Positions 1 to 64,000 of a stretch of 64,000 bases of DNA are shown here, one piece after another; the first letter of the stretch is position 1; each line of letters starts with the position of its first letter. Under the pieces are notes generated by a model. That model searched no databases. It saw nothing but the letters and a program-made list of their open reading frames with translations, and was not told where the DNA came from. The stretch comes from Gammaproteobacteria bacterium (GTDB lineage Bacteria > Pseudomonadota > Gammaproteobacteria > CBDBNL01 > JAAOII01): assembly GCA_965209035.1 (NCBI GenBank), contig OZ242372.1, positions 1,440,001 through 1,504,000 on the forward strand, in the 5' to 3' direction. The translations under genes and the position numbers were made by a program.

Positions 1-542
1 ATGTTGTATAGCCCGCATAAGATCAGCATTAAGGGTTCTTCAACTCGTTTCCCGGCCGAGCTCCAAAGACCGCCTCTTAATTCGGCTCTTTTCACGGCAA
101 GGCTATTAATAACGATCAAACTTTCGCTTAGAGTTAAGTCCGCATTGGCTTTATTTAACTTGAGCGTCAGATTGATATCCAAATCCGGTTCCGTATCTGT
201 GATTTCCTTAATGATCTTGTAAAGCATCTCATAGTTCTTCTGCGATGCCTCGATCACTATTTCTTTTCTCGCGGAGTTGAACATATTGTGGATCGTTTTC
301 TTGTTTATTCCGGCATGAATGGCAATGTCCTTGGCGGGTAATGTCGGATCCAGAAAGTGTTTTTTATACCAGTCCGTGGTAATGTTTTCGTTTTTCAGTT
401 TGGCGGCGGCAACTTTCTGAAAAAAGTCAATCGTATATCTTAGAAACTCGTCATTTATTAGGGAGACAACAAGAATACGATAGTCTTCACCGTTTAGGAG
501 TTTTTTGATAATATCTTTGGTAACCTGTTTAGTTATGGTCAT
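1..542 (-). CDS. CfrBI-family type II restriction endonuclease (runs off window start; not in ORF track)
   Basis: Manual translation from ATG at 542: MTITKQVTKDIIKKLLNGEDYRILVVSLINDEFL...SESLIVINSLAVKRAELRGGLWSSAGKRVEEPLML; resembles recalled CfrBI-family sequences; overlaps the end of the upstream MTase by 14 bp. Confidence 0.8.
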   Translation of the reverse strand, partial: MTITKQVTKDIIKKLLNGEDYRILVVSLINDEFLRYTIDFFQKVAAAKLKNENITTDWYKKHFLDPTLPAKDIAIHAGINKKTIHNMFNSARKEIVIEASQKNYEMLYKIIKEITDTEPDLDINLTLKLNKANADLTLSESLIVINSLAVKRAELRGGLWSSAGKRVEEPLMLILCGLYN

Positions 543-1956
543 GTGTTTGTTGCGCTATGGACGAGAATGTTTTGGCATCTGTGAAATGAGCGGAGCAGTT
601 ATTGGCGAGCAACTTTTCTTCAATTCGCCGAATGTATGCTTTTTGCTGTTCTACCAGGAAAAATTTTCTGTCCAAACTGACAGCGGCATTGCCGAGAGTC
701 CCGCTGCCGGCAAAAGGATCAAATACCAAATCGCCGACATACGAATAAAATTCGATGACGCGGTGACATAATTCAATAGGAAAAACGGCACTGTGGACTT
801 TATCGAAAGTTGGATCAATTTTCCAAATATTAGTTGTTTCATATTTTCCCGATATCTTGCTTTGGTTTACCGTATCCGGAGGATATTGACGCATATTCCA
901 ATCTGTCAATTTGTCTGTTTTCTTTCTGTAAACCATTAACATTTCTGTTATGGCGTTTGGTTTATAACCGAGAGGTTTTCTGTGTTGCAAGAAGCCGGCG
1001 TTTCTGTTTTTCACGCTGGCTTCCGGTTTGACCCATACGATATCATCAATAAACTCCCAACCTATGTTTACCAACAAAGGATGAATGTCGTATGGTATGG
1101 GATATCGCTTGCTGGCATGTGATCTGCTAATTCTGGGGATGATAATCGGCGAAGTATTGAGAACAAAAAATCGGCCTTCTTTTGTAGTCCGATAGAGGTC
1201 TTTGAAGAGGCTTTCCAAAAAATCCAAATATTCTTGATAACTTCGATAAATTGAATAATCTCGGGCATTATAGTAAGGGGGCGATGTAAATGTCAGATGC
1301 ACGGATTCATCCGGGATATTTTTCAATACTTCCCGCACATCGCCATGAACCACTGTATTTGATAAAAAAGACGGGAAACGGATCTGAGACGGGTCAATTC
1401 CGCTTTTTTGAGGAGAGGCAATGGCTTCGCCGTTGCGTCGCGTCGTTTCTTTTCTTATCATTTCAATGACTAATTCATTCGGGTGCTCGCGCAGATTTTC
1501 CAATGCTGTTATCACTTCCGCTCTTTTTGAAAAAGCCAAGAGACCGCGAATTGCTTGCAAGATCACTTCAGGATCTTCATCTTTCAAGAAGCCAATCAAA
1601 ACAGATATTATGTTTGCGTCTTTTAGTCTGCCTATGGCAGAGACCGCCTCTTTCCTTATTTCTGTTTTGTTGTTTTCTTTTGTGCAGTCAACAAAAATCG
1701 GTAGCAAGGAGATATCGGATAACTTTGCCAGATTCTTTATGGAAAGAACACGAATTTTATCATTCGGTCTTTTTAGCAGATCTAATAAAAGTTCCTTGCT
1801 ATGATTGTTCTCAAGGCGTCCCAGGTTTTTTAAAATACGCACTACTTGGCTGTCATTTTGATGTTTTACGAATGCTTGAAATGTCGGGACATCGTCTTTT
1901 AGCATGTCAATGGTTACCCGGTCCGTTGAATTTGTGACTTTGTGGATATTTTTCAT
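529..1956 (-). CDS. HEAT-repeat + beta-class amino (probably N4-cytosine) DNA methyltransferase fusion
   Basis: N-terminal ~170 aa HEAT-like repeats (IRKEAVSAIGRL, DEDPEVILQAIRGL); TSPPY motif IV before DPFAGSGT motif I. Confidence 0.88.
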   Translation of the reverse strand: MKNIHKVTNSTDRVTIDMLKDDVPTFQAFVKHQNDSQVVRILKNLGRLENNHSKELLLDLLKRPNDKIRVLSIKNLAKLSDISLLPIFVDCTKENNKTEIRKEAVSAIGRLKDANIISVLIGFLKDEDPEVILQAIRGLLAFSKRAEVITALENLREHPNELVIEMIRKETTRRNGEAIASPQKSGIDPSQIRFPSFLSNTVVHGDVREVLKNIPDESVHLTFTSPPYYNARDYSIYRSYQEYLDFLESLFKDLYRTTKEGRFFVLNTSPIIIPRISRSHASKRYPIPYDIHPLLVNIGWEFIDDIVWVKPEASVKNRNAGFLQHRKPLGYKPNAITEMLMVYRKKTDKLTDWNMRQYPPDTVNQSKISGKYETTNIWKIDPTFDKVHSAVFPIELCHRVIEFYSYVGDLVFDPFAGSGTLGNAAVSLDRKFFLVEQQKAYIRRIEEKLLANNCSAHFTDAKTFSSIAQQTHDHN

Positions 1957-2233
1957 TTGTTATTCACCTCCGCTAAATAAATTTCCGCTAGTTGTTATAT
2001 TGATTCAAAATTAAAAATATTCTTTTTTGTTAATTATTATACTCTCATTAAACCTGCTATGTTTTCATTTCTCGCATATGTCATTGGCTCATCGGCGTAT
2101 CGTTGAAGCGGTAAAACTCGGTTGGGGCGGCTATTGTCATACATATCGTATCCTTCCGGGCTCGTTTGCCTTATAATTTTTACAGACAAGACAACATGCA
2201 ATACTTCCCGATAACGCCATATCCGCGCACCAA

Positions 2234-3094
2234 ATGAACCCGGATTTTTATGATAAGGTGTTTTATCACACTGCCGCGGATATGCAAGAACTGCCGAATG
2301 GCTCGGTTCAATTGATTGTCACTTCGCCGCCTTACTTTAATGTGAAGGATTATGCCAAAAACGGCTATCAAGATAGCGCGCATTCCAATAAGAAAGAATT
2401 GGATCTGGGCGGTATCAACGATTATGAAGATTACCTGAATGGACTGCTCGCTATTTGGCGAGAGTGCGAGCGAGTGCTGAAACCGAACGGCAAACTTTGT
2501 ATTAATGTTCCTCTGATGCCCATGCCAAAAAAGGTGTATCAGACACACTACAACCGGCATATTTTTGATTTGCAAAGCGGTATTCAAAACAGTATTTTGA
2601 AAAATACAAAATTGTTTTTGTTGGATATGTATGTATGGAATCGGACTAATTCTTCCAAGAGTTTAATGTTTGGCAGCTATCCTTATCCGCACAATTTTTA
2701 TGCCCAAAATACGACCGAATTCATTGCCGTATATGTTAAGGACGGATTGCCGGCAAAGAATACGAACGCTCCAAATAAAGAAGCCAGTCGTTTGACGCAA
2801 ACCGAATGGGTGGAGTTCACCAAACAAATATGGAATATCCCGATTCCCGGCAAGGATGATATCGGTTACGGAGAGCATGCGGCCTTGATGCCCGAAGAGA
2901 TCGCCTATCGTTGTATCCGGTTGTATTCCTTAAAGGATGATTTGGTTCTGGATCCTTTTGCCGGCAGCGGCACTACTTTAAAGGTGGCAAAGGAAAATGA
3001 CCGCCATTATGTTGGTTATGAAATTTACGAATTTTATCGCAGTTTGATTAACCAAAAACTTGCCGTTTCTACCAAGCGTCTGCTGTTTGGCTGA
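2234..3094 (+). CDS. beta-class N4-cytosine DNA methyltransferase, M2.MboII/M2.HpyAII-like
   Basis: TSPPY...DPFAGSGTT; segments HYNRHIFDL, LMFGSYPYP.NFYAQNT, EWVEFTKQIW.IPIP match recalled MboII-isoschizomer m4C MTases. Confidence 0.85.
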   Translation: MNPDFYDKVFYHTAADMQELPNGSVQLIVTSPPYFNVKDYAKNGYQDSAHSNKKELDLGGINDYEDYLNGLLAIWRECERVLKPNGKLCINVPLMPMPKKVYQTHYNRHIFDLQSGIQNSILKNTKLFLLDMYVWNRTNSSKSLMFGSYPYPHNFYAQNTTEFIAVYVKDGLPAKNTNAPNKEASRLTQTEWVEFTKQIWNIPIPGKDDIGYGEHAALMPEEIAYRCIRLYSLKDDLVLDPFAGSGTTLKVAKENDRHYVGYEIYEFYRSLINQKLAVSTKRLLFG

Positions 3095-3112
3095 TGCCGA
3101 TGGATCAACCAA

Positions 3113-3916
3113 ATGAACCAGTTACTGAATAAAATTCTTCTTGAAGATTGTTTTACTTTCTTCAATCGGTTACCGGATGCCAGCTTGGATTTGGCAATTA
3201 TAGACCCGCCCTACAACATGCAAAAAGGCGATTGGGATAAATTTTCAGGGGAAAAGGATTTTTTTACTTTTACGCAACGCTGGATTGATGCGTTTTTACC
3301 CAAGATGAAAGCGGACGGCAGTTTTTATATCTTTAATACGCCGCTTAATAGTGCGGTTATGTTGCCGATGCTGTTGAAACAAGGCACACTGTTTCTTAAT
3401 TGGATTACCTGGTATAAAAAAGACGGCTTGGGTGGTTCGAAAAAGCGGTATGTCAATAATCAAGAAACAATTCTTTTCTTTGCGATGGGGGGCGATTATT
3501 ATTTTAATGCCGAAGAAATTCGGTTGCCTTACCTGTCCCGGTCTCGTATCGCACATGCGGAACATAGGGGAATTATCAAAAACGGCAAACGATGGTTTCC
3601 AAATAAGAACGGGCGACTGTGTGCGGATGTTTGGGAATTTTCAAGTTATCGCCATAATAATAAAATTAATGGTAAGACAACAAAATTTTTGCATCCGACA
3701 CCCAAGCCCGAGGCGATGATAGAAAGAATGATTCTTGCCAGTAGTCGTTCCGATAATCTTGTTCTCGACTTGTTTAGCGGCAGTGGCACTACGGCGGCGA
3801 TGTGCATTAAGCATAACAGAAACTTTGTCGGTTGTGAGGCGGTTCCCGAGTTTCATAGCCACATAGAAAAACGAATCAACCCGGAACAACCCGGAACAAC
3901 AGAGCAGTGCGGTTGA
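3113..3916 (+). CDS. beta-class N6-adenine DNA methyltransferase, M1.MboII-like
   Basis: IDPPYN...DLFSGSGTT; GIIKNGKRWFPNKNGRLCADVWEFSS closely matches recalled M1.MboII GILKNGKRWFPNPNGRLCGEVWHFSS. Confidence 0.88.
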   Translation: MNQLLNKILLEDCFTFFNRLPDASLDLAIIDPPYNMQKGDWDKFSGEKDFFTFTQRWIDAFLPKMKADGSFYIFNTPLNSAVMLPMLLKQGTLFLNWITWYKKDGLGGSKKRYVNNQETILFFAMGGDYYFNAEEIRLPYLSRSRIAHAEHRGIIKNGKRWFPNKNGRLCADVWEFSSYRHNNKINGKTTKFLHPTPKPEAMIERMILASSRSDNLVLDLFSGSGTTAAMCIKHNRNFVGCEAVPEFHSHIEKRINPEQPGTTEQCG

Positions 3917-5325
3917 TTAGAAACTTGTATCAAGACACACAAGGGCATGAAGATGTTTTGATTGATCGGATTAAGACAGCACAAGATATTAAACTCCTTG
4001 TTGCCTATGTTAATAGCGGGGTTGTTTCCAAACTCAGGCCTGTTGCCGATATACTTAAAAAGAAAACAAAGAAACAGTTAATTTGTAACTTGGACATGGG
4101 GATTACGGATCCCGGGGCTCTGCAAGAGTTCATCCGGTGGGGTTTTGAAATCAAGCGATATGAAATGAGCCGAGGAACATTTCATCCCAAAGTTTGGTTA
4201 TTCTTAAGTGAGGGCGGAAGTTCTTGTATCATCGGATCCGCAAATGCCACGGGTGCGGCACTAAGTAATAATATAGAGGTCGGAGTTCTTATTGGTCGCG
4301 AAGAAAACGAAAGTTTTTGGGAGCAGACGGTGGGTTATTTTGATTATTTGTGTAAGGAACCAAATAGTCAATTTTTGTCATTGCCTGTGTTGAAAGAGTT
4401 GGCAGACCAAAAAGAGCGCGCCAAACGATGGAAATCTCAAAGAAGAAGGGAGGCATTATCGCAAACAGAAGATTCTGTTGAAGATAAAGAATTGAGTTTG
4501 GCAAAAGATTTTGTGGAAGGTTGGATTAACCTATGGAATAAAGAGATAGCATCCGGTTTGGTTCATTCGCGCCACCCGGCGATAGGACGCGGTTGGTATA
4601 TTATCCCGGACCAAGGGTATATAAACGATGAAACGATGTTGCTCTTGCAAAAGATTACACGGATTATGGAAGGGGGCTTGTTGATGCCGTCGGGTTCTCC
4701 CAATCCGAAACTGCGGAAGATTTTGGATTTAATTTCTTCAAAATTTGTTGGTAAGAAACAGAAGATGGATTCTCGTAGTAAGTTCGTGCGCCAAGAAAAA
4801 AATTATCTTATCCGCTTGGGGTTTTGCTATCACCCCCTAACGCAAACAGGCACAAAAAACGCCGCGGAACTTCTTCTTACCGATTACGGGAGGCAGCTTA
4901 GTGAAGCAAAAAACATTGCCGAGATAAAAAGCGTCTATACGGATGCAATGACCGAATACAGATATCAAGGGCTTCCGCTGTTAGAGTTTATTCGAGTTTT
5001 GTTGACAAAACTGGAATATGTGACATTTGATGAATTTAATTTTTTTGTTAAGCATGCCTGGTCTGCGGATGATTTGGACAGAGTTTGTGAGATCATCCGT
5101 GTTTTTCGTCATGCAAGCGCGGAACAAAAGAAGAATTTTGTGGAACGGACGAACCGATTGCTTAGAGAGAAGGTAGAACGCAGCGGGGCTTCTGTTGTCA
5201 GCAACTATAAAAAAAGCGCGGGACACACACTGAGTGCGTTGGGGTGGTGTGAAGGTTTGGATTTTGATTTTGATGACGAACGGTTATGCTTGCGCCCCGG
5301 TGCGGGACAGGCGGCGCTGCGTTGA
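3907..5325 (+). CDS. putative type IIS restriction endonuclease: N-terminal PLD-family nuclease domain + C-terminal DNA-recognition domain
   Basis: HPKVW...IIGSANAT...NIEVG PLD nuclease signature; overlaps the MTase stop. Confidence 0.75.
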   Translation: MRLIRNLYQDTQGHEDVLIDRIKTAQDIKLLVAYVNSGVVSKLRPVADILKKKTKKQLICNLDMGITDPGALQEFIRWGFEIKRYEMSRGTFHPKVWLFLSEGGSSCIIGSANATGAALSNNIEVGVLIGREENESFWEQTVGYFDYLCKEPNSQFLSLPVLKELADQKERAKRWKSQRRREALSQTEDSVEDKELSLAKDFVEGWINLWNKEIASGLVHSRHPAIGRGWYIIPDQGYINDETMLLLQKITRIMEGGLLMPSGSPNPKLRKILDLISSKFVGKKQKMDSRSKFVRQEKNYLIRLGFCYHPLTQTGTKNAAELLLTDYGRQLSEAKNIAEIKSVYTDAMTEYRYQGLPLLEFIRVLLTKLEYVTFDEFNFFVKHAWSADDLDRVCEIIRVFRHASAEQKKNFVERTNRLLREKVERSGASVVSNYKKSAGHTLSALGWCEGLDFDFDDERLCLRPGAGQAALR

Positions 5326-5367
5326 AGATTTTTCATTTTTCATTTTTGATGTTTAAGGCCGAGAAGT

Positions 5368-7242
5368 TTGGGTGTGAGTGTGATAAATAGCGGCTTGGCG
5401 AATAAGGACAAGATTCTTGCCGAGTTGGACCGGGTGTTGGCCGAATTGCAAAAGGCAAAGCTGATGACAACCCCGCCGAAGTCGGTGGCGATTCGCGGGG
5501 TGCCTCCTCATTTGGGCGCGGACTATGCCACCAATGTCGCGTTGGTGCATGCGGCGACTGCGGGCTTGAAACCCGTGCAACTGGCGGAGGAAATTGTCGC
5601 TCGCTGGCGGCTGTCTTCGGTGCGGGCGGAGGTCGCGCCGCCGGGGTTTGTTAATTTTTATTGTGACGGCGGCGGCGAAGAGGTGCTGCGTGAAATTTTG
5701 TTCACGGGCGACCAGTACGGCGCGGGCATATCCCGCGGCAATGAAAGACGCATTCTGGTGGAATATGTTTCCGCCAACCCGACCGGCCCCCTGCATATCG
5801 GCCATGCGCGGATGGTGGCAATCGGTTCTGCGTTGGTTAATGTGATGCGTTTTGCCGGCTACAAGACGGACAGCGAATATTATGTGAACGACAGCGGCAG
5901 ACAAATGAAGGTGTTGGCGTTCAGTTTTTGTGTGCGTGTTGCGGCGGCACAGAGCGGTAAAAAAATTGAAATGCCGACCGGCTGCTATCGGGGAGATTAT
6001 TTGAAGGACCTGGCGCGCGAGTGGTTGGGGTGCGAAGAGAATCATTTCTCAGAAGAGACAGCGGCGGAGATCGTCCGCCGAGCGGAAGACCCGGCAAAGA
6101 ATACCGGGGCGCAGACGGATGCGGATACCGGGGCGCAGGCGGACGCGGATACCGGGGCGCAGGCGGACGCGGATACCGGGGCGCAGGCGGATACTGATGC
6201 CGAATTGGATGCCGCCATAGCGTTGGTGTTTGCCGAACTTGGCGAAGAGCGGGTCGGCGAGATCAGCGAGTACCTTTTGGAGCGTATGCTCGGGGTCATC
6301 AAAGAAGACCTGCGGTCCTTTGGTTGTCAAATAGATTATTGGAAGCGAGAGAGCGAAACGGCGTCCGGCGATGAGGCGGAAGAGACGATGGCGGAACTGC
6401 GCAGCCGCAAGGTTGTGTATGAAAAAGACAAGGCTCTTTGGTTTGCCGGCAGCGAGTTTGGAGACGACAAGGATCGGGTGCTGCGGCGCGGCAGCGGCGA
6501 GCCCACTTATTTTGCCAATGATATTTTTTATCATCGGGATAAGTATCGGCGCGGCTACGGGCGCCTTGTCAATATCTGGGGGGCGGATCATCACGGTTAC
6601 ATTGCGCGCATGCGTGCCGCGATGCAGGCACTCGGCAATGACGAGGGTGCCTTGGAGATTCTTTTGGTGCAGTTGGTTTTTTTGAAGAACGAAGGTGAAC
6701 GGTTGTCTATGTCCACGCGGGCGGGTCAGTTTGTTTCTCTTGAGGATTTTGTCCGGCATGTCGGCAAGGATGCGGCGCGATTTCTGCTCCTGATGCGGAA
6801 GTCGGATCGCTCGCTGTACTTTGATGTGTCGCTGGCTCTTTCGCACAGCCGGGATAATCCGGTGTACTATGTTCAGTATGCGCATGCGCGCTTGGCAAAC
6901 ATTTTGGCGGAACTGCGCCGGCGCGATATGGATCCGAAAAAGGAAACGGAAAAGGGACTCGGACACATGAGTCTTCTTAACGAAAAGCGCGAGCAGGATC
7001 TGATCACCGCTTTGACAGAGTTCCCCGAGTTGGTGCAGAAAATTGCCGTTGGTTGCGACATCTCCAAACTGACTTTGTATCTGCGCAAGTTGGCGGGCGA
7101 TTTTCATGCTTACTATAATGCGGTGCGTGTGCTGGGTGCGGGCGAGAAGACCCCGCCGAGACTTTGTCTGTGTTTGGCAATTAAACAGGTTCTCGCGAAC
7201 GGTCTGCGGCTGTTGGAAGTTTCCGCGCCGGATCGTATGTGA
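5368..7242 (+). CDS. argS: arginine--tRNA ligase
   Basis: VEYVSANPTGPLHIGH (HIGH), WGADHHGY, MSTRAG, NPVYYVQYAHAR, C-terminal APDRM. Confidence 0.97.
   Translation: MGVSVINSGLANKDKILAELDRVLAELQKAKLMTTPPKSVAIRGVPPHLGADYATNVALVHAATAGLKPVQLAEEIVARWRLSSVRAEVAPPGFVNFYCDGGGEEVLREILFTGDQYGAGISRGNERRILVEYVSANPTGPLHIGHARMVAIGSALVNVMRFAGYKTDSEYYVNDSGRQMKVLAFSFCVRVAAAQSGKKIEMPTGCYRGDYLKDLAREWLGCEENHFSEETAAEIVRRAEDPAKNTGAQTDADTGAQADADTGAQADADTGAQADTDAELDAAIALVFAELGEERVGEISEYLLERMLGVIKEDLRSFGCQIDYWKRESETASGDEAEETMAELRSRKVVYEKDKALWFAGSEFGDDKDRVLRRGSGEPTYFANDIFYHRDKYRRGYGRLVNIWGADHHGYIARMRAAMQALGNDEGALEILLVQLVFLKNEGERLSMSTRAGQFVSLEDFVRHVGKDAARFLLLMRKSDRSLYFDVSLALSHSRDNPVYYVQYAHARLANILAELRRRDMDPKKETEKGLGHMSLLNEKREQDLITALTEFPELVQKIAVGCDISKLTLYLRKLAGDFHAYYNAVRVLGAGEKTPPRLCLCLAIKQVLANGLRLLEVSAPDRM
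6101..6196 (+). repeat. 4 x 24-bp in-frame tandem repeat inside argS (TGAQADAD)
   Basis: ataccggggcgcag(a/g)cgga... units at 6101, 6125, 6149, 6173. Confidence 0.95.
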
Positions 7243-7257
7243 TTGCAATGAGAGTTT

Positions 7258-7812
7258 ATGAAAGACTATGCCAATTTCCCGTCATCGCCGCCGCCAGGCA
7301 CAGGCGGCCGTTCGCGCAAACCGTTGTTTTTACTTGGCGCTTTGTTGTTGTTGGCGTTGGCGGTTGCGCTCATTGCCCGTCATACCCTTCGGCGTTTGGC
7401 AACCGAGGAAGCAGTTGTTCTGCGAGCGGAGAATGCTTCGGTCGCGGAAATTGCGCCTCCTCTGCCGGAAGACTATCAATTTTATTCGCAACTGACGGCG
7501 GAAAAGCCGCTCCGTTTGGACGAGGGCAGGCCCAAAGATGCCGAACAGCAACCCGCCGCGGTTCCCGGCAGCAGGTTCTACATTCTGGTGGAATATTTTC
7601 CCGTTTATGCGGAAGCGTCCCGGCGCGCCCGGGAGATCAAGGATCTGGGTATGGGCGATGCAATCCCGATCAAAACCGAGCCGTATCTGCGCGACGGCAC
7701 GCTGGTATTTCGGATTCGCGTGGGACCCTATGCTTCGCGGTCGGCAATGAACGGGGCGCGGGACAATCTCTACCGGGTTGAGATCCCCCACCGAATTCTT
7801 ACCGATTTTTAG
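7258..7812 (+). CDS. SPOR-domain membrane-anchored cell division protein (FtsN-like)
   Basis: MKDYA start, one TM segment, YQFYSQL motif, C-terminal FRIRVGPY; follows argS as in many Gammaproteobacteria. Confidence 0.75.
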   Translation: MKDYANFPSSPPPGTGGRSRKPLFLLGALLLLALAVALIARHTLRRLATEEAVVLRAENASVAEIAPPLPEDYQFYSQLTAEKPLRLDEGRPKDAEQQPAAVPGSRFYILVEYFPVYAEASRRAREIKDLGMGDAIPIKTEPYLRDGTLVFRIRVGPYASRSAMNGARDNLYRVEIPHRILTDF

Positions 7813-7840
7813 GACGGACATTCAACTCGCTATTCATTAA

Positions 7841-10654
7841 ATGACAACGGAACAAACCGGGATAAAACTCCATCCGCGTTTACTTGAAGCCTTGCGGGAA
7901 GATATTCCAAACCCGCCCGCCGTGTTGTTGCCGAGTGGCAGAATGATTCGTCAAATACGGGAAATGTGCGGCGAGCGGTTTGGGATCTGTCCGGAGCCGC
8001 CTCTGTTTGTTGGGGCGGATTGGGTGACAGAACAGGCCCGCCCGTTACTCTACCGGCAGGGCAAGACCTTTCTGGCGGATGACCGGGCGTTTTGGATTTG
8101 GGAAGAGGCGCTTGTCGGCTTACCGCAAGGGACACGCAACATGATCGCACCGGAATTTTTTATTGAGGACGAGGCGCGCACGCGTCTCATTCAACGGGCC
8201 GCGCATGCCCGGCACAGTTTGCATCAACATTGTGCGGAGTTGAGTGCCGATCATTTTTCTTCTGCCGAATCGCGGATGGGCGAATTCTTTTATCGTTGGG
8301 CAAGCGCTTATTTGGAGATCTGTCGTCAAAGAAAGTTGGCGGACAGTGCGGACGTCGAGCGGATATTGAAAGACGCGCTGTCGCGCGGCGCGACGCGCTT
8401 GCCGCCCTCTCTTTGGGTGGGCTTCACCTTGCCCTTGCCGTCCCTGCGGGTTCTTTATGAATTAATTGGCAAGGCCGGCGGCAAATGCGAGAAACTGGAT
8501 AGCGCATTTGTATCGCCAAATCAGAGACGCACTGTCGGCGAGTACCCGAACGAGAAGGCTGAGTTATTCGGCACGGCACGGATGGTGGCAAAACTGCATG
8601 CCGAGATGCCGGATCGGCGCATCGGGGTGGTGATTCCCGACTTGGAAAACCAATGGCGGAGTGTGCGGCGGGTGTTTGCCGAGGCGATGCGACCGGAAAC
8701 TGCAGTCTCTTCCGCGGACCTTCCGTTTGATATTTCCTGGGGTGAGGCACACAACTCCTATCCGCTTGTCGGCGACCTCCTTGCCCTGTTAGAAACCGAT
8801 GATGCTCTTCGCCCGTTGGAAAGTTTCTTGCATTTGTTTGTATCGCCTTACTTGCGAGGCCATGCGGCGGAGCGAGTTGGCCGCAGCCGTTTGAAAGATC
8901 GCCTGCTGAACCTGAGCGAAAGTCATCGTTATTTTAGATTGTCCCGGTTGGCGAAAAAGACGGATAGCGATTCCCGGCAGGCGAGCTCGCTTGCCAACTG
9001 CAAGTTGTTGTGCGGTGTCTTGCGAAGCTATCTTGCCGTCCCGCATGCCTTCGCGGAGAGTGCGTCACCGGCGGCCTGGGCGGAGATTTTTATGAAACAG
9101 ACACGCGCCCTGGGCTGGGGAGCGGAGGTGAAATGGAGTTCGCGCGAGGTTCAGGTTTGGGACAAGTGGCTGCGGGTTATGGATAACCTCTATGCGGCCG
9201 GGTCGGTCAGGGAAGTCTGCTCGCGACGCGATGCCTTGCTGTTTTTGCGCCGCCAAACGGACGAGGTGTTTCAGCCGCGCTTACGCTCCTCGGCGCGGGT
9301 GCATCTGCTGAGCATCAATTCCGCCCGCGGTCTGGGTTTTGATGATTTGTTTCTTTGCCGTATGCACGAGCATGCTCTGGCACGGCCGCAGCCGAACTTT
9401 TTTGTTCCTTACAAACTGGCGCGTGTCCTGGGTATGCCCTGGGCGAGCCGCGAACACCGACAACGGGCGGATGAAGATCTGCTACGACAACTCGGTTATG
9501 CGGAAGACATTCGCATCAGTTATGCGGCAACCGCGGACGGCGAGGAGAAGAGCATTCATCCGCTGCTGCTGCCGGCAGGAACCGAGATCGCTCGCCGGGA
9601 AAACGAGTGGCACGGCACATATGCGCCGCAGGATTTTGAAGAATTGGAGGATATCTGCGCGCCCCCGGTGCATCACGAGAAGGAACTCAAAGGCGGATTG
9701 ATTGCGTTGGTAAAAGAGCAGGCGGCATGTCCCTTTCGGGCATTTGCTATGGTGCGACTGGGTATTAAGACCCCGCCGTCTTTGGTGCGTTGGGTCACGC
9801 CGCAACAGCGCGGGAGTTTGCTGCACGCCCTGCTGCGCAATATTTGGGAAGATCTTGCCGACTTGAAAACACTGCGCGAGATTACGGACGAAGAACTGTC
9901 GGCGCGTATTGACAAGTCCGCGACCGCTTTGCTAATAAAGAGCACGCGAAGACTGGTCTTTTTACGCGACGAGATGATTCGCACCGCGGAGAAAAGATTT
10001 TTGACCGAGATGGCGGAGATGCTTTTGTTGTGGGAAAAACACGAACGCAGCAAGGGCTTTGATGTGGATCTGCTGGAAGAAAAAACATCCGCGGGCGTGC
10101 GGGAGCTTCCGCCCTTGGCAACCTTGGTATCCGATGCCGAGGGCGGAAGTCGGTTTGAACTGCGAGTTGACAGAATGGATGTTTTTGAAAAAGGCAAACT
10201 GTTGATTGATTACAAGACATCGCGCAATATTTCTTCCGCCAATTTGAGAGGAGCAAGGCCGCGCGAACCGCAGTTAATTATCTATTCTTTGGCACTCAAA
10301 GACATTAAAGGATTTGGTTTTGTGTCTTTTTCGCTGCGCGAGGGAGTCAAAACCGACGGCTATGCGATGTTTGATAACGAACTGTTTCCTGTGTCGCCGA
10401 CCAAAGACGCCGGACAGTCGCCGCACATTCGGTTGCCCAAAAAGACCTGCCTGATTTCCCCGGCGGAATTGGAAAAGATGCAATTGGCGGTGAAGAATCT
10501 TCTTGCCGAACATCTGCGGGGACAGGCGGCCGTGGATCCGCGCGAGGCGGCCGACTGCCGTTATTGCGGTTATGCGTCCTTGTGTCGTATCGGCGAGAGC
10601 GCGAAAATTATGAATGACGGTATGGAAGCCCCGGCTAATTCCCCGGCCAACTAA
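7841..10654 (+). CDS. AddB/RexB-like PD-(D/E)XK nuclease DNA repair protein with Fe-S Cys motif
   Basis: QAACPFRAFA, RGSLLH, RVDRMD...LIDYKT, QLIIY, CRYCGYASLC. Confidence 0.85.
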   Translation: MTTEQTGIKLHPRLLEALREDIPNPPAVLLPSGRMIRQIREMCGERFGICPEPPLFVGADWVTEQARPLLYRQGKTFLADDRAFWIWEEALVGLPQGTRNMIAPEFFIEDEARTRLIQRAAHARHSLHQHCAELSADHFSSAESRMGEFFYRWASAYLEICRQRKLADSADVERILKDALSRGATRLPPSLWVGFTLPLPSLRVLYELIGKAGGKCEKLDSAFVSPNQRRTVGEYPNEKAELFGTARMVAKLHAEMPDRRIGVVIPDLENQWRSVRRVFAEAMRPETAVSSADLPFDISWGEAHNSYPLVGDLLALLETDDALRPLESFLHLFVSPYLRGHAAERVGRSRLKDRLLNLSESHRYFRLSRLAKKTDSDSRQASSLANCKLLCGVLRSYLAVPHAFAESASPAAWAEIFMKQTRALGWGAEVKWSSREVQVWDKWLRVMDNLYAAGSVREVCSRRDALLFLRRQTDEVFQPRLRSSARVHLLSINSARGLGFDDLFLCRMHEHALARPQPNFFVPYKLARVLGMPWASREHRQRADEDLLRQLGYAEDIRISYAATADGEEKSIHPLLLPAGTEIARRENEWHGTYAPQDFEELEDICAPPVHHEKELKGGLIALVKEQAACPFRAFAMVRLGIKTPPSLVRWVTPQQRGSLLHALLRNIWEDLADLKTLREITDEELSARIDKSATALLIKSTRRLVFLRDEMIRTAEKRFLTEMAEMLLLWEKHERSKGFDVDLLEEKTSAGVRELPPLATLVSDAEGGSRFELRVDRMDVFEKGKLLIDYKTSRNISSANLRGARPREPQLIIYSLALKDIKGFGFVSFSLREGVKTDGYAMFDNELFPVSPTKDAGQSPHIRLPKKTCLISPAELEKMQLAVKNLLAEHLRGQAAVDPREAADCRYCGYASLCRIGESAKIMNDGMEAPANSPAN

Positions 10655-10708
10655 AGACGATTAAACCCGCTATTTAATTTTAATTTCATTTAGTTTCATA
10701 CCACTTTA

Positions 10709-11950
10709 ATGTTTCGTCCCCTGTCCTTGTTTATCGGCTTGCGCTATATGCGCGCGAAAAAGCGCAATCATTTTATTTCGTTTATTTCCGTGTTCGCTAT
10801 TCTCGGTTTGTTGATCGGCACCTCCGTTCTCATTTTGGTTCTGTCCGTGATGAACGGGTTTAATCGCGAAATCAATCAGCGCATTCTCGGTGCCGTGCCG
10901 CACATTATTTTGCATGCCAGAACGCCGCTTAAGGACTGGCAAACAGCGGCCCGGTCCGTAGAATTCCTGCCGGGTGTGGAGGAGGTCGCCCCTTTTCTGA
11001 GAATGCAAGGGATGTTAACCTCGGGCGGTCGCTCGGCGGCGGTTCTGGTGATGGGTGTGGATCCGCCGTTTGAAGAAAAGGTGTCTATTGTGGATGACTT
11101 TATGACCCAAGGCGAGTTGGGGAACTTGCAACCGGGCGAGTTCGGCGCGGTCTTGGGAAACTTGATCGCCGCCCGGCTGCGCGTTTTTGAGGGCGAAGAT
11201 GTCACCTTGTTCATTCCCCAAAGCACCGCAACCCCGCTCGGCAGTGTTCCGCGGCTGCGCCGGTTTACCGTGCGCGGTGTGTATAACCTGGGTTCCGAAA
11301 TAGACAATACTCTGATTTTGGTGCATCTTGCCGATGCGGCATCTCTGTCAAGATTGAACGGCGAGGCGAGCGGTCTGCGCATTAAACTAAAAGATGTGTT
11401 TGACGCGCCGCGGATGAGCGACTTCTTGCGTCTCAATTACGGCGAAGATTTTTGGGTCGAGGATTGGACCCGAACTTACGGTAACCTGTTTGCCTCTATT
11501 CGGTTGGAAAAGCGATTGGTCGGGCTGCTCTTGTTTTTGATCATCGCAGTGGCGTCTTTTAATATTGTTTCCACTCTGGTGATGTTGGTCACCGACAAGG
11601 AGCGGGACATTGCGATCTTACGCACTATGGGGGCGGGTAGTTCCACCATCCTGGCAATTTTTGTGATCAACGGGGCTCTTTCCGGATTGATTGGCACGCT
11701 GGGCGGTGTTCTGCTGGGGATCATTCTTGCGCTCAATGTTGAATCGTTGGTGATGTTTATAGAGGAAGTTTTCGGCGTGGATTTTCTGAGCGCGGAAACT
11801 TACTTCATAGATTATCTGCCGTCTCAGTTACTCTGGAGTGATGTGTTGACGGTTGCCGGGGCGACATTTTGCTTGAGTTTGCTGGCGAGTATCTATCCGG
11901 CTCTGCGCGCCTCCTACATTCGTCCGGCCGAAGCCCTGCGCTATGAATAA
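10709..11950 (+). CDS. lipoprotein-releasing ABC transporter permease LolC/E family
   Basis: FIGLRY.RAK...FISFIS, SVMNGF, DIAILRTMGA, YPALRAS..RPAEALRYE. Confidence 0.95.
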   Translation: MFRPLSLFIGLRYMRAKKRNHFISFISVFAILGLLIGTSVLILVLSVMNGFNREINQRILGAVPHIILHARTPLKDWQTAARSVEFLPGVEEVAPFLRMQGMLTSGGRSAAVLVMGVDPPFEEKVSIVDDFMTQGELGNLQPGEFGAVLGNLIAARLRVFEGEDVTLFIPQSTATPLGSVPRLRRFTVRGVYNLGSEIDNTLILVHLADAASLSRLNGEASGLRIKLKDVFDAPRMSDFLRLNYGEDFWVEDWTRTYGNLFASIRLEKRLVGLLLFLIIAVASFNIVSTLVMLVTDKERDIAILRTMGAGSSTILAIFVINGALSGLIGTLGGVLLGIILALNVESLVMFIEEVFGVDFLSAETYFIDYLPSQLLWSDVLTVAGATFCLSLLASIYPALRASYIRPAEALRYE

Positions 11951-12788
11951 AAAGAATAAAAAAGACCGGGCAATAGAGAGTGAGGCGAAAGAGAGCGAGG
12001 CACTTTCCGTCCCCGTTCTTGCCTGTCGGCATCTGTGCAAGACCTTTCGTCTGCCCGGTGCGGGGGGCGGCTCAAAAACAAACGCGATTAATGTTTTGGA
12101 TGGGGTGGATTTTGAGCTGCCCGCCGGCCGCAGTGCGGCAATTACGGGTGTGTCCGGGGCGGGGAAGACAACTCTGCTGAGCATTCTCGGCGGCCTGGAA
12201 AAACCGGATGCGGGCGAGGTGTTTGTGAGCGGAACCAATCTGACAAAACTTAATGCGAATCAACTGGCAAGATTGCGCAACGGCAAGATAGGGTTTGTGT
12301 ATCAGTTTCATCATTTGTTGGCGGAGTTTACCGCTCTTGAAAATGTGGCTATGCCGTTGCTGTTGCGCGGCCTGCGCCCTTCGGCCGCCGGCAAAGAAGC
12401 CCTGCATATGTTGGATCTGGTCGGCCTGTCCGCCCGTGCCGATCACAAGCCGGCGGAATTGTCCGGCGGCGAGCGACAACGAGTGGCGGTGGCGCGCGCC
12501 CTTGCGGGTAAACCGATTTGTGTGATGTTGGACGAGCCGAGCGGGAACCTGGATACCCGCACGGCGACGGAGATGCACGAATTGTTGGTGCGTCTGAATC
12601 GGGAGTTGGGTGTGGCGATGCTCACAGTGACCCATAACACCGGGTTGGCAGCTATGATGAAGGAACAATATGTGCTGCAAAACGGGAATCTCTTGCGGGT
12701 GCGGCGCAAACAGAAGCAACGGCCGGAACCAAAAACAAAAACCGGCACTGTGTCAAAGATTTTGCGGAGACCTCAAAAAGATAACTAG
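11943..12788 (+). CDS. lolD: lipoprotein-releasing ABC transporter ATP-binding protein
   Basis: GVSGAGKTT, GFVYQFHHLL, LSGGERQR, DEPSGNLD; follows lolC/E. Confidence 0.93.
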   Translation: MNKKNKKDRAIESEAKESEALSVPVLACRHLCKTFRLPGAGGGSKTNAINVLDGVDFELPAGRSAAITGVSGAGKTTLLSILGGLEKPDAGEVFVSGTNLTKLNANQLARLRNGKIGFVYQFHHLLAEFTALENVAMPLLLRGLRPSAAGKEALHMLDLVGLSARADHKPAELSGGERQRVAVARALAGKPICVMLDEPSGNLDTRTATEMHELLVRLNRELGVAMLTVTHNTGLAAMMKEQYVLQNGNLLRVRRKQKQRPEPKTKTGTVSKILRRPQKDN

Positions 12789-12851
12789 TCTTTTGGGCTT
12801 TCCATATAATGAGAGAAAATTAACTGTCTAAAAATATTTCTGATAACAAAA

Positions 12852-13856
12852 ATGACAAAAATAGCAATTAACGGCTTTGGCCGTATAGGAAGAATGGTTT
12901 GCAGAGCCTGGTTGGAATCTGCTCATAAAAACACACTGCAATTGGTCGCCATTAATGATTTGGTGAGTGCCGAGACATGTGCGCATCTCTTAAAGTATGA
13001 TTCCGTTCACGGTAAGTTGGATATGGATGTGCGTGCGGACGGAGACGGTATTGTGATGGGAGGCACTCGCGTTCAATTGGTTTCCGTGCCTAACCCGAAG
13101 GATTTGCCCTGGAAAGAAGTCGGGGCGGACCTGGTGTTGGAATGCAGCGGTCGGTTCACCACGCGCGCATCGGCCGGCGCGCATCTGGAGGCGGGCGCAC
13201 AGCGTGTGATTATCTCGGCACCGGCAACAGACCCGGACATCACGGTGGTGTTGGGGGTCAATCATAAAAAAATTACAGCCGAACACAAGGTGATTTCCAA
13301 CGCTTCTTGCACCACAAATTGTCTGGCGCCTTTTGTCAAGGTGTTGCAAGCGGAATTGGGGATTAACAAAGGCTATATGACGACGGTGCATTCTTATACG
13401 GGAGATCAGGTGACCGTGGATACGGGGCACAAGGATTTGCGCCGTGCCAGAGCGGCCGCGTTGAATATGATCCCAACTTCTACCGGGGCGGCCAAGGCGG
13501 TTGGGTTGGTATTGCCGGAATTGAAGGGGCTGTTGGATGGCTGTGCGGTGCGTGTGCCGACGGCAAATGTTTCCATGGTGGACCTGACTTTTGAGGCGGC
13601 GCGCAAAACCGATGCGGATGAGATCAACGGGATGATGAAGTCGGCAGCTGCCGGCGAGCTAAAGGGCATTTTGGCGGTGAATGAGGAGCCTTTGGTGTCT
13701 CAGGATTTTTGCCACAATCCGTATTCTTCGATCTTTGATGCCACCCAAACCCGGGTTGTCGGCGGCAATTTTGTGCGCGTTCTTTCCTGGTATGACAACG
13801 AATGGGGTTTTTCCAATCGGATGGTGGAACTGGCGGCGTTTCTGGCGAAGTCTTAG
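12852..13856 (+). CDS. gap: type I glyceraldehyde-3-phosphate dehydrogenase
   Basis: INGFGRIGR, ASCTTNCLAP, WYDNEWGFS. Confidence 0.97.
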   Translation: MTKIAINGFGRIGRMVCRAWLESAHKNTLQLVAINDLVSAETCAHLLKYDSVHGKLDMDVRADGDGIVMGGTRVQLVSVPNPKDLPWKEVGADLVLECSGRFTTRASAGAHLEAGAQRVIISAPATDPDITVVLGVNHKKITAEHKVISNASCTTNCLAPFVKVLQAELGINKGYMTTVHSYTGDQVTVDTGHKDLRRARAAALNMIPTSTGAAKAVGLVLPELKGLLDGCAVRVPTANVSMVDLTFEAARKTDADEINGMMKSAAAGELKGILAVNEEPLVSQDFCHNPYSSIFDATQTRVVGGNFVRVLSWYDNEWGFSNRMVELAAFLAKS

Positions 13857-13915
13857 TTTGTCTTAATCCTGTTGCATCGCTCATTTGTTAAACGAACGGT
13901 AAACTAGCGGAACCG

Positions 13916-15340
13916 ATGGATCGCCAGGCCAAGATTATTGCCACTTTGGGGCCTGCGACCGACAGCAAGACCGGCATCGTCTCCTTGCTAAAGGCGGGAG
14001 CGGATGTGGTGCGGATCAACTGCTCGCACGGCGACGAAACGGACAGAGAAAGACGGATTGAGATGGTGCGCGCGGCCGCCGCCGATTTGAAACGGCATGT
14101 GGCGGTGATGCTGGATTTGCAAGGTCCCAAGATTCGCATCGGTCATTTCAAAGAAGGGAAAGTGATGTTGCATCGGGGTGCCTCCTTTGTTTTGGATGTA
14201 TCCAAACGCTCGGCGGGCGACCAAGAATCGGTCGGTGTTTTCCACAAGAACTTGCCGAAAGACTGTCGCCCGCAAGATATCCTGCTGCTGGATGACGGGC
14301 GTCTCACCATGCGGGTGCAAAGCGTTAAAGGAACACGCCTTTACTGCAAGGTGATGAACGGCGGCATGCTTTACAGTCGCAAGGGGCTTAACAAAAAGGG
14401 CGGCGGCTTGTCCGCGGGTGCACTGACATCCAAAGACAGATCGGATATTCGCTTTGCGGCAAAAATAAAAGCCGATTATGTGGCGGTGTCCTTTCCGCGG
14501 TCCGCCGAGGATATGAAGACGGCGACACGGCTGCTGCGGGCGGCGGGCAGCGATGCCGGTTTGATCGCCAAGATAGAAAGAGCCGAGGCGGTGATTAATT
14601 TTGATGTTCTGCGCTCCATTGTTCTGGCAAGTGCCGGTGCGATGTTTGCCCGCGGTGACCTGGGAGTGGAAATAGGCGAGACGGCTCTGATTGGCCTTCA
14701 AAAAGATATGATCGCCTTGTGTCGCACTCACGACCGGTTTGTTATCACGGCAACGCAAATGATGGAGACGATGATTGAAAATCCGCTGCCGACTCGCGCC
14801 GAGGTGTTTGATGTTGCCAATGCCGTTTTGGACGGCACGGATGCGGTGATGTTGTCGGCGGAGACGGCAACCGGTCGCCATCCGGACCTGGTGGTGAAGA
14901 CCATGGCGCGCATTTGCCACAGTGCCGGCGGCTATCGCGGCGGTTTTTTTAGTCGCAAACTGCAAGTGCCGGACAAGATCACGGACATCCATCGCGGCAT
15001 TGCCATCGCGGCCGTGCGAGCGGCGCATCGGGTTGAGGGGGTGCGGGCGATGGTCAGTTTGACCGAAAGCGGCAGTACGCCCTTGCTGATGTCCCGTGTT
15101 AGTACGGATATCCCTATTTACGCGCTGAGCCGCCACGAAAAGACCCTGCGGCGAATGGCGATTTATCGCGATGTGGTTCCGGTCTTTTTTGAGCAGCCGC
15201 AAAAGAATGTGGATCAAGCGGTTCTTATTTTCTTAAAAAAGAATAAACTAATCAAAAAAGGTGATAGAATAGTATTTACTTTTGGAGATCAGTGGTTGAC
15301 ACGCGGCTCCACCAACACGCTTCGGATCTTACAAGCATGA
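13916..15340 (+). CDS. pyk: pyruvate kinase
   Basis: KIIATLGPAT, DLQGPKIR, ARGDLGVE, DVANAVLDGTDAVMLSAET. Confidence 0.97.
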   Translation: MDRQAKIIATLGPATDSKTGIVSLLKAGADVVRINCSHGDETDRERRIEMVRAAAADLKRHVAVMLDLQGPKIRIGHFKEGKVMLHRGASFVLDVSKRSAGDQESVGVFHKNLPKDCRPQDILLLDDGRLTMRVQSVKGTRLYCKVMNGGMLYSRKGLNKKGGGLSAGALTSKDRSDIRFAAKIKADYVAVSFPRSAEDMKTATRLLRAAGSDAGLIAKIERAEAVINFDVLRSIVLASAGAMFARGDLGVEIGETALIGLQKDMIALCRTHDRFVITATQMMETMIENPLPTRAEVFDVANAVLDGTDAVMLSAETATGRHPDLVVKTMARICHSAGGYRGGFFSRKLQVPDKITDIHRGIAIAAVRAAHRVEGVRAMVSLTESGSTPLLMSRVSTDIPIYALSRHEKTLRRMAIYRDVVPVFFEQPQKNVDQAVLIFLKKNKLIKKGDRIVFTFGDQWLTRGSTNTLRILQA

Positions 15341-15373
15341 AGCAGGATTAATTAAAAGAAAAAAAATAAAATT

Positions 15374-16291
15374 ATGGACGGACATATATTTGTTCAGCAA
15401 TTAATTAACGGTTTGATTTTGGGTTCCGTTTACGGTCTCATCGCCGTCGGCTATACGATGGTTTACGGCATTATCGGTATGATTAACTTTGCTCACGGCG
15501 ATGTTTATATGATTAGCGCATACCTTGCCGCAATCGGCATTGCCATCCTTGCCTTCTTTGGGATCACTTGGGTGCCTTTGGTCATTCTGTTGGCGTTGGC
15601 TTTTACGGTGCTGGTAACTTCCGTATATGGCTGGACGATTGAGCGACTTGCGTATCGCCCCTTACGCCAATCCACCCGGTTGGCGCCGTTGATTTCCGCC
15701 ATCGGTATGTCGCTGTTTTTGCAAGATTTTGCGCGCGTCAGCCAGGGTGCGCGCGATCAGGGGGTGCCGAGCATGATTGAAGGTGCCGTGCGCATCGGCG
15801 ACAAGAACGATTTTGTGCAGATGACTTATGTGCAGATATTCATTGTCGTTGCGGCGTTTACCGGGATGTTTTTTCTGCACCGCCTGATTAACAAAACTTC
15901 TTTGGGACGGCAGTGTCGCGCCACCCAACAGGACAGGATGATGGCGGAAGTTTTGGGAATTAACACCGACAGAATTATTTCGCTTGTTTTTGTGATGGGT
16001 GCGGCCATGGCGGCCCTTGCCGGTCTGCTGGTCACCTTAAATTACGGGACATTTAATTTTCATATCGGATTTGTGACCGGAATTAAAGCATTTACGGCGG
16101 CTGTGCTGGGCGGGATAGGCTCCTTGCCGGGTGCGATCCTTGGCGGAATTGTGCTGGGGATGTCGGAGTCGTTGTTTTCCGGTCTGATTAATACGGATTA
16201 CAAGGATGTGTTTGCGTTCTTTTTGTTGGTTTTAATCTTGATTTTTAGACCAAGCGGTCTGCTCGGCAAGCCCGAAGTGGAAAAGGTATAG
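15374..16291 (+). CDS. livH: branched-chain amino acid ABC transporter permease
   Basis: YGLIAVGYTMVYGIIGMINFAHG, KAFTAAVLGGIGS. Confidence 0.95.
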   Translation: MDGHIFVQQLINGLILGSVYGLIAVGYTMVYGIIGMINFAHGDVYMISAYLAAIGIAILAFFGITWVPLVILLALAFTVLVTSVYGWTIERLAYRPLRQSTRLAPLISAIGMSLFLQDFARVSQGARDQGVPSMIEGAVRIGDKNDFVQMTYVQIFIVVAAFTGMFFLHRLINKTSLGRQCRATQQDRMMAEVLGINTDRIISLVFVMGAAMAALAGLLVTLNYGTFNFHIGFVTGIKAFTAAVLGGIGSLPGAILGGIVLGMSESLFSGLINTDYKDVFAFFLLVLILIFRPSGLLGKPEVEKV

Positions 16292-16303
16292 GCGCCTGTT
16301 TTT

Positions 16304-17677
16304 TTGGAACCGGAAACTGACATGCAAAAAACACACAACATACACAACACAGGCGACCGGCAGTTTCAAATGATACCCGCGCTGCGGCGTGCGTTGCCCG
16401 ATGCTTTTCTCGCCGGTATGATTGCCATCGTTCTCTTTGGTCCCATTATTGGTCTCGTGTTGGACGGCTACGGCTTGCGTAACAACTTGCCGTTCGCTTT
16501 TGGGATCGCCGGTCTGGTGACCGTGGGCCGATTTTTCTCTTCGTTGTTCTTTCAAACCTCAACGGGAGAGGCCGTTCTGGCAAAATTTGCCGCCGGCAGA
16601 AAAGTTCGGGTAACGGTAGCCGGGGACGAGAAGGCATCCCGCGGGAAGGTGTTTCTTGCCCTGTTTGTGATTTTCGCCTTGGCGTATCCGGTGTTAGCGC
16701 ATCTGGCGCCGGATGCCTTGGGGATTTTTGGCGGTCGGTACGGACTGACCATTGTCATTTTGGCATTAATTTATGTGTTACTCGGTATGGGACTGAATGT
16801 GGTAGTGGGGCTTGCCGGTCTTTTGGATCTGGGTTATGTGGCGTTTTACGCCATAGGCGCCTATTCGTTGACGATCGGCTATGCGGAGTTGGGTTTGGGA
16901 TTTTGGAGTGTTTTGATTATCAGTCCTATTTTGGCCGCCTGTTGGGGGGCGGTGCTGGGCTTTCCCGTTTTGCGTATGCATGGCGATTACCTTGCCATAG
17001 TCACTTTGGGCTTTGGCGAAATTATTCGTCTTGTATTAAACAACTGGATTTCTTTTACCGGCGGGCCGAACGGTATGACCGCGCCGGATGTGACTTTTTT
17101 CAATATTCTTTCGTTTTCGCGCAACGGGTTGGGCGGCTTGCCGCCGTTCCACGAGTTTTTTGGCTTGGAATACAGCAGTATGTACAAGTATATGTTCATT
17201 TATTGGCTGCTGCTGTTTGTGGTTGTCTTGTCTTTTTATATTAAGCAGCGTCTGATTCGCATGCCCGTGGGTCGGGCCTGGGAGGCACTGCGCGAAGACG
17301 AGATCGCTTGTCGTTCGCTCGGGCTTAACCATGTGTTGGTAAAATTGTCCGCGTTTATGATCGGCGCCAGTGTCGGCGGGATTGCCGGCGTATTTTTTGC
17401 CGCTTATCAAAAGTTTGTTAATCCGTCTTCGTTCACTTTTTTTGAATCGGCATTGATCGTTGCCATAGTCGTTCTCGGCGGGCTCGGCTCCACCGTGGGC
17501 GTGGTGATTGCCGCTTTCATCCTGACAATCCTTCCCGAGGTTCTGCGCGAGTTTGCCAATTATCGTGTCATGCTATTCGGCATTTTGACAGTCTTAATGA
17601 TGATCTGGCGGCCGCGCGGTTTTATCACTCCCGTTCGGTTGAAATATCCGAGAATTAAAATCAAGGATGCCGGCTGA
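16304..17677 (+). CDS. livM: branched-chain amino acid ABC transporter permease
   Basis: GLAGLLDLGYVAFYA, LRMHGDYLAIVTLGFGEIIR, GRAWEALREDE; true start may be 16322. Confidence 0.94.
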   Translation: MEPETDMQKTHNIHNTGDRQFQMIPALRRALPDAFLAGMIAIVLFGPIIGLVLDGYGLRNNLPFAFGIAGLVTVGRFFSSLFFQTSTGEAVLAKFAAGRKVRVTVAGDEKASRGKVFLALFVIFALAYPVLAHLAPDALGIFGGRYGLTIVILALIYVLLGMGLNVVVGLAGLLDLGYVAFYAIGAYSLTIGYAELGLGFWSVLIISPILAACWGAVLGFPVLRMHGDYLAIVTLGFGEIIRLVLNNWISFTGGPNGMTAPDVTFFNILSFSRNGLGGLPPFHEFFGLEYSSMYKYMFIYWLLLFVVVLSFYIKQRLIRMPVGRAWEALREDEIACRSLGLNHVLVKLSAFMIGASVGGIAGVFFAAYQKFVNPSSFTFFESALIVAIVVLGGLGSTVGVVIAAFILTILPEVLREFANYRVMLFGILTVLMMIWRPRGFITPVRLKYPRIKIKDAG

Positions 17678-18536
17678 GTCGCCTCTTTTGCGGGTGAGTA
17701 ACCTGGGGATGAAGTTTGGCGGTTTGACTGCGTTGAAGTCCGTTAACTTTGAGGTCGCCAAGGACAGTATCACCGCTCTCATAGGTCCGAACGGCGCCGG
17801 CAAGACAACGGTGTTTAATTGTTTAACCGGCTTCTATCGTGCCACTCGCGGTAGTAATGTTTTTTTGTCTTTTGAAGGCGAACGGGTCGACCTGATGGAA
17901 ATACTGGGCAAGGACTTTGCCCTTGGCGATCTGGTCAATCCGATTTCTTTTTTTAGGATTCTTTTTTATAAGATGTTTGGTGGCACCCATCAAGTGAATC
18001 GCGCCGGGCTGGCGCGCACCTTCCAAAACACGCGGCTGTTTAAGGAAATGACGGCGGCTGAAAATCTTTTGGTGGCACAGCATATGCGGTTGGACCGAAA
18101 CTTGCTAAAAGGTATTCTGAATACCGATTCCTATCGCAAGTCTTTGGAAAATGCCAAAGAAGTGGCGTACGGATGGTTGGATTTTCTCGAACTCGGCGAC
18201 ATTGGCGATCGCCTGGCGGGCGAATTGCCTTACGGGATGCAAAAGCGGCTTGAAATTGCCCGCGCACTTTGCACGGTCCCCCGTTTGTTGTGTTTGGATG
18301 AGCCGGCCGCCGGCTTAAATTCTTCGGAAACCTCGGACCTGAGTAAAATGATTAAAAAACTTCGGGACGAACACGGGGTGACCATACTCATCATTGAACA
18401 CGATATGTATATGGTGATGGAGATTTCCGATAAAATTGTGGTGCTGGATCACGGCGATGTTTTGTTTGCCGGTACACCGGACGAGGTTAAGAATAACCCG
18501 GATGTGATTGCCGCCTACTTGGGCGAGGAAGAATAA
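17667..18536 (+). CDS. livG: branched-chain amino acid ABC transporter ATP-binding protein
   Basis: GPNGAGKTT, RTFQN, LPYG.QKRLEIAR, DEPAAG, AYLG. Confidence 0.94.
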   Translation: MPAESPLLRVSNLGMKFGGLTALKSVNFEVAKDSITALIGPNGAGKTTVFNCLTGFYRATRGSNVFLSFEGERVDLMEILGKDFALGDLVNPISFFRILFYKMFGGTHQVNRAGLARTFQNTRLFKEMTAAENLLVAQHMRLDRNLLKGILNTDSYRKSLENAKEVAYGWLDFLELGDIGDRLAGELPYGMQKRLEIARALCTVPRLLCLDEPAAGLNSSETSDLSKMIKKLRDEHGVTILIIEHDMYMVMEISDKIVVLDHGDVLFAGTPDEVKNNPDVIAAYLGEEE

Positions 18537-18556
18537 AGCACAAAGTACAAAGCATA

Positions 18557-19294
18557 ATGCAAAAATCCAAAACATCCGGCGGCGGGGAGCCTCTGTTGCG
18601 GTTTGAAAAGGTCAACACCTACTACGGGCCGATTCACGCGCTGAAAAATATTTCCATGCATGTTAATGTCGGCGAGATCGTGACGATCATCGGCTGCAAC
18701 GGCGCGGGGAAATCCACTCTTTTGATGACCACTTTTGCCAATCCCGGGGCGCGCAGCGGTTCCGTCATGTATGAGAACACGGAGATTACGCATTATGCCA
18801 CCAATCAAGTTGCGAGTCTGGGGATTGCTTTGGTGCCGGAAGGCAGAAGGATTTTTTCGGCAATGACCGTGGAGGAAAATCTCCTAATAGGCTCTCTCAA
18901 AATACCGCTTGCGTCGGCACGCAAAGAATTGGAGCATATCTTTGAAATGTTTCCGTTGCTCCGGGAGAGAAGAACACAGCGTGCCGGCACTCTGTCGGGA
19001 GGCGAGCAGCAGATGCTTGCGATTGGCAGAGGCCTTATGAGCAGGCCGAAGTTACTGCTGCTGGACGAGCCCAGTTTGGGGCTGGCGCCTTTAATTATTC
19101 GCCAGATTTTTGAGAAACTTAAAGAAGTCGCCGAGCAGGGGGTTACCATTCTTCTGGTGGAACAAAACGCCAACTTGGCTCTCAAACTTGCGCGGCGCGG
19201 CTATGTGCTGGTGAACGGTGAGATTGAAATTGCCGGCGACAGCCGGACCCTTCTTGCCAACAAAGAAGTCCAAGCCGCCTACCTGGGCGGATAA
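18557..19294 (+). CDS. livF: branched-chain amino acid ABC transporter ATP-binding protein
   Basis: GCNGAGKST, VPEGRRIF, LSGGEQQM, DEPSLGLAP. Confidence 0.95.
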   Translation: MQKSKTSGGGEPLLRFEKVNTYYGPIHALKNISMHVNVGEIVTIIGCNGAGKSTLLMTTFANPGARSGSVMYENTEITHYATNQVASLGIALVPEGRRIFSAMTVEENLLIGSLKIPLASARKELEHIFEMFPLLRERRTQRAGTLSGGEQQMLAIGRGLMSRPKLLLLDEPSLGLAPLIIRQIFEKLKEVAEQGVTILLVEQNANLALKLARRGYVLVNGEIEIAGDSRTLLANKEVQAAYLGG

Positions 19295-19567
19295 TTCGGG
19301 CGAGTTAGAAGCAGAAGTTAGAATCGGGCATTAAGCGGGAATCGGACCTTCCCGCATACACATTTCGGTATTTTGGAGGGGCTTTTTGTTTGTGCTTTTT
19401 ACTTTTATCTTCCTTGTCCCGGGAAGTTATCTTTCTGTCAGTTTCCCGCTTCTCGCTTTCCCGAGTCACCGACACAGGGTAGATTAAACACCTAAAATAT
19501 CCAAAACATCTATCGAGATCTATCGCGGCTGAATGATTGAATCACCCGCAGGTTGGATCTGTTTTAA

Positions 19568-20233
19568 TTGAGCGAATACCAAGTATTTTTTGCCTTGGCG
19601 GGCTTTCATCTCCTTGCGGTCATGAGCCCCGGACCGGATATGGCAATCATCGTTCGGCACGGCCTGGTGCATGGCAAGACACCCGCCACCTACACCGCCA
19701 TCGGCATCGGCACGGGTATTTTGGTGCATGTTCTTTATTCCGTTTTGGGGCTGGGTTTGATTCTTGCAACCTATCCGTCTGTCTTTGTATTGCTTAAGTA
19801 TCTCGGGGTGGCTTATCTGATCTTTCTGGCATATTCCGGTGTGCGAGACGGCTATGCCCGTCTCTCGGCACAGGCCGCGGGCGATTTGGCCGCGAATAAT
19901 GACACCCCGCTTCTGCCGTTGTCCGCGACCTCGGCATTCCGCACCGGCTTTCTAACCAACGCACTCAATATTAAGGCGACAATGTTTTTTCTTTCCGTTT
20001 ACTTGCTGGTCGCCCAACAGAGCCCGCCGGTTCTGCGCGTTGTTTACGGAATGTACATGGCGGTGGCGACGGGACTTTACTTTGTTGTTTTGGCGCGTTT
20101 GGTTGGCAGATTGCGCCCTTTTTTACGGGCATATACGGGTCAGGTAGAAATCCTTACCGCTATATTAATGGCGGTTCTGGCTCTGTTGTTGGCATGGACC
20201 GATGTGCCGGCTTTTGTGCGGGCATCTTCTTAA
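19568..20233 (+). CDS. LysE/RhtB family amino-acid exporter
   Basis: SPGPD, LKYLG.AYL, GFLTNALN.K. Confidence 0.9.
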   Translation: MSEYQVFFALAGFHLLAVMSPGPDMAIIVRHGLVHGKTPATYTAIGIGTGILVHVLYSVLGLGLILATYPSVFVLLKYLGVAYLIFLAYSGVRDGYARLSAQAAGDLAANNDTPLLPLSATSAFRTGFLTNALNIKATMFFLSVYLLVAQQSPPVLRVVYGMYMAVATGLYFVVLARLVGRLRPFLRAYTGQVEILTAILMAVLALLLAWTDVPAFVRASS

Positions 20234-20351
20234 AAAAACCCTTAAACCTTTAAACTCGCCCGGAATCGCCCCGCCTATTCCGGTCCCGGGCGGCGCGAAT
20301 CTTCGAAAACCCTGTTGTCTGTATTGTCTAAGGTCTTAATGTCTTAATGCC

Positions 20352-23300
20352 TTATTCGGAGCCGCCCACCCGAACCTCCAGTCCGATCGTGCAGATGTTG
20401 CTTTCATTCGGCACCGGATCGTTTTGGACTTGATCTTCATCGGCTTCCGTGCAGGCACCATAATAGTAGGTGCCGGCATCGTTCGGTGCCGTTATATTAA
20501 TGGAATAGGACCCTTCGCCGCCCGGAGTTCCCCCGGCAGGCCGTTCTTGAGTTCCCAACTCAAAATCATCCGGACTAATGAGCGCATTATCGGAGCGGTA
20601 GAAACTGATGATGGACGGAAAACAAGAGGCACTTACCACGCAATCAAAATCAACGCTAATATTAAGCATTTCCTCGGTTGCCGGCGAACTGCTATTGACT
20701 TCCAAATTTTCCAAGACATAGTTACCGCGCTTTGTCACCTGAACGGGGACTGAGCAGTCTTCCGGCAGGTGTTCAAAACAACTGCCGTAATAGTAGGTTC
20801 TTGCTGCCAGACCCGGGAGCTCGTTAATTTCGCTACTATAACTGGCATTATCATAGTGATTCGGCGCTGATACGGAGAAAAAACTTCCTGCTATGGGATC
20901 CTCGCTGCCGTTGATGGTCTCATTATTGGAGCGGTAAAAGGATAAGGAACTTGGACTCAAACCGCAGTCGCCGCCGCGACAACCGACCATTCCGCTGAGA
21001 CGAAAAACATTCGGCAAGTTTTCACCGAGGGCGAGGCGATTCAAGGCTGAATCAAAACGAAAAGTGTTGGCAGTGGAATTAGTCGTGCCGATATGCCGCA
21101 GCAGACCTTTCACCGTAACAGGAACAGAATCGTGTTGGGTGCAAACCGGGGGATTGGTGCCGTCTATACAGGCGAAGTAATAATAGTTGCCGTTCGTTGC
21201 GGCGGCATTAATCCGCGTTGAAATAGTCCGGCTTGCACCGGCGGCAAGAGGAGCAACCGGGACAGGAGATCCAATGGTTTTCATATTCGCATTGGAAGGC
21301 AGCGGAGGGTCAGAATATGTGCTACTAACATAAAAGCTAACATCGGCCATTTCACAGTCTTGGGTGTTCGCGGAACAAAGGATCTCAACCGAGAGGTTTA
21401 GCGGTTCTCCCTGTGCGGCAAGACTGATATTTGTTATGACCCGCTCATCATTAAAAGACAGAACCCCGTCCGGCAGGCTCACTGTGATGGTGGCAATTTT
21501 TACACAGCTGTCGTCATCTCCCGGCAAACAAAGACCATAATGATAGGTGCCGGGGGTCAAAGGGGCGGTTGTGTCAATTGGCGGTGTGGAATGGTGTCTG
21601 CTCTCCTCGATGGCGGGGATAAGAGTACTGCCTTCTTCGTCATCCGAAGTGTTTATCGTATCATCATCCGAACGATACAAAATCACTTGAGATTGGGCAC
21701 AAGGACCGTCCTCACAGAAGAGGAACGCCATAAATTCCAAAGAATCACCCGCGCGAATACCGTCTTTGTCTTGATTGGGGCCTACGAAAGTTAAACGACC
21801 GGGATTAGCGGGTGGCATGAGATCTGTTAGGACAACCGGATCGGACAGCATACCGCACAGATCCGGTTCGGGGCCGGTGATGCAAGCAAAATATCGATAG
21901 GTCCCTGCTTCGGACGGAGTCGTAATATCCGGGGTAACGGTTTGTTCTCCGCTGTCATTCAACGGAGGAACGGGAACCGGTTCGCCAAGAGGATTATCGA
22001 AAAAAGTATTTAACTGACCCTGAGTAGCATAAAACTGAAGGGTGTCGCCGGCACAATCGCCGCCACTGCAAGAGATGGCGACGGACAATTGCAAAGGATC
22101 ACCCGAGTTCAAGGCGGTTGCATTAACGCCGACCTTCCCGACAGACAACATTCCGATCACGGAGGGTATAGTCACCATTAAAGATTCGGAAAGATTAGGC
22201 AGAGAAGGAGGGGTCAGGCAATCATTCGCTTCCAATAAAATACAAATAAAATATTGATATGTGCCCGCCTCTTGCGGAGTGTTCGTATTCAAAGAGATCA
22301 TCATAGATCCTCCGTCCGTCAAGGGCCCAACATCTGCCGCAGGGCCGATAGCAGCTGACATCCGGGTGAGTTCACCTTGGGTGTTTGTGTCTTCATAAGT
22401 GACATAAAATTGAGCCGTTGCCGCCGCGCAGTCGCCGCCAGCGCAAAGAATGGTTGCGGTTAATTCCAAAGGCACGCTTTGGCCGGCCTGTGCGTTACTG
22501 ATATCTATTGTCGTCGCTCCGTCCGGTCGCAGAGTCCCGGCTGCCGAACCCGGCGGCGCGGGGACTGCCGTCACGGTGATCTCAGCCGATGGACCACTGC
22601 AGACATTCGTGTTTTCATAACATGCATGGTATCCGTAAGTCCCGCTTACGCCGGGTATGTCAAAGTCAGTGGCATTCACCGTAACTGTATCTCCGCCTTC
22701 CGGGTTTGTGGGAGAAGTGACATCGAAGGGCGGACCGACCGCGGTTCTTTCGCCCGCGTTCGTGCTTCCCGTCGTCCCCGGTGCGGATGTCCGATAAAAC
22801 TGAACCCGGCGAATTCTGTCCACCGGGCAGACCGCACCCTGACATAGGATGTTTACGGACAACACCGCATCTTCTGTTGTCGTATATTCATTCTTGTCGG
22901 TCGTAACATTGTCGCGAAAAATAACAAAAGGCTCATTGACAGAAAGAGAACTAACAGGAGAACACGCATCGTCAATACAAGAATAGTAATAATAGCCGTT
23001 ATTTCGTGTGACAGGCAAGGGGGGAGCGAAGGTGATGGGTATCTCATCGCCATTAACAAAAAGAGCGGGAAAACTTCTTCCCAATTCCTCATCATTGGCA
23101 GCAACCGTCACATTATTTGTCGAGCGATAAAAAGTGACGATAAAATCGCGACAGAAGTCTATCAAACATCGGACAGTGGTATTCAAAGATACCAGATTAC
23201 CGGGACCGCCTTGTTGTAGAGCGGTATTCAATTCCACTTGCGGAGGAATAGGGGGATTGTCGGCATTGTCATCGGGATCGGCACAGCCGGTTACAAACAA

Positions 23301-23495
23301 AGCGGCTGTCAATAGAAAAATAAATGAAAAATTCCTTAATCCCGGCCGGAGGCCGGGATGGAAGGAATTAGTTACAAAGCGGCTGATGCGCTTATTATTA
23401 TTGTTATTAATGTTATTTGGCATGAGTTGTTTATTGATTATTTGTTGTTTTTTTAATGACTTCTTTTGTAAAGAATAATATGTATCCGCAGGCAA
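20352..23495 (-). CDS. large Cys-rich surface lipoprotein with 8 tandem CARDB/Ig-like domains
   Basis: Lipobox-like FVTGC after a hydrophobic stretch; 8 repeats of C-x4-6-C...FY(R/V)S...P...GTY.Y.AC..C; exact start uncertain. Confidence 0.7.
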   Translation of the reverse strand: MPADTYYSLQKKSLKKQQIINKQLMPNNINNNNNKRISRFVTNSFHPGLRPGLRNFSFIFLLTAALFVTGCADPDDNADNPPIPPQVELNTALQQGGPGNLVSLNTTVRCLIDFCRDFIVTFYRSTNNVTVAANDEELGRSFPALFVNGDEIPITFAPPLPVTRNNGYYYYSCIDDACSPVSSLSVNEPFVIFRDNVTTDKNEYTTTEDAVLSVNILCQGAVCPVDRIRRVQFYRTSAPGTTGSTNAGERTAVGPPFDVTSPTNPEGGDTVTVNATDFDIPGVSGTYGYHACYENTNVCSGPSAEITVTAVPAPPGSAAGTLRPDGATTIDISNAQAGQSVPLELTATILCAGGDCAAATAQFYVTYEDTNTQGELTRMSAAIGPAADVGPLTDGGSMMISLNTNTPQEAGTYQYFICILLEANDCLTPPSLPNLSESLMVTIPSVIGMLSVGKVGVNATALNSGDPLQLSVAISCSGGDCAGDTLQFYATQGQLNTFFDNPLGEPVPVPPLNDSGEQTVTPDITTPSEAGTYRYFACITGPEPDLCGMLSDPVVLTDLMPPANPGRLTFVGPNQDKDGIRAGDSLEFMAFLFCEDGPCAQSQVILYRSDDDTINTSDDEEGSTLIPAIEESRHHSTPPIDTTAPLTPGTYHYGLCLPGDDDSCVKIATITVSLPDGVLSFNDERVITNISLAAQGEPLNLSVEILCSANTQDCEMADVSFYVSSTYSDPPLPSNANMKTIGSPVPVAPLAAGASRTISTRINAAATNGNYYYFACIDGTNPPVCTQHDSVPVTVKGLLRHIGTTNSTANTFRFDSALNRLALGENLPNVFRLSGMVGCRGGDCGLSPSSLSFYRSNNETINGSEDPIAGSFFSVSAPNHYDNASYSSEINELPGLAARTYYYGSCFEHLPEDCSVPVQVTKRGNYVLENLEVNSSSPATEEMLNISVDFDCVVSASCFPSIISFYRSDNALISPDDFELGTQERPAGGTPGGEGSYSINITAPNDAGTYYYGACTEADEDQVQNDPVPNESNICTIGLEVRVGGSE
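23330..23369. other. inverted repeat/hairpin in the 5' leader of the CARDB-like lipoprotein gene
   Basis: aattcctt-a-atcccggcc-gga-ggccgggat-gg-aaggaatt. Confidence 0.6.
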
Positions 23496-23593
23496 CTTGC
23501 GAATAAGACAAGATGCGCGTGCGGAGGATGTATTGGCTGAATTTCACTTGCCATACGGTTATTTTAGCACAAGTTCTTATTTTTGTGTATTTT

Positions 23594-23667
23594 TGTATGG
23601 CCCCACCCATTTCCGGACTTTTGTTGTTTTTGCAAAAACCGGATCGGCGAGAGTTGTTTGTGAGTGT
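23594..23667 (-). mobile_element. isolated right-end fragment of the IS481-family element
   Basis: tgtatggccccacccatttccggacttttgttgtttttgcaaaaaccgga... nearly identical to 43949-44023. Confidence 0.8.
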
Positions 23668-23697
23668 TAGTTAAAGGAAGACTCTTGAAATTGTTCT

Positions 23698-24709
23698 TTA
23701 ATTATTGAGCAGGCGTGTGAGTTCTTCGTTCGGCCAGGTGTAATAGTTGTTCAGGTATTTGATCGCCTTTTCCCGTTCTTCGTTTCTTGCGTGTGTTGTG
23801 TAGTTACCCGGATTGCGATCGCCGATGCTGTCGGTATTGCTTTTGTGAAGGCCCGCAGCTTCGTTCGGGTTCAAACCCAAAAAACAGAGCGTCTTTTTGG
23901 CAACCGAGATCGGGTCGGCAAAGAGCTCCTCACTGCGAAGCACGAGAAGTTGTTTGTTGGGAAAGAGTGTCCGATATCTTTGCAGTTGCTTGGCATAAAG
24001 ACCGCGCTCTCGGTAGGCAAACAGCCGCAGGATATCATAGTCGCGCGGCGAGCTCGGCTCCTTCTTGCAGTGTCCGCACGGCGGCAAGTACGCGCGGGTC
24101 CTCGCCGGTAAGAGCCTCAAGAATGCCGCGCGTTTCTCGCACAGATTCCGCCACTTCCGGCTGCGGGGTCTTCGGGGATGGATAGCCCCGGGTTGCATCA
24201 TAATCCCGGTCCCGGTTGCAATTAAAGTAGTAATCGGAGATTGCCCGCTTTGTCGGATCCTTGATGAGAACAATTAACTTGGCAGCCGGTATCAGTTTAT
24301 GAATGGCGGCCGCACAACCGGGAAAGAACAGATAGTTGACCGACTTGTCCGGGCGGACGGGGTATTGTCGTAACCGCGCTTTCCGAATTCCCCGGCTGTA
24401 GAGCAGCAAGTAGAGCAGCAAGTAGTGAATTGCTCTCGCAGTGTCTGCGTCCGTCTTGTTCAGCCCCCAAACAGGCGACATGCACAATTGCGAAAAGTGC
24501 TCCGCATCCGCCCAACGGTCAAAAAAGCGGATCTCATCGCTGTGTTCGGGTGCGTAAACGGCCGGATGTTGCATGAGAAGTGTTTTTAGCTGCCCGGTGC
24601 CGCAGCGTTTCCCGCCCAAAATAAAAGTATTTGGCAAGAGAGCATTCCAGCCGGGCGGCGGGGGCAAGGGCACGCGGTCAATAAGACGATACCCAATAAG
24701 AAAGAGCAC
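23698..24709 (-). pseudogene. sulfotransferase (heparan-sulfate 3-O-ST-like fold), split by a frameshift
   Basis: 5' ORF 24035-24709 has PNTFILGGKRCGT, EIRFFD, KLIVLIKDP.KRAISDY; 3' ORF 23698-24273 continues RGLYAKQL..Y...F...QLLVLRSEEL...FLGL...YYTWPNEEL. Confidence 0.8.
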
Positions 24710-24895
24710 AGGGAAGATAGCGCAGTATATAGCGAGCGCGCAAAAATCGGTGGTGTGTTGTCAACATCTTAAAACCGAGTTATTATATCCTTTCCGAGAT
24801 GATGCGGGTCTTTTTGAAAACAACACTCACAAGTGCCTAACGGGGGCAAACAAACATACACATAGTTATCCAAAATTGTTTATAATGGACAACAT

Positions 24896-27133
24896 ATGAA
24901 ATTAAAGGTCGGGCTTTTTTGTGTTCTAGCCCTTACCGCTTTTAGCGGCTGTGCGCAGGTAGAAGATGCAACTTTATCGATCCCCGCCCGGGATAATCAA
25001 GCTACTTCTTCCATGTCCCTGGCTATTCCGATGCGAGAGGGTATGCGATTGGAATGGACGAATCCGTCCGATGCACAGATCTCGGGCAATATTGAGAGGT
25101 TTAACATATCTTGGGAAAGGCTGTCCGACAATGAAAAGGATATGGTTGATAAGTCGAATCAAACGGGAGCGGGAGTCGATGCTTCTTATGATTTCGCCAA
25201 CTTAACGGATGAGGAGGAGCATCAGTTTCTTGTGCGCGCGATAATTTCGGGTGAGGATCCTATTCTTGTTTTGAATCTGACCGCAATGACCGGAGCAAAT
25301 TACGACGGTGATGGCGAACCGGACTCTTCGGATGATGACGATGACAATGACGGTGTACTTGACGCTACTGATCTCTGTGCCACAAATGCGACAGACTGGA
25401 CATCCAATTCCACTACGGACTATGATGGCGATGGTTGCCGTGATAGTGACGAGGACTCGGACGATGACAATGACGGTGTACTTGACGCTACTGATCTCTG
25501 TGCCACAAATGCGACAGGCTGGACATCCAATTCCACTACGGACTATGATGGCGATGGTTGCCGTGATAGCGACGAGGACCCGGACAATGACAGTGACAAT
25601 GACGGTGTACTTGATGCTACCGATCTCTGTGCCACAAATGCGACAGACTGGACATCCAATTCCACTACGGACTATGATAGCGATGGTTGCCGTGATAGTG
25701 ACGAGGATCCGGACGATGACAATGACGGTGTACTTGACGCTACCGATCTCTGTGCCACAAATGCGACAGACTGGACATCCGATCCCACTACGGACTATGA
25801 TGGCGATGGTTGCCGTGATAGTGACGAGGACACGCCGATCTTTGAGCAAGACTCTTATGCTTTTGAGTTTCCGCCGGGCAGAACCGGTAGGATCAACGAG
25901 GTCACCGTTCGTAATCCTGTTACGGCGTTTGTGTTGGGAGGAATGACGACAAACCTAACCATCGACACACAAGTGCAAACAGGAGTTCTTTCCGCCGTTG
26001 GGGTATTAGCTGCCGGCGTGTATATGTTGCATGTTAATGCGAGCAACGCAGTTGGCGAGACCCGGGCGAACATCACTTTAAATGTGACGGACACGCCTAC
26101 AATGCAGCCGGTCTTTTCGCGAGAACGGACGGTGATTCGTTTGTCCCCCGGTGATACTTACACCGGCGAACCGAACCTGTTCTTTCAAGATTCTGTTACG
26201 ATTGCCGAGGCCGAGTATGGCGGCGAGAAGGTTCCGGGTCGCGGCAATTTTACCGAGCTTGGTGATATTTTCGGTTTTGACGCCGCCGGGAACTTTTCAA
26301 TCAATCAGTCGATTGATGTGTCTGACACCCGCGGGCTATTTTTACGCATTAATGCAAGCAACAGCACGGGTGAATCCGAAGCCTTTGTTCATATTTTGGT
26401 TACGGATCCAAGCAATCGCACTTTGTATTTTGCAAGTGACGGCAGTGTTGAGACCATTGGCGAGGTGCACCCGGTGATGCCGGACAATGCCACACGCCGT
26501 TTTAACATTACGTCCGGGAATCAAACACTTTTTGGTATCAATAATACCGATGGTACACTGTCAGTCCAAGATGCCCCGCAGGACCGGACGCACTATTTGG
26601 GAATTGAAGAAGAATATGCGGGAGGAACCCGGTTCTTTGCCAATGTAACGGTGTTTGGCAAGACACCCGACGGCGGGAACATAACGCATTATGTCTATTG
26701 GTTGGCGGAAAACGAATGGTTGAAGCCGGATCGCAGTGAAGCCTTGCCGAATATTAATGCCTCTGCGGGAGATCAACTGGTGTTTCTCTGCCCGCGCCCG
26801 ATGTTGGCAACGGCATTTCCCGGCCCCAATATTTGGTATACCCAAAACAGGACGGTTGCGGATAACTGCCGGCCGGATCGGTTTGCCGAAGCCGCCCAAG
26901 CGTTTTTTATCGGGGCATGCGACGCAGCCGGCAAAGAAATCACAGTTCCTTTAGAAGTTCCTTTGGACGCCGGCAATCCCGTTCGGTTTGAAGCGGACAA
27001 TTCTTATTACTTGATGTCCTTTTCGGGTGGGGCAGAGGAGGAAACTACTTCCCGCGAGTTCAAGACGGGTGCAGCCTGTCAGTCCGGGATGAAGTTCCGG
27101 TTAAATGTATTGCCGCCTAACATGTCGCCTTAG
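24896..27133 (+). CDS. modular lipoprotein: FN3-like domain, Asp-rich TSP3-like Ca-binding repeats, cadherin/Ig-like stalk, C-terminal ephrin-like domain
   Basis: Lipobox FSGC at residue 19; LEWTNP FN3-like motif; 4 x 41-aa D-rich repeats; C-terminal VYW...GDQLVFLCP...C...C...F....SYYLMS..G...GAAC..GMKF. Confidence 0.8.
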   Translation: MKLKVGLFCVLALTAFSGCAQVEDATLSIPARDNQATSSMSLAIPMREGMRLEWTNPSDAQISGNIERFNISWERLSDNEKDMVDKSNQTGAGVDASYDFANLTDEEEHQFLVRAIISGEDPILVLNLTAMTGANYDGDGEPDSSDDDDDNDGVLDATDLCATNATDWTSNSTTDYDGDGCRDSDEDSDDDNDGVLDATDLCATNATGWTSNSTTDYDGDGCRDSDEDPDNDSDNDGVLDATDLCATNATDWTSNSTTDYDSDGCRDSDEDPDDDNDGVLDATDLCATNATDWTSDPTTDYDGDGCRDSDEDTPIFEQDSYAFEFPPGRTGRINEVTVRNPVTAFVLGGMTTNLTIDTQVQTGVLSAVGVLAAGVYMLHVNASNAVGETRANITLNVTDTPTMQPVFSRERTVIRLSPGDTYTGEPNLFFQDSVTIAEAEYGGEKVPGRGNFTELGDIFGFDAAGNFSINQSIDVSDTRGLFLRINASNSTGESEAFVHILVTDPSNRTLYFASDGSVETIGEVHPVMPDNATRRFNITSGNQTLFGINNTDGTLSVQDAPQDRTHYLGIEEEYAGGTRFFANVTVFGKTPDGGNITHYVYWLAENEWLKPDRSEALPNINASAGDQLVFLCPRPMLATAFPGPNIWYTQNRTVADNCRPDRFAEAAQAFFIGACDAAGKEITVPLEVPLDAGNPVRFEADNSYYLMSFSGGAEEETTSREFKTGAACQSGMKFRLNVLPPNMSP
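25337..25830 (+). repeat. 4 near-identical in-frame repeats (123/129-bp period) encoding DNDGVLDATDLCATNATDWTSNSTTDYDGDGCRDSDED
   Basis: gacaatgacggtgtac at 25343, 25466, 25595, 25718. Confidence 0.95.
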
Positions 27134-28093
27134 GAGAACGCCTCTTAGTTAGAAGGAAGAACGATAAAGAACAACTAACGCCGAGTAATTGGAGGTAATT
27201 GGCATCACCGGCACCATAAAGGTAAAAACTTCCAGTCGTCCAATCTTCCCGGCAAGATCGCAAACGACAAAAGAATCTTAACCGGGTTACTCATTCCATC
27301 CCGGCGTAGTTGTGCGCCGCCTCGCCCTCGCCTTAGGAGAAGGCCGCTTAGTTAGAAGGAAGAACGATAAAGAACAACTAACGCCGGGTAATTGGAGGTA
27401 ATTGGCATCACCGGCACCATAAAGGTAAAGACTTTCGGTCGTCCAATCTTCCCGGCAAGATCGCAAACGACAAAAGAATCTTAACCGGGTTACTCATCCC
27501 GGCATAGTTGTGCGCCGCCTCGCCCTCGCCTTAGGAGAACGCCTCTTAGTTAGAAGGAAGAACGATAAAGAACAACTAACGCCGAGTAATTGGAGGTAAT
27601 TGGCATCACCGGCACCATAAAGGTAAAGACTTTCGGTCGTCCAATCTTCCCGGCAAGATCGCAAACGACAAAAGAATCTTAACCGGGTTACTCATTCCAT
27701 CCCGGCGTAGTTATGCACCGCATCGCCCTCGCCTTAGGAGAACGCCTCTTAGTTAGAAGGAAGAACGATAAAGAACAACTAACGCCGGGTAATAGGCATC
27801 AGCAGCACCATAAAGGTAAAAACTTCCAGCCTCCCCGGCAAGATCGCAAACGACAAAAGAATCTTAACCGGGTTCCTCATTCCATCCCGGCGTAGTTGTG
27901 CGCCGCCTCGCCCTCGCCTTAGGAGAACGCCTCTTAGTTAGAAGGAAGAACGATAAAGAACAACTAACGCCAGGTAATAGGCATCAACAGCACCATAAAG
28001 GTAAAGACCTCCAGCCTCCCCAACAACATCGCAAACGACAAAAGAATCTTAACCGGGTTACTCATCTCGGCATAGTTGTGCGCCGCCTCGCCC
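27125..28093. repeat. 5-unit tandem array (203, 198, 203, 185, 180 bp) of the trkH 3' end plus intergenic spacer
   Basis: Units start tcgccttaggagaa at 27125, 27328, 27526, 27729, 27914; the last unit is the intact trkH terminus. Confidence 0.95.
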
Positions 28094-29400
28094 AAGGCGG
28101 GCCCCAGGTTGTTGAGCATTGCGATGGTGACAGACCAGGCGGTGATATGGCTGCTGCCGCTAACCAGCAGCAACGACAGGACCACAAAGAAAACAAACAG
28201 GTAAACGGCGCAAAAACCCCAGACCGCATCCAGAACCCTGCCGGAAACACTGGTATTGGCAAGACGCACATTGAACATACCGTGAGGATGCACCACCCGC
28301 TTGCATTCGCGATAGCCTTGCTTGATGACCAAAAGAAACCGAATCGCCTTGATACCGCCGCCGGCGGAGCCGGCACAACAACCCACTATGGCAAAAGTGA
28401 ACAGAAAGAAAAGAAGCCCAAACGGAAAATTGTTGTAGTTTTGCAAGGTGAACCCTGTGGTGGTGACGATGGAGAGGCTTTGGAAGAGAACGGCGACGAG
28501 CGAGTCGTAGCCGGTGATGCGCGGCAGTGAAATTAGGACGCTAAAAGTGAGGAGGATAAAGATCCAGAGAGCAAAGAATTTCCATTCCGGGTCGGTGAAA
28601 TAGGGGCGCAGGCTCTTGCGCCGCCACACATAAAAGTGCAGGGAGAAATTCATCGCCGAAAGAAGCATAAAAAATATTGCCACCCATTGAATTTTGCTAT
28701 CGGTAAAATGCCCAAAGTTGTTATCATGCGGCGTAAAACCGCCGATGGACACCGTGGAAAAGCCGTAGTTGATCGCTTCAAAAACAGTCATTCCCGCCAA
28801 GCGATAGGCGAGGATGCAAAAAAGCGTCAAGATGATGTAGATCACCCAAAGGAACTTTGCCGTCTCCGTGATACGCGGTGTCAGTTTGGTATCTTTCACG
28901 GGACCGGGAATTTCGGTGCGGTAAAGTTGCATGCCGCCGACACCAAGCAAAGGCAAGATCGCAATTGCCAACAGGATAATCCCCATCCCGCCGATCCACT
29001 GTAAAAACTGGCGGTAAAAAAGAACGGACGGCGGCAAAACGGAAACCTTCTCATAAATGGTTGCGCCCGTGGTGGTGATACCGGACATGGCTTCAAACCA
29101 GGCATCGGTAAATGTGAGAGGGTGATCCAAAAACAAGAACGGCAGGGTCGCGCCGAGTGTTATGAACAGCCAAGAGGATATGGTAATGATAATGCTATCG
29201 CGCGGTTTGAGGTGGCGTGTTTCGCCGCCGGAGCATCCCCACAGTAATAATCCGACCAGGAGTATGACGAGCATTGCCTTAAAAAAAGCGAAATGGGCAC
29301 CGTCTTGAAAGTAAAAAGAAAACAACAGAGGCGCGGTCAGTGACAGACAAAACAAAGTTAAAAGAGTGCCGAGCACCCGGGCGACAAAACGCAGGGACAT
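27964..29400 (-). CDS. trkH: Trk system potassium uptake permease
   Basis: FEAMSGITTTGAT, QWIGGMGII, STVSIGGF, GSAGGGIK, NNLGPALG, MLLGRLEVFT. Confidence 0.96.
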   Translation of the reverse strand: MSLRFVARVLGTLLTLFCLSLTAPLLFSFYFQDGAHFAFFKAMLVILLVGLLLWGCSGGETRHLKPRDSIIITISSWLFITLGATLPFLFLDHPLTFTDAWFEAMSGITTTGATIYEKVSVLPPSVLFYRQFLQWIGGMGIILLAIAILPLLGVGGMQLYRTEIPGPVKDTKLTPRITETAKFLWVIYIILTLFCILAYRLAGMTVFEAINYGFSTVSIGGFTPHDNNFGHFTDSKIQWVAIFFMLLSAMNFSLHFYVWRRKSLRPYFTDPEWKFFALWIFILLTFSVLISLPRITGYDSLVAVLFQSLSIVTTTGFTLQNYNNFPFGLLFFLFTFAIVGCCAGSAGGGIKAIRFLLVIKQGYRECKRVVHPHGMFNVRLANTSVSGRVLDAVWGFCAVYLFVFFVVLSLLLVSGSSHITAWSVTIAMLNNLGPALGEAAHNYAEMSNPVKILLSFAMLLGRLEVFTFMVLLMPITWR

Positions 29401-29476
29401 TTATTGTTTGTGTAAGCGGGGGAGTGTTATTAAGTGATCAGTGATAAGCGCTAAGTCCTAAGTTCGAGGACGGAAT

Positions 29477-31132
29477 CTATACGGGCGGACGCAGAGAAAC
29501 GGGTTTCAAACCTTTTATGACAACTTCCGACTTGGTCACTCGGATATCCTCGGGGGACGGCGGATTCTCGTTGAAGTCATAGTAAACCTGCCATTGGCCG
29601 GCCTCGGCAAGACGGAAGTAATCGGCGGCGGCTTGCCGCGTCGCCCGTTGTTTTTTGGTGCCGCCGGCAAGTTTCTTTTTGCCGATGCGTTTGGCATACA
29701 GTCGCTTTGCCAGACGCGGCGAGTAAACCACGGCTGTGGCATTGTTTCCGCCAAATCCCTTGGCATTGATGAGCGCGGCTTCCGGGCATTCTTCCGCCAG
29801 CGGAAGATGTTGTAAAACAAACGCCAGACGGTCTTGGCTGACATCTTCGGCAAGTTGCTCCACTGTGACGATGCCCGGCAGAATGCCGTATCGCCAAACA
29901 CCCAACGCGACCGCCAGTTGATCGCCACCGGCGGCCGCTTGCGAATGACCGACAAAGGATTTGATGGCGACCACCTTCCAATCGGCAATGCCGAACGCGC
30001 CGGCTACGGCGGAAAAAATGCGCGATTCGGTCACCCTGTTTTGCGGTGTGGAAGTGCCGTGCGCGAGGATGTATGATTTCTTTTGCAGAATTTCGGCACC
30101 CTGTTCGGCCGCAAGAGCCGCCGCCGCTCTGCCGACCGTGATGTAATTGCCGGGACCGGGCGAAGAGATAGATCGCTTCACCCCATCCGCATGCACGAAG
30201 ACATCACCGACCATACCAAAAACTGTGGCGCCGGTTCGATGCACCGCTTCTTCGGATGCCAAAACAACGAACTGCGCCGATTCGCCCATCACAAATCCGT
30301 GGTTGTCGCCAAAAGGCATTGCCGCATGTGCCATCTTCCTGTCGCCCAGGGCGGAGTTGCCGATCATCGCGCCCATGTTGTAAAAGGCGGCGATGACCGA
30401 AGAAAGAATGGGGGCCTCGCTTGCCCCGACAAACGCCAAATCGGTCTCGCCCTGTTTGATGTCCGCGGCGGCCGCGGCCAGGTTATACAAAAAAGTGGCA
30501 CAGGCGCCGCAGTGGTTTCCGGTCCGTCCCACATTATTTAAGATATAAGCATTGACAAAGTCCGCGGCCATTTGCGGGTAACTAAAAGGCAAGTTTTTGG
30601 TAATTATTTTTTGCTTTCTCAGTTCCGCCGTCAGGACGCCGCCCATGCCCCGGTCATCCAACTGCCCGAGAGCACTGCCCGCATAAACCGAGATGCGTTC
30701 CGGCGCCACCGCTGCCCTTAGCGCTGCCGGTGTCAGTCCCGTAGAGTTGATGGCGTCGGCTGCGGCAAATACCGCCATTTGTAAGCCGCGCGGATGATGG
30801 CGAGAAGGATAATGGTCGCCCGGCTGAAAGCCGGCGGCCAAACCTGCGGCAAAACCTACCGGAAAGGGTTCGGGTTTGCCGTTCACCCGATAATAGGGGG
30901 CTGTGTTGGTATTAAAGTGCGTATCTTTGTGGATCGGCCGGATAAAACTGGCGGCGCGCACTTCCCGGCCATTGAGTTTCCCGCCGGTTAACGCGCTCAA
31001 AGAGGCAAGAAGTTTTTCTTGCTCGGCCGTGCCGAGGGCGGGGAATACCATATTGCGGTATCCTTGACAATTGGAAGAGATGCCCGCGGAATTCATACCG
31101 CCGTAACCGATAATGAGTGGAAGGTGTTTCAT
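29477..31132 (-). CDS. fabY: beta-ketoacyl synthase, FabY-type (KAS I/II fold)
   Basis: LPLIIGYGGMNSAG.SS, YPSRHHPRGLQ, GACATFLYN, AHGTSTPQNRVTES, GHSQAAAGGDQ, KGFGGNNA. Confidence 0.85.
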   Translation of the reverse strand: MKHLPLIIGYGGMNSAGISSNCQGYRNMVFPALGTAEQEKLLASLSALTGGKLNGREVRAASFIRPIHKDTHFNTNTAPYYRVNGKPEPFPVGFAAGLAAGFQPGDHYPSRHHPRGLQMAVFAAADAINSTGLTPAALRAAVAPERISVYAGSALGQLDDRGMGGVLTAELRKQKIITKNLPFSYPQMAADFVNAYILNNVGRTGNHCGACATFLYNLAAAAADIKQGETDLAFVGASEAPILSSVIAAFYNMGAMIGNSALGDRKMAHAAMPFGDNHGFVMGESAQFVVLASEEAVHRTGATVFGMVGDVFVHADGVKRSISSPGPGNYITVGRAAAALAAEQGAEILQKKSYILAHGTSTPQNRVTESRIFSAVAGAFGIADWKVVAIKSFVGHSQAAAGGDQLAVALGVWRYGILPGIVTVEQLAEDVSQDRLAFVLQHLPLAEECPEAALINAKGFGGNNATAVVYSPRLAKRLYAKRIGKKKLAGGTKKQRATRQAAADYFRLAEAGQWQVYYDFNENPPSPEDIRVTKSEVVIKGLKPVSLRPPV

Positions 31133-31298
31133 TGGATATTGTTTTATTTTACCAAACTACAAACACTTTAAACACTTTGTTCGTGGCGGCATCTGCGGCG
31201 ACATCTGTGACGACTCTGCGCCGGTGCTTTTTCTCTCCCCGCCGGCCTTTGTTTTATTCTGCTTTGACGGCCCGCTTTGTCCTTTCTCTTTTACTTGC

Positions 31299-33615
31299 TT
31301 ACCGGCCTTGTGCCGAGAGGCCGCCCGGCATGCAGTTCAGGGCGGGGTATTGGCTGCTTGTGCCAAGATCCCAGACGCTTAAGAATCCGGCCGGCCGGGC
31401 ATCCACTTCCATCACTTCGCCCGTGTCCGGATCACACCAGATGCCTCCCCAGTTGGCATAGATGCTCCCGGCAAACTCGGTCGGCGATTGTAAGTCTGTC
31501 GTGCTATGACCCTCGCCCAAATTACCGGCACTCGTAGTCCGGTTGGTGGTTTCAGTATCCCAATAGGAGGCATTGACGAGAACAAGATCGAAGATAGAAC
31601 CGATCAAACCGCCCGAAGTACCGGAACTTGCAACTTGCCCGGGGGCGGCATAAGAATAACGAAGATCTGTTTGCGATGCCCCTGTCCCGATCAGTCCGCC
31701 AACATTATCATCCCCGGAAATAACTCCGCCGGACACATAGGCATAGCGAATAGTCCCTCCCGTTACTTCTCCAATCAGTCCGCCAACATCCTGACTCCCG
31801 GAAACAACTCCGTCGGACACATAGGCATAGCGAATATTCGGAGGTATTGCTCCCCCGATCAGTCCGCCAACATTCTGACTCCCGGAAATAACTCCGCCGG
31901 ACACAGTAGCATAGTGAATTTCAGAACCTCGACCCCGCCCAACCATGCCGCCAACCATGCCGCCAACGAAATCATCCCCGGAAACAACTCCGCCGGATAT
32001 ATTGACATGGCGAATTTCAGTACTATGACCATCCCCAATCAGACCACCCGCGTCCTCGGCGTTCGGACTCATCACACTGCCACCCGTAACCGACAGGTTC
32101 TCATAACGGGCATTCCTGCCATAGCCTGCCAGTGTGCCCACATCACCGGCACCGCCACTGACATTCGCATTCAGGAGATGCAGATTTTGGATGCCGCCGG
32201 TTAAGGCGCCAAACAACCCCACTCCATTGACAGTGTTATTCGCAGAAATGAACAGATTGGCAAGAGTATAACCGCCGCCGTCAAAGATTCCCGTCCAAGA
32301 GGTGCAAACATCTCGGGCGGAACAAGAGCCGATCGGCTGCCAGCCGCTGCCGCTGCGATCTGTCCAGGCATCCATATTAACGTTGCCTGTGTTATAGGAA
32401 TCCGCATCGTTAAAATTCAACGAGCGAGTCAATTCATAACCCACACAGCCGCCGTCATCCGGGCCCGGACAGCCCTCAGTGCCCACAGAGGTGATCTCGT
32501 CAATATTGCCATCATCCGTCCCATCGCCGTTCAGATCATCGCGCAGTAGGGCTAATTGATCCAAATTGTGAATTTCTATAAGGCTATTATTATTGTCATC
32601 CACATCCTCCGCGTCGTCTATACCGTCATCATCATCATCTTCGTCACAGACATCACCGCCGTCCTTCGCACCGTCCGTGTTGGCTTGGTCCGCATTGTGA
32701 TCCAACGGGCAGTTGTCCGCCGCCGTGGTTGCGTTTTCTACATCCGGAAAACCATCATCGTCATCGTCCGTATCTTCCGTCAAGGTCGATGTCGTGCAAC
32801 CCGGAACAATACTATCCGGCTTGCTGTCATTATCCGTGTCGGTACTCGCACATACATCTTTCGGAAACGCATCCGTTTCATCCGGAACTTCATCATTGTC
32901 ATCATCAGGATCACAGGCGTCACCGCCATCATCGGCATTGTCCGTATTGGTTTGATCCGAATTGGCAACCGACGGACAATTATCTTCCGTGTTCGGCTGA
33001 TCATCAAGATCCAGATCCGAGCCTATGCCTTGACCCGCTCCGGTTGTGCCGGACACAGAAGAGGACGTCACGGCATTGTTGTTGTTTTCATAAAGCACCG
33101 CGATCGTGATCCGGTAGGCGGTGTTATTGGTTAGATCCATAATGTTGTAGATGACTCGACTCTCAGGCTTCAGCAAATCAGCAACAGGGGTCCGCAGCCG
33201 CACATCGGCGGCACGCAGGATCATCATTTCCTTATCGCTCGCATCGGCGACATTGAACCAAGTAATATTGAACTCGGTGATATTTTCCTGATCCGGATTG
33301 GTCCAACCCACGAGAATATGATCCGCCCCGACCAGAGTCTGAATCTTGGAAACAGCGAGGAGATTAGAGGGGGGGGGGGGGGGGGGAGCTGTTGCCGCCA
33401 CCGCAACTTGCCAGGACCAAACCGAACAACCCCGTCAGCAGCAGACCGTAAAAACGAGTCGGTATGTGCATCCGTCGTGCCTTATTGGGTTCGGGAAAAG
33501 TCTTAAAAGCATTAAGAGTATTAAGGAAGCGTGCAGATACCGTGCCTCTTTGTTCGCGGCGCATTGCTATTGCCGGCCGCACAGGAAAAAAGTGTAACTT
33601 ATGCATTGTTTTCAT
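31299..33615 (-). pseudogene. FN3-like/TSP3/GLUG-repeat surface lipoprotein, frameshifted in a C18 tract just after the lipobox (possibly phase-variable, OFF as assembled)
   Basis: ORF 33364-33615 carries the signal peptide LLLTGLFGLVLASC and stops after the tract; ORF 31299-33401 carries the body (VGWTNP, DNCP, LIEIHNLDQL, VGGLIG repeats, WDLG..QYP.LNC). Confidence 0.85.
33369..33386 (+). repeat. G18 homopolymer (C18 on the coding strand)
   Basis: 18 consecutive G counted; 17 or 20 would restore the frame. Confidence 0.9.
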
Positions 33616-33761
33616 TGTTTTCTGTCGTTGTTAATATTAATTTTTTTGAGACATCGCTCAACCATTATTATAACCTCAATTTCCAAAATGATGCAATGCA
33701 ATCAATGCAATGAGTTCAATTTAACTAAGCTAAGTAAGCAAGGGAAGTTTCCGAAGTTAAT

Positions 33762-34526
33762 ATGCATTGTCATATAATGGCAACTATGAGAGAATTTGTG
33801 TCGGCAGAAGACAATAGCCGGATTGCCGGGGAATCCGCGAGCAAGGCCGCGGACAATGCGGGGCAAAAAGAAACGCTTAAGCATCAAAAAGCAGAAGCGG
33901 AAGCGGAAGCGGACAAGGTCGGCAAGCATAAGGACGCCGCATCGGATGGCAAAGAAAAAAAGCAAGGGGACGGAAAACCAACCGGGGCTATTCGGGGAAA
34001 TAAAGATGAGGCGGAATTGTCGGTTGCTTTGCAAAAGGAAAATGAGGAACTCTTAAAGGAGATGCAAAAAATGCAACATACCATTGACCTGGTGACTGGC
34101 GAGAAAAAGAAACTGAACGAAGATGTTCTGCTGCTGGTTGCCGAGATGCAAACCCTGCAAAGGCGCGCCGCCGCCGATGTGCAAAAGTCCCGGCTGGACG
34201 GTATCGCCGAGTTGGCACTTTCTTTGACAGAGACTTTGGATAATCTGGAGCGTGCCTTGAGCACGATGGACGCGGCAGGTGTGCCGCCTGCGGTGCGCGA
34301 AGGGGTGCGGCTGACTTACGATTCTCTTTTGAAGGTCCTCGGCACTTTTGAGGTGCAACGCATAGAGCCGCAGGGTGAGATGTTTGATCCGCAATATCAC
34401 GAGGCGATCGGGCGTGTTAAGACAGAAGATGTTGCGACCAATCGGGTGGCGGAGGTGGTGCAGACAGGGTACCGAATGGGGAATAACAGACTGATTCGTC
34501 CGGCACGGGTGCGGGTTGCGGAATAA
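33762..34526 (+). CDS. grpE: nucleotide exchange factor GrpE (extended charged N-terminus)
   Basis: LDNLERAL, FDPQYHEAI, VQTGY...RLIRPARV.V; true start probably 33777 or 33786. Confidence 0.93.
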   Translation: MHCHIMATMREFVSAEDNSRIAGESASKAADNAGQKETLKHQKAEAEAEADKVGKHKDAASDGKEKKQGDGKPTGAIRGNKDEAELSVALQKENEELLKEMQKMQHTIDLVTGEKKKLNEDVLLLVAEMQTLQRRAAADVQKSRLDGIAELALSLTETLDNLERALSTMDAAGVPPAVREGVRLTYDSLLKVLGTFEVQRIEPQGEMFDPQYHEAIGRVKTEDVATNRVAEVVQTGYRMGNNRLIRPARVRVAE

Positions 34527-34600
34527 GGGCGGAATAGATCACCGAATAACTTCCCGAATAAAAAAATAAGAGACCGTCTTTCGTTACAATAATCACAACG

Positions 34601-37189
34601 ATGAATACCAAACCGCAAAAAGAAACTGAAAAAGAAACTAAAACTGAGATTTTACTGAGTGAAACGGGCAACCGGCATCTGAAAGGCTTGCCCTTGAAGA
34701 TTTTTCTCGGCGGCTGTATTCTTTGGTCGTTGTTTCAACTTTGGTATGCTTCGCCCTTGCCGTTTGTGTTTAATATTGGCAAGTTCAACGATACGGAGGC
34801 ACGTGCCATCCATTTGGCATTTGCCATCTTTTTGGCATACACGGGGTTTGCTTTTGTGAGTTCTTGGCGTGACAAGAAAGTGCCTATCTTGGATTGGGTG
34901 TTGGGTATTGCCGGTGCCTGCTGTGCGCTATATATAGTGGTGTTTTATGCCGAATTGTCCGAGAGAGCGGGTGCGCCCACTCTCGCCGACAAGGTGACCG
35001 CTCTGATTGGGTTGTTGGTGATGTTGGAAGCGGCAAGAAGGTCCTTGGGGCCGGTTCTTGTGATCATTGCCGTTGTGTTTCTAACCTATGCGATTGCCGG
35101 CCCTTATATGCCGGCGATCATAGCGCACAAAGGAGCGAGTCTGAACAAACTTCTGTCGCATCAGTGGCTGACAACCGAAGGGGTGTTTGGTGTTGCTCTC
35201 GGAGTTTCCACCGGTTTCGTTTTTATGTTTGTTTTGTTTGGAACCCTGATGGAGCGTGCCGGTGCGGGCAATTACTTTATTAAGTTGGCATTTTCTTTGT
35301 TGGGACCCATGCGGGGAGGACCCGCCAAGGCGGCTGTGGTTGCTTCCGGCTTGAGCGGTATCATTTCCGGTTCCTCTATCGCCAATGTGGTGACCACCGG
35401 CAATTTTACGATTCCCGTGATGAAGAAACTGGGTTTTCCGCCGCACAAAGCGGGGGCGGTGGAGGTGGCGGCTTCCACCAACGGGCAGCTGACGCCGCCG
35501 ATTATGGGCGCGGCCGCTTTTTTGATGGTGGAGTATGTCGGCATCCCTTACATTGAAGTCATCCAACACGCCATCCTGCCGGCGTTGATTTCCTACATTG
35601 CTCTTGTTTACATCGTCCATCTGGAAGCGGTTAAGGCCGACCTGAAAGGGTTACCGCGGCGCGAGCCCTTGCGGGTTGTTCGTTTTTTGAGCGGACTTTG
35701 TTTGACCGTGGTTTCGTTTGGTGTTCTGAGTTTGATTGTTTACTATGGGATTGGCAGCCTAAAAATAATCATGCCAAACTCGGCAAGTTATGTTGTCGGC
35801 TTTGGATTGGTTGTCGCTTATGTGGGCTTGGTTTGGTATGCTTCCCGGTTTCCGCCGCTGGAAGACGACAAAACCGGCGCGGATGCTTTTCGCGAGGCAC
35901 CGCCGCCGGGCCCGACCTTTAAGGCGGGCATGTACTTTCTTTTACCGGTCGTTGTGTTAATCTGGTATCTGGCGGTGGAGAAATTTTCGCCGGGCTTGTC
36001 CGTTTTTTACGGTCTGTGTTTTATGTTGTTCATTTTGTTGACGCATCGGCCGCTGATGGCATGGATGCGCGGCGTTCGGGATCTTAAACCGTATATGCGG
36101 CACACTTGGGAGGATCTGGTGCAAGGGATGATCATGGGAGCGCGCAACATGATTGGCATAGGAGTTGCCACCGCCACGGCCGGGGTCATCGTAGGGACTG
36201 TAACTCTGACCGGCATAGGAGATGTTTTGATTGAGTTGGTGGAGTATATTTCTGGCGGAAGTTTGATTTTAATTCTCCTCCTGACCGCGTTTACTTGCCT
36301 GGTGTTGGGTATGGGCTTGCCGACAACCGCAAACTACATCGTCGTTTCGGCACTGATGGCGCCGGTGATCGTGGAACTGGGAGCGCAGAATGATCTGGTT
36401 GTTCCTTTGATTGCGGTGCATATGTTCGTGTTTTACTTTGGTATTCTTGCCGACGATACGCCGCCGGTCGGTCTTGCCGCTTTCGCCGCATCCGCCATTG
36501 CGCGCAGCAGTCCAATTCGCACCGGGGTTCAAGGATTTATTTATGATATTCGTACCGCAATATTGCCTTTTATGTTTTTGTTTAACACCGAACTTCTTCT
36601 GATTAATGTGGACGGTGTTTGGAATCTGTTGCTCATCGTTTGCTCGGCGACCCTGGCGATGCTGGTCTTTGCTGCCGCCACCCAGGGACACTGGTTGGCA
36701 AAAAGTAAATGGTGGGAAACGATTGCTCTTTTATTGGTTACCTTTACGCTGTTTCGTCCGGGTTATTGGATGGACATGATATCGCACCCTTACGAGTATC
36801 GTCCCGGCGGCGAGATTCGGCAACTGGTGGACGAATACCATGTAAAAAATGACCTGCGTATCAAGGTGCGCGGCAAAAGTTTGGCGGGGGACCCCATAGA
36901 AAAAACGGTGTTGCTCAACCTGCCCAATGCGGGAAGCGCCGAGGAGCGGTTGGAATCGGTCGGCTTGTCTCTCAACCTGGCGGGCGATTTGCCTGCCATC
37001 GGCTTGGTGGATTTTGGCACACCCGCCTCCAAAGCGGGTATAGACTATGGCTGGGAAATTGTCAATGTGCAACTGAAACGCGAACGCAGCCCGAATTCGC
37101 TTTTTTACATTCCGGCTTTGATTTTGTTGGGCTTGGTTGCTCTTAACCAGCGCAGGCGACAAAAGGGCAAGATAGTCACAGCGACATAA
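34601..37189 (+). CDS. TRAP transporter fused 4TM/12TM permease with C-terminal DUF3394-like domain
   Basis: GGPAKAAVVASG, SGSSIANVVTTG, GQLTPPIMGAAAF, LGMGLPTTANY, DDTPPVGLA. Confidence 0.92.
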   Translation: MNTKPQKETEKETKTEILLSETGNRHLKGLPLKIFLGGCILWSLFQLWYASPLPFVFNIGKFNDTEARAIHLAFAIFLAYTGFAFVSSWRDKKVPILDWVLGIAGACCALYIVVFYAELSERAGAPTLADKVTALIGLLVMLEAARRSLGPVLVIIAVVFLTYAIAGPYMPAIIAHKGASLNKLLSHQWLTTEGVFGVALGVSTGFVFMFVLFGTLMERAGAGNYFIKLAFSLLGPMRGGPAKAAVVASGLSGIISGSSIANVVTTGNFTIPVMKKLGFPPHKAGAVEVAASTNGQLTPPIMGAAAFLMVEYVGIPYIEVIQHAILPALISYIALVYIVHLEAVKADLKGLPRREPLRVVRFLSGLCLTVVSFGVLSLIVYYGIGSLKIIMPNSASYVVGFGLVVAYVGLVWYASRFPPLEDDKTGADAFREAPPPGPTFKAGMYFLLPVVVLIWYLAVEKFSPGLSVFYGLCFMLFILLTHRPLMAWMRGVRDLKPYMRHTWEDLVQGMIMGARNMIGIGVATATAGVIVGTVTLTGIGDVLIELVEYISGGSLILILLLTAFTCLVLGMGLPTTANYIVVSALMAPVIVELGAQNDLVVPLIAVHMFVFYFGILADDTPPVGLAAFAASAIARSSPIRTGVQGFIYDIRTAILPFMFLFNTELLLINVDGVWNLLLIVCSATLAMLVFAAATQGHWLAKSKWWETIALLLVTFTLFRPGYWMDMISHPYEYRPGGEIRQLVDEYHVKNDLRIKVRGKSLAGDPIEKTVLLNLPNAGSAEERLESVGLSLNLAGDLPAIGLVDFGTPASKAGIDYGWEIVNVQLKRERSPNSLFYIPALILLGLVALNQRRRQKGKIVTAT

Positions 37190-37349
37190 CCCGAGTTTTG
37201 GACAGCCGGCACCTCCCGGCGGTTGGAAAAAAGTTGAGGCTGTGTTACTGTGTTATAATAAAAGTATGGAGTTACTTTGTAAAAAGCTGTTATCCCAGTT
37301 GTTTATGTATCTTACATACTTTACTATCATTTATTAATCAAAAAAAACC

Positions 37350-37598
37350 ATGAATACGGAAATTCTGATGATGCTGCTCGGTTGGAGTGCGTTGGTGAAC
37401 TATGGTATCTTGTTGGTCTGGCTGCTGATGCTTGTTTTGGCACGGGATTGGGTTCGCGTGCTGCATTCAAAAATAATGGGCCTGGACATGTCCTCGGAAG
37501 AGTTTGGCAGGATGCACTATTTGTTGATGGCGCAGTTCAAGATAATGGTTATCATTTTTAACCTGGTGCCGTTTTTGGTACTTCTGGCAACTACTTAG
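37350..37598 (+). CDS. small membrane protein (DUF6868-like)
   Basis: W...NYGILL.W...LHS...HY..MAQFKI..IIFNLVP pattern. Confidence 0.65.
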   Translation: MNTEILMMLLGWSALVNYGILLVWLLMLVLARDWVRVLHSKIMGLDMSSEEFGRMHYLLMAQFKIMVIIFNLVPFLVLLATT

Positions 37599-37671
37599 TT
37601 AGTTCTTAGTTTACCGGTGAGCGAACGGGCGGTGATCGCATCGCTTGTATCGCATCGCTGATTAATATTAA

Positions 37672-38718
<1,047 letters not shown>

Positions 38719-38720
38719 CC

Positions 38721-40214
38721 ATGCGTGCCATTTGGCAAGGTTTTTCCATTTACGCGGATCGGCGGATGCCGCGTATCTTTTTGCTGGGCCTGATGCAAGG
38801 GTTCCCTTGGATTCTCATAGGGGCTGCCTTGAGTCTTTGGTTGCGCGAAGAAGGACTTTCCCGTTCCGATATCGGCTTGTTCGGCCTCGTGTTTTCCGTA
38901 TACAGTATCAATTTTCTTTGGGCGCCGCTGCTGGACAGAATCCGGTTGCCGTTTCTGAGCCGACGCTTCGGGCAGAGACGATCCTGGATACTGTTGATGC
39001 AAGTCATTATTATTGCCGCCATGGCCGGTCTGTTTGTTGCCGACCCGCAGCAGAGTCTGTATTGGATTGCGTTGATGGCTCTGACAATCTCCGTTTCTTC
39101 GGCAACACAGGATATCGCGCTGGATGCCTTGCGTATAGATCTGATACGCGAACAAGAGGCGGATCGGATGACGGCCGCCGCCGCCTTGATGGTTGCCGGC
39201 TGGTGGACGGCGTTTAAGTTGGGCGGAGGACTGGCTCTTTATCTTGCCGCGTTTTATCAGCAAGCGGGCATTGCGAACTACTGGCAACTTGCGTATGTTT
39301 CGTTGATTTTACCGCTATTGGTTTTCAACGGCATCCTTCTGTGGGGGAAAGGCGATACGGCCGCCGATCACAAGAGGCGTCTGGATCAGGCATCCTATGA
39401 CAGTTCGCATGCAAGGTTACTGGAAAATGCGGGAATCGGTTGGAAGTTTCTGCAAAGAATTCTTGCTTGGCTGCTGGGCACTCTGGTCTCTCCGCTTTGG
39501 AGTTTCTTTCGCCGTAACGGTGTTGGCATCGCCTTTGCGTTGCTTGCTTTTATTATGCTTTTTAAGGTTGGCGAGGCATTTCTCGGACGAATGTCTATTA
39601 TTTTTTATGCGGACATTGGCTTTAGTAAGGAAGAGATTGCCAAGTACAGCAAAATTATTGGCTGGGTGGCGACCATTGTATTTTCCCTTCTTGGCGGTGT
39701 CATCAATGCCCGTCTCGGCTTGATTACCGCCGTATTTGTCAGCGGATTTGCGATGGCGGCCACCAATTTGTTGTTTTCGCTAATGGCGCTTGTGGGACCG
39801 GAAGCCTGGCTGTTTGTCATTGCGGTGATTGCCGATGACTTTACTTCCGCAGTTTCCACTGTGACCTTTGTTGCGTTTATTTCGCAGTTGTGCGACAAAA
39901 CTTTTTCCGCCACCCAATACGCGCTCATGGCATCACTGGGCACCTTTGCGCGCAATACTTTGGCATCTTTTAGCGGGTTTATGACGGACGGGTTGGAACG
40001 CTGGACTGTGGCGGGGGATTTGACTATTTTCGGCGCGAGTCCGGCAAATACCGCATGGGCAATATTTTTTGTGATTACGACTTTAATGGTGTTGCCGGGT
40101 TTGGGATTGCTGTGGCTGATATCCGCTCGTCTTAAAGGAGTTTTTGAAAGGGCGATGTTCTCCAACCAAAAAGATTTTACCAAGGAGGATATTTCCAAGG
40201 AGGATATTTCCTAA
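38721..40214 (+). CDS. ampG: AmpG-family muropeptide MFS permease
   Basis: FLWAPLLD, G.RRSW, SATQDIALDA.R, ATQYAL. Confidence 0.88.
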   Translation: MRAIWQGFSIYADRRMPRIFLLGLMQGFPWILIGAALSLWLREEGLSRSDIGLFGLVFSVYSINFLWAPLLDRIRLPFLSRRFGQRRSWILLMQVIIIAAMAGLFVADPQQSLYWIALMALTISVSSATQDIALDALRIDLIREQEADRMTAAAALMVAGWWTAFKLGGGLALYLAAFYQQAGIANYWQLAYVSLILPLLVFNGILLWGKGDTAADHKRRLDQASYDSSHARLLENAGIGWKFLQRILAWLLGTLVSPLWSFFRRNGVGIAFALLAFIMLFKVGEAFLGRMSIIFYADIGFSKEEIAKYSKIIGWVATIVFSLLGGVINARLGLITAVFVSGFAMAATNLLFSLMALVGPEAWLFVIAVIADDFTSAVSTVTFVAFISQLCDKTFSATQYALMASLGTFARNTLASFSGFMTDGLERWTVAGDLTIFGASPANTAWAIFFVITTLMVLPGLGLLWLISARLKGVFERAMFSNQKDFTKEDISKEDIS

Positions 40215-40255
40215 AAACAACAATCGCGTGGCACGGCGGCGAGTGACGGCAAGGT

Positions 40256-41212
40256 TTGGGAATGCATAAGCATAGGCATAGGTTGTTTGAACCGACGGAA
40301 ACCGTCGGCGGAAACATTGCCGCTCGCTCGCCCGCCAAGTTAAATCTTTTTCTGCACATCCTCGGTAAGCGGGCGGATAATTATCATAATCTGCAGACTT
40401 TTTTTTTGTTCGCGGATTGGTATGATTATTTGTCGCTGCGGGAGGCCGAAGGCGACACGGACGAAATACGGGCAAGCGGGGTGTTTGCGGGTGATCTTCC
40501 CGCCGCCAATTCTCCCAATCATTTGTTGCGGCGTGTGTTTGCATTGGTGCGTCGCGAATCGGGTAGGCAATTTCCGCCTCTTCGCGCGGCGGTGCAAAAA
40601 AACATACCGGTTGCGGCCGGATTGGGCGGCGGCAGCGGCAATGCCGCATGCCTGTTATTTTTACTGAATCTGTTTTTGCGGCTTGGTATGACCGGGGATG
40701 ATCTGCTGCGATTGGCGGCCAAATTGGGCTCCGATGTGCCGGCGTTTGTCGGCGGTGAGCATGCGCTTGCAGAAGGGCGCGGTGAAATTCTGATGCCCGC
40801 GGATACGGCGAAAGATCCTATCGGAGAGCTGCACTATCTTTTGATTTGCCCGCGTCTTGAATGCTCCACCGCGAGACTCTTTTCACAGGTTACATCGGAT
40901 GACTATGTTGAACGCATCGAACTGTATGCGGAAAACATCCGTCCGCATTTTTGGCTGGGGGCTTCTTACCAAAATTCTTTTCTGCGTATTCTTTTGCGGT
41001 CTTCGGCGGAGTTTCGTCTGGTGCACTCGCTGGTTTGTGCGGGTACTCCCGGTAAGCTCGGCGGGCGAGTTTTTTTGAGCGGCAGCGGCAGCTCTCTTTT
41101 TGTTGTGTACAAGGATACACTTAAACTCAAAGCGGACGAGGTTCTTCTAAGGAATCATCTTACAAAATCATCTCCCTTAAAGTGCGTCATTAAATCTTGC
41201 CGCCCGATTTAG
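40256..41212 (+). CDS. ispE: 4-diphosphocytidyl-2-C-methyl-D-erythritol kinase
   Basis: PAKLNLFLHI, KNIPVAAGLGGGSGNAA, LGSDVP, LSGSGS. Confidence 0.92.
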   Translation: MGMHKHRHRLFEPTETVGGNIAARSPAKLNLFLHILGKRADNYHNLQTFFLFADWYDYLSLREAEGDTDEIRASGVFAGDLPAANSPNHLLRRVFALVRRESGRQFPPLRAAVQKNIPVAAGLGGGSGNAACLLFLLNLFLRLGMTGDDLLRLAAKLGSDVPAFVGGEHALAEGRGEILMPADTAKDPIGELHYLLICPRLECSTARLFSQVTSDDYVERIELYAENIRPHFWLGASYQNSFLRILLRSSAEFRLVHSLVCAGTPGKLGGRVFLSGSGSSLFVVYKDTLKLKADEVLLRNHLTKSSPLKCVIKSCRPI

Positions 41213-41359
41213 AACCGAAACGAATTGATTATTCTTGGCAGAAGATTGCCCCGAATTTTTGGCAATGAACGGATAACATTCCGGCGGATCCGCGCACACC
41301 GGCAGCGTCTTGTTTTATAATATTTTTGTCTCTGCTTGTATAAATGGGCGGGCAACCAT

Positions 41360-41431
41360 TGGGGTGTAGCCAAGCGGTAAGGCATCGGGTTTTGATCCCG
41401 TGATTCGTAGGTTCGAATCCTACCACCCCAG
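41360..41431 (+). tRNA. tRNA-Gln(UUG); CCA not encoded
   Basis: tggggtg tagccaagcggtaaggc atcgggt TTG atcccg ... ggttcgaatcc ... caccccag; downstream of ispE. Confidence 0.95.
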
Positions 41432-41534
41432 TCTTTGTTATGTTTGCCGTCTTATCGGCTCGACTTTCGAGTACGAAAAATTTTGTTTGTTTGGACGCCG
41501 CTTTGGGTACAACCGGTCTGGTTATAATAGATTT

Positions 41535-43112
41535 ATGAAAGGCAATATTCCGGAGGGCATGTTAGGAAAACTTTCCGCTACCATATTGGGTAAACAATAT
41601 GTTTTTGCCCGCGCCAACTACAACCTGTCCGCGGAGGTTTTAACGCGGCGGATGTTACAACGCAACGAGGCTGTTCTTAATAACACGGGTGTTCCGGTTT
41701 GCCGTACCGGCAAGTTCACCGGCAGGGCGCCGAAGGACCGATTCATCGTTGACGATGCCTTAACGCACGCAAGCGTGGACTGGGGTAACATTAATTTTGC
41801 CTATCCTGCCGATTCGTTTAATCCTTTGGCGGACAGGTTGGCAAACACATTGACGGGGAAGGAAGTTTTTGTGCGCGATGTGTATGCCTGTGCGCAGCCG
41901 AGTTACAGGCTGCGCGTGCGTCTTATTTCCTCGGTTGCCTATCACAGTTTGTTTGTTCGCAATATGTTTATTCCGGTCCCGCAAGAGGAACTTAAAGAAT
42001 TTGCACCGGATTGGACAATTCTTGCGGATCCGCATTTTAAGGCACATCCCGAAATGGAAAAAACCAACTCGGAAAATTTCGTCGTTCTGAATATGGATAA
42101 AAAAGTGGTCTGTGTCGGCGGCACAGGTTACACGGGCGAATTAAAAAAGAGCATCTTTTCGGTTTTGAATTACCTGTTGCCGGTTAACCACAACATATTG
42201 ACAATGCATTGCAGTGCGAATATAACGCAAGGAGGCCCCACTGCGTTGTTTTTTGGCTTATCCGGGACGGGCAAGACCACACTTTCTTCGGATCCGGGGC
42301 GTCCTCTCATTGGAGACGACGAACATGGCTGGGACGATGAGGGTGTGTTTAACTTGGAAGGAGGCTGCTATGCCAAGGTGATTAATCTTTCCAAGAAAAA
42401 AGAGCCGTTGATTTGGGATGCCATTAAGCCTTACGCTTTGTTGGAAAACACCGTCCAGAATCCGAAGACCGGAGAAACGGATTATGCGGACAGAAGCATT
42501 ACCGAAAATACGCGGGTTTCTTATCCGCTGTCGCACATAAGCGGCGCTTTTGAGGGGGGACGGGCGCCGCATCCGAGTGATGTCTTCTTTTTGAGTTGTG
42601 ATGCGTTTGGTATCTTGCCGCCTTTGGCGCTGCTAAATCCCGCACAGGCCGCGTTTTATTTTTTGTGCGGCTATACGGCAAAAATTGCCGGCACCGAGCA
42701 AGGGATCACGGAACCGGTAATCGCTTTTTCGCCCTGTTTTGGCGCACCCTTTCTGCCTTTACCGCATCGGGTTTATGCGGAAATGTTCAAAAAGAAGATC
42801 GCCCGGCACAAAGCACGGGTTTGGCTGGTCAATACGGGCTGGATTCGCGGTCCTTACGGTCAGGGGGAGAGGATTTCACTCGCGTGGACGCGTGCCCTGT
42901 TGCATGCCGCGTTGGAAGGTCGGTTATCCGCGGAAAATATGAAAAGGCATTCTATATTGGATATTGCCGTTCCCGTATCCTGTCCGGGAGTTCCCGATGA
43001 GATTTTGAGCCCGAACGGAAGTTGGGAGGACGCGGCTGCTTATGCTGTCAAGGCGCGCGAACTAAAACAAAGATTTGTCCAACAAATCAACGGCAAACCG
43101 ACTCTGACCTGA
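41535..43112 (+). CDS. pckA: phosphoenolpyruvate carboxykinase (ATP)
   Basis: TGRAPKDRF, MHCSAN, GLSGTGKTTLS, LIGDDEHGW, EGGCYAK; start moved to ATG 41535 because the track ORF overlaps the tRNA. Confidence 0.95.
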   Translation: MKGNIPEGMLGKLSATILGKQYVFARANYNLSAEVLTRRMLQRNEAVLNNTGVPVCRTGKFTGRAPKDRFIVDDALTHASVDWGNINFAYPADSFNPLADRLANTLTGKEVFVRDVYACAQPSYRLRVRLISSVAYHSLFVRNMFIPVPQEELKEFAPDWTILADPHFKAHPEMEKTNSENFVVLNMDKKVVCVGGTGYTGELKKSIFSVLNYLLPVNHNILTMHCSANITQGGPTALFFGLSGTGKTTLSSDPGRPLIGDDEHGWDDEGVFNLEGGCYAKVINLSKKKEPLIWDAIKPYALLENTVQNPKTGETDYADRSITENTRVSYPLSHISGAFEGGRAPHPSDVFFLSCDAFGILPPLALLNPAQAAFYFLCGYTAKIAGTEQGITEPVIAFSPCFGAPFLPLPHRVYAEMFKKKIARHKARVWLVNTGWIRGPYGQGERISLAWTRALLHAALEGRLSAENMKRHSILDIAVPVSCPGVPDEILSPNGSWEDAAAYAVKARELKQRFVQQINGKPTLT

Positions 43113-43313
43113 AAAAAGAGGTTTTATTGTGCCGGTCGGCAACAAAAACTAAGAGGCTTATTTGCCCCGCCCCGTCCCGCCGTTTATATCGGCATTCTTT
43201 AAAAAGTTTTAAATTCTTTTCGCTTTTTACTTTGTGCTTTTTGCTTTGTGCTGTGTATAAGCATCTTGTTGGCCGCCGGCCTAAGCGGGTCCCGGTGTAT
43301 CACCCGGCAATCA

Positions 43314-43907
43314 TTAATTGCTATAGCCCAGCGTAAATTGGAACAGACGAATACGCGGCAAGAATCCTCCCGCAGTCTCGAAACCGAACCATTCTATTCC
43401 AAGATACAATCCCCCCTTATTCTGCCATTCGTTGGCAAGCCCGATAGTGTAGGATACATAGGAGTCTGCCGTGAACTCGTCAAGGGCTTCGTCCAAGTTC
43501 TGACGAGAAGTTTCGCCGAGATTCTCTTCACTAAATAGCTCATCCGAGAGCAGGGCATCGCGATTGAGCTCATTCCACTTGATTTTTAGCGGAATGTTAA
43601 AGGTGTTTCCCGGAAACAGTCGCACTTCCGCGAAACTGGCGGTAAAAAAATCAGAAGCAGACATACCGCCTCCTATCTTAATACCTCCCTTCGGTGCGAC
43701 ATAGCCGGCACTGGCCGAATAGCTCGTTAGCGGCAAAATCACCAAAAATTCCGCGGGCGTATAAGAGAGGTCAATATACCAATTGCTGTCAGCACGATTG
43801 TCCCGGCTGCGAGCGGAAGCCGTTTCCGCCGCACCAAGGAAGGAGACGCAGATGACAAGAGTTGCCGCCAAACAGGTAAGATTTTTTAAGGTTTTGTTTT
43901 TAGTCAT
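43314..43907 (-). CDS. hypothetical exported protein, possibly a small outer-membrane beta-barrel
   Basis: Signal peptide (AETASA), alternating aromatic strands, C-terminal FQFTLGY. Confidence 0.5.
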   Translation of the reverse strand: MTKNKTLKNLTCLAATLVICVSFLGAAETASARSRDNRADSNWYIDLSYTPAEFLVILPLTSYSASAGYVAPKGGIKIGGGMSASDFFTASFAEVRLFPGNTFNIPLKIKWNELNRDALLSDELFSEENLGETSRQNLDEALDEFTADSYVSYTIGLANEWQNKGGLYLGIEWFGFETAGGFLPRIRLFQFTLGYSN

Positions 43908-43948
43908 AGTTATATTCTACACTAGGACTAGACTAATTGAGAGGTGTA

Positions 43949-44675
43949 TGTATGATCCCACCCATTTCCGGACTTTTGTTGTTTTTGCAAAAACCGGATT
44001 CGGCGAGAGTTATTTGAGAGCATAATGGGGACGTTCTAGATGATACCAAGCCAACCACTCGATGAGTTTGGCGTTAAACGCCGGCATATCCTTTAAACAG
44101 GAGATGCCACATATGACAACCGAACTCTTCCCCCGAGGTATTTTTAAGGAGTGCGATTGAATCGTTCACAGAGTGCATTCATTTGCGGTTTCCCAAAAAA
44201 CAAAATAGTATGGGCATACCAGTGTCTGCTGCCGGTTGCTGTCACAACCCGGTGGAAGTCTTTGGCGAACTCACTGCCATTATCGGTGAGGGCTTTTTCG
44301 ATCCGAGTGCCGAGTATATTTTGCATGGCGGTAAAGAGCCGGGCGGAACGGGCCGAAGCAGCGGAAGGTTCGACACAGACCAGTGCGATGCGGGAAAACA
44401 GGTCAATGCCGACGTGCCAATGCAGCCGCTCTCGCACACCACACCATCTCGCCTGCGGATACACCTAAGACAGTTTTATCAACAACAAGCCGCCGCTGCC
44501 GGCGTCGGCAAGAGCAAAACAACTATGCGTCTTTCTTGCCCGTTTCATTCATTTTAGCTCCACATCTATTTGCGACCCGTCCGCCAGAACCTCTAACCGC
44601 CGGGAACCGCCGGCTCTTTAATTTGAGGACGCACAATGCCGAACTCTGAGTCCGGAATTTATGAGACTATGCACA
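43949..44675 (-). mobile_element. degenerate IS481-family insertion sequence
   Basis: TGT...ACA termini; integrase-core fragment IDLFSR...LTDNGSEF...PQMNALCERFNRT, with a separate-frame tail WYHLERPHYAL. Confidence 0.85.
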
Positions 44676-44822
44676 AAACCGGCGAGATGTGATAATATAT
44701 AGAGTAATGCAAAAAATGGTGTGTCAGCAAAGCAACTGCCGGTTTTTCAACCGACCGCCACTTTCTCATATTATTTTCTGTTCTTTATTATTATCTTAAC
44801 CATTATTCATAAACTTGTAATC

Positions 44823-45800
44823 ATGAAAAAAATAACATACTTTTTAATAACCTTCTTAATGCTTACCTTTGTAAGTTTTTCGGCTCAGGCGGCCACCAGA
44901 TTGGTGATTGCCGGCTCCGAAGCCACCGGCTCCCTTCTTGACGAAATGTCGGTAAAACTTAAAGAATACATAGAAGAAGAATCAAAAGGAGCCATCAAAG
45001 TGGAACTGGTGCGCGGCCAAGTTCTGGGAAATGCCAATCAGGTCCTGGAACAACACAGCGGTGGCAGTGTGGATGTGATGTTTTCCCGTCCCGACCATTT
45101 TTCCGCCCATGTCAGCGACTTTAATGTTCTCAGTTGGGGGTTCACCTTTCGCGACCGAGAACATATGCAAAAGTTTTTGGACGGACCCATTTTCGCCGAA
45201 ATGGCGGAAAAGTTACGCCAAAAAATCGGTGTGCGCGTGTTGGCTGCCGCGGTGGATCAACCGCGCATTATGTACACCCGCAAGCCGGTAAGAAGCATCG
45301 ATGATGTACGCGGGATTAAAATGCGCGTGCCTCAAATTAAGTCCTACTTGCGACTCTGGGAAGTGCTCGGCACCAAGCCGACGCAACTTGCCTGGGCGGA
45401 AGTGTTTCTTGGGCTGAAAACCGGCGTGGTGGATGCTACGGAAGCCGATGCCAGCGGTGCCTACTCGCAAAAATTCCATAAGGCGGTCCCTTATGTGATT
45501 CGGACGAATCATTTGCTTTCCAGTGCCGAAATCTCCGTCAATGATAAGAAATATCGTTCTATGAAACGCGCCGAGAAGCGTGCGTTGGAAAGAGCGGCCA
45601 AACGGGCTGTCTCCTGGATGAGCGGGGAAGCCCTGAAAGCATCCGAAGAAACGCTCGGCAAGATGAAAGACGAAGGAGCGAAGATTCTGGAGATAGACAA
45701 CAGACCCTTTTCCGAAAAGGCAATTGCGGGTGTTCGGTTGATGGAATCCGAAGGCCTCTGGCAAGAAGGCCTGTGGGAGCGTATCCGGTCTATCAAGTAG
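44823..45800 (+). CDS. dctP: TRAP transporter substrate-binding protein (DctP family)
   Basis: Signal peptide (SAQA), GIKMRV, LGTKPT.LAWAEVFLGLKTGVVDA.E; start set to MKKITY. Confidence 0.9.
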   Translation: MKKITYFLITFLMLTFVSFSAQAATRLVIAGSEATGSLLDEMSVKLKEYIEEESKGAIKVELVRGQVLGNANQVLEQHSGGSVDVMFSRPDHFSAHVSDFNVLSWGFTFRDREHMQKFLDGPIFAEMAEKLRQKIGVRVLAAAVDQPRIMYTRKPVRSIDDVRGIKMRVPQIKSYLRLWEVLGTKPTQLAWAEVFLGLKTGVVDATEADASGAYSQKFHKAVPYVIRTNHLLSSAEISVNDKKYRSMKRAEKRALERAAKRAVSWMSGEALKASEETLGKMKDEGAKILEIDNRPFSEKAIAGVRLMESEGLWQEGLWERIRSIK

Positions 45801-45832
45801 TTCGCTAAAACAAGCCGCCGGCAAGGACCCGG

Positions 45833-46390
45833 ATGCAAAAATTTTTGCGTCTTTACCGCACTTTACTGATCTTGATCGGTCGGGCGGAGTTGGTTCTTGC
45901 CGGTAGTTTGTTATTGTTGATGGTCTTTACCATCGTATTACAGGTTGTGCTCCGATCCGGTTTTGGCAACCCATTATCCTGGATGGAAGAGGCCATGACC
46001 TATGCGTTTGTCTGGCTCACCTTTCTCGGTGCAAGTATTGGTATGAAGAAAATGCGTCATATCAAGCTTGTTGCCATTCCTTCGCTTCTTCCCGGTACGG
46101 GGCGACTAATCTGCCGCATTCTCATTTGGCTACTTTCACTCTGGCTGCTGGTTGTTTTGCTTCGCCACCTTGTACCTATCATGGCCATTGAGGGCAGTGC
46201 CGTCACAGTGGCTCTGCCGATTGATTTGCCGCGCTCCGCCTTTTTCTCGGGGGCTCTTTTCGTTTCTTGCATCATGATGCTCCTGTGTGTTTTTTATTAC
46301 TTTCTTGCCGATATTTGCCGTTTGATCGGTTTGGGCGATTTGAGTATGGAACACGAATCGGTTCTGCGCCGCGAAGAAGAACCGTTTTGA
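45833..46390 (+). CDS. dctQ: TRAP transporter small permease
   Basis: QVVLR, W.EE...Y.FVWLTFLGA...HI. Confidence 0.88.
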   Translation: MQKFLRLYRTLLILIGRAELVLAGSLLLLMVFTIVLQVVLRSGFGNPLSWMEEAMTYAFVWLTFLGASIGMKKMRHIKLVAIPSLLPGTGRLICRILIWLLSLWLLVVLLRHLVPIMAIEGSAVTVALPIDLPRSAFFSGALFVSCIMMLLCVFYYFLADICRLIGLGDLSMEHESVLRREEEPF

Positions 46391-46525
46391 GCAGCCGACC
46401 AAAAAGCAAGCGCTATTTTTTTCGTTTGGTTTATTGATTGCATGGCGGTCCGGTATGCGTAAGCAGCCGCGCACTCTCATTTTTTCGCAGTTCTAATTCC
46501 CATAACTCCCATAATTCCATAACTT

Positions 46526-47815
46526 ATGTCCGTAGGCATTCTGCTCCTCCTGCTTGCCGTGTTGGTACTATTGGAGATGCCGTTGGCATTTGCCTTGCCG
46601 GCATCGGCATTAATCTATCTCGCTCTGGATAACAGCATCCCCGGGATGCTGGTGGTGCAGCGTGTTGCCTCCGGCTTGGAAAGCTATGTTCTGCTTGCCA
46701 TTCCGCTATTCGTATTTGCCGGCAACCTGTTCAACCGGGTCGGCATAGCCGAGCGCATTTTTGATTTTGCCAACCGCTTGATGGGGCATATCAAGGGCGG
46801 TCTTGCCCATGTCAATATCTTCGCCAGCGTCATCTTTTCCGGCATGTCCGGCGTTGCCCAAGCGGATGCGGCCGGTCTCGGCTCGGTGGAAGTACGGGCA
46901 ATGAAAAAAGCCGGTTATACGCCCGCATTTAGCGGCGCCATCACCGCCGCCTCCGCCGTCATAGGTCCCATCATTCCGCCAAGCGGGATCATGATCATTT
47001 ATGCCGTGCTGGCAAATGTATCCGTGCCGGAACTCTTTCTTGCCGGCTTTATCCCCGGGATTCTGATGGCGGCCGTCTTGATGCTCACCGTGTATCTTCT
47101 CGCGCATTTTCATCTCATTCGCGCGCCCCGGCGTGCCAAAGCACCCTTTGGCGAACTTGCCCGCAGTTTTCTACGCGCCTTCCCTTCTCTGATGGCGCCC
47201 GCCCTCCTCATCGGCGGCATCCTCATCGGCTTTGCCACCCCGACCGAACTCGGCGCACTCACAGTGTTTTACGCTCTGATTCTTGGCTTCTTTTATCGCA
47301 AAATCAATTGGCCGAACTTGCGCGGTGCGCTCATTGACACGGTAACCACCTGCGGTGTTCTCGTGTTCATCATCGCCGCCGCCACGCCCTTGAGTGCCGT
47401 CCTGGCCATCAAGGGCGTCCCTCATCAGTTGGCGGAATTCTTGCTGTCGTTCACCGACAATAAGTTCGCCGTTCTGGCGATCATCAATGTTGCGTTGCTG
47501 GTATTCGGCTGTTTCATGGACACGACTGCCATCTTACTCATTGTGGTGCCGGTGCTTGCCCCGCTGATTGTTCAATTCGGCATAGACCCGGTGCATTTTG
47601 GTTTGATCATTATCATCAATCTCTTGCTGGGGACTCTGACCCCGCCGTTTGGCATTCTTTTATTTGTGACCATGGAAATTGCCAAGGTGCGGATGAAGCC
47701 ATTGGTGTTGGCGGTGGCTCCGTTTTACTTGCCGCTATTGCTGTTTTTAATTCTGATTACCTACATCCCGCAGTTATCTCTTTGGTTGCCCCACTTGTTC
47801 TTTGCTCCGCCTTAA
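46526..47815 (+). CDS. dctM: TRAP transporter large permease
   Basis: LLAIPLF, FSGMSG...ADAA, GPIIPPS, IDPVHFG, LTPPFG. Confidence 0.93.
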   Translation: MSVGILLLLLAVLVLLEMPLAFALPASALIYLALDNSIPGMLVVQRVASGLESYVLLAIPLFVFAGNLFNRVGIAERIFDFANRLMGHIKGGLAHVNIFASVIFSGMSGVAQADAAGLGSVEVRAMKKAGYTPAFSGAITAASAVIGPIIPPSGIMIIYAVLANVSVPELFLAGFIPGILMAAVLMLTVYLLAHFHLIRAPRRAKAPFGELARSFLRAFPSLMAPALLIGGILIGFATPTELGALTVFYALILGFFYRKINWPNLRGALIDTVTTCGVLVFIIAAATPLSAVLAIKGVPHQLAEFLLSFTDNKFAVLAIINVALLVFGCFMDTTAILLIVVPVLAPLIVQFGIDPVHFGLIIIINLLLGTLTPPFGILLFVTMEIAKVRMKPLVLAVAPFYLPLLLFLILITYIPQLSLWLPHLFFAPP

Positions 47816-47892
47816 GATCTTCTTAATCTCTTATTAGTTCACGCATCACATGTCCCCGATTTTTTATTTTTTATTAATACGATAATATTATT

Positions 47893-49326
47893 ATGTACGA
47901 TACACATCTCAACATCAGCGGCGTCTTGCCGCATCTGTCCGTCGGCTGCTCTGCCGCCGACAGGCCTCGCAGCGAAAGCGGCATAGGTGCTCTCTTGCCC
48001 TGGGCCGACCGTCTGTGGTTTGTTACCTATGTTTCTCACACCGGCAAGGGCACCGGTCTGTTCAGTGTGGACAAAAATCTGTTTATCAAGAAGCATGCAA
48101 AAAGTTGTGCCGGCACCTATGCCAACCGGATGATCCATCCGCAGTCGGACAGCATTCTCATAGGGCCGCATATCATTGACGCCCGGGGCGATGTAACGAC
48201 CATCCCCGAACTTGCCAAACATCGGCTGGCTGCGGTCGCCGAGCATTTAACGGATCCGGACAATAAGGTTTACTACCTGACCATGGAAGGATTGTTTCTT
48301 GAAATGGATCTGCACAGCTTGAAACTAAAACAACTCTTTGACCTGGCGAAAGAACTTGCCGTTACGGATGTCGGGCAAATTGACTACGAAGAGAATCCCG
48401 CCTTGGTCCCTCAGGGACGCGGAATGGAAACGACACCACAGCCGCACTTTAAGGCGGCGCATACGGGCGCGGGAAGAGTTGTGGTTGCCAATAATACCTT
48501 CGGGCAGATGGACTTTATCGGCCATCATCGCGGCGGCAGACTTGCCGAATGGGACGGCAATCAATGGACTATTCTGGAAGATCGCCCGTTCAGCGAGGTG
48601 GCAGGCAGACGGAACTGGGAAGAACTCATTTTCGCCACGGGCTGGGACAGGGCATCCGCCATACTGAAGGTTCTGGTGAACGAGCAATGGCAGACATACC
48701 GAATGCCCAAAGGGAGCCACAACTTTGAACATTTCTGGCAAACGGAATGGCCGCGTATTCGCGAGGTGGAAAGCGAGCGTTACATTATGGATGCCAGCGG
48801 GATCTTTTACGAACTCTCGCCGGTTTCTTTTGCCGGCAAGATCTGGGGCATCAAACCCATTGCCTGTCATATGCGCATTACCCCCGATTTCTGCGCTTAC
48901 AAGGGGATGCTCGTTCTTGCCGGCAATCAAACAACTCCCATTTTTGACACAAATCTCGTCACCGGTTACCCCGAAGCCAATCTTTGGCTTGGCAAAACGG
49001 ATGACCTTTGGCGTTGGGGCAAGCCCTGCGGTTGGGGAGGTCCCTGGTGGAAACAGCGCGTGCGGGCGGATACCCCGTCGGACCCTTATCTGATGACCGG
49101 TTTTGACAAAAAAGTGCTGCATCTTAGCCACGATGCAAAAACCGCCGTCGACTTCAAACTGGAAGCGGACTTCCTGGGCGACGGCAGTTGGCACACTTAC
49201 GATGCTTTTTCCGTCCCGCCCGGCAAGTACATATTCCATACCTTCCCGGACGGATACAGTGCGCACTGGGTCAGACTGACGCCTTCGCGGGGTTGCATCG
49301 CGACCGCCTACTTTACCTACACTTAG
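47893..49326 (+). CDS. conserved hypothetical Trp/His-rich all-beta protein, putative catabolic enzyme
   Basis: Long ORF in operon between dctM and an SDR; motifs ESGIGALLPWADRLWFVTY, TEWPRIRE, GWGGPW, SDPYLMTGFD; no signal peptide. Confidence 0.7.
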   Translation: MYDTHLNISGVLPHLSVGCSAADRPRSESGIGALLPWADRLWFVTYVSHTGKGTGLFSVDKNLFIKKHAKSCAGTYANRMIHPQSDSILIGPHIIDARGDVTTIPELAKHRLAAVAEHLTDPDNKVYYLTMEGLFLEMDLHSLKLKQLFDLAKELAVTDVGQIDYEENPALVPQGRGMETTPQPHFKAAHTGAGRVVVANNTFGQMDFIGHHRGGRLAEWDGNQWTILEDRPFSEVAGRRNWEELIFATGWDRASAILKVLVNEQWQTYRMPKGSHNFEHFWQTEWPRIREVESERYIMDASGIFYELSPVSFAGKIWGIKPIACHMRITPDFCAYKGMLVLAGNQTTPIFDTNLVTGYPEANLWLGKTDDLWRWGKPCGWGGPWWKQRVRADTPSDPYLMTGFDKKVLHLSHDAKTAVDFKLEADFLGDGSWHTYDAFSVPPGKYIFHTFPDGYSAHWVRLTPSRGCIATAYFTYT

Positions 49327-49327
49327 T

Positions 49328-50083
49328 ATGGACCTGGGTATTGCCGGCAAGATTGTCGTGATCACCGGCGCCGCACAGGGCATCGGTAAGACCACCGCCG
49401 CGACATTCGGCAAGGAAGGCTGCAAACTCGCGCTGGCGGATATCAACACCGAGAAGTTGCAGCAGACCGGACAGGAGCTTGCCGCCGCCGGCTATGATGT
49501 CCTCACCTTGGCGGCGGACATCACCGACGCCAAGGCAGTGGATCACCTTTATGCGACTCTAAGACAAGAATGGGGAGATGCGGACTTCTTGATTAACAAC
49601 GCCGGCATCACAGAGCCCGCGCCCTTTGAGCAAACCGAACTCTCTTCCTGGCGGCGGGTGATGGCGGTGAACTTGGACGGGGCGTTTTTAATGAGCAAGC
49701 ACGCATTCGCCGGGATGAAGCAAAAAGGCGGCGGTGTGATCGTCAATCTGGGTTCTTTTGCCGGCAAGCGCGGAACGCTGTTTGGCAACAATGCCTCCTA
49801 TACGGTGTCCAAGGCCGGCGTGATTGGCCTGACAAAATCTTTGGTAGTGGAAGGAGCGCCGCACGGCATCCGAACCCTGGCGGTCTGCCCCGGCATAGTG
49901 GAAACCGATATGATCCTGGCCCACGACGCAAAAACGCGGCAAAAGTTGGCGGGGTTAATCCCGCTCGGGCATCTGGCATCGCCGCAACAGATCGCCGATG
50001 TCATCGTCTTTCTCTGTTCCGAGCGCGCCTCACATCTGACCGGCAATGCCTTGGATGTTAACGGCGGTCTCTATATAGACTAA
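49328..50083 (+). CDS. SDR family NAD(P)-dependent oxidoreductase
   Basis: TGAAQGIG, NNAG, YTVSK, PGIVETD, VNGG. Confidence 0.93.
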   Translation: MDLGIAGKIVVITGAAQGIGKTTAATFGKEGCKLALADINTEKLQQTGQELAAAGYDVLTLAADITDAKAVDHLYATLRQEWGDADFLINNAGITEPAPFEQTELSSWRRVMAVNLDGAFLMSKHAFAGMKQKGGGVIVNLGSFAGKRGTLFGNNASYTVSKAGVIGLTKSLVVEGAPHGIRTLAVCPGIVETDMILAHDAKTRQKLAGLIPLGHLASPQQIADVIVFLCSERASHLTGNALDVNGGLYID

Positions 50084-50109
50084 CCGGGGAACTAACCCGC
50101 GGCAGTTTT
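50043..50109 (+). repeat. left copy of a ~70-bp direct repeat (SDR 3' end + downstream)
   Basis: gcaatgccttggatgttaacggcggtctctatatagactaaccggggaactaacccgcggcagtttt. Confidence 0.85.
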
Positions 50110-50228
50110 AAAAATCCTAAAATCATCTAAAAAAACGCCGAGTCCAAAACCGGGCGGGGTGATACAAGTTAAACCAAAGTAAAAATCATTCGTTATGGTA
50201 TAAACTGCGGTATAATTTGATGTAAAAT

Positions 50229-50840
50229 TTGTATGAGATTATGATCGTTCAAAAAAAGCAAAAACCTACATCCGTATACAAATCGGAGCATATTGCAAAC
50301 TTCTTTATCCGGGAAGCGATTGATGAAAAGATGAACATCGACTTGCTGCGGCTGATAAAGATGTGTTATTTCGGCTATGGTTGGGTCCTGTCAATCATGG
50401 ATGGCAAAAAACTCATAGAAGAGGACATACATGCTTGGAAGTTTGGTCCTGTTATTCCTTCCGTATACCATGCCTTTAAGCATTGGGAGTTGCGACCAAT
50501 CACCAAGTTTGTGCCCAGTATGGAAATATCAAAAGACGAAAAAATTCAAGAACTAAAATACCGTTCTGTTAACGAAGACACCATGGAAGGCAGAATACTG
50601 TCTATCGTTTGGAATGCTTATAAGCATAAAAGTGTTAACGAGGTTGTATCTTTGACACATCAACCCGGAACTCCGTGGGCCGAAACTTATCACCCCGGTG
50701 AAAGAGATATTATCATACCAACTCATAAAATCAAAAAACACTTTGATGCGATCATACAAAAAAGAATCGAACAACTGGACCGAAAGAAAAACAATGCCGA
50801 ACCGGAACCAAGAGAAAAAAGTAAAACAGCTTGCGGTTGA
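50229..50840 (+). CDS. Panacea (DUF4065/GepA-like) domain antitoxin
   Basis: IANFFI, LRLIKMCYFGYGW, AWKFGPVIPSVY..FK, LTHQPGTPW. Confidence 0.88.
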   Translation: MYEIMIVQKKQKPTSVYKSEHIANFFIREAIDEKMNIDLLRLIKMCYFGYGWVLSIMDGKKLIEEDIHAWKFGPVIPSVYHAFKHWELRPITKFVPSMEISKDEKIQELKYRSVNEDTMEGRILSIVWNAYKHKSVNEVVSLTHQPGTPWAETYHPGERDIIIPTHKIKKHFDAIIQKRIEQLDRKKNNAEPEPREKSKTACG

Positions 50841-50868
50841 ATATCCCAAAAGCCCCCAAAGCAAGGAT

Positions 50869-50942
50869 GCAATGCCCCGGATGTTAACGGCGGTCTTTAT
50901 ATAGATTAGGGACTAGCCGGGGGACTAACCCGGCGGCAATTT
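50869..50942 (+). repeat. right, diverged copy of the SDR 3'-end direct repeat
   Basis: gcaatgccccggatgttaacggcggtctttatatagattagggactagccgggggactaacccggcggcaattt. Confidence 0.85.
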
Positions 50943-51093
50943 CTTGCCCTTGCCTGTTTTGTAAGATTAACTCTTTCTTGCCGGGATAAGAGGGCAAGAG
51001 AGCAAGGGACAAACAAGGAGTAAGGAGGCGGAGATGCGGAGAGTTTCCCGGATTAATGAAAACTCCAAATCAACGCCTAATTCCTAATTAATG

Positions 51094-52053
51094 TCAATAA
51101 CGGGGATGGATAATACTGAGTCCGGGCGCGCCCCAACATTCGGACCCCATACTGCGTGCCATGAAGGCGAGCCCTTCGGTTTCTATGTGCAGGTGATAAG
51201 GTTCCTCCGGATAACACAACCCGCGGCGGTGGATGTCCGCATTGATCAGCAACATCGTTGCCCCGACGCCGTCCAGAGAGACCAGATCATATTCTTTGAA
51301 GTCCGCCAAGTATTTTCTGCCGAAACCGACCGGCGGCTGTATCAGACCGTCTTTGATGTAGGAACGCCAATTCCTTTTTTTGTCGTCCGTGTACTTAAAA
51401 CTATTCAGATCAAAAGTCATCCCCTTTTCGTCCGTGCAATGCGGGACAATAATGTCTTTGCGATGGGAAAGCAAACTCCGGATGATGTCCGGCGGCCAGT
51501 AAATAAGATCCGCGTCCACCCAGAGGACCCATTGATGTTTGGATTGCAACGCCTCATTTAATAGATGATTGCGCGCCTTGGCAATGACCGCGCGCCGCTG
51601 GCGTTGGAGGCCGCGTCGCCACCTTGCCCGCGAGGGCGAGACGGTAAAATTGAAATCCTTTTTATACAATTGTGCGCCGGCAAACTGTTGGCGTAACTGC
51701 GGCAACAATTGCGTCAAACTTTCATAGGTCCCGTCCGTGCTGTCCCCTTCGGAAAATGCCAAATAAATACGCTCCTTCGGATAGTCCAGGGAAGACAGAT
51801 TCTTCATCAAGGTCGGCAAAAATCGTTTAACATTTTTGCACGGAAGGGCGATTAAAATAGCCGCGTCCGCGTCCTCTCCCTCTTTTCCCTTGTTCCGTGG
51901 ACTTTGCGCGGGTTCTTCTTTAATGCAATCTTCGGCGCGGCTGAACTGTGCCGCCGGGATGAATTGGCTGAGACGCGTCCCCCAAAGGGCGGCGAATATC
52001 GTATCTCGGATCGTATAAACCGTGTTCAGGATTTTTCGGGCGATTCTTCTCAT
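51094..52053 (-). CDS. Anp1/Mnn9/Van1-like (GT62-like) glycosyltransferase
   Basis: L.YP.E.I.L.F..GDSTD, KKDF, Q..RR..IAKARN.LL, WVLWVDAD, DLNSF, LDGVG, IETEGLAFMA..MG. Confidence 0.8.
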   Translation of the reverse strand: MRRIARKILNTVYTIRDTIFAALWGTRLSQFIPAAQFSRAEDCIKEEPAQSPRNKGKEGEDADAAILIALPCKNVKRFLPTLMKNLSSLDYPKERIYLAFSEGDSTDGTYESLTQLLPQLRQQFAGAQLYKKDFNFTVSPSRARWRRGLQRQRRAVIAKARNHLLNEALQSKHQWVLWVDADLIYWPPDIIRSLLSHRKDIIVPHCTDEKGMTFDLNSFKYTDDKKRNWRSYIKDGLIQPPVGFGRKYLADFKEYDLVSLDGVGATMLLINADIHRRGLCYPEEPYHLHIETEGLAFMARSMGSECWGAPGLSIIHPRY

Positions 52054-52057
52054 AGGG

Positions 52058-53140
52058 TCACTGCTCGAATGTTAGGATGATGGGCGAGAAGCATTTGTGA
52101 AACTTCTCCCCCCATTCTTTAAACCAGGCATGATATTCCCCCCAATGCTCTTTTTTAGAAATGTCTCCGTTTCTCTCAAGAAGAATGCGGCTGTCTGTTT
52201 TATCCGGAAGTTCCCGCCAATCCAATTTTGTGTTTAATTCATTTTCTATGGATTCTTTATGCTGTTCCAACAACTTAAATCCGTCGGGTCGAGCTCTGCC
52301 GCCTATGTAGATTGCACATCCCAGTTTTTTATGCTTCCCGCTAACGGTAAGGTTAATAGAGAAACCTGTTTTACCAACAGAAATCGGATAGTAATTACCT
52401 GGGCTTGGCTTTGCAAGCCCTAATTTTGTTCCGTTTTCTTCCATATATTCTTTCAAGGATTGCCAAAAATCTTGATACAGTAAATGCATGGGAGAAGGAG
52501 GGTGGCTTTGTTTTTTTGCTTCTTTTGCCCACTCGTTCGGACTACAAACCACATGAAACTTCGGGGCAGGTTCGGAGTTCCCGATTTTCCACAACTCTAT
52601 TTGTACACCAAAAAAACCATACTCCTCATCGGATGTTTCATTCAACCAATCAAGCGCCTTTCTGTGTTCTTCGGTTATTTTTTCACTAATCCAAATGATG
52701 ATTTCAGCATCCGCACCGGCCGCATAGGTAATGATTTGTCCGAGATGACCGTGATCAGTATCTCCAAATTGATTTTCTATGACCACTGTGCGACCGGTAG
52801 CCGTCTCCTCGGCAACGATGTCCGCCTTGTATTTGCCTATCTTAACTTCCGTTCCGCGTAATTCCAAGTCGGACAGCCCCAGGCTATCGCTTAAGAGTTG
52901 AAGATTCTCCGCCAGCCAGGGCGTAAAATCTCCTGCCTCGTTCTTCCAGACCTTTTCCCGACCCACAGGTTCCAGTTTTGCTAACTTGTTCAAAATCAAT
53001 TTTTTCGGTTCCAAATAATGACTTATTTTAGCATGAACGGATGCCGCGACTGCATCGGCCGCACCCCTGTATAATCCCCTCCAATCCTTAGCATGGCAAC
53101 TCTTATGTGGCATCTTTGCTTTCAAGTTGAAACCGCTCAC
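52058..53140 (-). CDS. DUF4268-domain protein with N-terminal PD-(D/E)XK-like (NucS/Mrr-type) domain
   Basis: VWKNEAGDFTPWLAENL, ADI...VIENQ...TDHGHLGQIITYAAG, EHRKALDWLN, LDWREL; true start probably near 53000. Confidence 0.8.
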   Translation of the reverse strand: MSGFNLKAKMPHKSCHAKDWRGLYRGAADAVAASVHAKISHYLEPKKLILNKLAKLEPVGREKVWKNEAGDFTPWLAENLQLLSDSLGLSDLELRGTEVKIGKYKADIVAEETATGRTVVIENQFGDTDHGHLGQIITYAAGADAEIIIWISEKITEEHRKALDWLNETSDEEYGFFGVQIELWKIGNSEPAPKFHVVCSPNEWAKEAKKQSHPPSPMHLLYQDFWQSLKEYMEENGTKLGLAKPSPGNYYPISVGKTGFSINLTVSGKHKKLGCAIYIGGRARPDGFKLLEQHKESIENELNTKLDWRELPDKTDSRILLERNGDISKKEHWGEYHAWFKEWGEKFHKCFSPIILTFEQ

Positions 53141-53222
53141 CGAAAAACCGTGTCAACGGGCAATCGTACTTGGAAAACACAAGGCGGAAGCCTATTCCAT
53201 AGAATAAATCAAAAACCTTCTT

Positions 53223-54194
53223 GTGTTCTATTTGTTCTATCCGTCGCTGCTTGTCTTGGGCTTGGCTCTGCTGATCTGGGGTGCCGGTATGCTGATCCGC
53301 GGTGCCGAATCTCTTGCCGGCACCTTTGGCATTTCTTATGCCGTCATAGGCGCTCTGGTGCTCGGCTTCGGCACTTCCATGCCGGAACTTGCCATATCGG
53401 TTGCGGCCGCCATTAATCAAACGCCGGAAATCGCCTATGGCAACGCCGTTGGCTCCAACATCGCCAACAGCGCGTTAATTCTCGGGACGGCCGCGGTGCT
53501 CTCCGCATCGCCGGTGATCTTTGCGGGCAACCTCTTGCGTAATCAGTTACTGCTCAACTTAATGGCGGTCCTTGTATTTGTCGCCGCCTGCTTATCCGGG
53601 TATCTTGGCACCTGGCAAGCGTTGATCTTTTTAACGGGTTTCGCCTTCTGTGTGCGCGTTATTTTGCGAACCCGTCAAAAAGAAGAGCCTGGGGCGGAAG
53701 CAACCGGAGAGAAACAAGCAAAACTCTCCTTTTTGATTCCGCGGATCCTCCTTGGACTTGTTACCGTCGTGGTGGCTTCCCAACTGACGGTCATCGGCGC
53801 CGGGGAGAGCGCGCATCTGCTCGGGGTGTCGGAGCAATTGATCGCACTTAGTCTGGTGGCATTCGGCACCTCGCTGCCCGAATTGGTCATCACCATTCGT
53901 CTTGCCAAACGCAATCACTCGGAACTCATTCTCGGCAATCTGCTGGGCTCCAACATTTTTAATCTCTTTCTGGTGCTGCCTGTGGCGCATCTGTTTGTGC
54001 CGTTTGCATTACCCGCGGAAGATTTTTTACGCGACGGCGGCACTTTGCTGCTGACAACCCTGTTATTTTTCTTCTTTTGTTTTTCAAGAAGCGGGCAACG
54101 CAAACTGGGTAAAACGCAAGGGGTGATTTTGTTATGTGTTTACTTTGCTTATATTCTGTCATTGACCGAAAGCGGTTTGCGCATAATCTCATAA
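53223..54194 (+). CDS. calcium/sodium (CaCA) antiporter, YrbG-like
   Basis: Two alpha repeats GTS(M/L)PEL and GN..GSNI.N. Confidence 0.92.
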   Translation: MFYLFYPSLLVLGLALLIWGAGMLIRGAESLAGTFGISYAVIGALVLGFGTSMPELAISVAAAINQTPEIAYGNAVGSNIANSALILGTAAVLSASPVIFAGNLLRNQLLLNLMAVLVFVAACLSGYLGTWQALIFLTGFAFCVRVILRTRQKEEPGAEATGEKQAKLSFLIPRILLGLVTVVVASQLTVIGAGESAHLLGVSEQLIALSLVAFGTSLPELVITIRLAKRNHSELILGNLLGSNIFNLFLVLPVAHLFVPFALPAEDFLRDGGTLLLTTLLFFFFCFSRSGQRKLGKTQGVILLCVYFAYILSLTESGLRIIS

Positions 54195-54496
54195 AGGTTC
54201 CGGACTCTGAGTTTGGTATGGTGCGTCCTCAAATTAAAGAGCCGGCGATTCGCGGCGATTCGCGGCGGTTAGAGGCTCTGGCGGACGGGTCGCAAATAGA
54301 TGTGGAGCTAAGATAAATGAAACGGGCAAGCAAGACGCATAGTTGTTTTGCTAAGGATATGCCGGCATTCAACGCCAAGTTCATCGCATGGCTGGCTTGG
54401 TATCATCGCGAACGTCCTCATTATGCTCTCAAACAGCTCTCGCCGTTCCGGTTTTTACCAAAACAAAAAAGTACGAAAATGGGTGGAGATGATACA
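54178..54496 (+). mobile_element. MITE-like internally deleted copy of the IS481-family element
   Basis: 54178-54352 matches the reverse complement of ~44511-44675; 54353-54496 matches the reverse complement of ~43949-44095; ends ...gataca. Confidence 0.88.
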
Positions 54497-54581
54497 ATTT
54501 GCGTTTCTCCTCCTTATAATAATTAATGATGACAAAGTTATTAAGGTTATTCGTTAAAAAATTCAATATAAAAGGGGAGTT

Positions 54582-55604
54582 ATGACAGTATTATTTTTGA
54601 TATTAATCGTTCTTGCAGTCATCGTCGTTGGCGGCTTATTGTATCTTTATTCCCTGCCCGCGGACTACAAGGTCAGCAGAACCCGAACGATGCATGTGTC
54701 GGCGGAAAAAGTTTTCAATCGTGTTTTGGACTTTCGTTCCTGGGGCGAATGGAGTCCTTGGCTCATGCACGAACCGACCGCCGAACGGAAGTTTGGCGAC
54801 GAGGCGGAAGTGACCGAAGTCGGCGGGTTTTACACATGGAGTGGCAAGGCCATTGGAGCGGGGAAATTGACACATGTCGGGATTGAAAAGCCGGTTCATA
54901 TAGAACAAAAAATCGAATTCAGAAAACCTTTTCGCAGCGTATGCAAGGTGGAATGGGCATTTGCCACAACGCAAAAAGGCGGGGCGGAATTCACCGAAGT
55001 AACCTGGAGCATGCAAGGACGAATGCCTTTTCTCTTTCGTTTCATGACAAAGAAGATGGACGGGATGATTGGGATGGATTATGAGATGGGACTCCTAATG
55101 CTTAACCGATTATTGGACGGCCGGGCGGACCGATTTGAGTTGGATTTTACCGGCAAGGTTAGCCGACCCGCGAGTATTGCCGCCTATGCGGCATGCAGCG
55201 GTTCTATGTCCGAACTGGCTGTGACTATGAAACAGGCTTTTGACAAGGTATTTGGAATTCTCAAGCAACGGAATATCCAACCGGTCGGGCCGGCATTTGC
55301 CGCATACCATAAAGTCAATATGAAAAAAACGCATTGCACATATGATTGTGCAATTCCCGTTGACGAGTCGGTCGGCGATACCACTTACACCAAAAACTAC
55401 CCGGGCGGCGAATATTTTAAGATCCGCTATCGCGGCGGTTACGATTATATGAAACATGTCTGGTATGCGGCCATGAGTCATGTCCGGATGAACAAATACA
55501 AATGGGACAGATCGCGCCCGCCTTTGGAAGTTTACGAAAAAGACATGACAAAAACCGACACGCCGAATGACTATGTCACGGATATTTATGTTCCGATCAA
55601 GTAA
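54582..55604 (+). CDS. SRPBCC + GyrI-like small-molecule-binding domain protein with N-terminal TM anchor
   Basis: DFRSWGEWSPW, YTWSG..IGAG, IGMDYEMGL..L; C-terminal Y.G.Y, EVY, TDIYVPI. Confidence 0.85.
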   Translation: MTVLFLILIVLAVIVVGGLLYLYSLPADYKVSRTRTMHVSAEKVFNRVLDFRSWGEWSPWLMHEPTAERKFGDEAEVTEVGGFYTWSGKAIGAGKLTHVGIEKPVHIEQKIEFRKPFRSVCKVEWAFATTQKGGAEFTEVTWSMQGRMPFLFRFMTKKMDGMIGMDYEMGLLMLNRLLDGRADRFELDFTGKVSRPASIAAYAACSGSMSELAVTMKQAFDKVFGILKQRNIQPVGPAFAAYHKVNMKKTHCTYDCAIPVDESVGDTTYTKNYPGGEYFKIRYRGGYDYMKHVWYAAMSHVRMNKYKWDRSRPPLEVYEKDMTKTDTPNDYVTDIYVPIK

Positions 55605-56226
55605 GACACCCCGTTGCCGCAATTTAGTTTGCGGTTATCTCGCTCTCGTTCTTTTATTATCCGGCACCACTCTCAAGGCAGAGGCGGCCGAAGTCAAAGC
55701 CATTTTTGCCGGGGGCTGCTTCTGGTGTATGGAACAGGCTTTTGATGCTGTGGAAGGCGTCACACAGACTCTGGCCGGCTATACGGGAGGAAAATTGGAA
55801 AATCCCACCTATAATCAGGTGGGTTCCGATAATACCGGCCATCGCGAAGCCCTCCTGGTCTATTATGACGACGAGAAAGTGAGCTACCCGCAACTTTTGG
55901 ATGTTTTCTGGAAAAATATTGATCCCCTTGACGACAAGGGACAATTCTGTGACAAAGGTTTTTCTTATACGAGCGCCATTTTTTACCTCAGCAAGGAACA
56001 GCAAGCGGCCGCCTTGGCAAGTAAAAAGGAATTGATCGCAAGCAAGGTCCTGAAAAAGAAACCGCTGACACCCATCATCAAAGCGGGTAAGTTTTACTTG
56101 GCGGAAGATTATCATCAAGATTACTACATTCGCAATCCGCTCAAGTACACCTATTACAAATACGGTTGCCGCAGACCCCAGCGTCTTAAGGAACTCTGGG
56201 GAGATGCCGAAAAAACATCCGGATAA
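55567..56226 (+). CDS. msrA: peptide-methionine (S)-S-oxide reductase (probably exported)
   Basis: FAGGCFWC, GYTGG, GQFCD.G..Y, FYLAEDYHQDYY; start uncertain. Confidence 0.93.
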   Translation: MTMSRIFMFRSSKTPRCRNLVCGYLALVLLLSGTTLKAEAAEVKAIFAGGCFWCMEQAFDAVEGVTQTLAGYTGGKLENPTYNQVGSDNTGHREALLVYYDDEKVSYPQLLDVFWKNIDPLDDKGQFCDKGFSYTSAIFYLSKEQQAAALASKKELIASKVLKKKPLTPIIKAGKFYLAEDYHQDYYIRNPLKYTYYKYGCRRPQRLKELWGDAEKTSG

Positions 56227-56300
56227 GGCTTATCGTATTAAAACGATGGCATTAAAAAGAAAAAAGATGACGAATCAATTGATTACAAAAAAATGTAGGG

Positions 56301-56804
56301 GGCCAGGCTAATTGAGAGGTAAAACATAAGCATAAATGCCGGTAAATACAAGGAAAAATCGGTATGTTTTCCGCTCAAGAATTTCGGCGAGGAAATTTCG
56401 GCAGATGATCAAGCTATTTGCCCCGGATCTTGATGCCAATAAAATAGCCATGCTGACCGGATTAAATCGTAATACGGTGAACAAATATTTGATGATGTTT
56501 CGGCAACGGCTGGCGGCGGCGTGTGGTTACCCCCAAAAATCTTGTGGTGAATTTGAAGTGGGTGAGAGTTATTTTGGACCAAAACATGTTTCCGGTCCTC
56601 GTGGTCGCGGTGCCGGCAGCAAGACCATGGTCGTTGGTGTGCTCAAACGCGGTGGCAAAGTGTCTGCGGAGATTGTGCCGGACTGCTTAAAAAGCCGCAA
56701 AAAGCCGGTTATTACGCGTGATTCGTGGTCATGTGGGCGAGGATAGCATCATCCGCACGGATAGCCGGAAGGGTTAGAATGGATTGATTGATAGGGGCTA
56801 TCAG
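56301..56804 (+). mobile_element. truncated, degenerate IS1595-family transposase
   Basis: ORF 56336-56746: RSRISARKFRQ, EVGESYFG (catalytic D lost), GPRGRGAGSK, LKRGGKV; after a frameshift IRTDSRKG*NGLIDRGY. Confidence 0.85.
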
Positions 56805-56891
56805 AATTCTGGAAGTTAGGTTATGATTGTTATGATTAAAGAAACAAACGATTTATACTTTATAAAAACACCAATTAATAGCCACTAAAAA

Positions 56892-59627
56892 ATGAGAAAT
56901 AACTTGAACTTTCACACTGTTCGGTCGGCAAAAGAAACATTCGACCGGCGGTCACGCCCGGCATTCGCCCGGGGCCTTAATACTACTTTTAATACCGAGA
57001 TGTCTTTTGGCGGGCGGGTTGCATTGCATGCATCGCCGCCAAGGGCCGCCCTTAATCCTATTTTGCGGCGAACGCCGCGACAATCTCGTTCATACATATA
57101 TACCGTTCTGCTGACGGGCATGCTGGGCTTTGCTTTGCTCCTGGCCGGCTGTGGCGGCGGTGGTGGTGGCGGTTCCGGTGGCCCCGGTGGTCCCGGTGGC
57201 CCCGGTGGCCCCGGTGGCCCCGGTTCCGGTGGTGCCTCTCTTCCCGGCGTTTCCAACCTAAAAATTATTCCGGCCGAAGAAAGGTTGCGGCTCAGTTGGA
57301 CCAATCCGAATCGTACCGATATCAGCGACTTCAGGATCAGTTGGGTGAGTACGACTCCGCCCAAATCAGACTCGAAACTTACCGGAGATGCGGCGAATAA
57401 GACCGCCCTGGCGATGACGAGCTATGTGCTTGATAACTTGACAGACGGTATCGATTACACGGTCAGCGTGTCCATCCTGTATGAAGGCGGCGGCGTATCC
57501 GGGGTGGTCCCGGGTTCGATGAGTCAGCCCGGGAAAAACACGGACGGTGATGCCCTGCCGGATAGTCTGGATCCGGACGCTGACAATGATGGTTTTCCGG
57601 ATGTGGCAAACGCGACCACAGCCGCGGACAACTGCCCCTTGACTTACAATCCAAAACAAGCCAACACGGACAAGATGCTGCCGGGTGGTGGCGATGCACT
57701 AGGCGATGTCTGTGACCAGGACGATGATAATGATGGTTTTCCGGATGTGGCAAACGCGACGACGCCGGCGGATGTGGATGGCAATGGTAATGGCCTCATA
57801 GAAATCCGTTATTTGGATGACTTGGCGCAGCTGCGCGGCGATCTGAATGGCGAGGGGGATGATGATGATGAGAATGACGGGATTACCGCGGTGGGCACTG
57901 CGGGCTGTCCGAGTTTCGGCTGTAAGGGTTACGAACTGACCCGCACGCTGAATTTTAGCGATCCGGATTCTTATGCCGACGATGTGGTCAATACTGCCTG
58001 GACGAGTGGCAGCGGCTGGCAGCCGATCGGATCCTGTTTTTTCAATATGAGTTGTCCTCTTACCTATACGGCTGTGTTTAATGGCAGAGGTTATGTTCTT
58101 GCCGATCTGTTCATTTCTGCGGCTAATAGTGCCCGCGGAGTGGGTTTGTTCGGCGCGTTCAACGGCACCCTTCAAAATCTGCATCTCCAAAATGCAAATG
58201 TCCGTGGCGGTGACAGTGATCTGGGTGCGCTGGTAGGCAAGGGCAGGCGGGGGCGTTATGAGAATCTGTCGGTTACGGGTGGCAGTGTGAGGAGTGCGCG
58301 TGCCGACAGAGTGGGCGGCCTGATTGGGGATGGTGAAGAGTCTGATATTCGCTATGCCAATGTGTCCGGTATCGATGTTGCCGGAGTTAGAGATGTTGGC
58401 GGCCTGGTCGGGAATGGTCGGCGGTCTAATATTGGTGATGCCGGCGCGTCCGGCACAGGTGTTACCGGCACCAGAATTAATGTCGGCGGTCTGGTTGGAG
58501 ACGGGGAGAATTCTATTATTCGCTATGCCCGTGTATCGGATGGATCTGTTTCCACACCCGGCGGCACCTCCAATGTCGGCGGTCTGGTCGGGAATGGCCG
58601 GTATTCTAATATTCATGATGCCCGTGTGTCCGGCATCACTGTTGCCGGCAGAAGAATAGTTGGCGGCCTGGTCGGGAATGGTCAGTATTCCAATATTCGT
58701 TATGCCGAGGTGTCCGGCGCAAGTGTTGCCGGAACCGGTCGTACCGGTGGCGGTAATATCGGCGGATTGGTTGGAAGTGGGGAGAATTCTAATATTCGCT
58801 ATGCCCATGTATCGGACGGCGATGTTTCCGGACGCATCAGAGTTGGTGGCTTGGTTGGGGGTGGCCAGCTGGTTAATATTAGTTATGCCGGTGTATCCGG
58901 CGTAGATGTTGTCGGCACCGAAAATAATGTTGGCGGTCTGGTTGGGCTTGGTAATTATGCCAGAATTGGCTATGCTTATGTGCTCGGCGGAAGTGTTGAG
59001 GCGAATCGGGTTGTTGGCGGCCTGGTTGGGGATGGAACGAATACTCTGATTTATTATTCTTATGCCGCCAGCGGGGAAGTTTCGGCTTCGGCTATGTCCG
59101 AACCTATTGTTGGTGGCATGTTCGGCCATGCCTCTTATGGCGAACCCGATGCCAGCAGTCTCAGGTGTGTTGATAATGTTACTTATTTGGCGGAAGTTTG
59201 TGCGTTCAATCCGGCAAGTCTCGCCTGTGTTCCCGGTGCTATTCATTTAGAGGCGGAAGTGTGCTACATAAACACAACAAATCCCACTTATGATGATTCC
59301 GATGCCACCGATGCCATTGATTCCTATTGGGATACGGAAACTACCGGGCAGGCAACCAGTGCCGGCAGAGACGGCAGGCGCGGCGCGGGCAAAACGACCG
59401 CGGAATTACAAAACCCGATTATGTTCACAGGCATCTATGCCGACTGGGGCAACTTCTGGTGTGATCCAAGGACGGGCGATGAGATAATAAGCACCTCCCC
59501 TTCCTCTTTGCCCGCCCCTTATGTTCGTGTCTGGGATCTGGGCGCCGCCGACCAATACCCCGTCCTGAACTGCCTGCCTGTCAGTGCAGAACAGCAGCAA
59601 GAAGAACAACAACAGCAGCAGCAGTAG
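56892..59627 (+). CDS. FN3-like/TSP3/GLUG-repeat surface lipoprotein (paralog A)
   Basis: Lipobox LAGC followed by Gly/GGP linker; LSWTNP; DNCP; GLIEIRYLDDL; many VGGLVG repeats; WDLG..QYPVLNC; poly-Q tail. Confidence 0.85.
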   Translation: MRNNLNFHTVRSAKETFDRRSRPAFARGLNTTFNTEMSFGGRVALHASPPRAALNPILRRTPRQSRSYIYTVLLTGMLGFALLLAGCGGGGGGGSGGPGGPGGPGGPGGPGSGGASLPGVSNLKIIPAEERLRLSWTNPNRTDISDFRISWVSTTPPKSDSKLTGDAANKTALAMTSYVLDNLTDGIDYTVSVSILYEGGGVSGVVPGSMSQPGKNTDGDALPDSLDPDADNDGFPDVANATTAADNCPLTYNPKQANTDKMLPGGGDALGDVCDQDDDNDGFPDVANATTPADVDGNGNGLIEIRYLDDLAQLRGDLNGEGDDDDENDGITAVGTAGCPSFGCKGYELTRTLNFSDPDSYADDVVNTAWTSGSGWQPIGSCFFNMSCPLTYTAVFNGRGYVLADLFISAANSARGVGLFGAFNGTLQNLHLQNANVRGGDSDLGALVGKGRRGRYENLSVTGGSVRSARADRVGGLIGDGEESDIRYANVSGIDVAGVRDVGGLVGNGRRSNIGDAGASGTGVTGTRINVGGLVGDGENSIIRYARVSDGSVSTPGGTSNVGGLVGNGRYSNIHDARVSGITVAGRRIVGGLVGNGQYSNIRYAEVSGASVAGTGRTGGGNIGGLVGSGENSNIRYAHVSDGDVSGRIRVGGLVGGGQLVNISYAGVSGVDVVGTENNVGGLVGLGNYARIGYAYVLGGSVEANRVVGGLVGDGTNTLIYYSYAASGEVSASAMSEPIVGGMFGHASYGEPDASSLRCVDNVTYLAEVCAFNPASLACVPGAIHLEAEVCYINTTNPTYDDSDATDAIDSYWDTETTGQATSAGRDGRRGAGKTTAELQNPIMFTGIYADWGNFWCDPRTGDEIISTSPSSLPAPYVRVWDLGAADQYPVLNCLPVSAEQQQEEQQQQQQ

Positions 59628-59655
59628 CCGGGTGAACCACACAGAACTAACGGGC

Positions 59656-59703
59656 CCAACGGACCAACGGACCAACGGACCAACGGACCAACAGACCAAC
59701 AGA
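59656..59703 (+). repeat. 6 x 8-bp intergenic tandem repeat ccaac(g/a)ga
   Basis: Units at 59656, 59664, 59672, 59680, 59688, 59696. Confidence 0.9.
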
Positions 59704-60004
59704 TGCTTGCTTCTGTGTGACGCCAAGACACTGCATTTTCGGGGCATTTGCGTGCCGGATTGGATTCGTCCTTTAACTAACTAACTAACAGGTTCTCGGT
59801 TGTTACCCCAACGGCAAACAATCACATAAAGCACATTCCGACGGTGTGCATGTCATGCATAGCCGGACAATTGACGAAATAAGCACAACAGTCCGAAACC
59901 CGGCAAGATGATGCAAACGGATGCATAATTTTGGAAATTAGATTATAATTAAGGAACAAACAATTTATGTTTTATAAAAATACAATTAATAACTACTTAA
60001 AAAA

Positions 60005-62542
60005 ATGAGAAATAAGTTGAACTTTTATTCTGTTCGGTCGGCAAAAACAACATCCGACCGGCTGGTGCGCCCGGCATTCGCCCGGGACCCTAATACTACT
60101 TTTAATACCGGCCTAAATTCAAGGTTGTTTGGCGGGCGAGTTGCATTGCATGCATCGCCGCTCACGGCCGTCCTTAATCATGTTTTGAATCCTGTTTTGC
60201 GGCGAACGCAGCGACAATCTCGTTCACACATACATACCGTTCTGCTGACGGGCATGCTGGGCTTTGCTTTGCTCCTTGCCGGCTGTGGCGGTGGCGGCGG
60301 TGGTGGCGGCAACGGCGTTGATGACCGTGCTGTTTCCAATGTTCAAACTATAGTCACCGGGAATAATATTACCGTGCGTTGGACCAATCCGGAGCAAGAG
60401 AATATCACCGGGTTCACTATTAATTGGGTCAATGTTGGCGATGATGCCAATGCGAGCGATAGCGGCGAAAGGGCACTTAATGCTTCTCTGGCGAATGTTG
60501 CGGCGGGTGCTTCGGATAATACATATCAGATTACGAATCTGGACTATGCTGCCACCTATCGCATCACAGTGACGGTGCTTTATGCGGATCAAGATCCCGC
60601 GGCTTCGGCTCCGACTTCCGTTCATCAAGCCATGACCGGGATGGATCCGGATAACCCCGTTGTTCCTCTCGATCCTGCGGCTGTTTCCAATGTCCAAGCA
60701 ACGGTCACCGGGAATACGATTACCGTGAGTTGGACTAATCCAAACCGGGAGGGTATCACCGGGTTCAATATTACTTGGATCAATGTTGGCGATGATGCCG
60801 ATCCGACCGATCGCAGAGACATAGTACTTACTGATCCCCCGGCTAATGTTGCGGCGGGTGCTGATAATACGGACACCATTACGGATCTAACCTATGCTGC
60901 CACCTATCGCATCACAGTGACGGTGCTTTATGCGGGGCAAGATCCCGCCGCTTCGGGTCCGGTTCAAAGATCGGTAACGATTGATCAGGACCTGACTGAT
61001 ACAGATGATGATGGTGTGGTGGATGCGGATGATAACTGCCAATCGGTGGCGAATCCGGATCAGCTCAATAGCGATACGGATGCGTTAGGCGATGCCTGTG
61101 ATGATGACGATGACGAAGATGGCACACCCGATACGACGGATGTGGATGACAATGATAATGGCCTCATAGAAATTCGTTATTTGGATGACTTGGCGCGGCT
61201 GCGCGTTGATTTGAATGGCGATGGGACGGCTGAGCGATCTGTTACCGGGATTACCGCTGTGGGGTCTGTGGGCTGCCCCGCTAACGGAGGCTGTATCGGT
61301 TACGAACTAACCCGTTCGCTCAATTTTAGCGATACGGCTTCCTATAATGCGAGCAGCGTTAATGTGGGTGTCTGGACAGAACGCAGCGGCAGCGGCTGGA
61401 ATCCGATCGGCTTCTGTTCTAGCGACACTGATTGCACCGCTTATACGGGTATGTTTGATGGTCAGGATTGGACGCTTGCCGATCTGTTCATTGATGCGGA
61501 TACTACTGTGAACGGAGTGGGCTTATTTGCTGCGTTCAACGGCACCCTTCAAAATCTGCATCTCCGAAATGCGGATGTCCGTGGCGGTGACAGTGATCTG
61601 GGCACTCTGGTAGGCAATGGCAGGCGGGGGCGTTATGAGAATCTGTCGGTTACGGGCGGCAGTGTGATGAGTGCGGGTGCCGACAGAGTGGGCGGACTGA
61701 TCGGGGATGGTGAAGAGTCTGATATTCGCTATGTCAGTGTGTCCGGCATCACTGTTTCCGGACAGATCAGAGTTGGTGGCCTGATTGGGAATGGCCAGTC
61801 TGTTAATATTAGTTATGCCGGTGTATCCGGCGTAGATGTTACCGGAACCCAAAGTAATGTCGGCGGTCTGGTTGGAGACGGGGATAATTCTAATATTCGC
61901 TATGCCCATGTATCGGACGGAGATGTTTCCGGACAGACCAACGTTGGTGGCCTGATTGGGAATGGCCAGTCTGTTAATATTAGTTATGCCGGTGTATCCG
62001 GCGTAGATGTTACCGGAACCGGAAATAATGTCGGCGGTCTGGTTGGGATTGGTAATTCTGCTGAAATTCGCTATGCTTATGTGTTCGGCGGAAGTGTTGA
62101 GGGTGAACGGAATGTTGGCGGCCTGGTTGGGGATGGACCGCTGGCTGTGATTGACTATTCTTATACCGCCAGCGGGGAAGTTTCGGCTTTGGCTATGGTC
62201 TCACCTAATGTTGGTGGCTTGCTTGGTGCTGGCTCTCCACGCAGGGTCACTGCTTCCTATTGGGATAGGAACACCACCGAGCAGTCTGCGAGTTCCGGCA
62301 GCGACGGCAGACGCGGCGAAGGCAAAACGACCGCGGAATTACAAAACCCGATCACTTTTTCCGGCAGTATCTATGCCGACTGGGGCAACTTCTGGTGTGA
62401 TCCGGATACGGGTGCTGAGAGCGTAGCGGATACCCGTCCGGCCGGATTCGAAAGCGTCTGGGATCTGGGCGCCAACAACCAATACCCCGTCCTGAACTGC
62501 CTGCCTGTCAGTGCAGAACAGCAGCAAGAACAACAGCAGTAA
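60005..62542 (+). CDS. FN3-like(x2)/TSP3/GLUG-repeat surface lipoprotein (paralog B)
   Basis: Same architecture as 56892-59627 with a duplicated FN3-like domain (VSNVQ...WTNP...YAATYRITVTVLYA x2). Confidence 0.85.
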   Translation: MRNKLNFYSVRSAKTTSDRLVRPAFARDPNTTFNTGLNSRLFGGRVALHASPLTAVLNHVLNPVLRRTQRQSRSHIHTVLLTGMLGFALLLAGCGGGGGGGGNGVDDRAVSNVQTIVTGNNITVRWTNPEQENITGFTINWVNVGDDANASDSGERALNASLANVAAGASDNTYQITNLDYAATYRITVTVLYADQDPAASAPTSVHQAMTGMDPDNPVVPLDPAAVSNVQATVTGNTITVSWTNPNREGITGFNITWINVGDDADPTDRRDIVLTDPPANVAAGADNTDTITDLTYAATYRITVTVLYAGQDPAASGPVQRSVTIDQDLTDTDDDGVVDADDNCQSVANPDQLNSDTDALGDACDDDDDEDGTPDTTDVDDNDNGLIEIRYLDDLARLRVDLNGDGTAERSVTGITAVGSVGCPANGGCIGYELTRSLNFSDTASYNASSVNVGVWTERSGSGWNPIGFCSSDTDCTAYTGMFDGQDWTLADLFIDADTTVNGVGLFAAFNGTLQNLHLRNADVRGGDSDLGTLVGNGRRGRYENLSVTGGSVMSAGADRVGGLIGDGEESDIRYVSVSGITVSGQIRVGGLIGNGQSVNISYAGVSGVDVTGTQSNVGGLVGDGDNSNIRYAHVSDGDVSGQTNVGGLIGNGQSVNISYAGVSGVDVTGTGNNVGGLVGIGNSAEIRYAYVFGGSVEGERNVGGLVGDGPLAVIDYSYTASGEVSALAMVSPNVGGLLGAGSPRRVTASYWDRNTTEQSASSGSDGRRGEGKTTAELQNPITFSGSIYADWGNFWCDPDTGAESVADTRPAGFESVWDLGANNQYPVLNCLPVSAEQQQEQQQ

Positions 62543-62636
62543 CCGGGTGAACCAAGCGAACCAACGAATCAATAGATGCTTGCTTCTTGCTTCTGTGTGC
62601 CGGCAGGACATCTCACTGATGACATTATGAAGATGC

Positions 62637-63797
62637 ATGATGCATACCGAACCCGTTAGTACTTCGCCGGCGGCGAGACAGTCGCCGGCGGCGAATGCCC
62701 CGGTCCTGTCCGAACGGGCGGCCGAACTCCACAAGAATGCCCTGGTGATAGACGGGCATAACCAGATTATGATGGACCTGTTTCGCCGGCGCGACCGCGG
62801 TGAGACACGGGTCTTTGATACCGTCTGGGCCCCCAAACTGCGTGCCGGCGGTCTGAATGCCATAGAAATGGTGGTGGGCTCCAATTCGCCCTGTCTGGCA
62901 TATATGACCGATCACTTGCTATGGGGGATGCTCACGCAAATAGATATGATGGAACAGGAGCAAGCGGAGTCGTCCTCTTTTCGGATTTGCCGGACGGTGG
63001 CGGAAATCCGCCGGACGGTGGCGGAAGACAAGATCGCGGTGCTGCTCAAAGTGGAGTCGGCGCGTGCGCTGGACGGCAATCCGCAGGAACTTAATCCGGC
63101 ACTACTCCGCACCCTTTATCGTTTGGGGCTGCGCACGCTCTGTCTGGTCTCTTCGGGGCGGACCATGATGGGAGACGGAACGGGTGAGCGGGACGCGCTT
63201 GCCGGACTGACAAATTTTGGCGAGGCGATCATTGGCGAGATGGAGCAACTCGGTATGCCCGTGGATGTGTGCCAGATGCCGGATCGGATGTTTTACGATG
63301 TGTTGAATGTCGCCACCAAGCCCTTAATAGACAGCCACAGTAATGTCTATTCGGTTTCGGATCATCCGCGCAATCTTAAAGACGAGCGAATTCGCGCGAT
63401 GGCAAAAAACGGCGGCGTGATGGGGCTTTGTTTCATTAAAGAATACTTGCGACGCGGGGCAATGAACAACAACGATGCCACCATAGACGATCTGGTACAC
63501 CAAATTGACTATATTGCCAATTTGACCGGCTCGGCGGATCATGTTTGCATTGGCTCGGATGTGGATGAGTTTGATAATTTTCGCAATATATTCAATTGCT
63601 GGAGCCCCTATCCCGGCTCCATTGAAGGGATTCAGACGGGGATTCCCAAAGCGGGAATCATTCTGGACGAGTTGCGCCCCGTGGAAAACATGGGACTGAT
63701 CACCGATGCTCTTTTAAGACACAACTTCAAAGAAGAGGATATCCGCAAGATTTTGGGTGAAAACCTGATGCGGGTGTATGCGGAAACGATAGGGTAA
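62637..63797 (+). CDS. membrane dipeptidase (peptidase M19)-like amidohydrolase
   Basis: VIDGHN, GLTNFGEA.I.EM..LG..VD, DSHSN, HPRNL.DE, IGSD.D, KILGEN.MRV. Confidence 0.85.
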   Translation: MMHTEPVSTSPAARQSPAANAPVLSERAAELHKNALVIDGHNQIMMDLFRRRDRGETRVFDTVWAPKLRAGGLNAIEMVVGSNSPCLAYMTDHLLWGMLTQIDMMEQEQAESSSFRICRTVAEIRRTVAEDKIAVLLKVESARALDGNPQELNPALLRTLYRLGLRTLCLVSSGRTMMGDGTGERDALAGLTNFGEAIIGEMEQLGMPVDVCQMPDRMFYDVLNVATKPLIDSHSNVYSVSDHPRNLKDERIRAMAKNGGVMGLCFIKEYLRRGAMNNNDATIDDLVHQIDYIANLTGSADHVCIGSDVDEFDNFRNIFNCWSPYPGSIEGIQTGIPKAGIILDELRPVENMGLITDALLRHNFKEEDIRKILGENLMRVYAETIG

Positions 63798-63823
63798 TCC
63801 CCCAATCGCGCCCGCTCAATTCG

Positions 63824-64000
63824 TCAATCTTTCAGAACCGTTGCGTAAACGCGTAACAAATTGCCGCCGGTAATGGAGGCAATATCCTCGCTCTTGTAAT
63901 TCAGTTTTGCCGGGGCGTCCCGGACTTTTTCCGCACCCGCGCCCGCCGGCGAATCGAACCTCCGCAAGATTTTGGGTGAGAACCTAAAAATTGACGCGGG
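63824..64000 (-). pseudogene. C-terminal fragment of a second M19 dipeptidase paralog (convergent; runs off window)
   Basis: Manual translation ...FDSPAGAGAEKVRDAPAKLNYKSEDIASITGGNLLRVYATVLKD*. Confidence 0.55.

Follow-up and report, generated by a model that had tools for sequence, protein, structure and literature searches.

A highly diverged ephrin-family domain at the C-terminal end of a predicted gammaproteobacterial stalk lipoprotein

Signalling between ephrins and Eph receptors is a defining feature of cell-cell contact in animals. The locus described here raises the question of whether a bacterial gene can carry a true relative of the ephrin receptor-binding domain, and if so, where it came from and what it may bind. 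The window analysed (64,000 nucleotides of contig OZ242372.1 from a gammaproteobacterium) contains an intact, uninterrupted open reading frame at 24896-27133 (+). It encodes a protein of 745 amino acids (P0001), and the ephrin-family domain forms its final ~145 residues (about residues 597-739).

Layout of the gene and its protein

Translation of 26687-27113 (+), residues 598-739 of the protein, reproduces the string given in the original prediction, HYVYWLAENEW to MKFRLNVL, and the motifs quoted there (GDQLVFLCP, VADNC, FIGAC, RFEADNSYYLMSFSGG, and AACQSGMKFRLNV) are all found in the translated domain. The order of parts is also as described: a lipobox, an FN3-like module, four Asp-rich thrombospondin-type-3 (TSP3)-like repeats, Ig-like spacers, and the C-terminal ephrin-family domain.

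Upstream of the ATG are two putative sigma-70-like promoter matches (24758-24786 and 24857-24886, both +; consensus scan, 10/12 each). The signal peptide with lipobox, as read from the translation, covers residues 1-19 (...LTAFSG|C19; 24896-24952, +). The FN3-like module (25013-25295, +; about residues 40-133) is placed by phmmer alignment to paralog P0006 and to relative P0003. The homologous regions of these two proteins are listed as Pfam fn3 (38.5 and 41.5 bits), while Pfam fn3 is not listed for P0001 itself. The TSP3-like repeats (25296-25834, +) are four units of 41 amino acids, DNDGVLDATDLC...DYDGDGCRDSDED, and TRF reports the tract at 25337-25831 with a period of 123, 4.0 copies, and 93% matches. 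Pfam TSP_3 stays under its threshold in P0001 (11 bits) and scores 21.1 bits in P0003; NCBIfam throspo3_MtsC scores 35.6 bits, far below its cut-off. The spacer (25835-26686, +; residues 314-597) may consist of about three beta-rich Ig-like modules. It has two weak leads, an Atlas feature score of 0.86 to He_PIG/Cadherin/Big_9 clusters and Pfam FN3_DSCAM at E 0.076. The earlier description of these spacers as cadherin-like is a weak lead. The spacer is conserved in paralog P0006 (phmmer, q 251-742, E 1.5e-117).

The ephrin receptor-binding-domain homolog (26684-27112, +) is identified from Pfam PF00812, profile matches in the PDB, reciprocal search, and predicted folds. Its cysteines are at 47, 73, 90, and 143 of a 160-residue C-terminal piece, given as 644, 670, 687, and 740 of the protein. 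The domain stops six residues ahead of the stop codon, and the anchor is the N-terminal lipobox. Animal ephrin ligands have an N-terminal receptor-binding domain and a C-terminal GPI or transmembrane anchor, an arrangement that the 745-residue protein does not have. It belongs to the ephrin domain family, not to the ephrin ligand architecture.

Relationship of the C-terminal domain to ephrins

The 160-residue piece matches PF00812 with E 1.5e-6 and 28.6 bits over model positions 5-140 of 140, where the curated cut-off is 25 bits. The score is 27.7 bits in a six-frame search of the genome and 27.2 bits on P0003, but just under the cut-off on the whole protein (23.5 bits) and below it on the diverged paralog (15.1 bits, six-frame search). 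By these profile scores the match to PF00812 is above chance level. When Ephrin was compared with the cupredoxin families, as had been suggested, Pfam listed Ephrin only; no cupredoxin family (Cu_bind_like, Copper-bind) is listed for the 160-residue piece at E<=10.

A profile built from four bacterial rows gives 11 matches among 1.84 billion representative proteins. Those beyond the bacterium's own family include P0013, P0014, and P0011, which score 125, 97, and 48.5 bits to Pfam Ephrin. Two repeat proteins among the matches, P0008 and P0012, were judged spurious by inspection and excluded from the alignments; alignment A3 also omits P0035 and P0036, which equal P0034 in score and length. Against the PDB, the best 10 of 13 matches of the four-row profile are all ephrin-B2, with cysteines aligned. 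Ephrin-B2 is reached by this profile only, as a single-sequence phmmer search of the PDB gives nothing at E<=10.

In the alignment, the domain shares only 17-27% of its residues with animal ephrins. All four ephrin cysteines are nevertheless present, as predicted, in nearly invariant columns of a 46-row alignment, and they are in register with those of ephrin-B2. In ephrins the pairing is Cys1-Cys3 and Cys2-Cys4 (C51-C92 and C80-C140 in 3CZU_B), according to PMC6485061. The same paper gives W25, F120, Y126, and Y127 as hallmark aromatics near the interface loops (PMC6485061). These four are kept here as W17, F113, Y119, and Y120 of the 160-residue piece, and kept in part only in the diverged paralog and in sister genus G004. 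The piece has a single histidine, so a type-1 copper site, with its ligand set of His, Cys, His, and Met/Gln, is impossible. Taken as sequence, the C-terminal domain is very probably an ephrin homolog.

Predicted structures point the same way. An AlphaFold model from the 46-row alignment has a pLDDT of 77.9 and ephrin chains at Foldseek ranks 1-30, although its alignment included ephrins and is biased towards the ephrin fold. A control from the bacterial rows only (4 rows) is of low confidence (pLDDT 56.7) and again has ephrins at ranks 1-30. VIA-align Z scores are 12.7, 12.7, and 12.2 for ephrin-A1/B1 versus 9.2-8.7 for phytocyanins, with the rest at or below 7.8. In both models, therefore, ephrins are nearest, ahead of phytocyanins and bacterial cupredoxins, and the nearest known structure to the domain, as modelled, is an ephrin-type beta-sandwich. 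The more specific claim that the domain is of B type is not established, since the best PDB sequence matches are ephrin-B2 but the fold fits A and B equally.

Among known systems, animal ephrins (PF00812; ephrin-B2, ephrin-A1, and ephrin-B1; 1kgy, 3hei, and 6thg) are thus of the same domain family by profile and have the nearest fold. Like them, the bacterial domain has four aligned cysteines, four conserved aromatics, and no copper site, lies distal to the membrane anchor, and carries N-x-S/T sequons. Unlike them, it is C-terminal on a protein with an N-terminal lipobox anchor and is fused to FN3, TSP3, and Ig-like modules. Phytocyanins and bacterial cupredoxins (mavicyanin, stellacyanin, azurin, plastocyanin) share the Greek-key beta-sandwich superfold (Z 9.2-6.6), but have structural scores lower than those of ephrins and the type-1 copper ligands that the bacterial domain lacks. 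It is reported in PMC6485061 that the azurin of Neisseria, too, carries an N-terminal lipid and belongs to the outer membrane.

Genomic context, distribution, and origin

The neighbours of the gene are housekeeping genes, namely those for TrkH, KAS, GrpE, GAPDH, and pyruvate kinase. A unitig covering 25802-27154 has 0 differences, and its depth in three sequencing runs (10.7, 31, and 24) can be compared with that of the trkH-KAS unitig (12.1, 33.9, and about 31). There is no RNA run among the listed runs holding the locus. A tandem array of the convergent trkH 3' end (27125-27978, no strand assigned; period 185-203, about 4.3 copies) begins 8 nt ahead of the ephrin gene's stop codon, and unitig depth is about 2x at 27039-27572. 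The array and the gene are adjacent; a functional link between them is not known.

Could animal host DNA have been joined to the bacterial contig, or the gene be a contaminant? Public unitigs break at repeat arrays on either side of 25802-27154 and none spans the ephrin domain into trkH; moreover, all three runs holding the locus come from a single sample, possibly the one from which the assembly was made. However, the domain is in frame, intron-free, and on the same unitig as the bacterial Ig-like spacers, and the depth of that unitig matches the flanking housekeeping genes in all three runs. The architecture also recurs in the diverged paralog, which is 220 kb away on the same 2.18-Mb contig and has a domain 33% identical, in two independent metagenome proteins, and in another genus (G004, a genome of the same family and the source of partial protein P0015). 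The chimeric join against which the original prediction had cautioned is unlikely on these grounds, and an artefact of either kind is scarcely credible and close to refuted.

The distribution of the domain is very narrow. PF00812 is found in 0/399 other genomes of the class-level sample and in 0/400 genomes of the phylum-level sample, and the domain profile matched 1/4 other genomes of the family. Scans of genome contigs with an ephrin profile and of metagenome contigs gave no confirmed relative. The gene lies at a synteny break that is absent in three relatives. In the tree, the six bacterial-type rows group in a single starred clade (99/97) that falls outside the whole set of 40 animal-type rows. 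The tree is unrooted and long-branched, carries a long-branch warning, and is without sponge, cnidarian, vertebrate, and cupredoxin rows; cnidarian ephrin rows were sought for the alignment and none was retrieved. Because the bacterial rows fall outside all sampled animal rows and long branches are flagged, no donor can be named.

Two origins have to be weighed against these data. The domain may be an old bacterial, copper-less derivative of a cupredoxin, either convergent with holozoan ephrins or their source lineage. The bacterial rows are not nested among the animal ones, as such an origin would have it, and a descent of ephrins from monodomain cupredoxins has been proposed (PMC6485061). 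The narrow distribution, the mere 11 matches in the representative-protein search, and the synteny break argue against it, and the tree, for the reasons given, lends it little; this origin is very unlikely. Horizontal transfer from a holozoan is probable. On the preferred reading, the C-terminal ~145 residues are genuinely homologous to the animal/holozoan ephrin receptor-binding domain, though far diverged from it, and a single capture in an ancestor of the bacterial family is the most likely route.

Ephrins in bacteria are already known, so the domain is not without bacterial precedent: the first publication on ephrin genes of Endozoicomonas dates from 2016. According to four papers (PMC4781883, PMC6993872, PMC9743535, and PMC12491435), EfnB2_1, EfnB2_2, and the ephrin ligands of clade-B Endozoicomonas occur in large-genome coral symbionts and are short proteins, secreted or in the membrane, with 31-46% identity to the ephrins of cnidarians. 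Their ephrin ectodomain lacks copper ligands and is attributed to transfer from animals, and they are proposed to bind Eph receptors of the coral host. Hitherto bacterial ephrins, with the proposal of Eph binding, have been discussed for these symbionts only, and none outside Endozoicomonas was found in the open-access literature searched. Going by the published descriptions, the present domain is set apart by being much more diverged, by forming the head of a 745-residue stalk lipoprotein, and by being duplicated and common to two genera of a small-genome family. What is new is this divergent form on a stalk lipoprotein, which looks like a second, independent bacterial ephrin lineage. The domain appears old enough here to have been duplicated and to have diverged, mounted on a defined display scaffold, and it broadens the range of sequences with which the ephrin family can be rooted and dated.

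Display on the stalk and possible targets

The FN3 and TSP3-type stalk is common to 53 lipoprotein ORFs of the same genome (phmmer), most of which have an L[AT][AG]C-type lipobox. P0001 shares the lipobox, FN3-like module, and Asp-rich TSP3-like repeats with these paralogs, 48 of which carry a different (GLUG-type) head. Stalk matches are found in 4/4 genomes of the same family and in 0 of the sister family. On the preferred reading, a display scaffold that already existed, made up of a lipid anchor at the N-terminus, the FN3-like module, Ca-binding TSP3-like repeats, and Ig-like spacers, then received the captured domain at its distal (C-terminal) end. Such a fusion would mimic the geometry of a membrane-anchored ephrin held off the cell, with the chain polarity reversed. 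We infer that the protein is lipidated and surface-exposed. Surface exposure of a lipoprotein is not automatic in diderms, and display on the outer surface is rated here as moderately likely.

Which molecule would such a head bind? The pocket of Eph receptors takes the inserted G-H loop of animal ephrins. The corresponding loop here is of similar length (about 18 vs 17 residues in the ephrin-B2 alignment), but its tip is not conserved: the hydrophobic FSP..LW-type tip of animal ephrins is absent, with PLDAGNP in its place. The loop is the most variable stretch among three close homologs (10/16 positions vary). Ephrin_lbd was not found in the bacterium's own genome, so the target would lie outside the bacterial cell. 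Neither an ankyrin-repeat match nor flagellin was found in this genome (92.7% complete), and host association is therefore only putative.

These observations may suggest that a head of the same origin has been repurposed for a non-Eph target, e.g., a glycan, a surface protein of host or prey, or another bacterial cell. Besides the divergent loop and the lack of a host signal such as ankyrin repeats, the paralog's low domain identity and the fact that the 53-member, adhesin-like family bears several alternative heads, this domain among them, favour such a change. It would parallel apicomplexan SRS/SAG1, in which an ephrin/cupredoxin-like fold, possibly from a metazoan host, serves as a general microbial surface attachment domain (PMC6485061). 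SRS/SAG1 is a different family, and no SRS sequence or fold match is listed for the bacterial domain. On the other hand, the four aromatics flanking the interface loops and the loop length are retained, a recognisable ephrin core kept across two genera suggests constraint, and fast-evolving interface loops are also expected of a ligand that tracks a host receptor. Repurposing is a reading of real but minority probability. An Eph-type target is possible and is put a little higher, though still at less than an even chance.

The preferred proposal is that the stalk presents, perhaps in N-glycosylated form, a captured ephrin homolog that would bind a receptor, most likely of the Eph class, on the cells of a eukaryotic host or grazer, leading to adhesion or altered uptake. 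As a whole it comes close to an even chance without reaching it. A more elaborate version is unlikely. It holds that the small-genome family has kept and diversified an anciently captured, N-glycosylated 'glyco-ephrin' head on its modular stalk, served by a lineage-wide PglB-type oligosaccharyltransferase. This head would control adhesion or phagocytosis by engaging the Eph or Eph-like receptors of a host or grazer from an early-branching lineage, such as a sponge or choanoflagellate; more boldly, the bacterial clade would be the source lineage of the holozoan ephrin fold. As a recombinant protein, the domain should be amenable to work on whether ephrin mimicry is really used by bacteria.

A side observation concerns glycosylation. 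N-x-S/T sequons are abundant in the stalk family, and the genome has a gene for a PglB/STT3-type oligosaccharyltransferase; a search for a GT41/HMW1C-type N-glycosyltransferase gave no match. A sequon-rich lipoprotein family together with a PglB-type enzyme may be a lead of its own to bacterial N-glycosylation outside the usual groups.

Ephrin homology of the C-terminal domain

P0001, the 745-aa lipoprotein with the ephrin-like domain, is encoded by one open frame at 24896-27133 (+). The string on which the original prediction was based (26687-27113) is exact on translation, and its first residue is residue 598 of P0001. Ephrin (PF00812) is the sole Pfam family found for the C-terminal 160 aa (E 1.5e-6; 28.6 bits, where the curated cut-off is 25 bits; model positions 5-140 of 140), and no cupredoxin family is found for them at E<=10. 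Full-length P0001 scores 23.5 bits, slightly below the cut-off. A six-frame search of its own genome (G000) gives 27.7 bits at the same domain.

Sequence search, fold, and hallmarks point the same way, and there is good support for the domain being a real ephrin homolog carried by a surface-type lipoprotein of a bacterium. A profile of four rows (the domains of P0001 and its paralog P0006, and two metagenome relatives) has 11 matches at E<=0.001 among 1.84 billion representative proteins. Six belong to the bacterial family or its fragments, including P0015, a partial protein from another genus (G004). Three others are scored by Pfam Ephrin at 125 (P0013), 97 (P0014), and 48.5 bits (P0011); the fragment P0010, counted with the bacterial family, scores 24.2 bits. 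The remaining two, P0008 and P0012, are repeat proteins and were rejected as spurious by eye. In the PDB, the same profile finds 13 sequences at E<=10, the best 10 of which are all ephrin-B2 (E 0.008-0.016), and the cysteines of the P0001 domain align with those of ephrin-B2. A broader profile retrieves 16 near-length and 30 longer proteins. All have a precomputed PF00812 assignment except those of the bacterial family (none for P0015 and the fragment P0007), and the named ones are rotifer, mollusc, and annelid ephrins.

The AlphaFold model of the domain, made from a 46-row alignment that included ephrin rows, has pLDDT 77.9 and pTM 0.78. Foldseek ranks 1-30 for this model are ephrin chains (TM 0.6-0.74 on target), and plastocyanin and azurin come next (TMq <=0.43). 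VIA-align, which is independent of Foldseek and covered 48,161 representative chains, gives Z 12.7 for ephrin-A1 (two entries), 12.2 for ephrin-B1, 9.2-8.7 for phytocyanins, and <=7.8 for all others. Since the 46-row alignment contained ephrins, a second Foldseek search was made with a model from the bacterial rows only; at low confidence (pLDDT 56.7), ranks 1-30 are again ephrins. The predicted fold thus places ephrins nearest, ahead of phytocyanins, azurin, and plastocyanin.

According to Krishnan et al. (PMC6485061), the ephrin hallmarks are two disulfides (Cys1-3 and Cys2-4), four conserved aromatics (W25, F120, Y126, and Y127), conserved loop lengths, and loss of the copper site. All four cysteines are present in the P0001 domain, as predicted, in nearly invariant alignment columns, and the aligned aromatics are W17, F113, Y119, and Y120. 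The domain has only one His, which excludes a type-1 copper centre.

Genomic context, distribution, and known bacterial ephrins

A chimeric join with host DNA could in principle place an ephrin domain in a bacterial assembly. P0001 is flanked by genes for TrkH, beta-ketoacyl synthase, GrpE, GAPDH, pyruvate kinase, a branched-chain amino-acid ABC transporter, KARI, PEPCK, and ArgRS. When unitigs of three public runs, all from one sample, were compared with the window, a single unitig (25802-27154) linked the ephrin domain with the Ig-like spacer and showed 0 differences. Its depth in the three runs (10.7/31/24) is like that of the trkH-KAS unitig (12.1/33.9/about 31), and unitig breaks are confined to two repeat arrays. 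G000 itself (2.24 Mb, 2 contigs, 92.7% complete) has P0006, a 953-aa protein of the same architecture 220 kb from P0001. The ephrin-like domain of P0006 retains all four cysteines at 33% identity to that of P0001. The P0001 head is also found in two metagenome proteins (82% and 77% identity), and the domain profile scores 38.4 bits on a partial ORF of G004, which belongs to a different genus within the family. Because of these neighbours, unitigs, and homologs, an assembly chimera at P0001 is very unlikely.

Several other features are found around the gene. The 830-bp spacer 3' of it is a tandem array (27125-27978; about 4.3 copies with a period of 185-203 and 91% matches), in which the 3' end of trkH, a convergent gene, recurs together with its terminator-like hairpin. 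The array starts 8 nt before the P0001 stop codon, and unitigs have about 2x depth over 27039-27572. A short element at about 23605-23664 has a unitig depth of 287-544 (surroundings 12-34) and many different flanks in the three runs, and so resembles a dispersed repeat of high copy number. A sulfotransferase (Sulfotransfer_3/1 matches on the 224-aa ORF) seems to be split between the ORFs 23698-24273 (-) and 24035-24709 (-), which overlap and differ in frame; it may be a frameshifted pseudogene. The 1047-aa ORF at 20352-23495 (-) is lipobox-like at its N-terminus. It contains about eight repeats, each roughly 110 aa long and with Cys, in which a '..FYRS..' motif recurs; no Pfam family matches the ORF at E<=0.001. 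The 65.7-kb second contig of G000 has 54.0% G+C versus 49.2% on the main contig; a plasmid, an island, or mis-binning could account for it.

PF00812 is not found at E<=0.001 in any of 399 other genomes scored in a sample across the class (one more was unscored) or in 400 genomes across the phylum, and none of 40 relatives reaches the cut-off. The domain profile matches one of four other genomes of the family and not the one from the sister family. KAS-trkH synteny (27964-31132) is kept in the family members G001, G002, and G003. Beyond the trkH 3' end, these three have no ephrin gene there, and the genes they have instead lie 590-695 kb away in G000. The P0001 gene is therefore at a synteny break, a rearrangement breakpoint that coincides exactly with it.

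A six-row starred clade (99/97), consisting of five bacterial rows and the 116-aa fragment P0010, stands outside 40 animal-type rows in a 46-row maximum-likelihood tree; this tree carries a long-branch warning, its animal rows are biased to rotifers and molluscs, and it is without cnidarian, sponge, vertebrate, Endozoicomonas, and cupredoxin rows. Tree and distribution would fit a single old capture, after which the domain was duplicated and diverged. P0011 (355 aa) has two ephrin-like domains in tandem; its branch lies between animal ephrins and the bacterial clade, with which the short fragment P0010 groups.

Bacterial ephrins are already known as a kind. Ding et al. 2016 (PMC4781883) describe two ephrin-ectodomain genes in Endozoicomonas montiporae, with 34-39% identity to Nematostella proteins and without copper ligands, and propose that the products trigger endocytosis via coral Eph receptors. 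Endozoicomonas ephrins are read as HGT from Metazoa by Arcas et al. 2019 (PMC6993872), and within the genus, PMC9743535 and PMC12491435 place ephrin genes only in clade-B. No bacterial ephrin outside Endozoicomonas was found in the open-access papers searched. Judged by the published descriptions, P0001 differs from these ephrins in coming from another lineage and in having a more diverged domain (17-27% identity to animal ephrins), which is duplicated within G000 and fused to a stalk lipoprotein. Its order has few genomes, and no relative sampled beyond the family has the domain. P0001 shares with animal ephrins a ligand-like domain placed distally from the anchor, with the chain direction reversed. 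Architecture and lineage are thus new.

Possible target of the head

P0001 is probably lipidated and exposed on the outer surface, and its head would bind toward a eukaryotic cell. No Eph ligand-binding domain is found in G000; for this reason, and given the published Endozoicomonas hypothesis, an external target is favoured. In ephrin-B2, the hydrophobic tip of the G-H loop goes into the Eph pocket. The matching loop of P0001 (LEVPLDAGNPVRFEAD) is similar in length and not conserved in sequence, and among three close homologs it varies at 10/16 positions, compared with about one third of positions overall. Neither ankyrin repeats nor flagellin are found in the 92.7% complete G000. These observations disfavour a canonical Eph target, and binding to an Eph-type receptor, as originally proposed, is conceivable though somewhat doubtful. 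The unconserved, fast-varying loop would also fit P0001 being a repurposed ephrin-fold adhesin, a tentative reading that is slightly less likely than an Eph-type target.

The stalk and its family

P0001 starts with a lipobox (...AFSG|C19), followed at residues ~40-313 by an FN3-like module and TSP3-like repeats, the latter being four Asp-rich 41-aa units (123-nt period, 93% matches). By phmmer against six-frame ORFs, this stalk is common to 53 ORFs of G000, which together encode 58,498 aa and take up 7.8% of the genome. Blastp clustering gives 48 of the 53 one other C-terminal head in common, which is GLUG-type by Pfam in one window member at 56892-59627 (+). Other members in the window are at 31299-33401 (-), with a weak fn3 match only, and at 60005-62542 (+). 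The stalk has 125, 11, 20, and 3 matches in G001, G002, G003, and G004, respectively, and 0 in the sister family; it is a trait of the bacterial family. Since the stalk is family-wide and only two of its ORFs have the Ig-like spacer and ephrin head, the ephrin domain appears to be a module that was captured and mounted on a display scaffold already in place.

Throughout P0001 there are 31 N-x-S/T sequons, versus 8.3 +/- 2.6 in shuffles. The stalk family has a median of 1.68 per 100 aa and other ORFs of at least 300 aa have 0.36, a 3-5x enrichment, with no Asp/Glu preference at position -2 in the family. G000 encodes an oligosaccharyltransferase of STT3/PglB type (G000:C1:1920753-1921784; L005 1207-3405), which has a WWDYGY motif. 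The enzyme is also present in 5/5 relatives tested, and among 14 control genomes only in the four archaea. Sequon enrichment and this enzyme together suggest that the stalk-family surface lipoproteins may be N-glycosylated.
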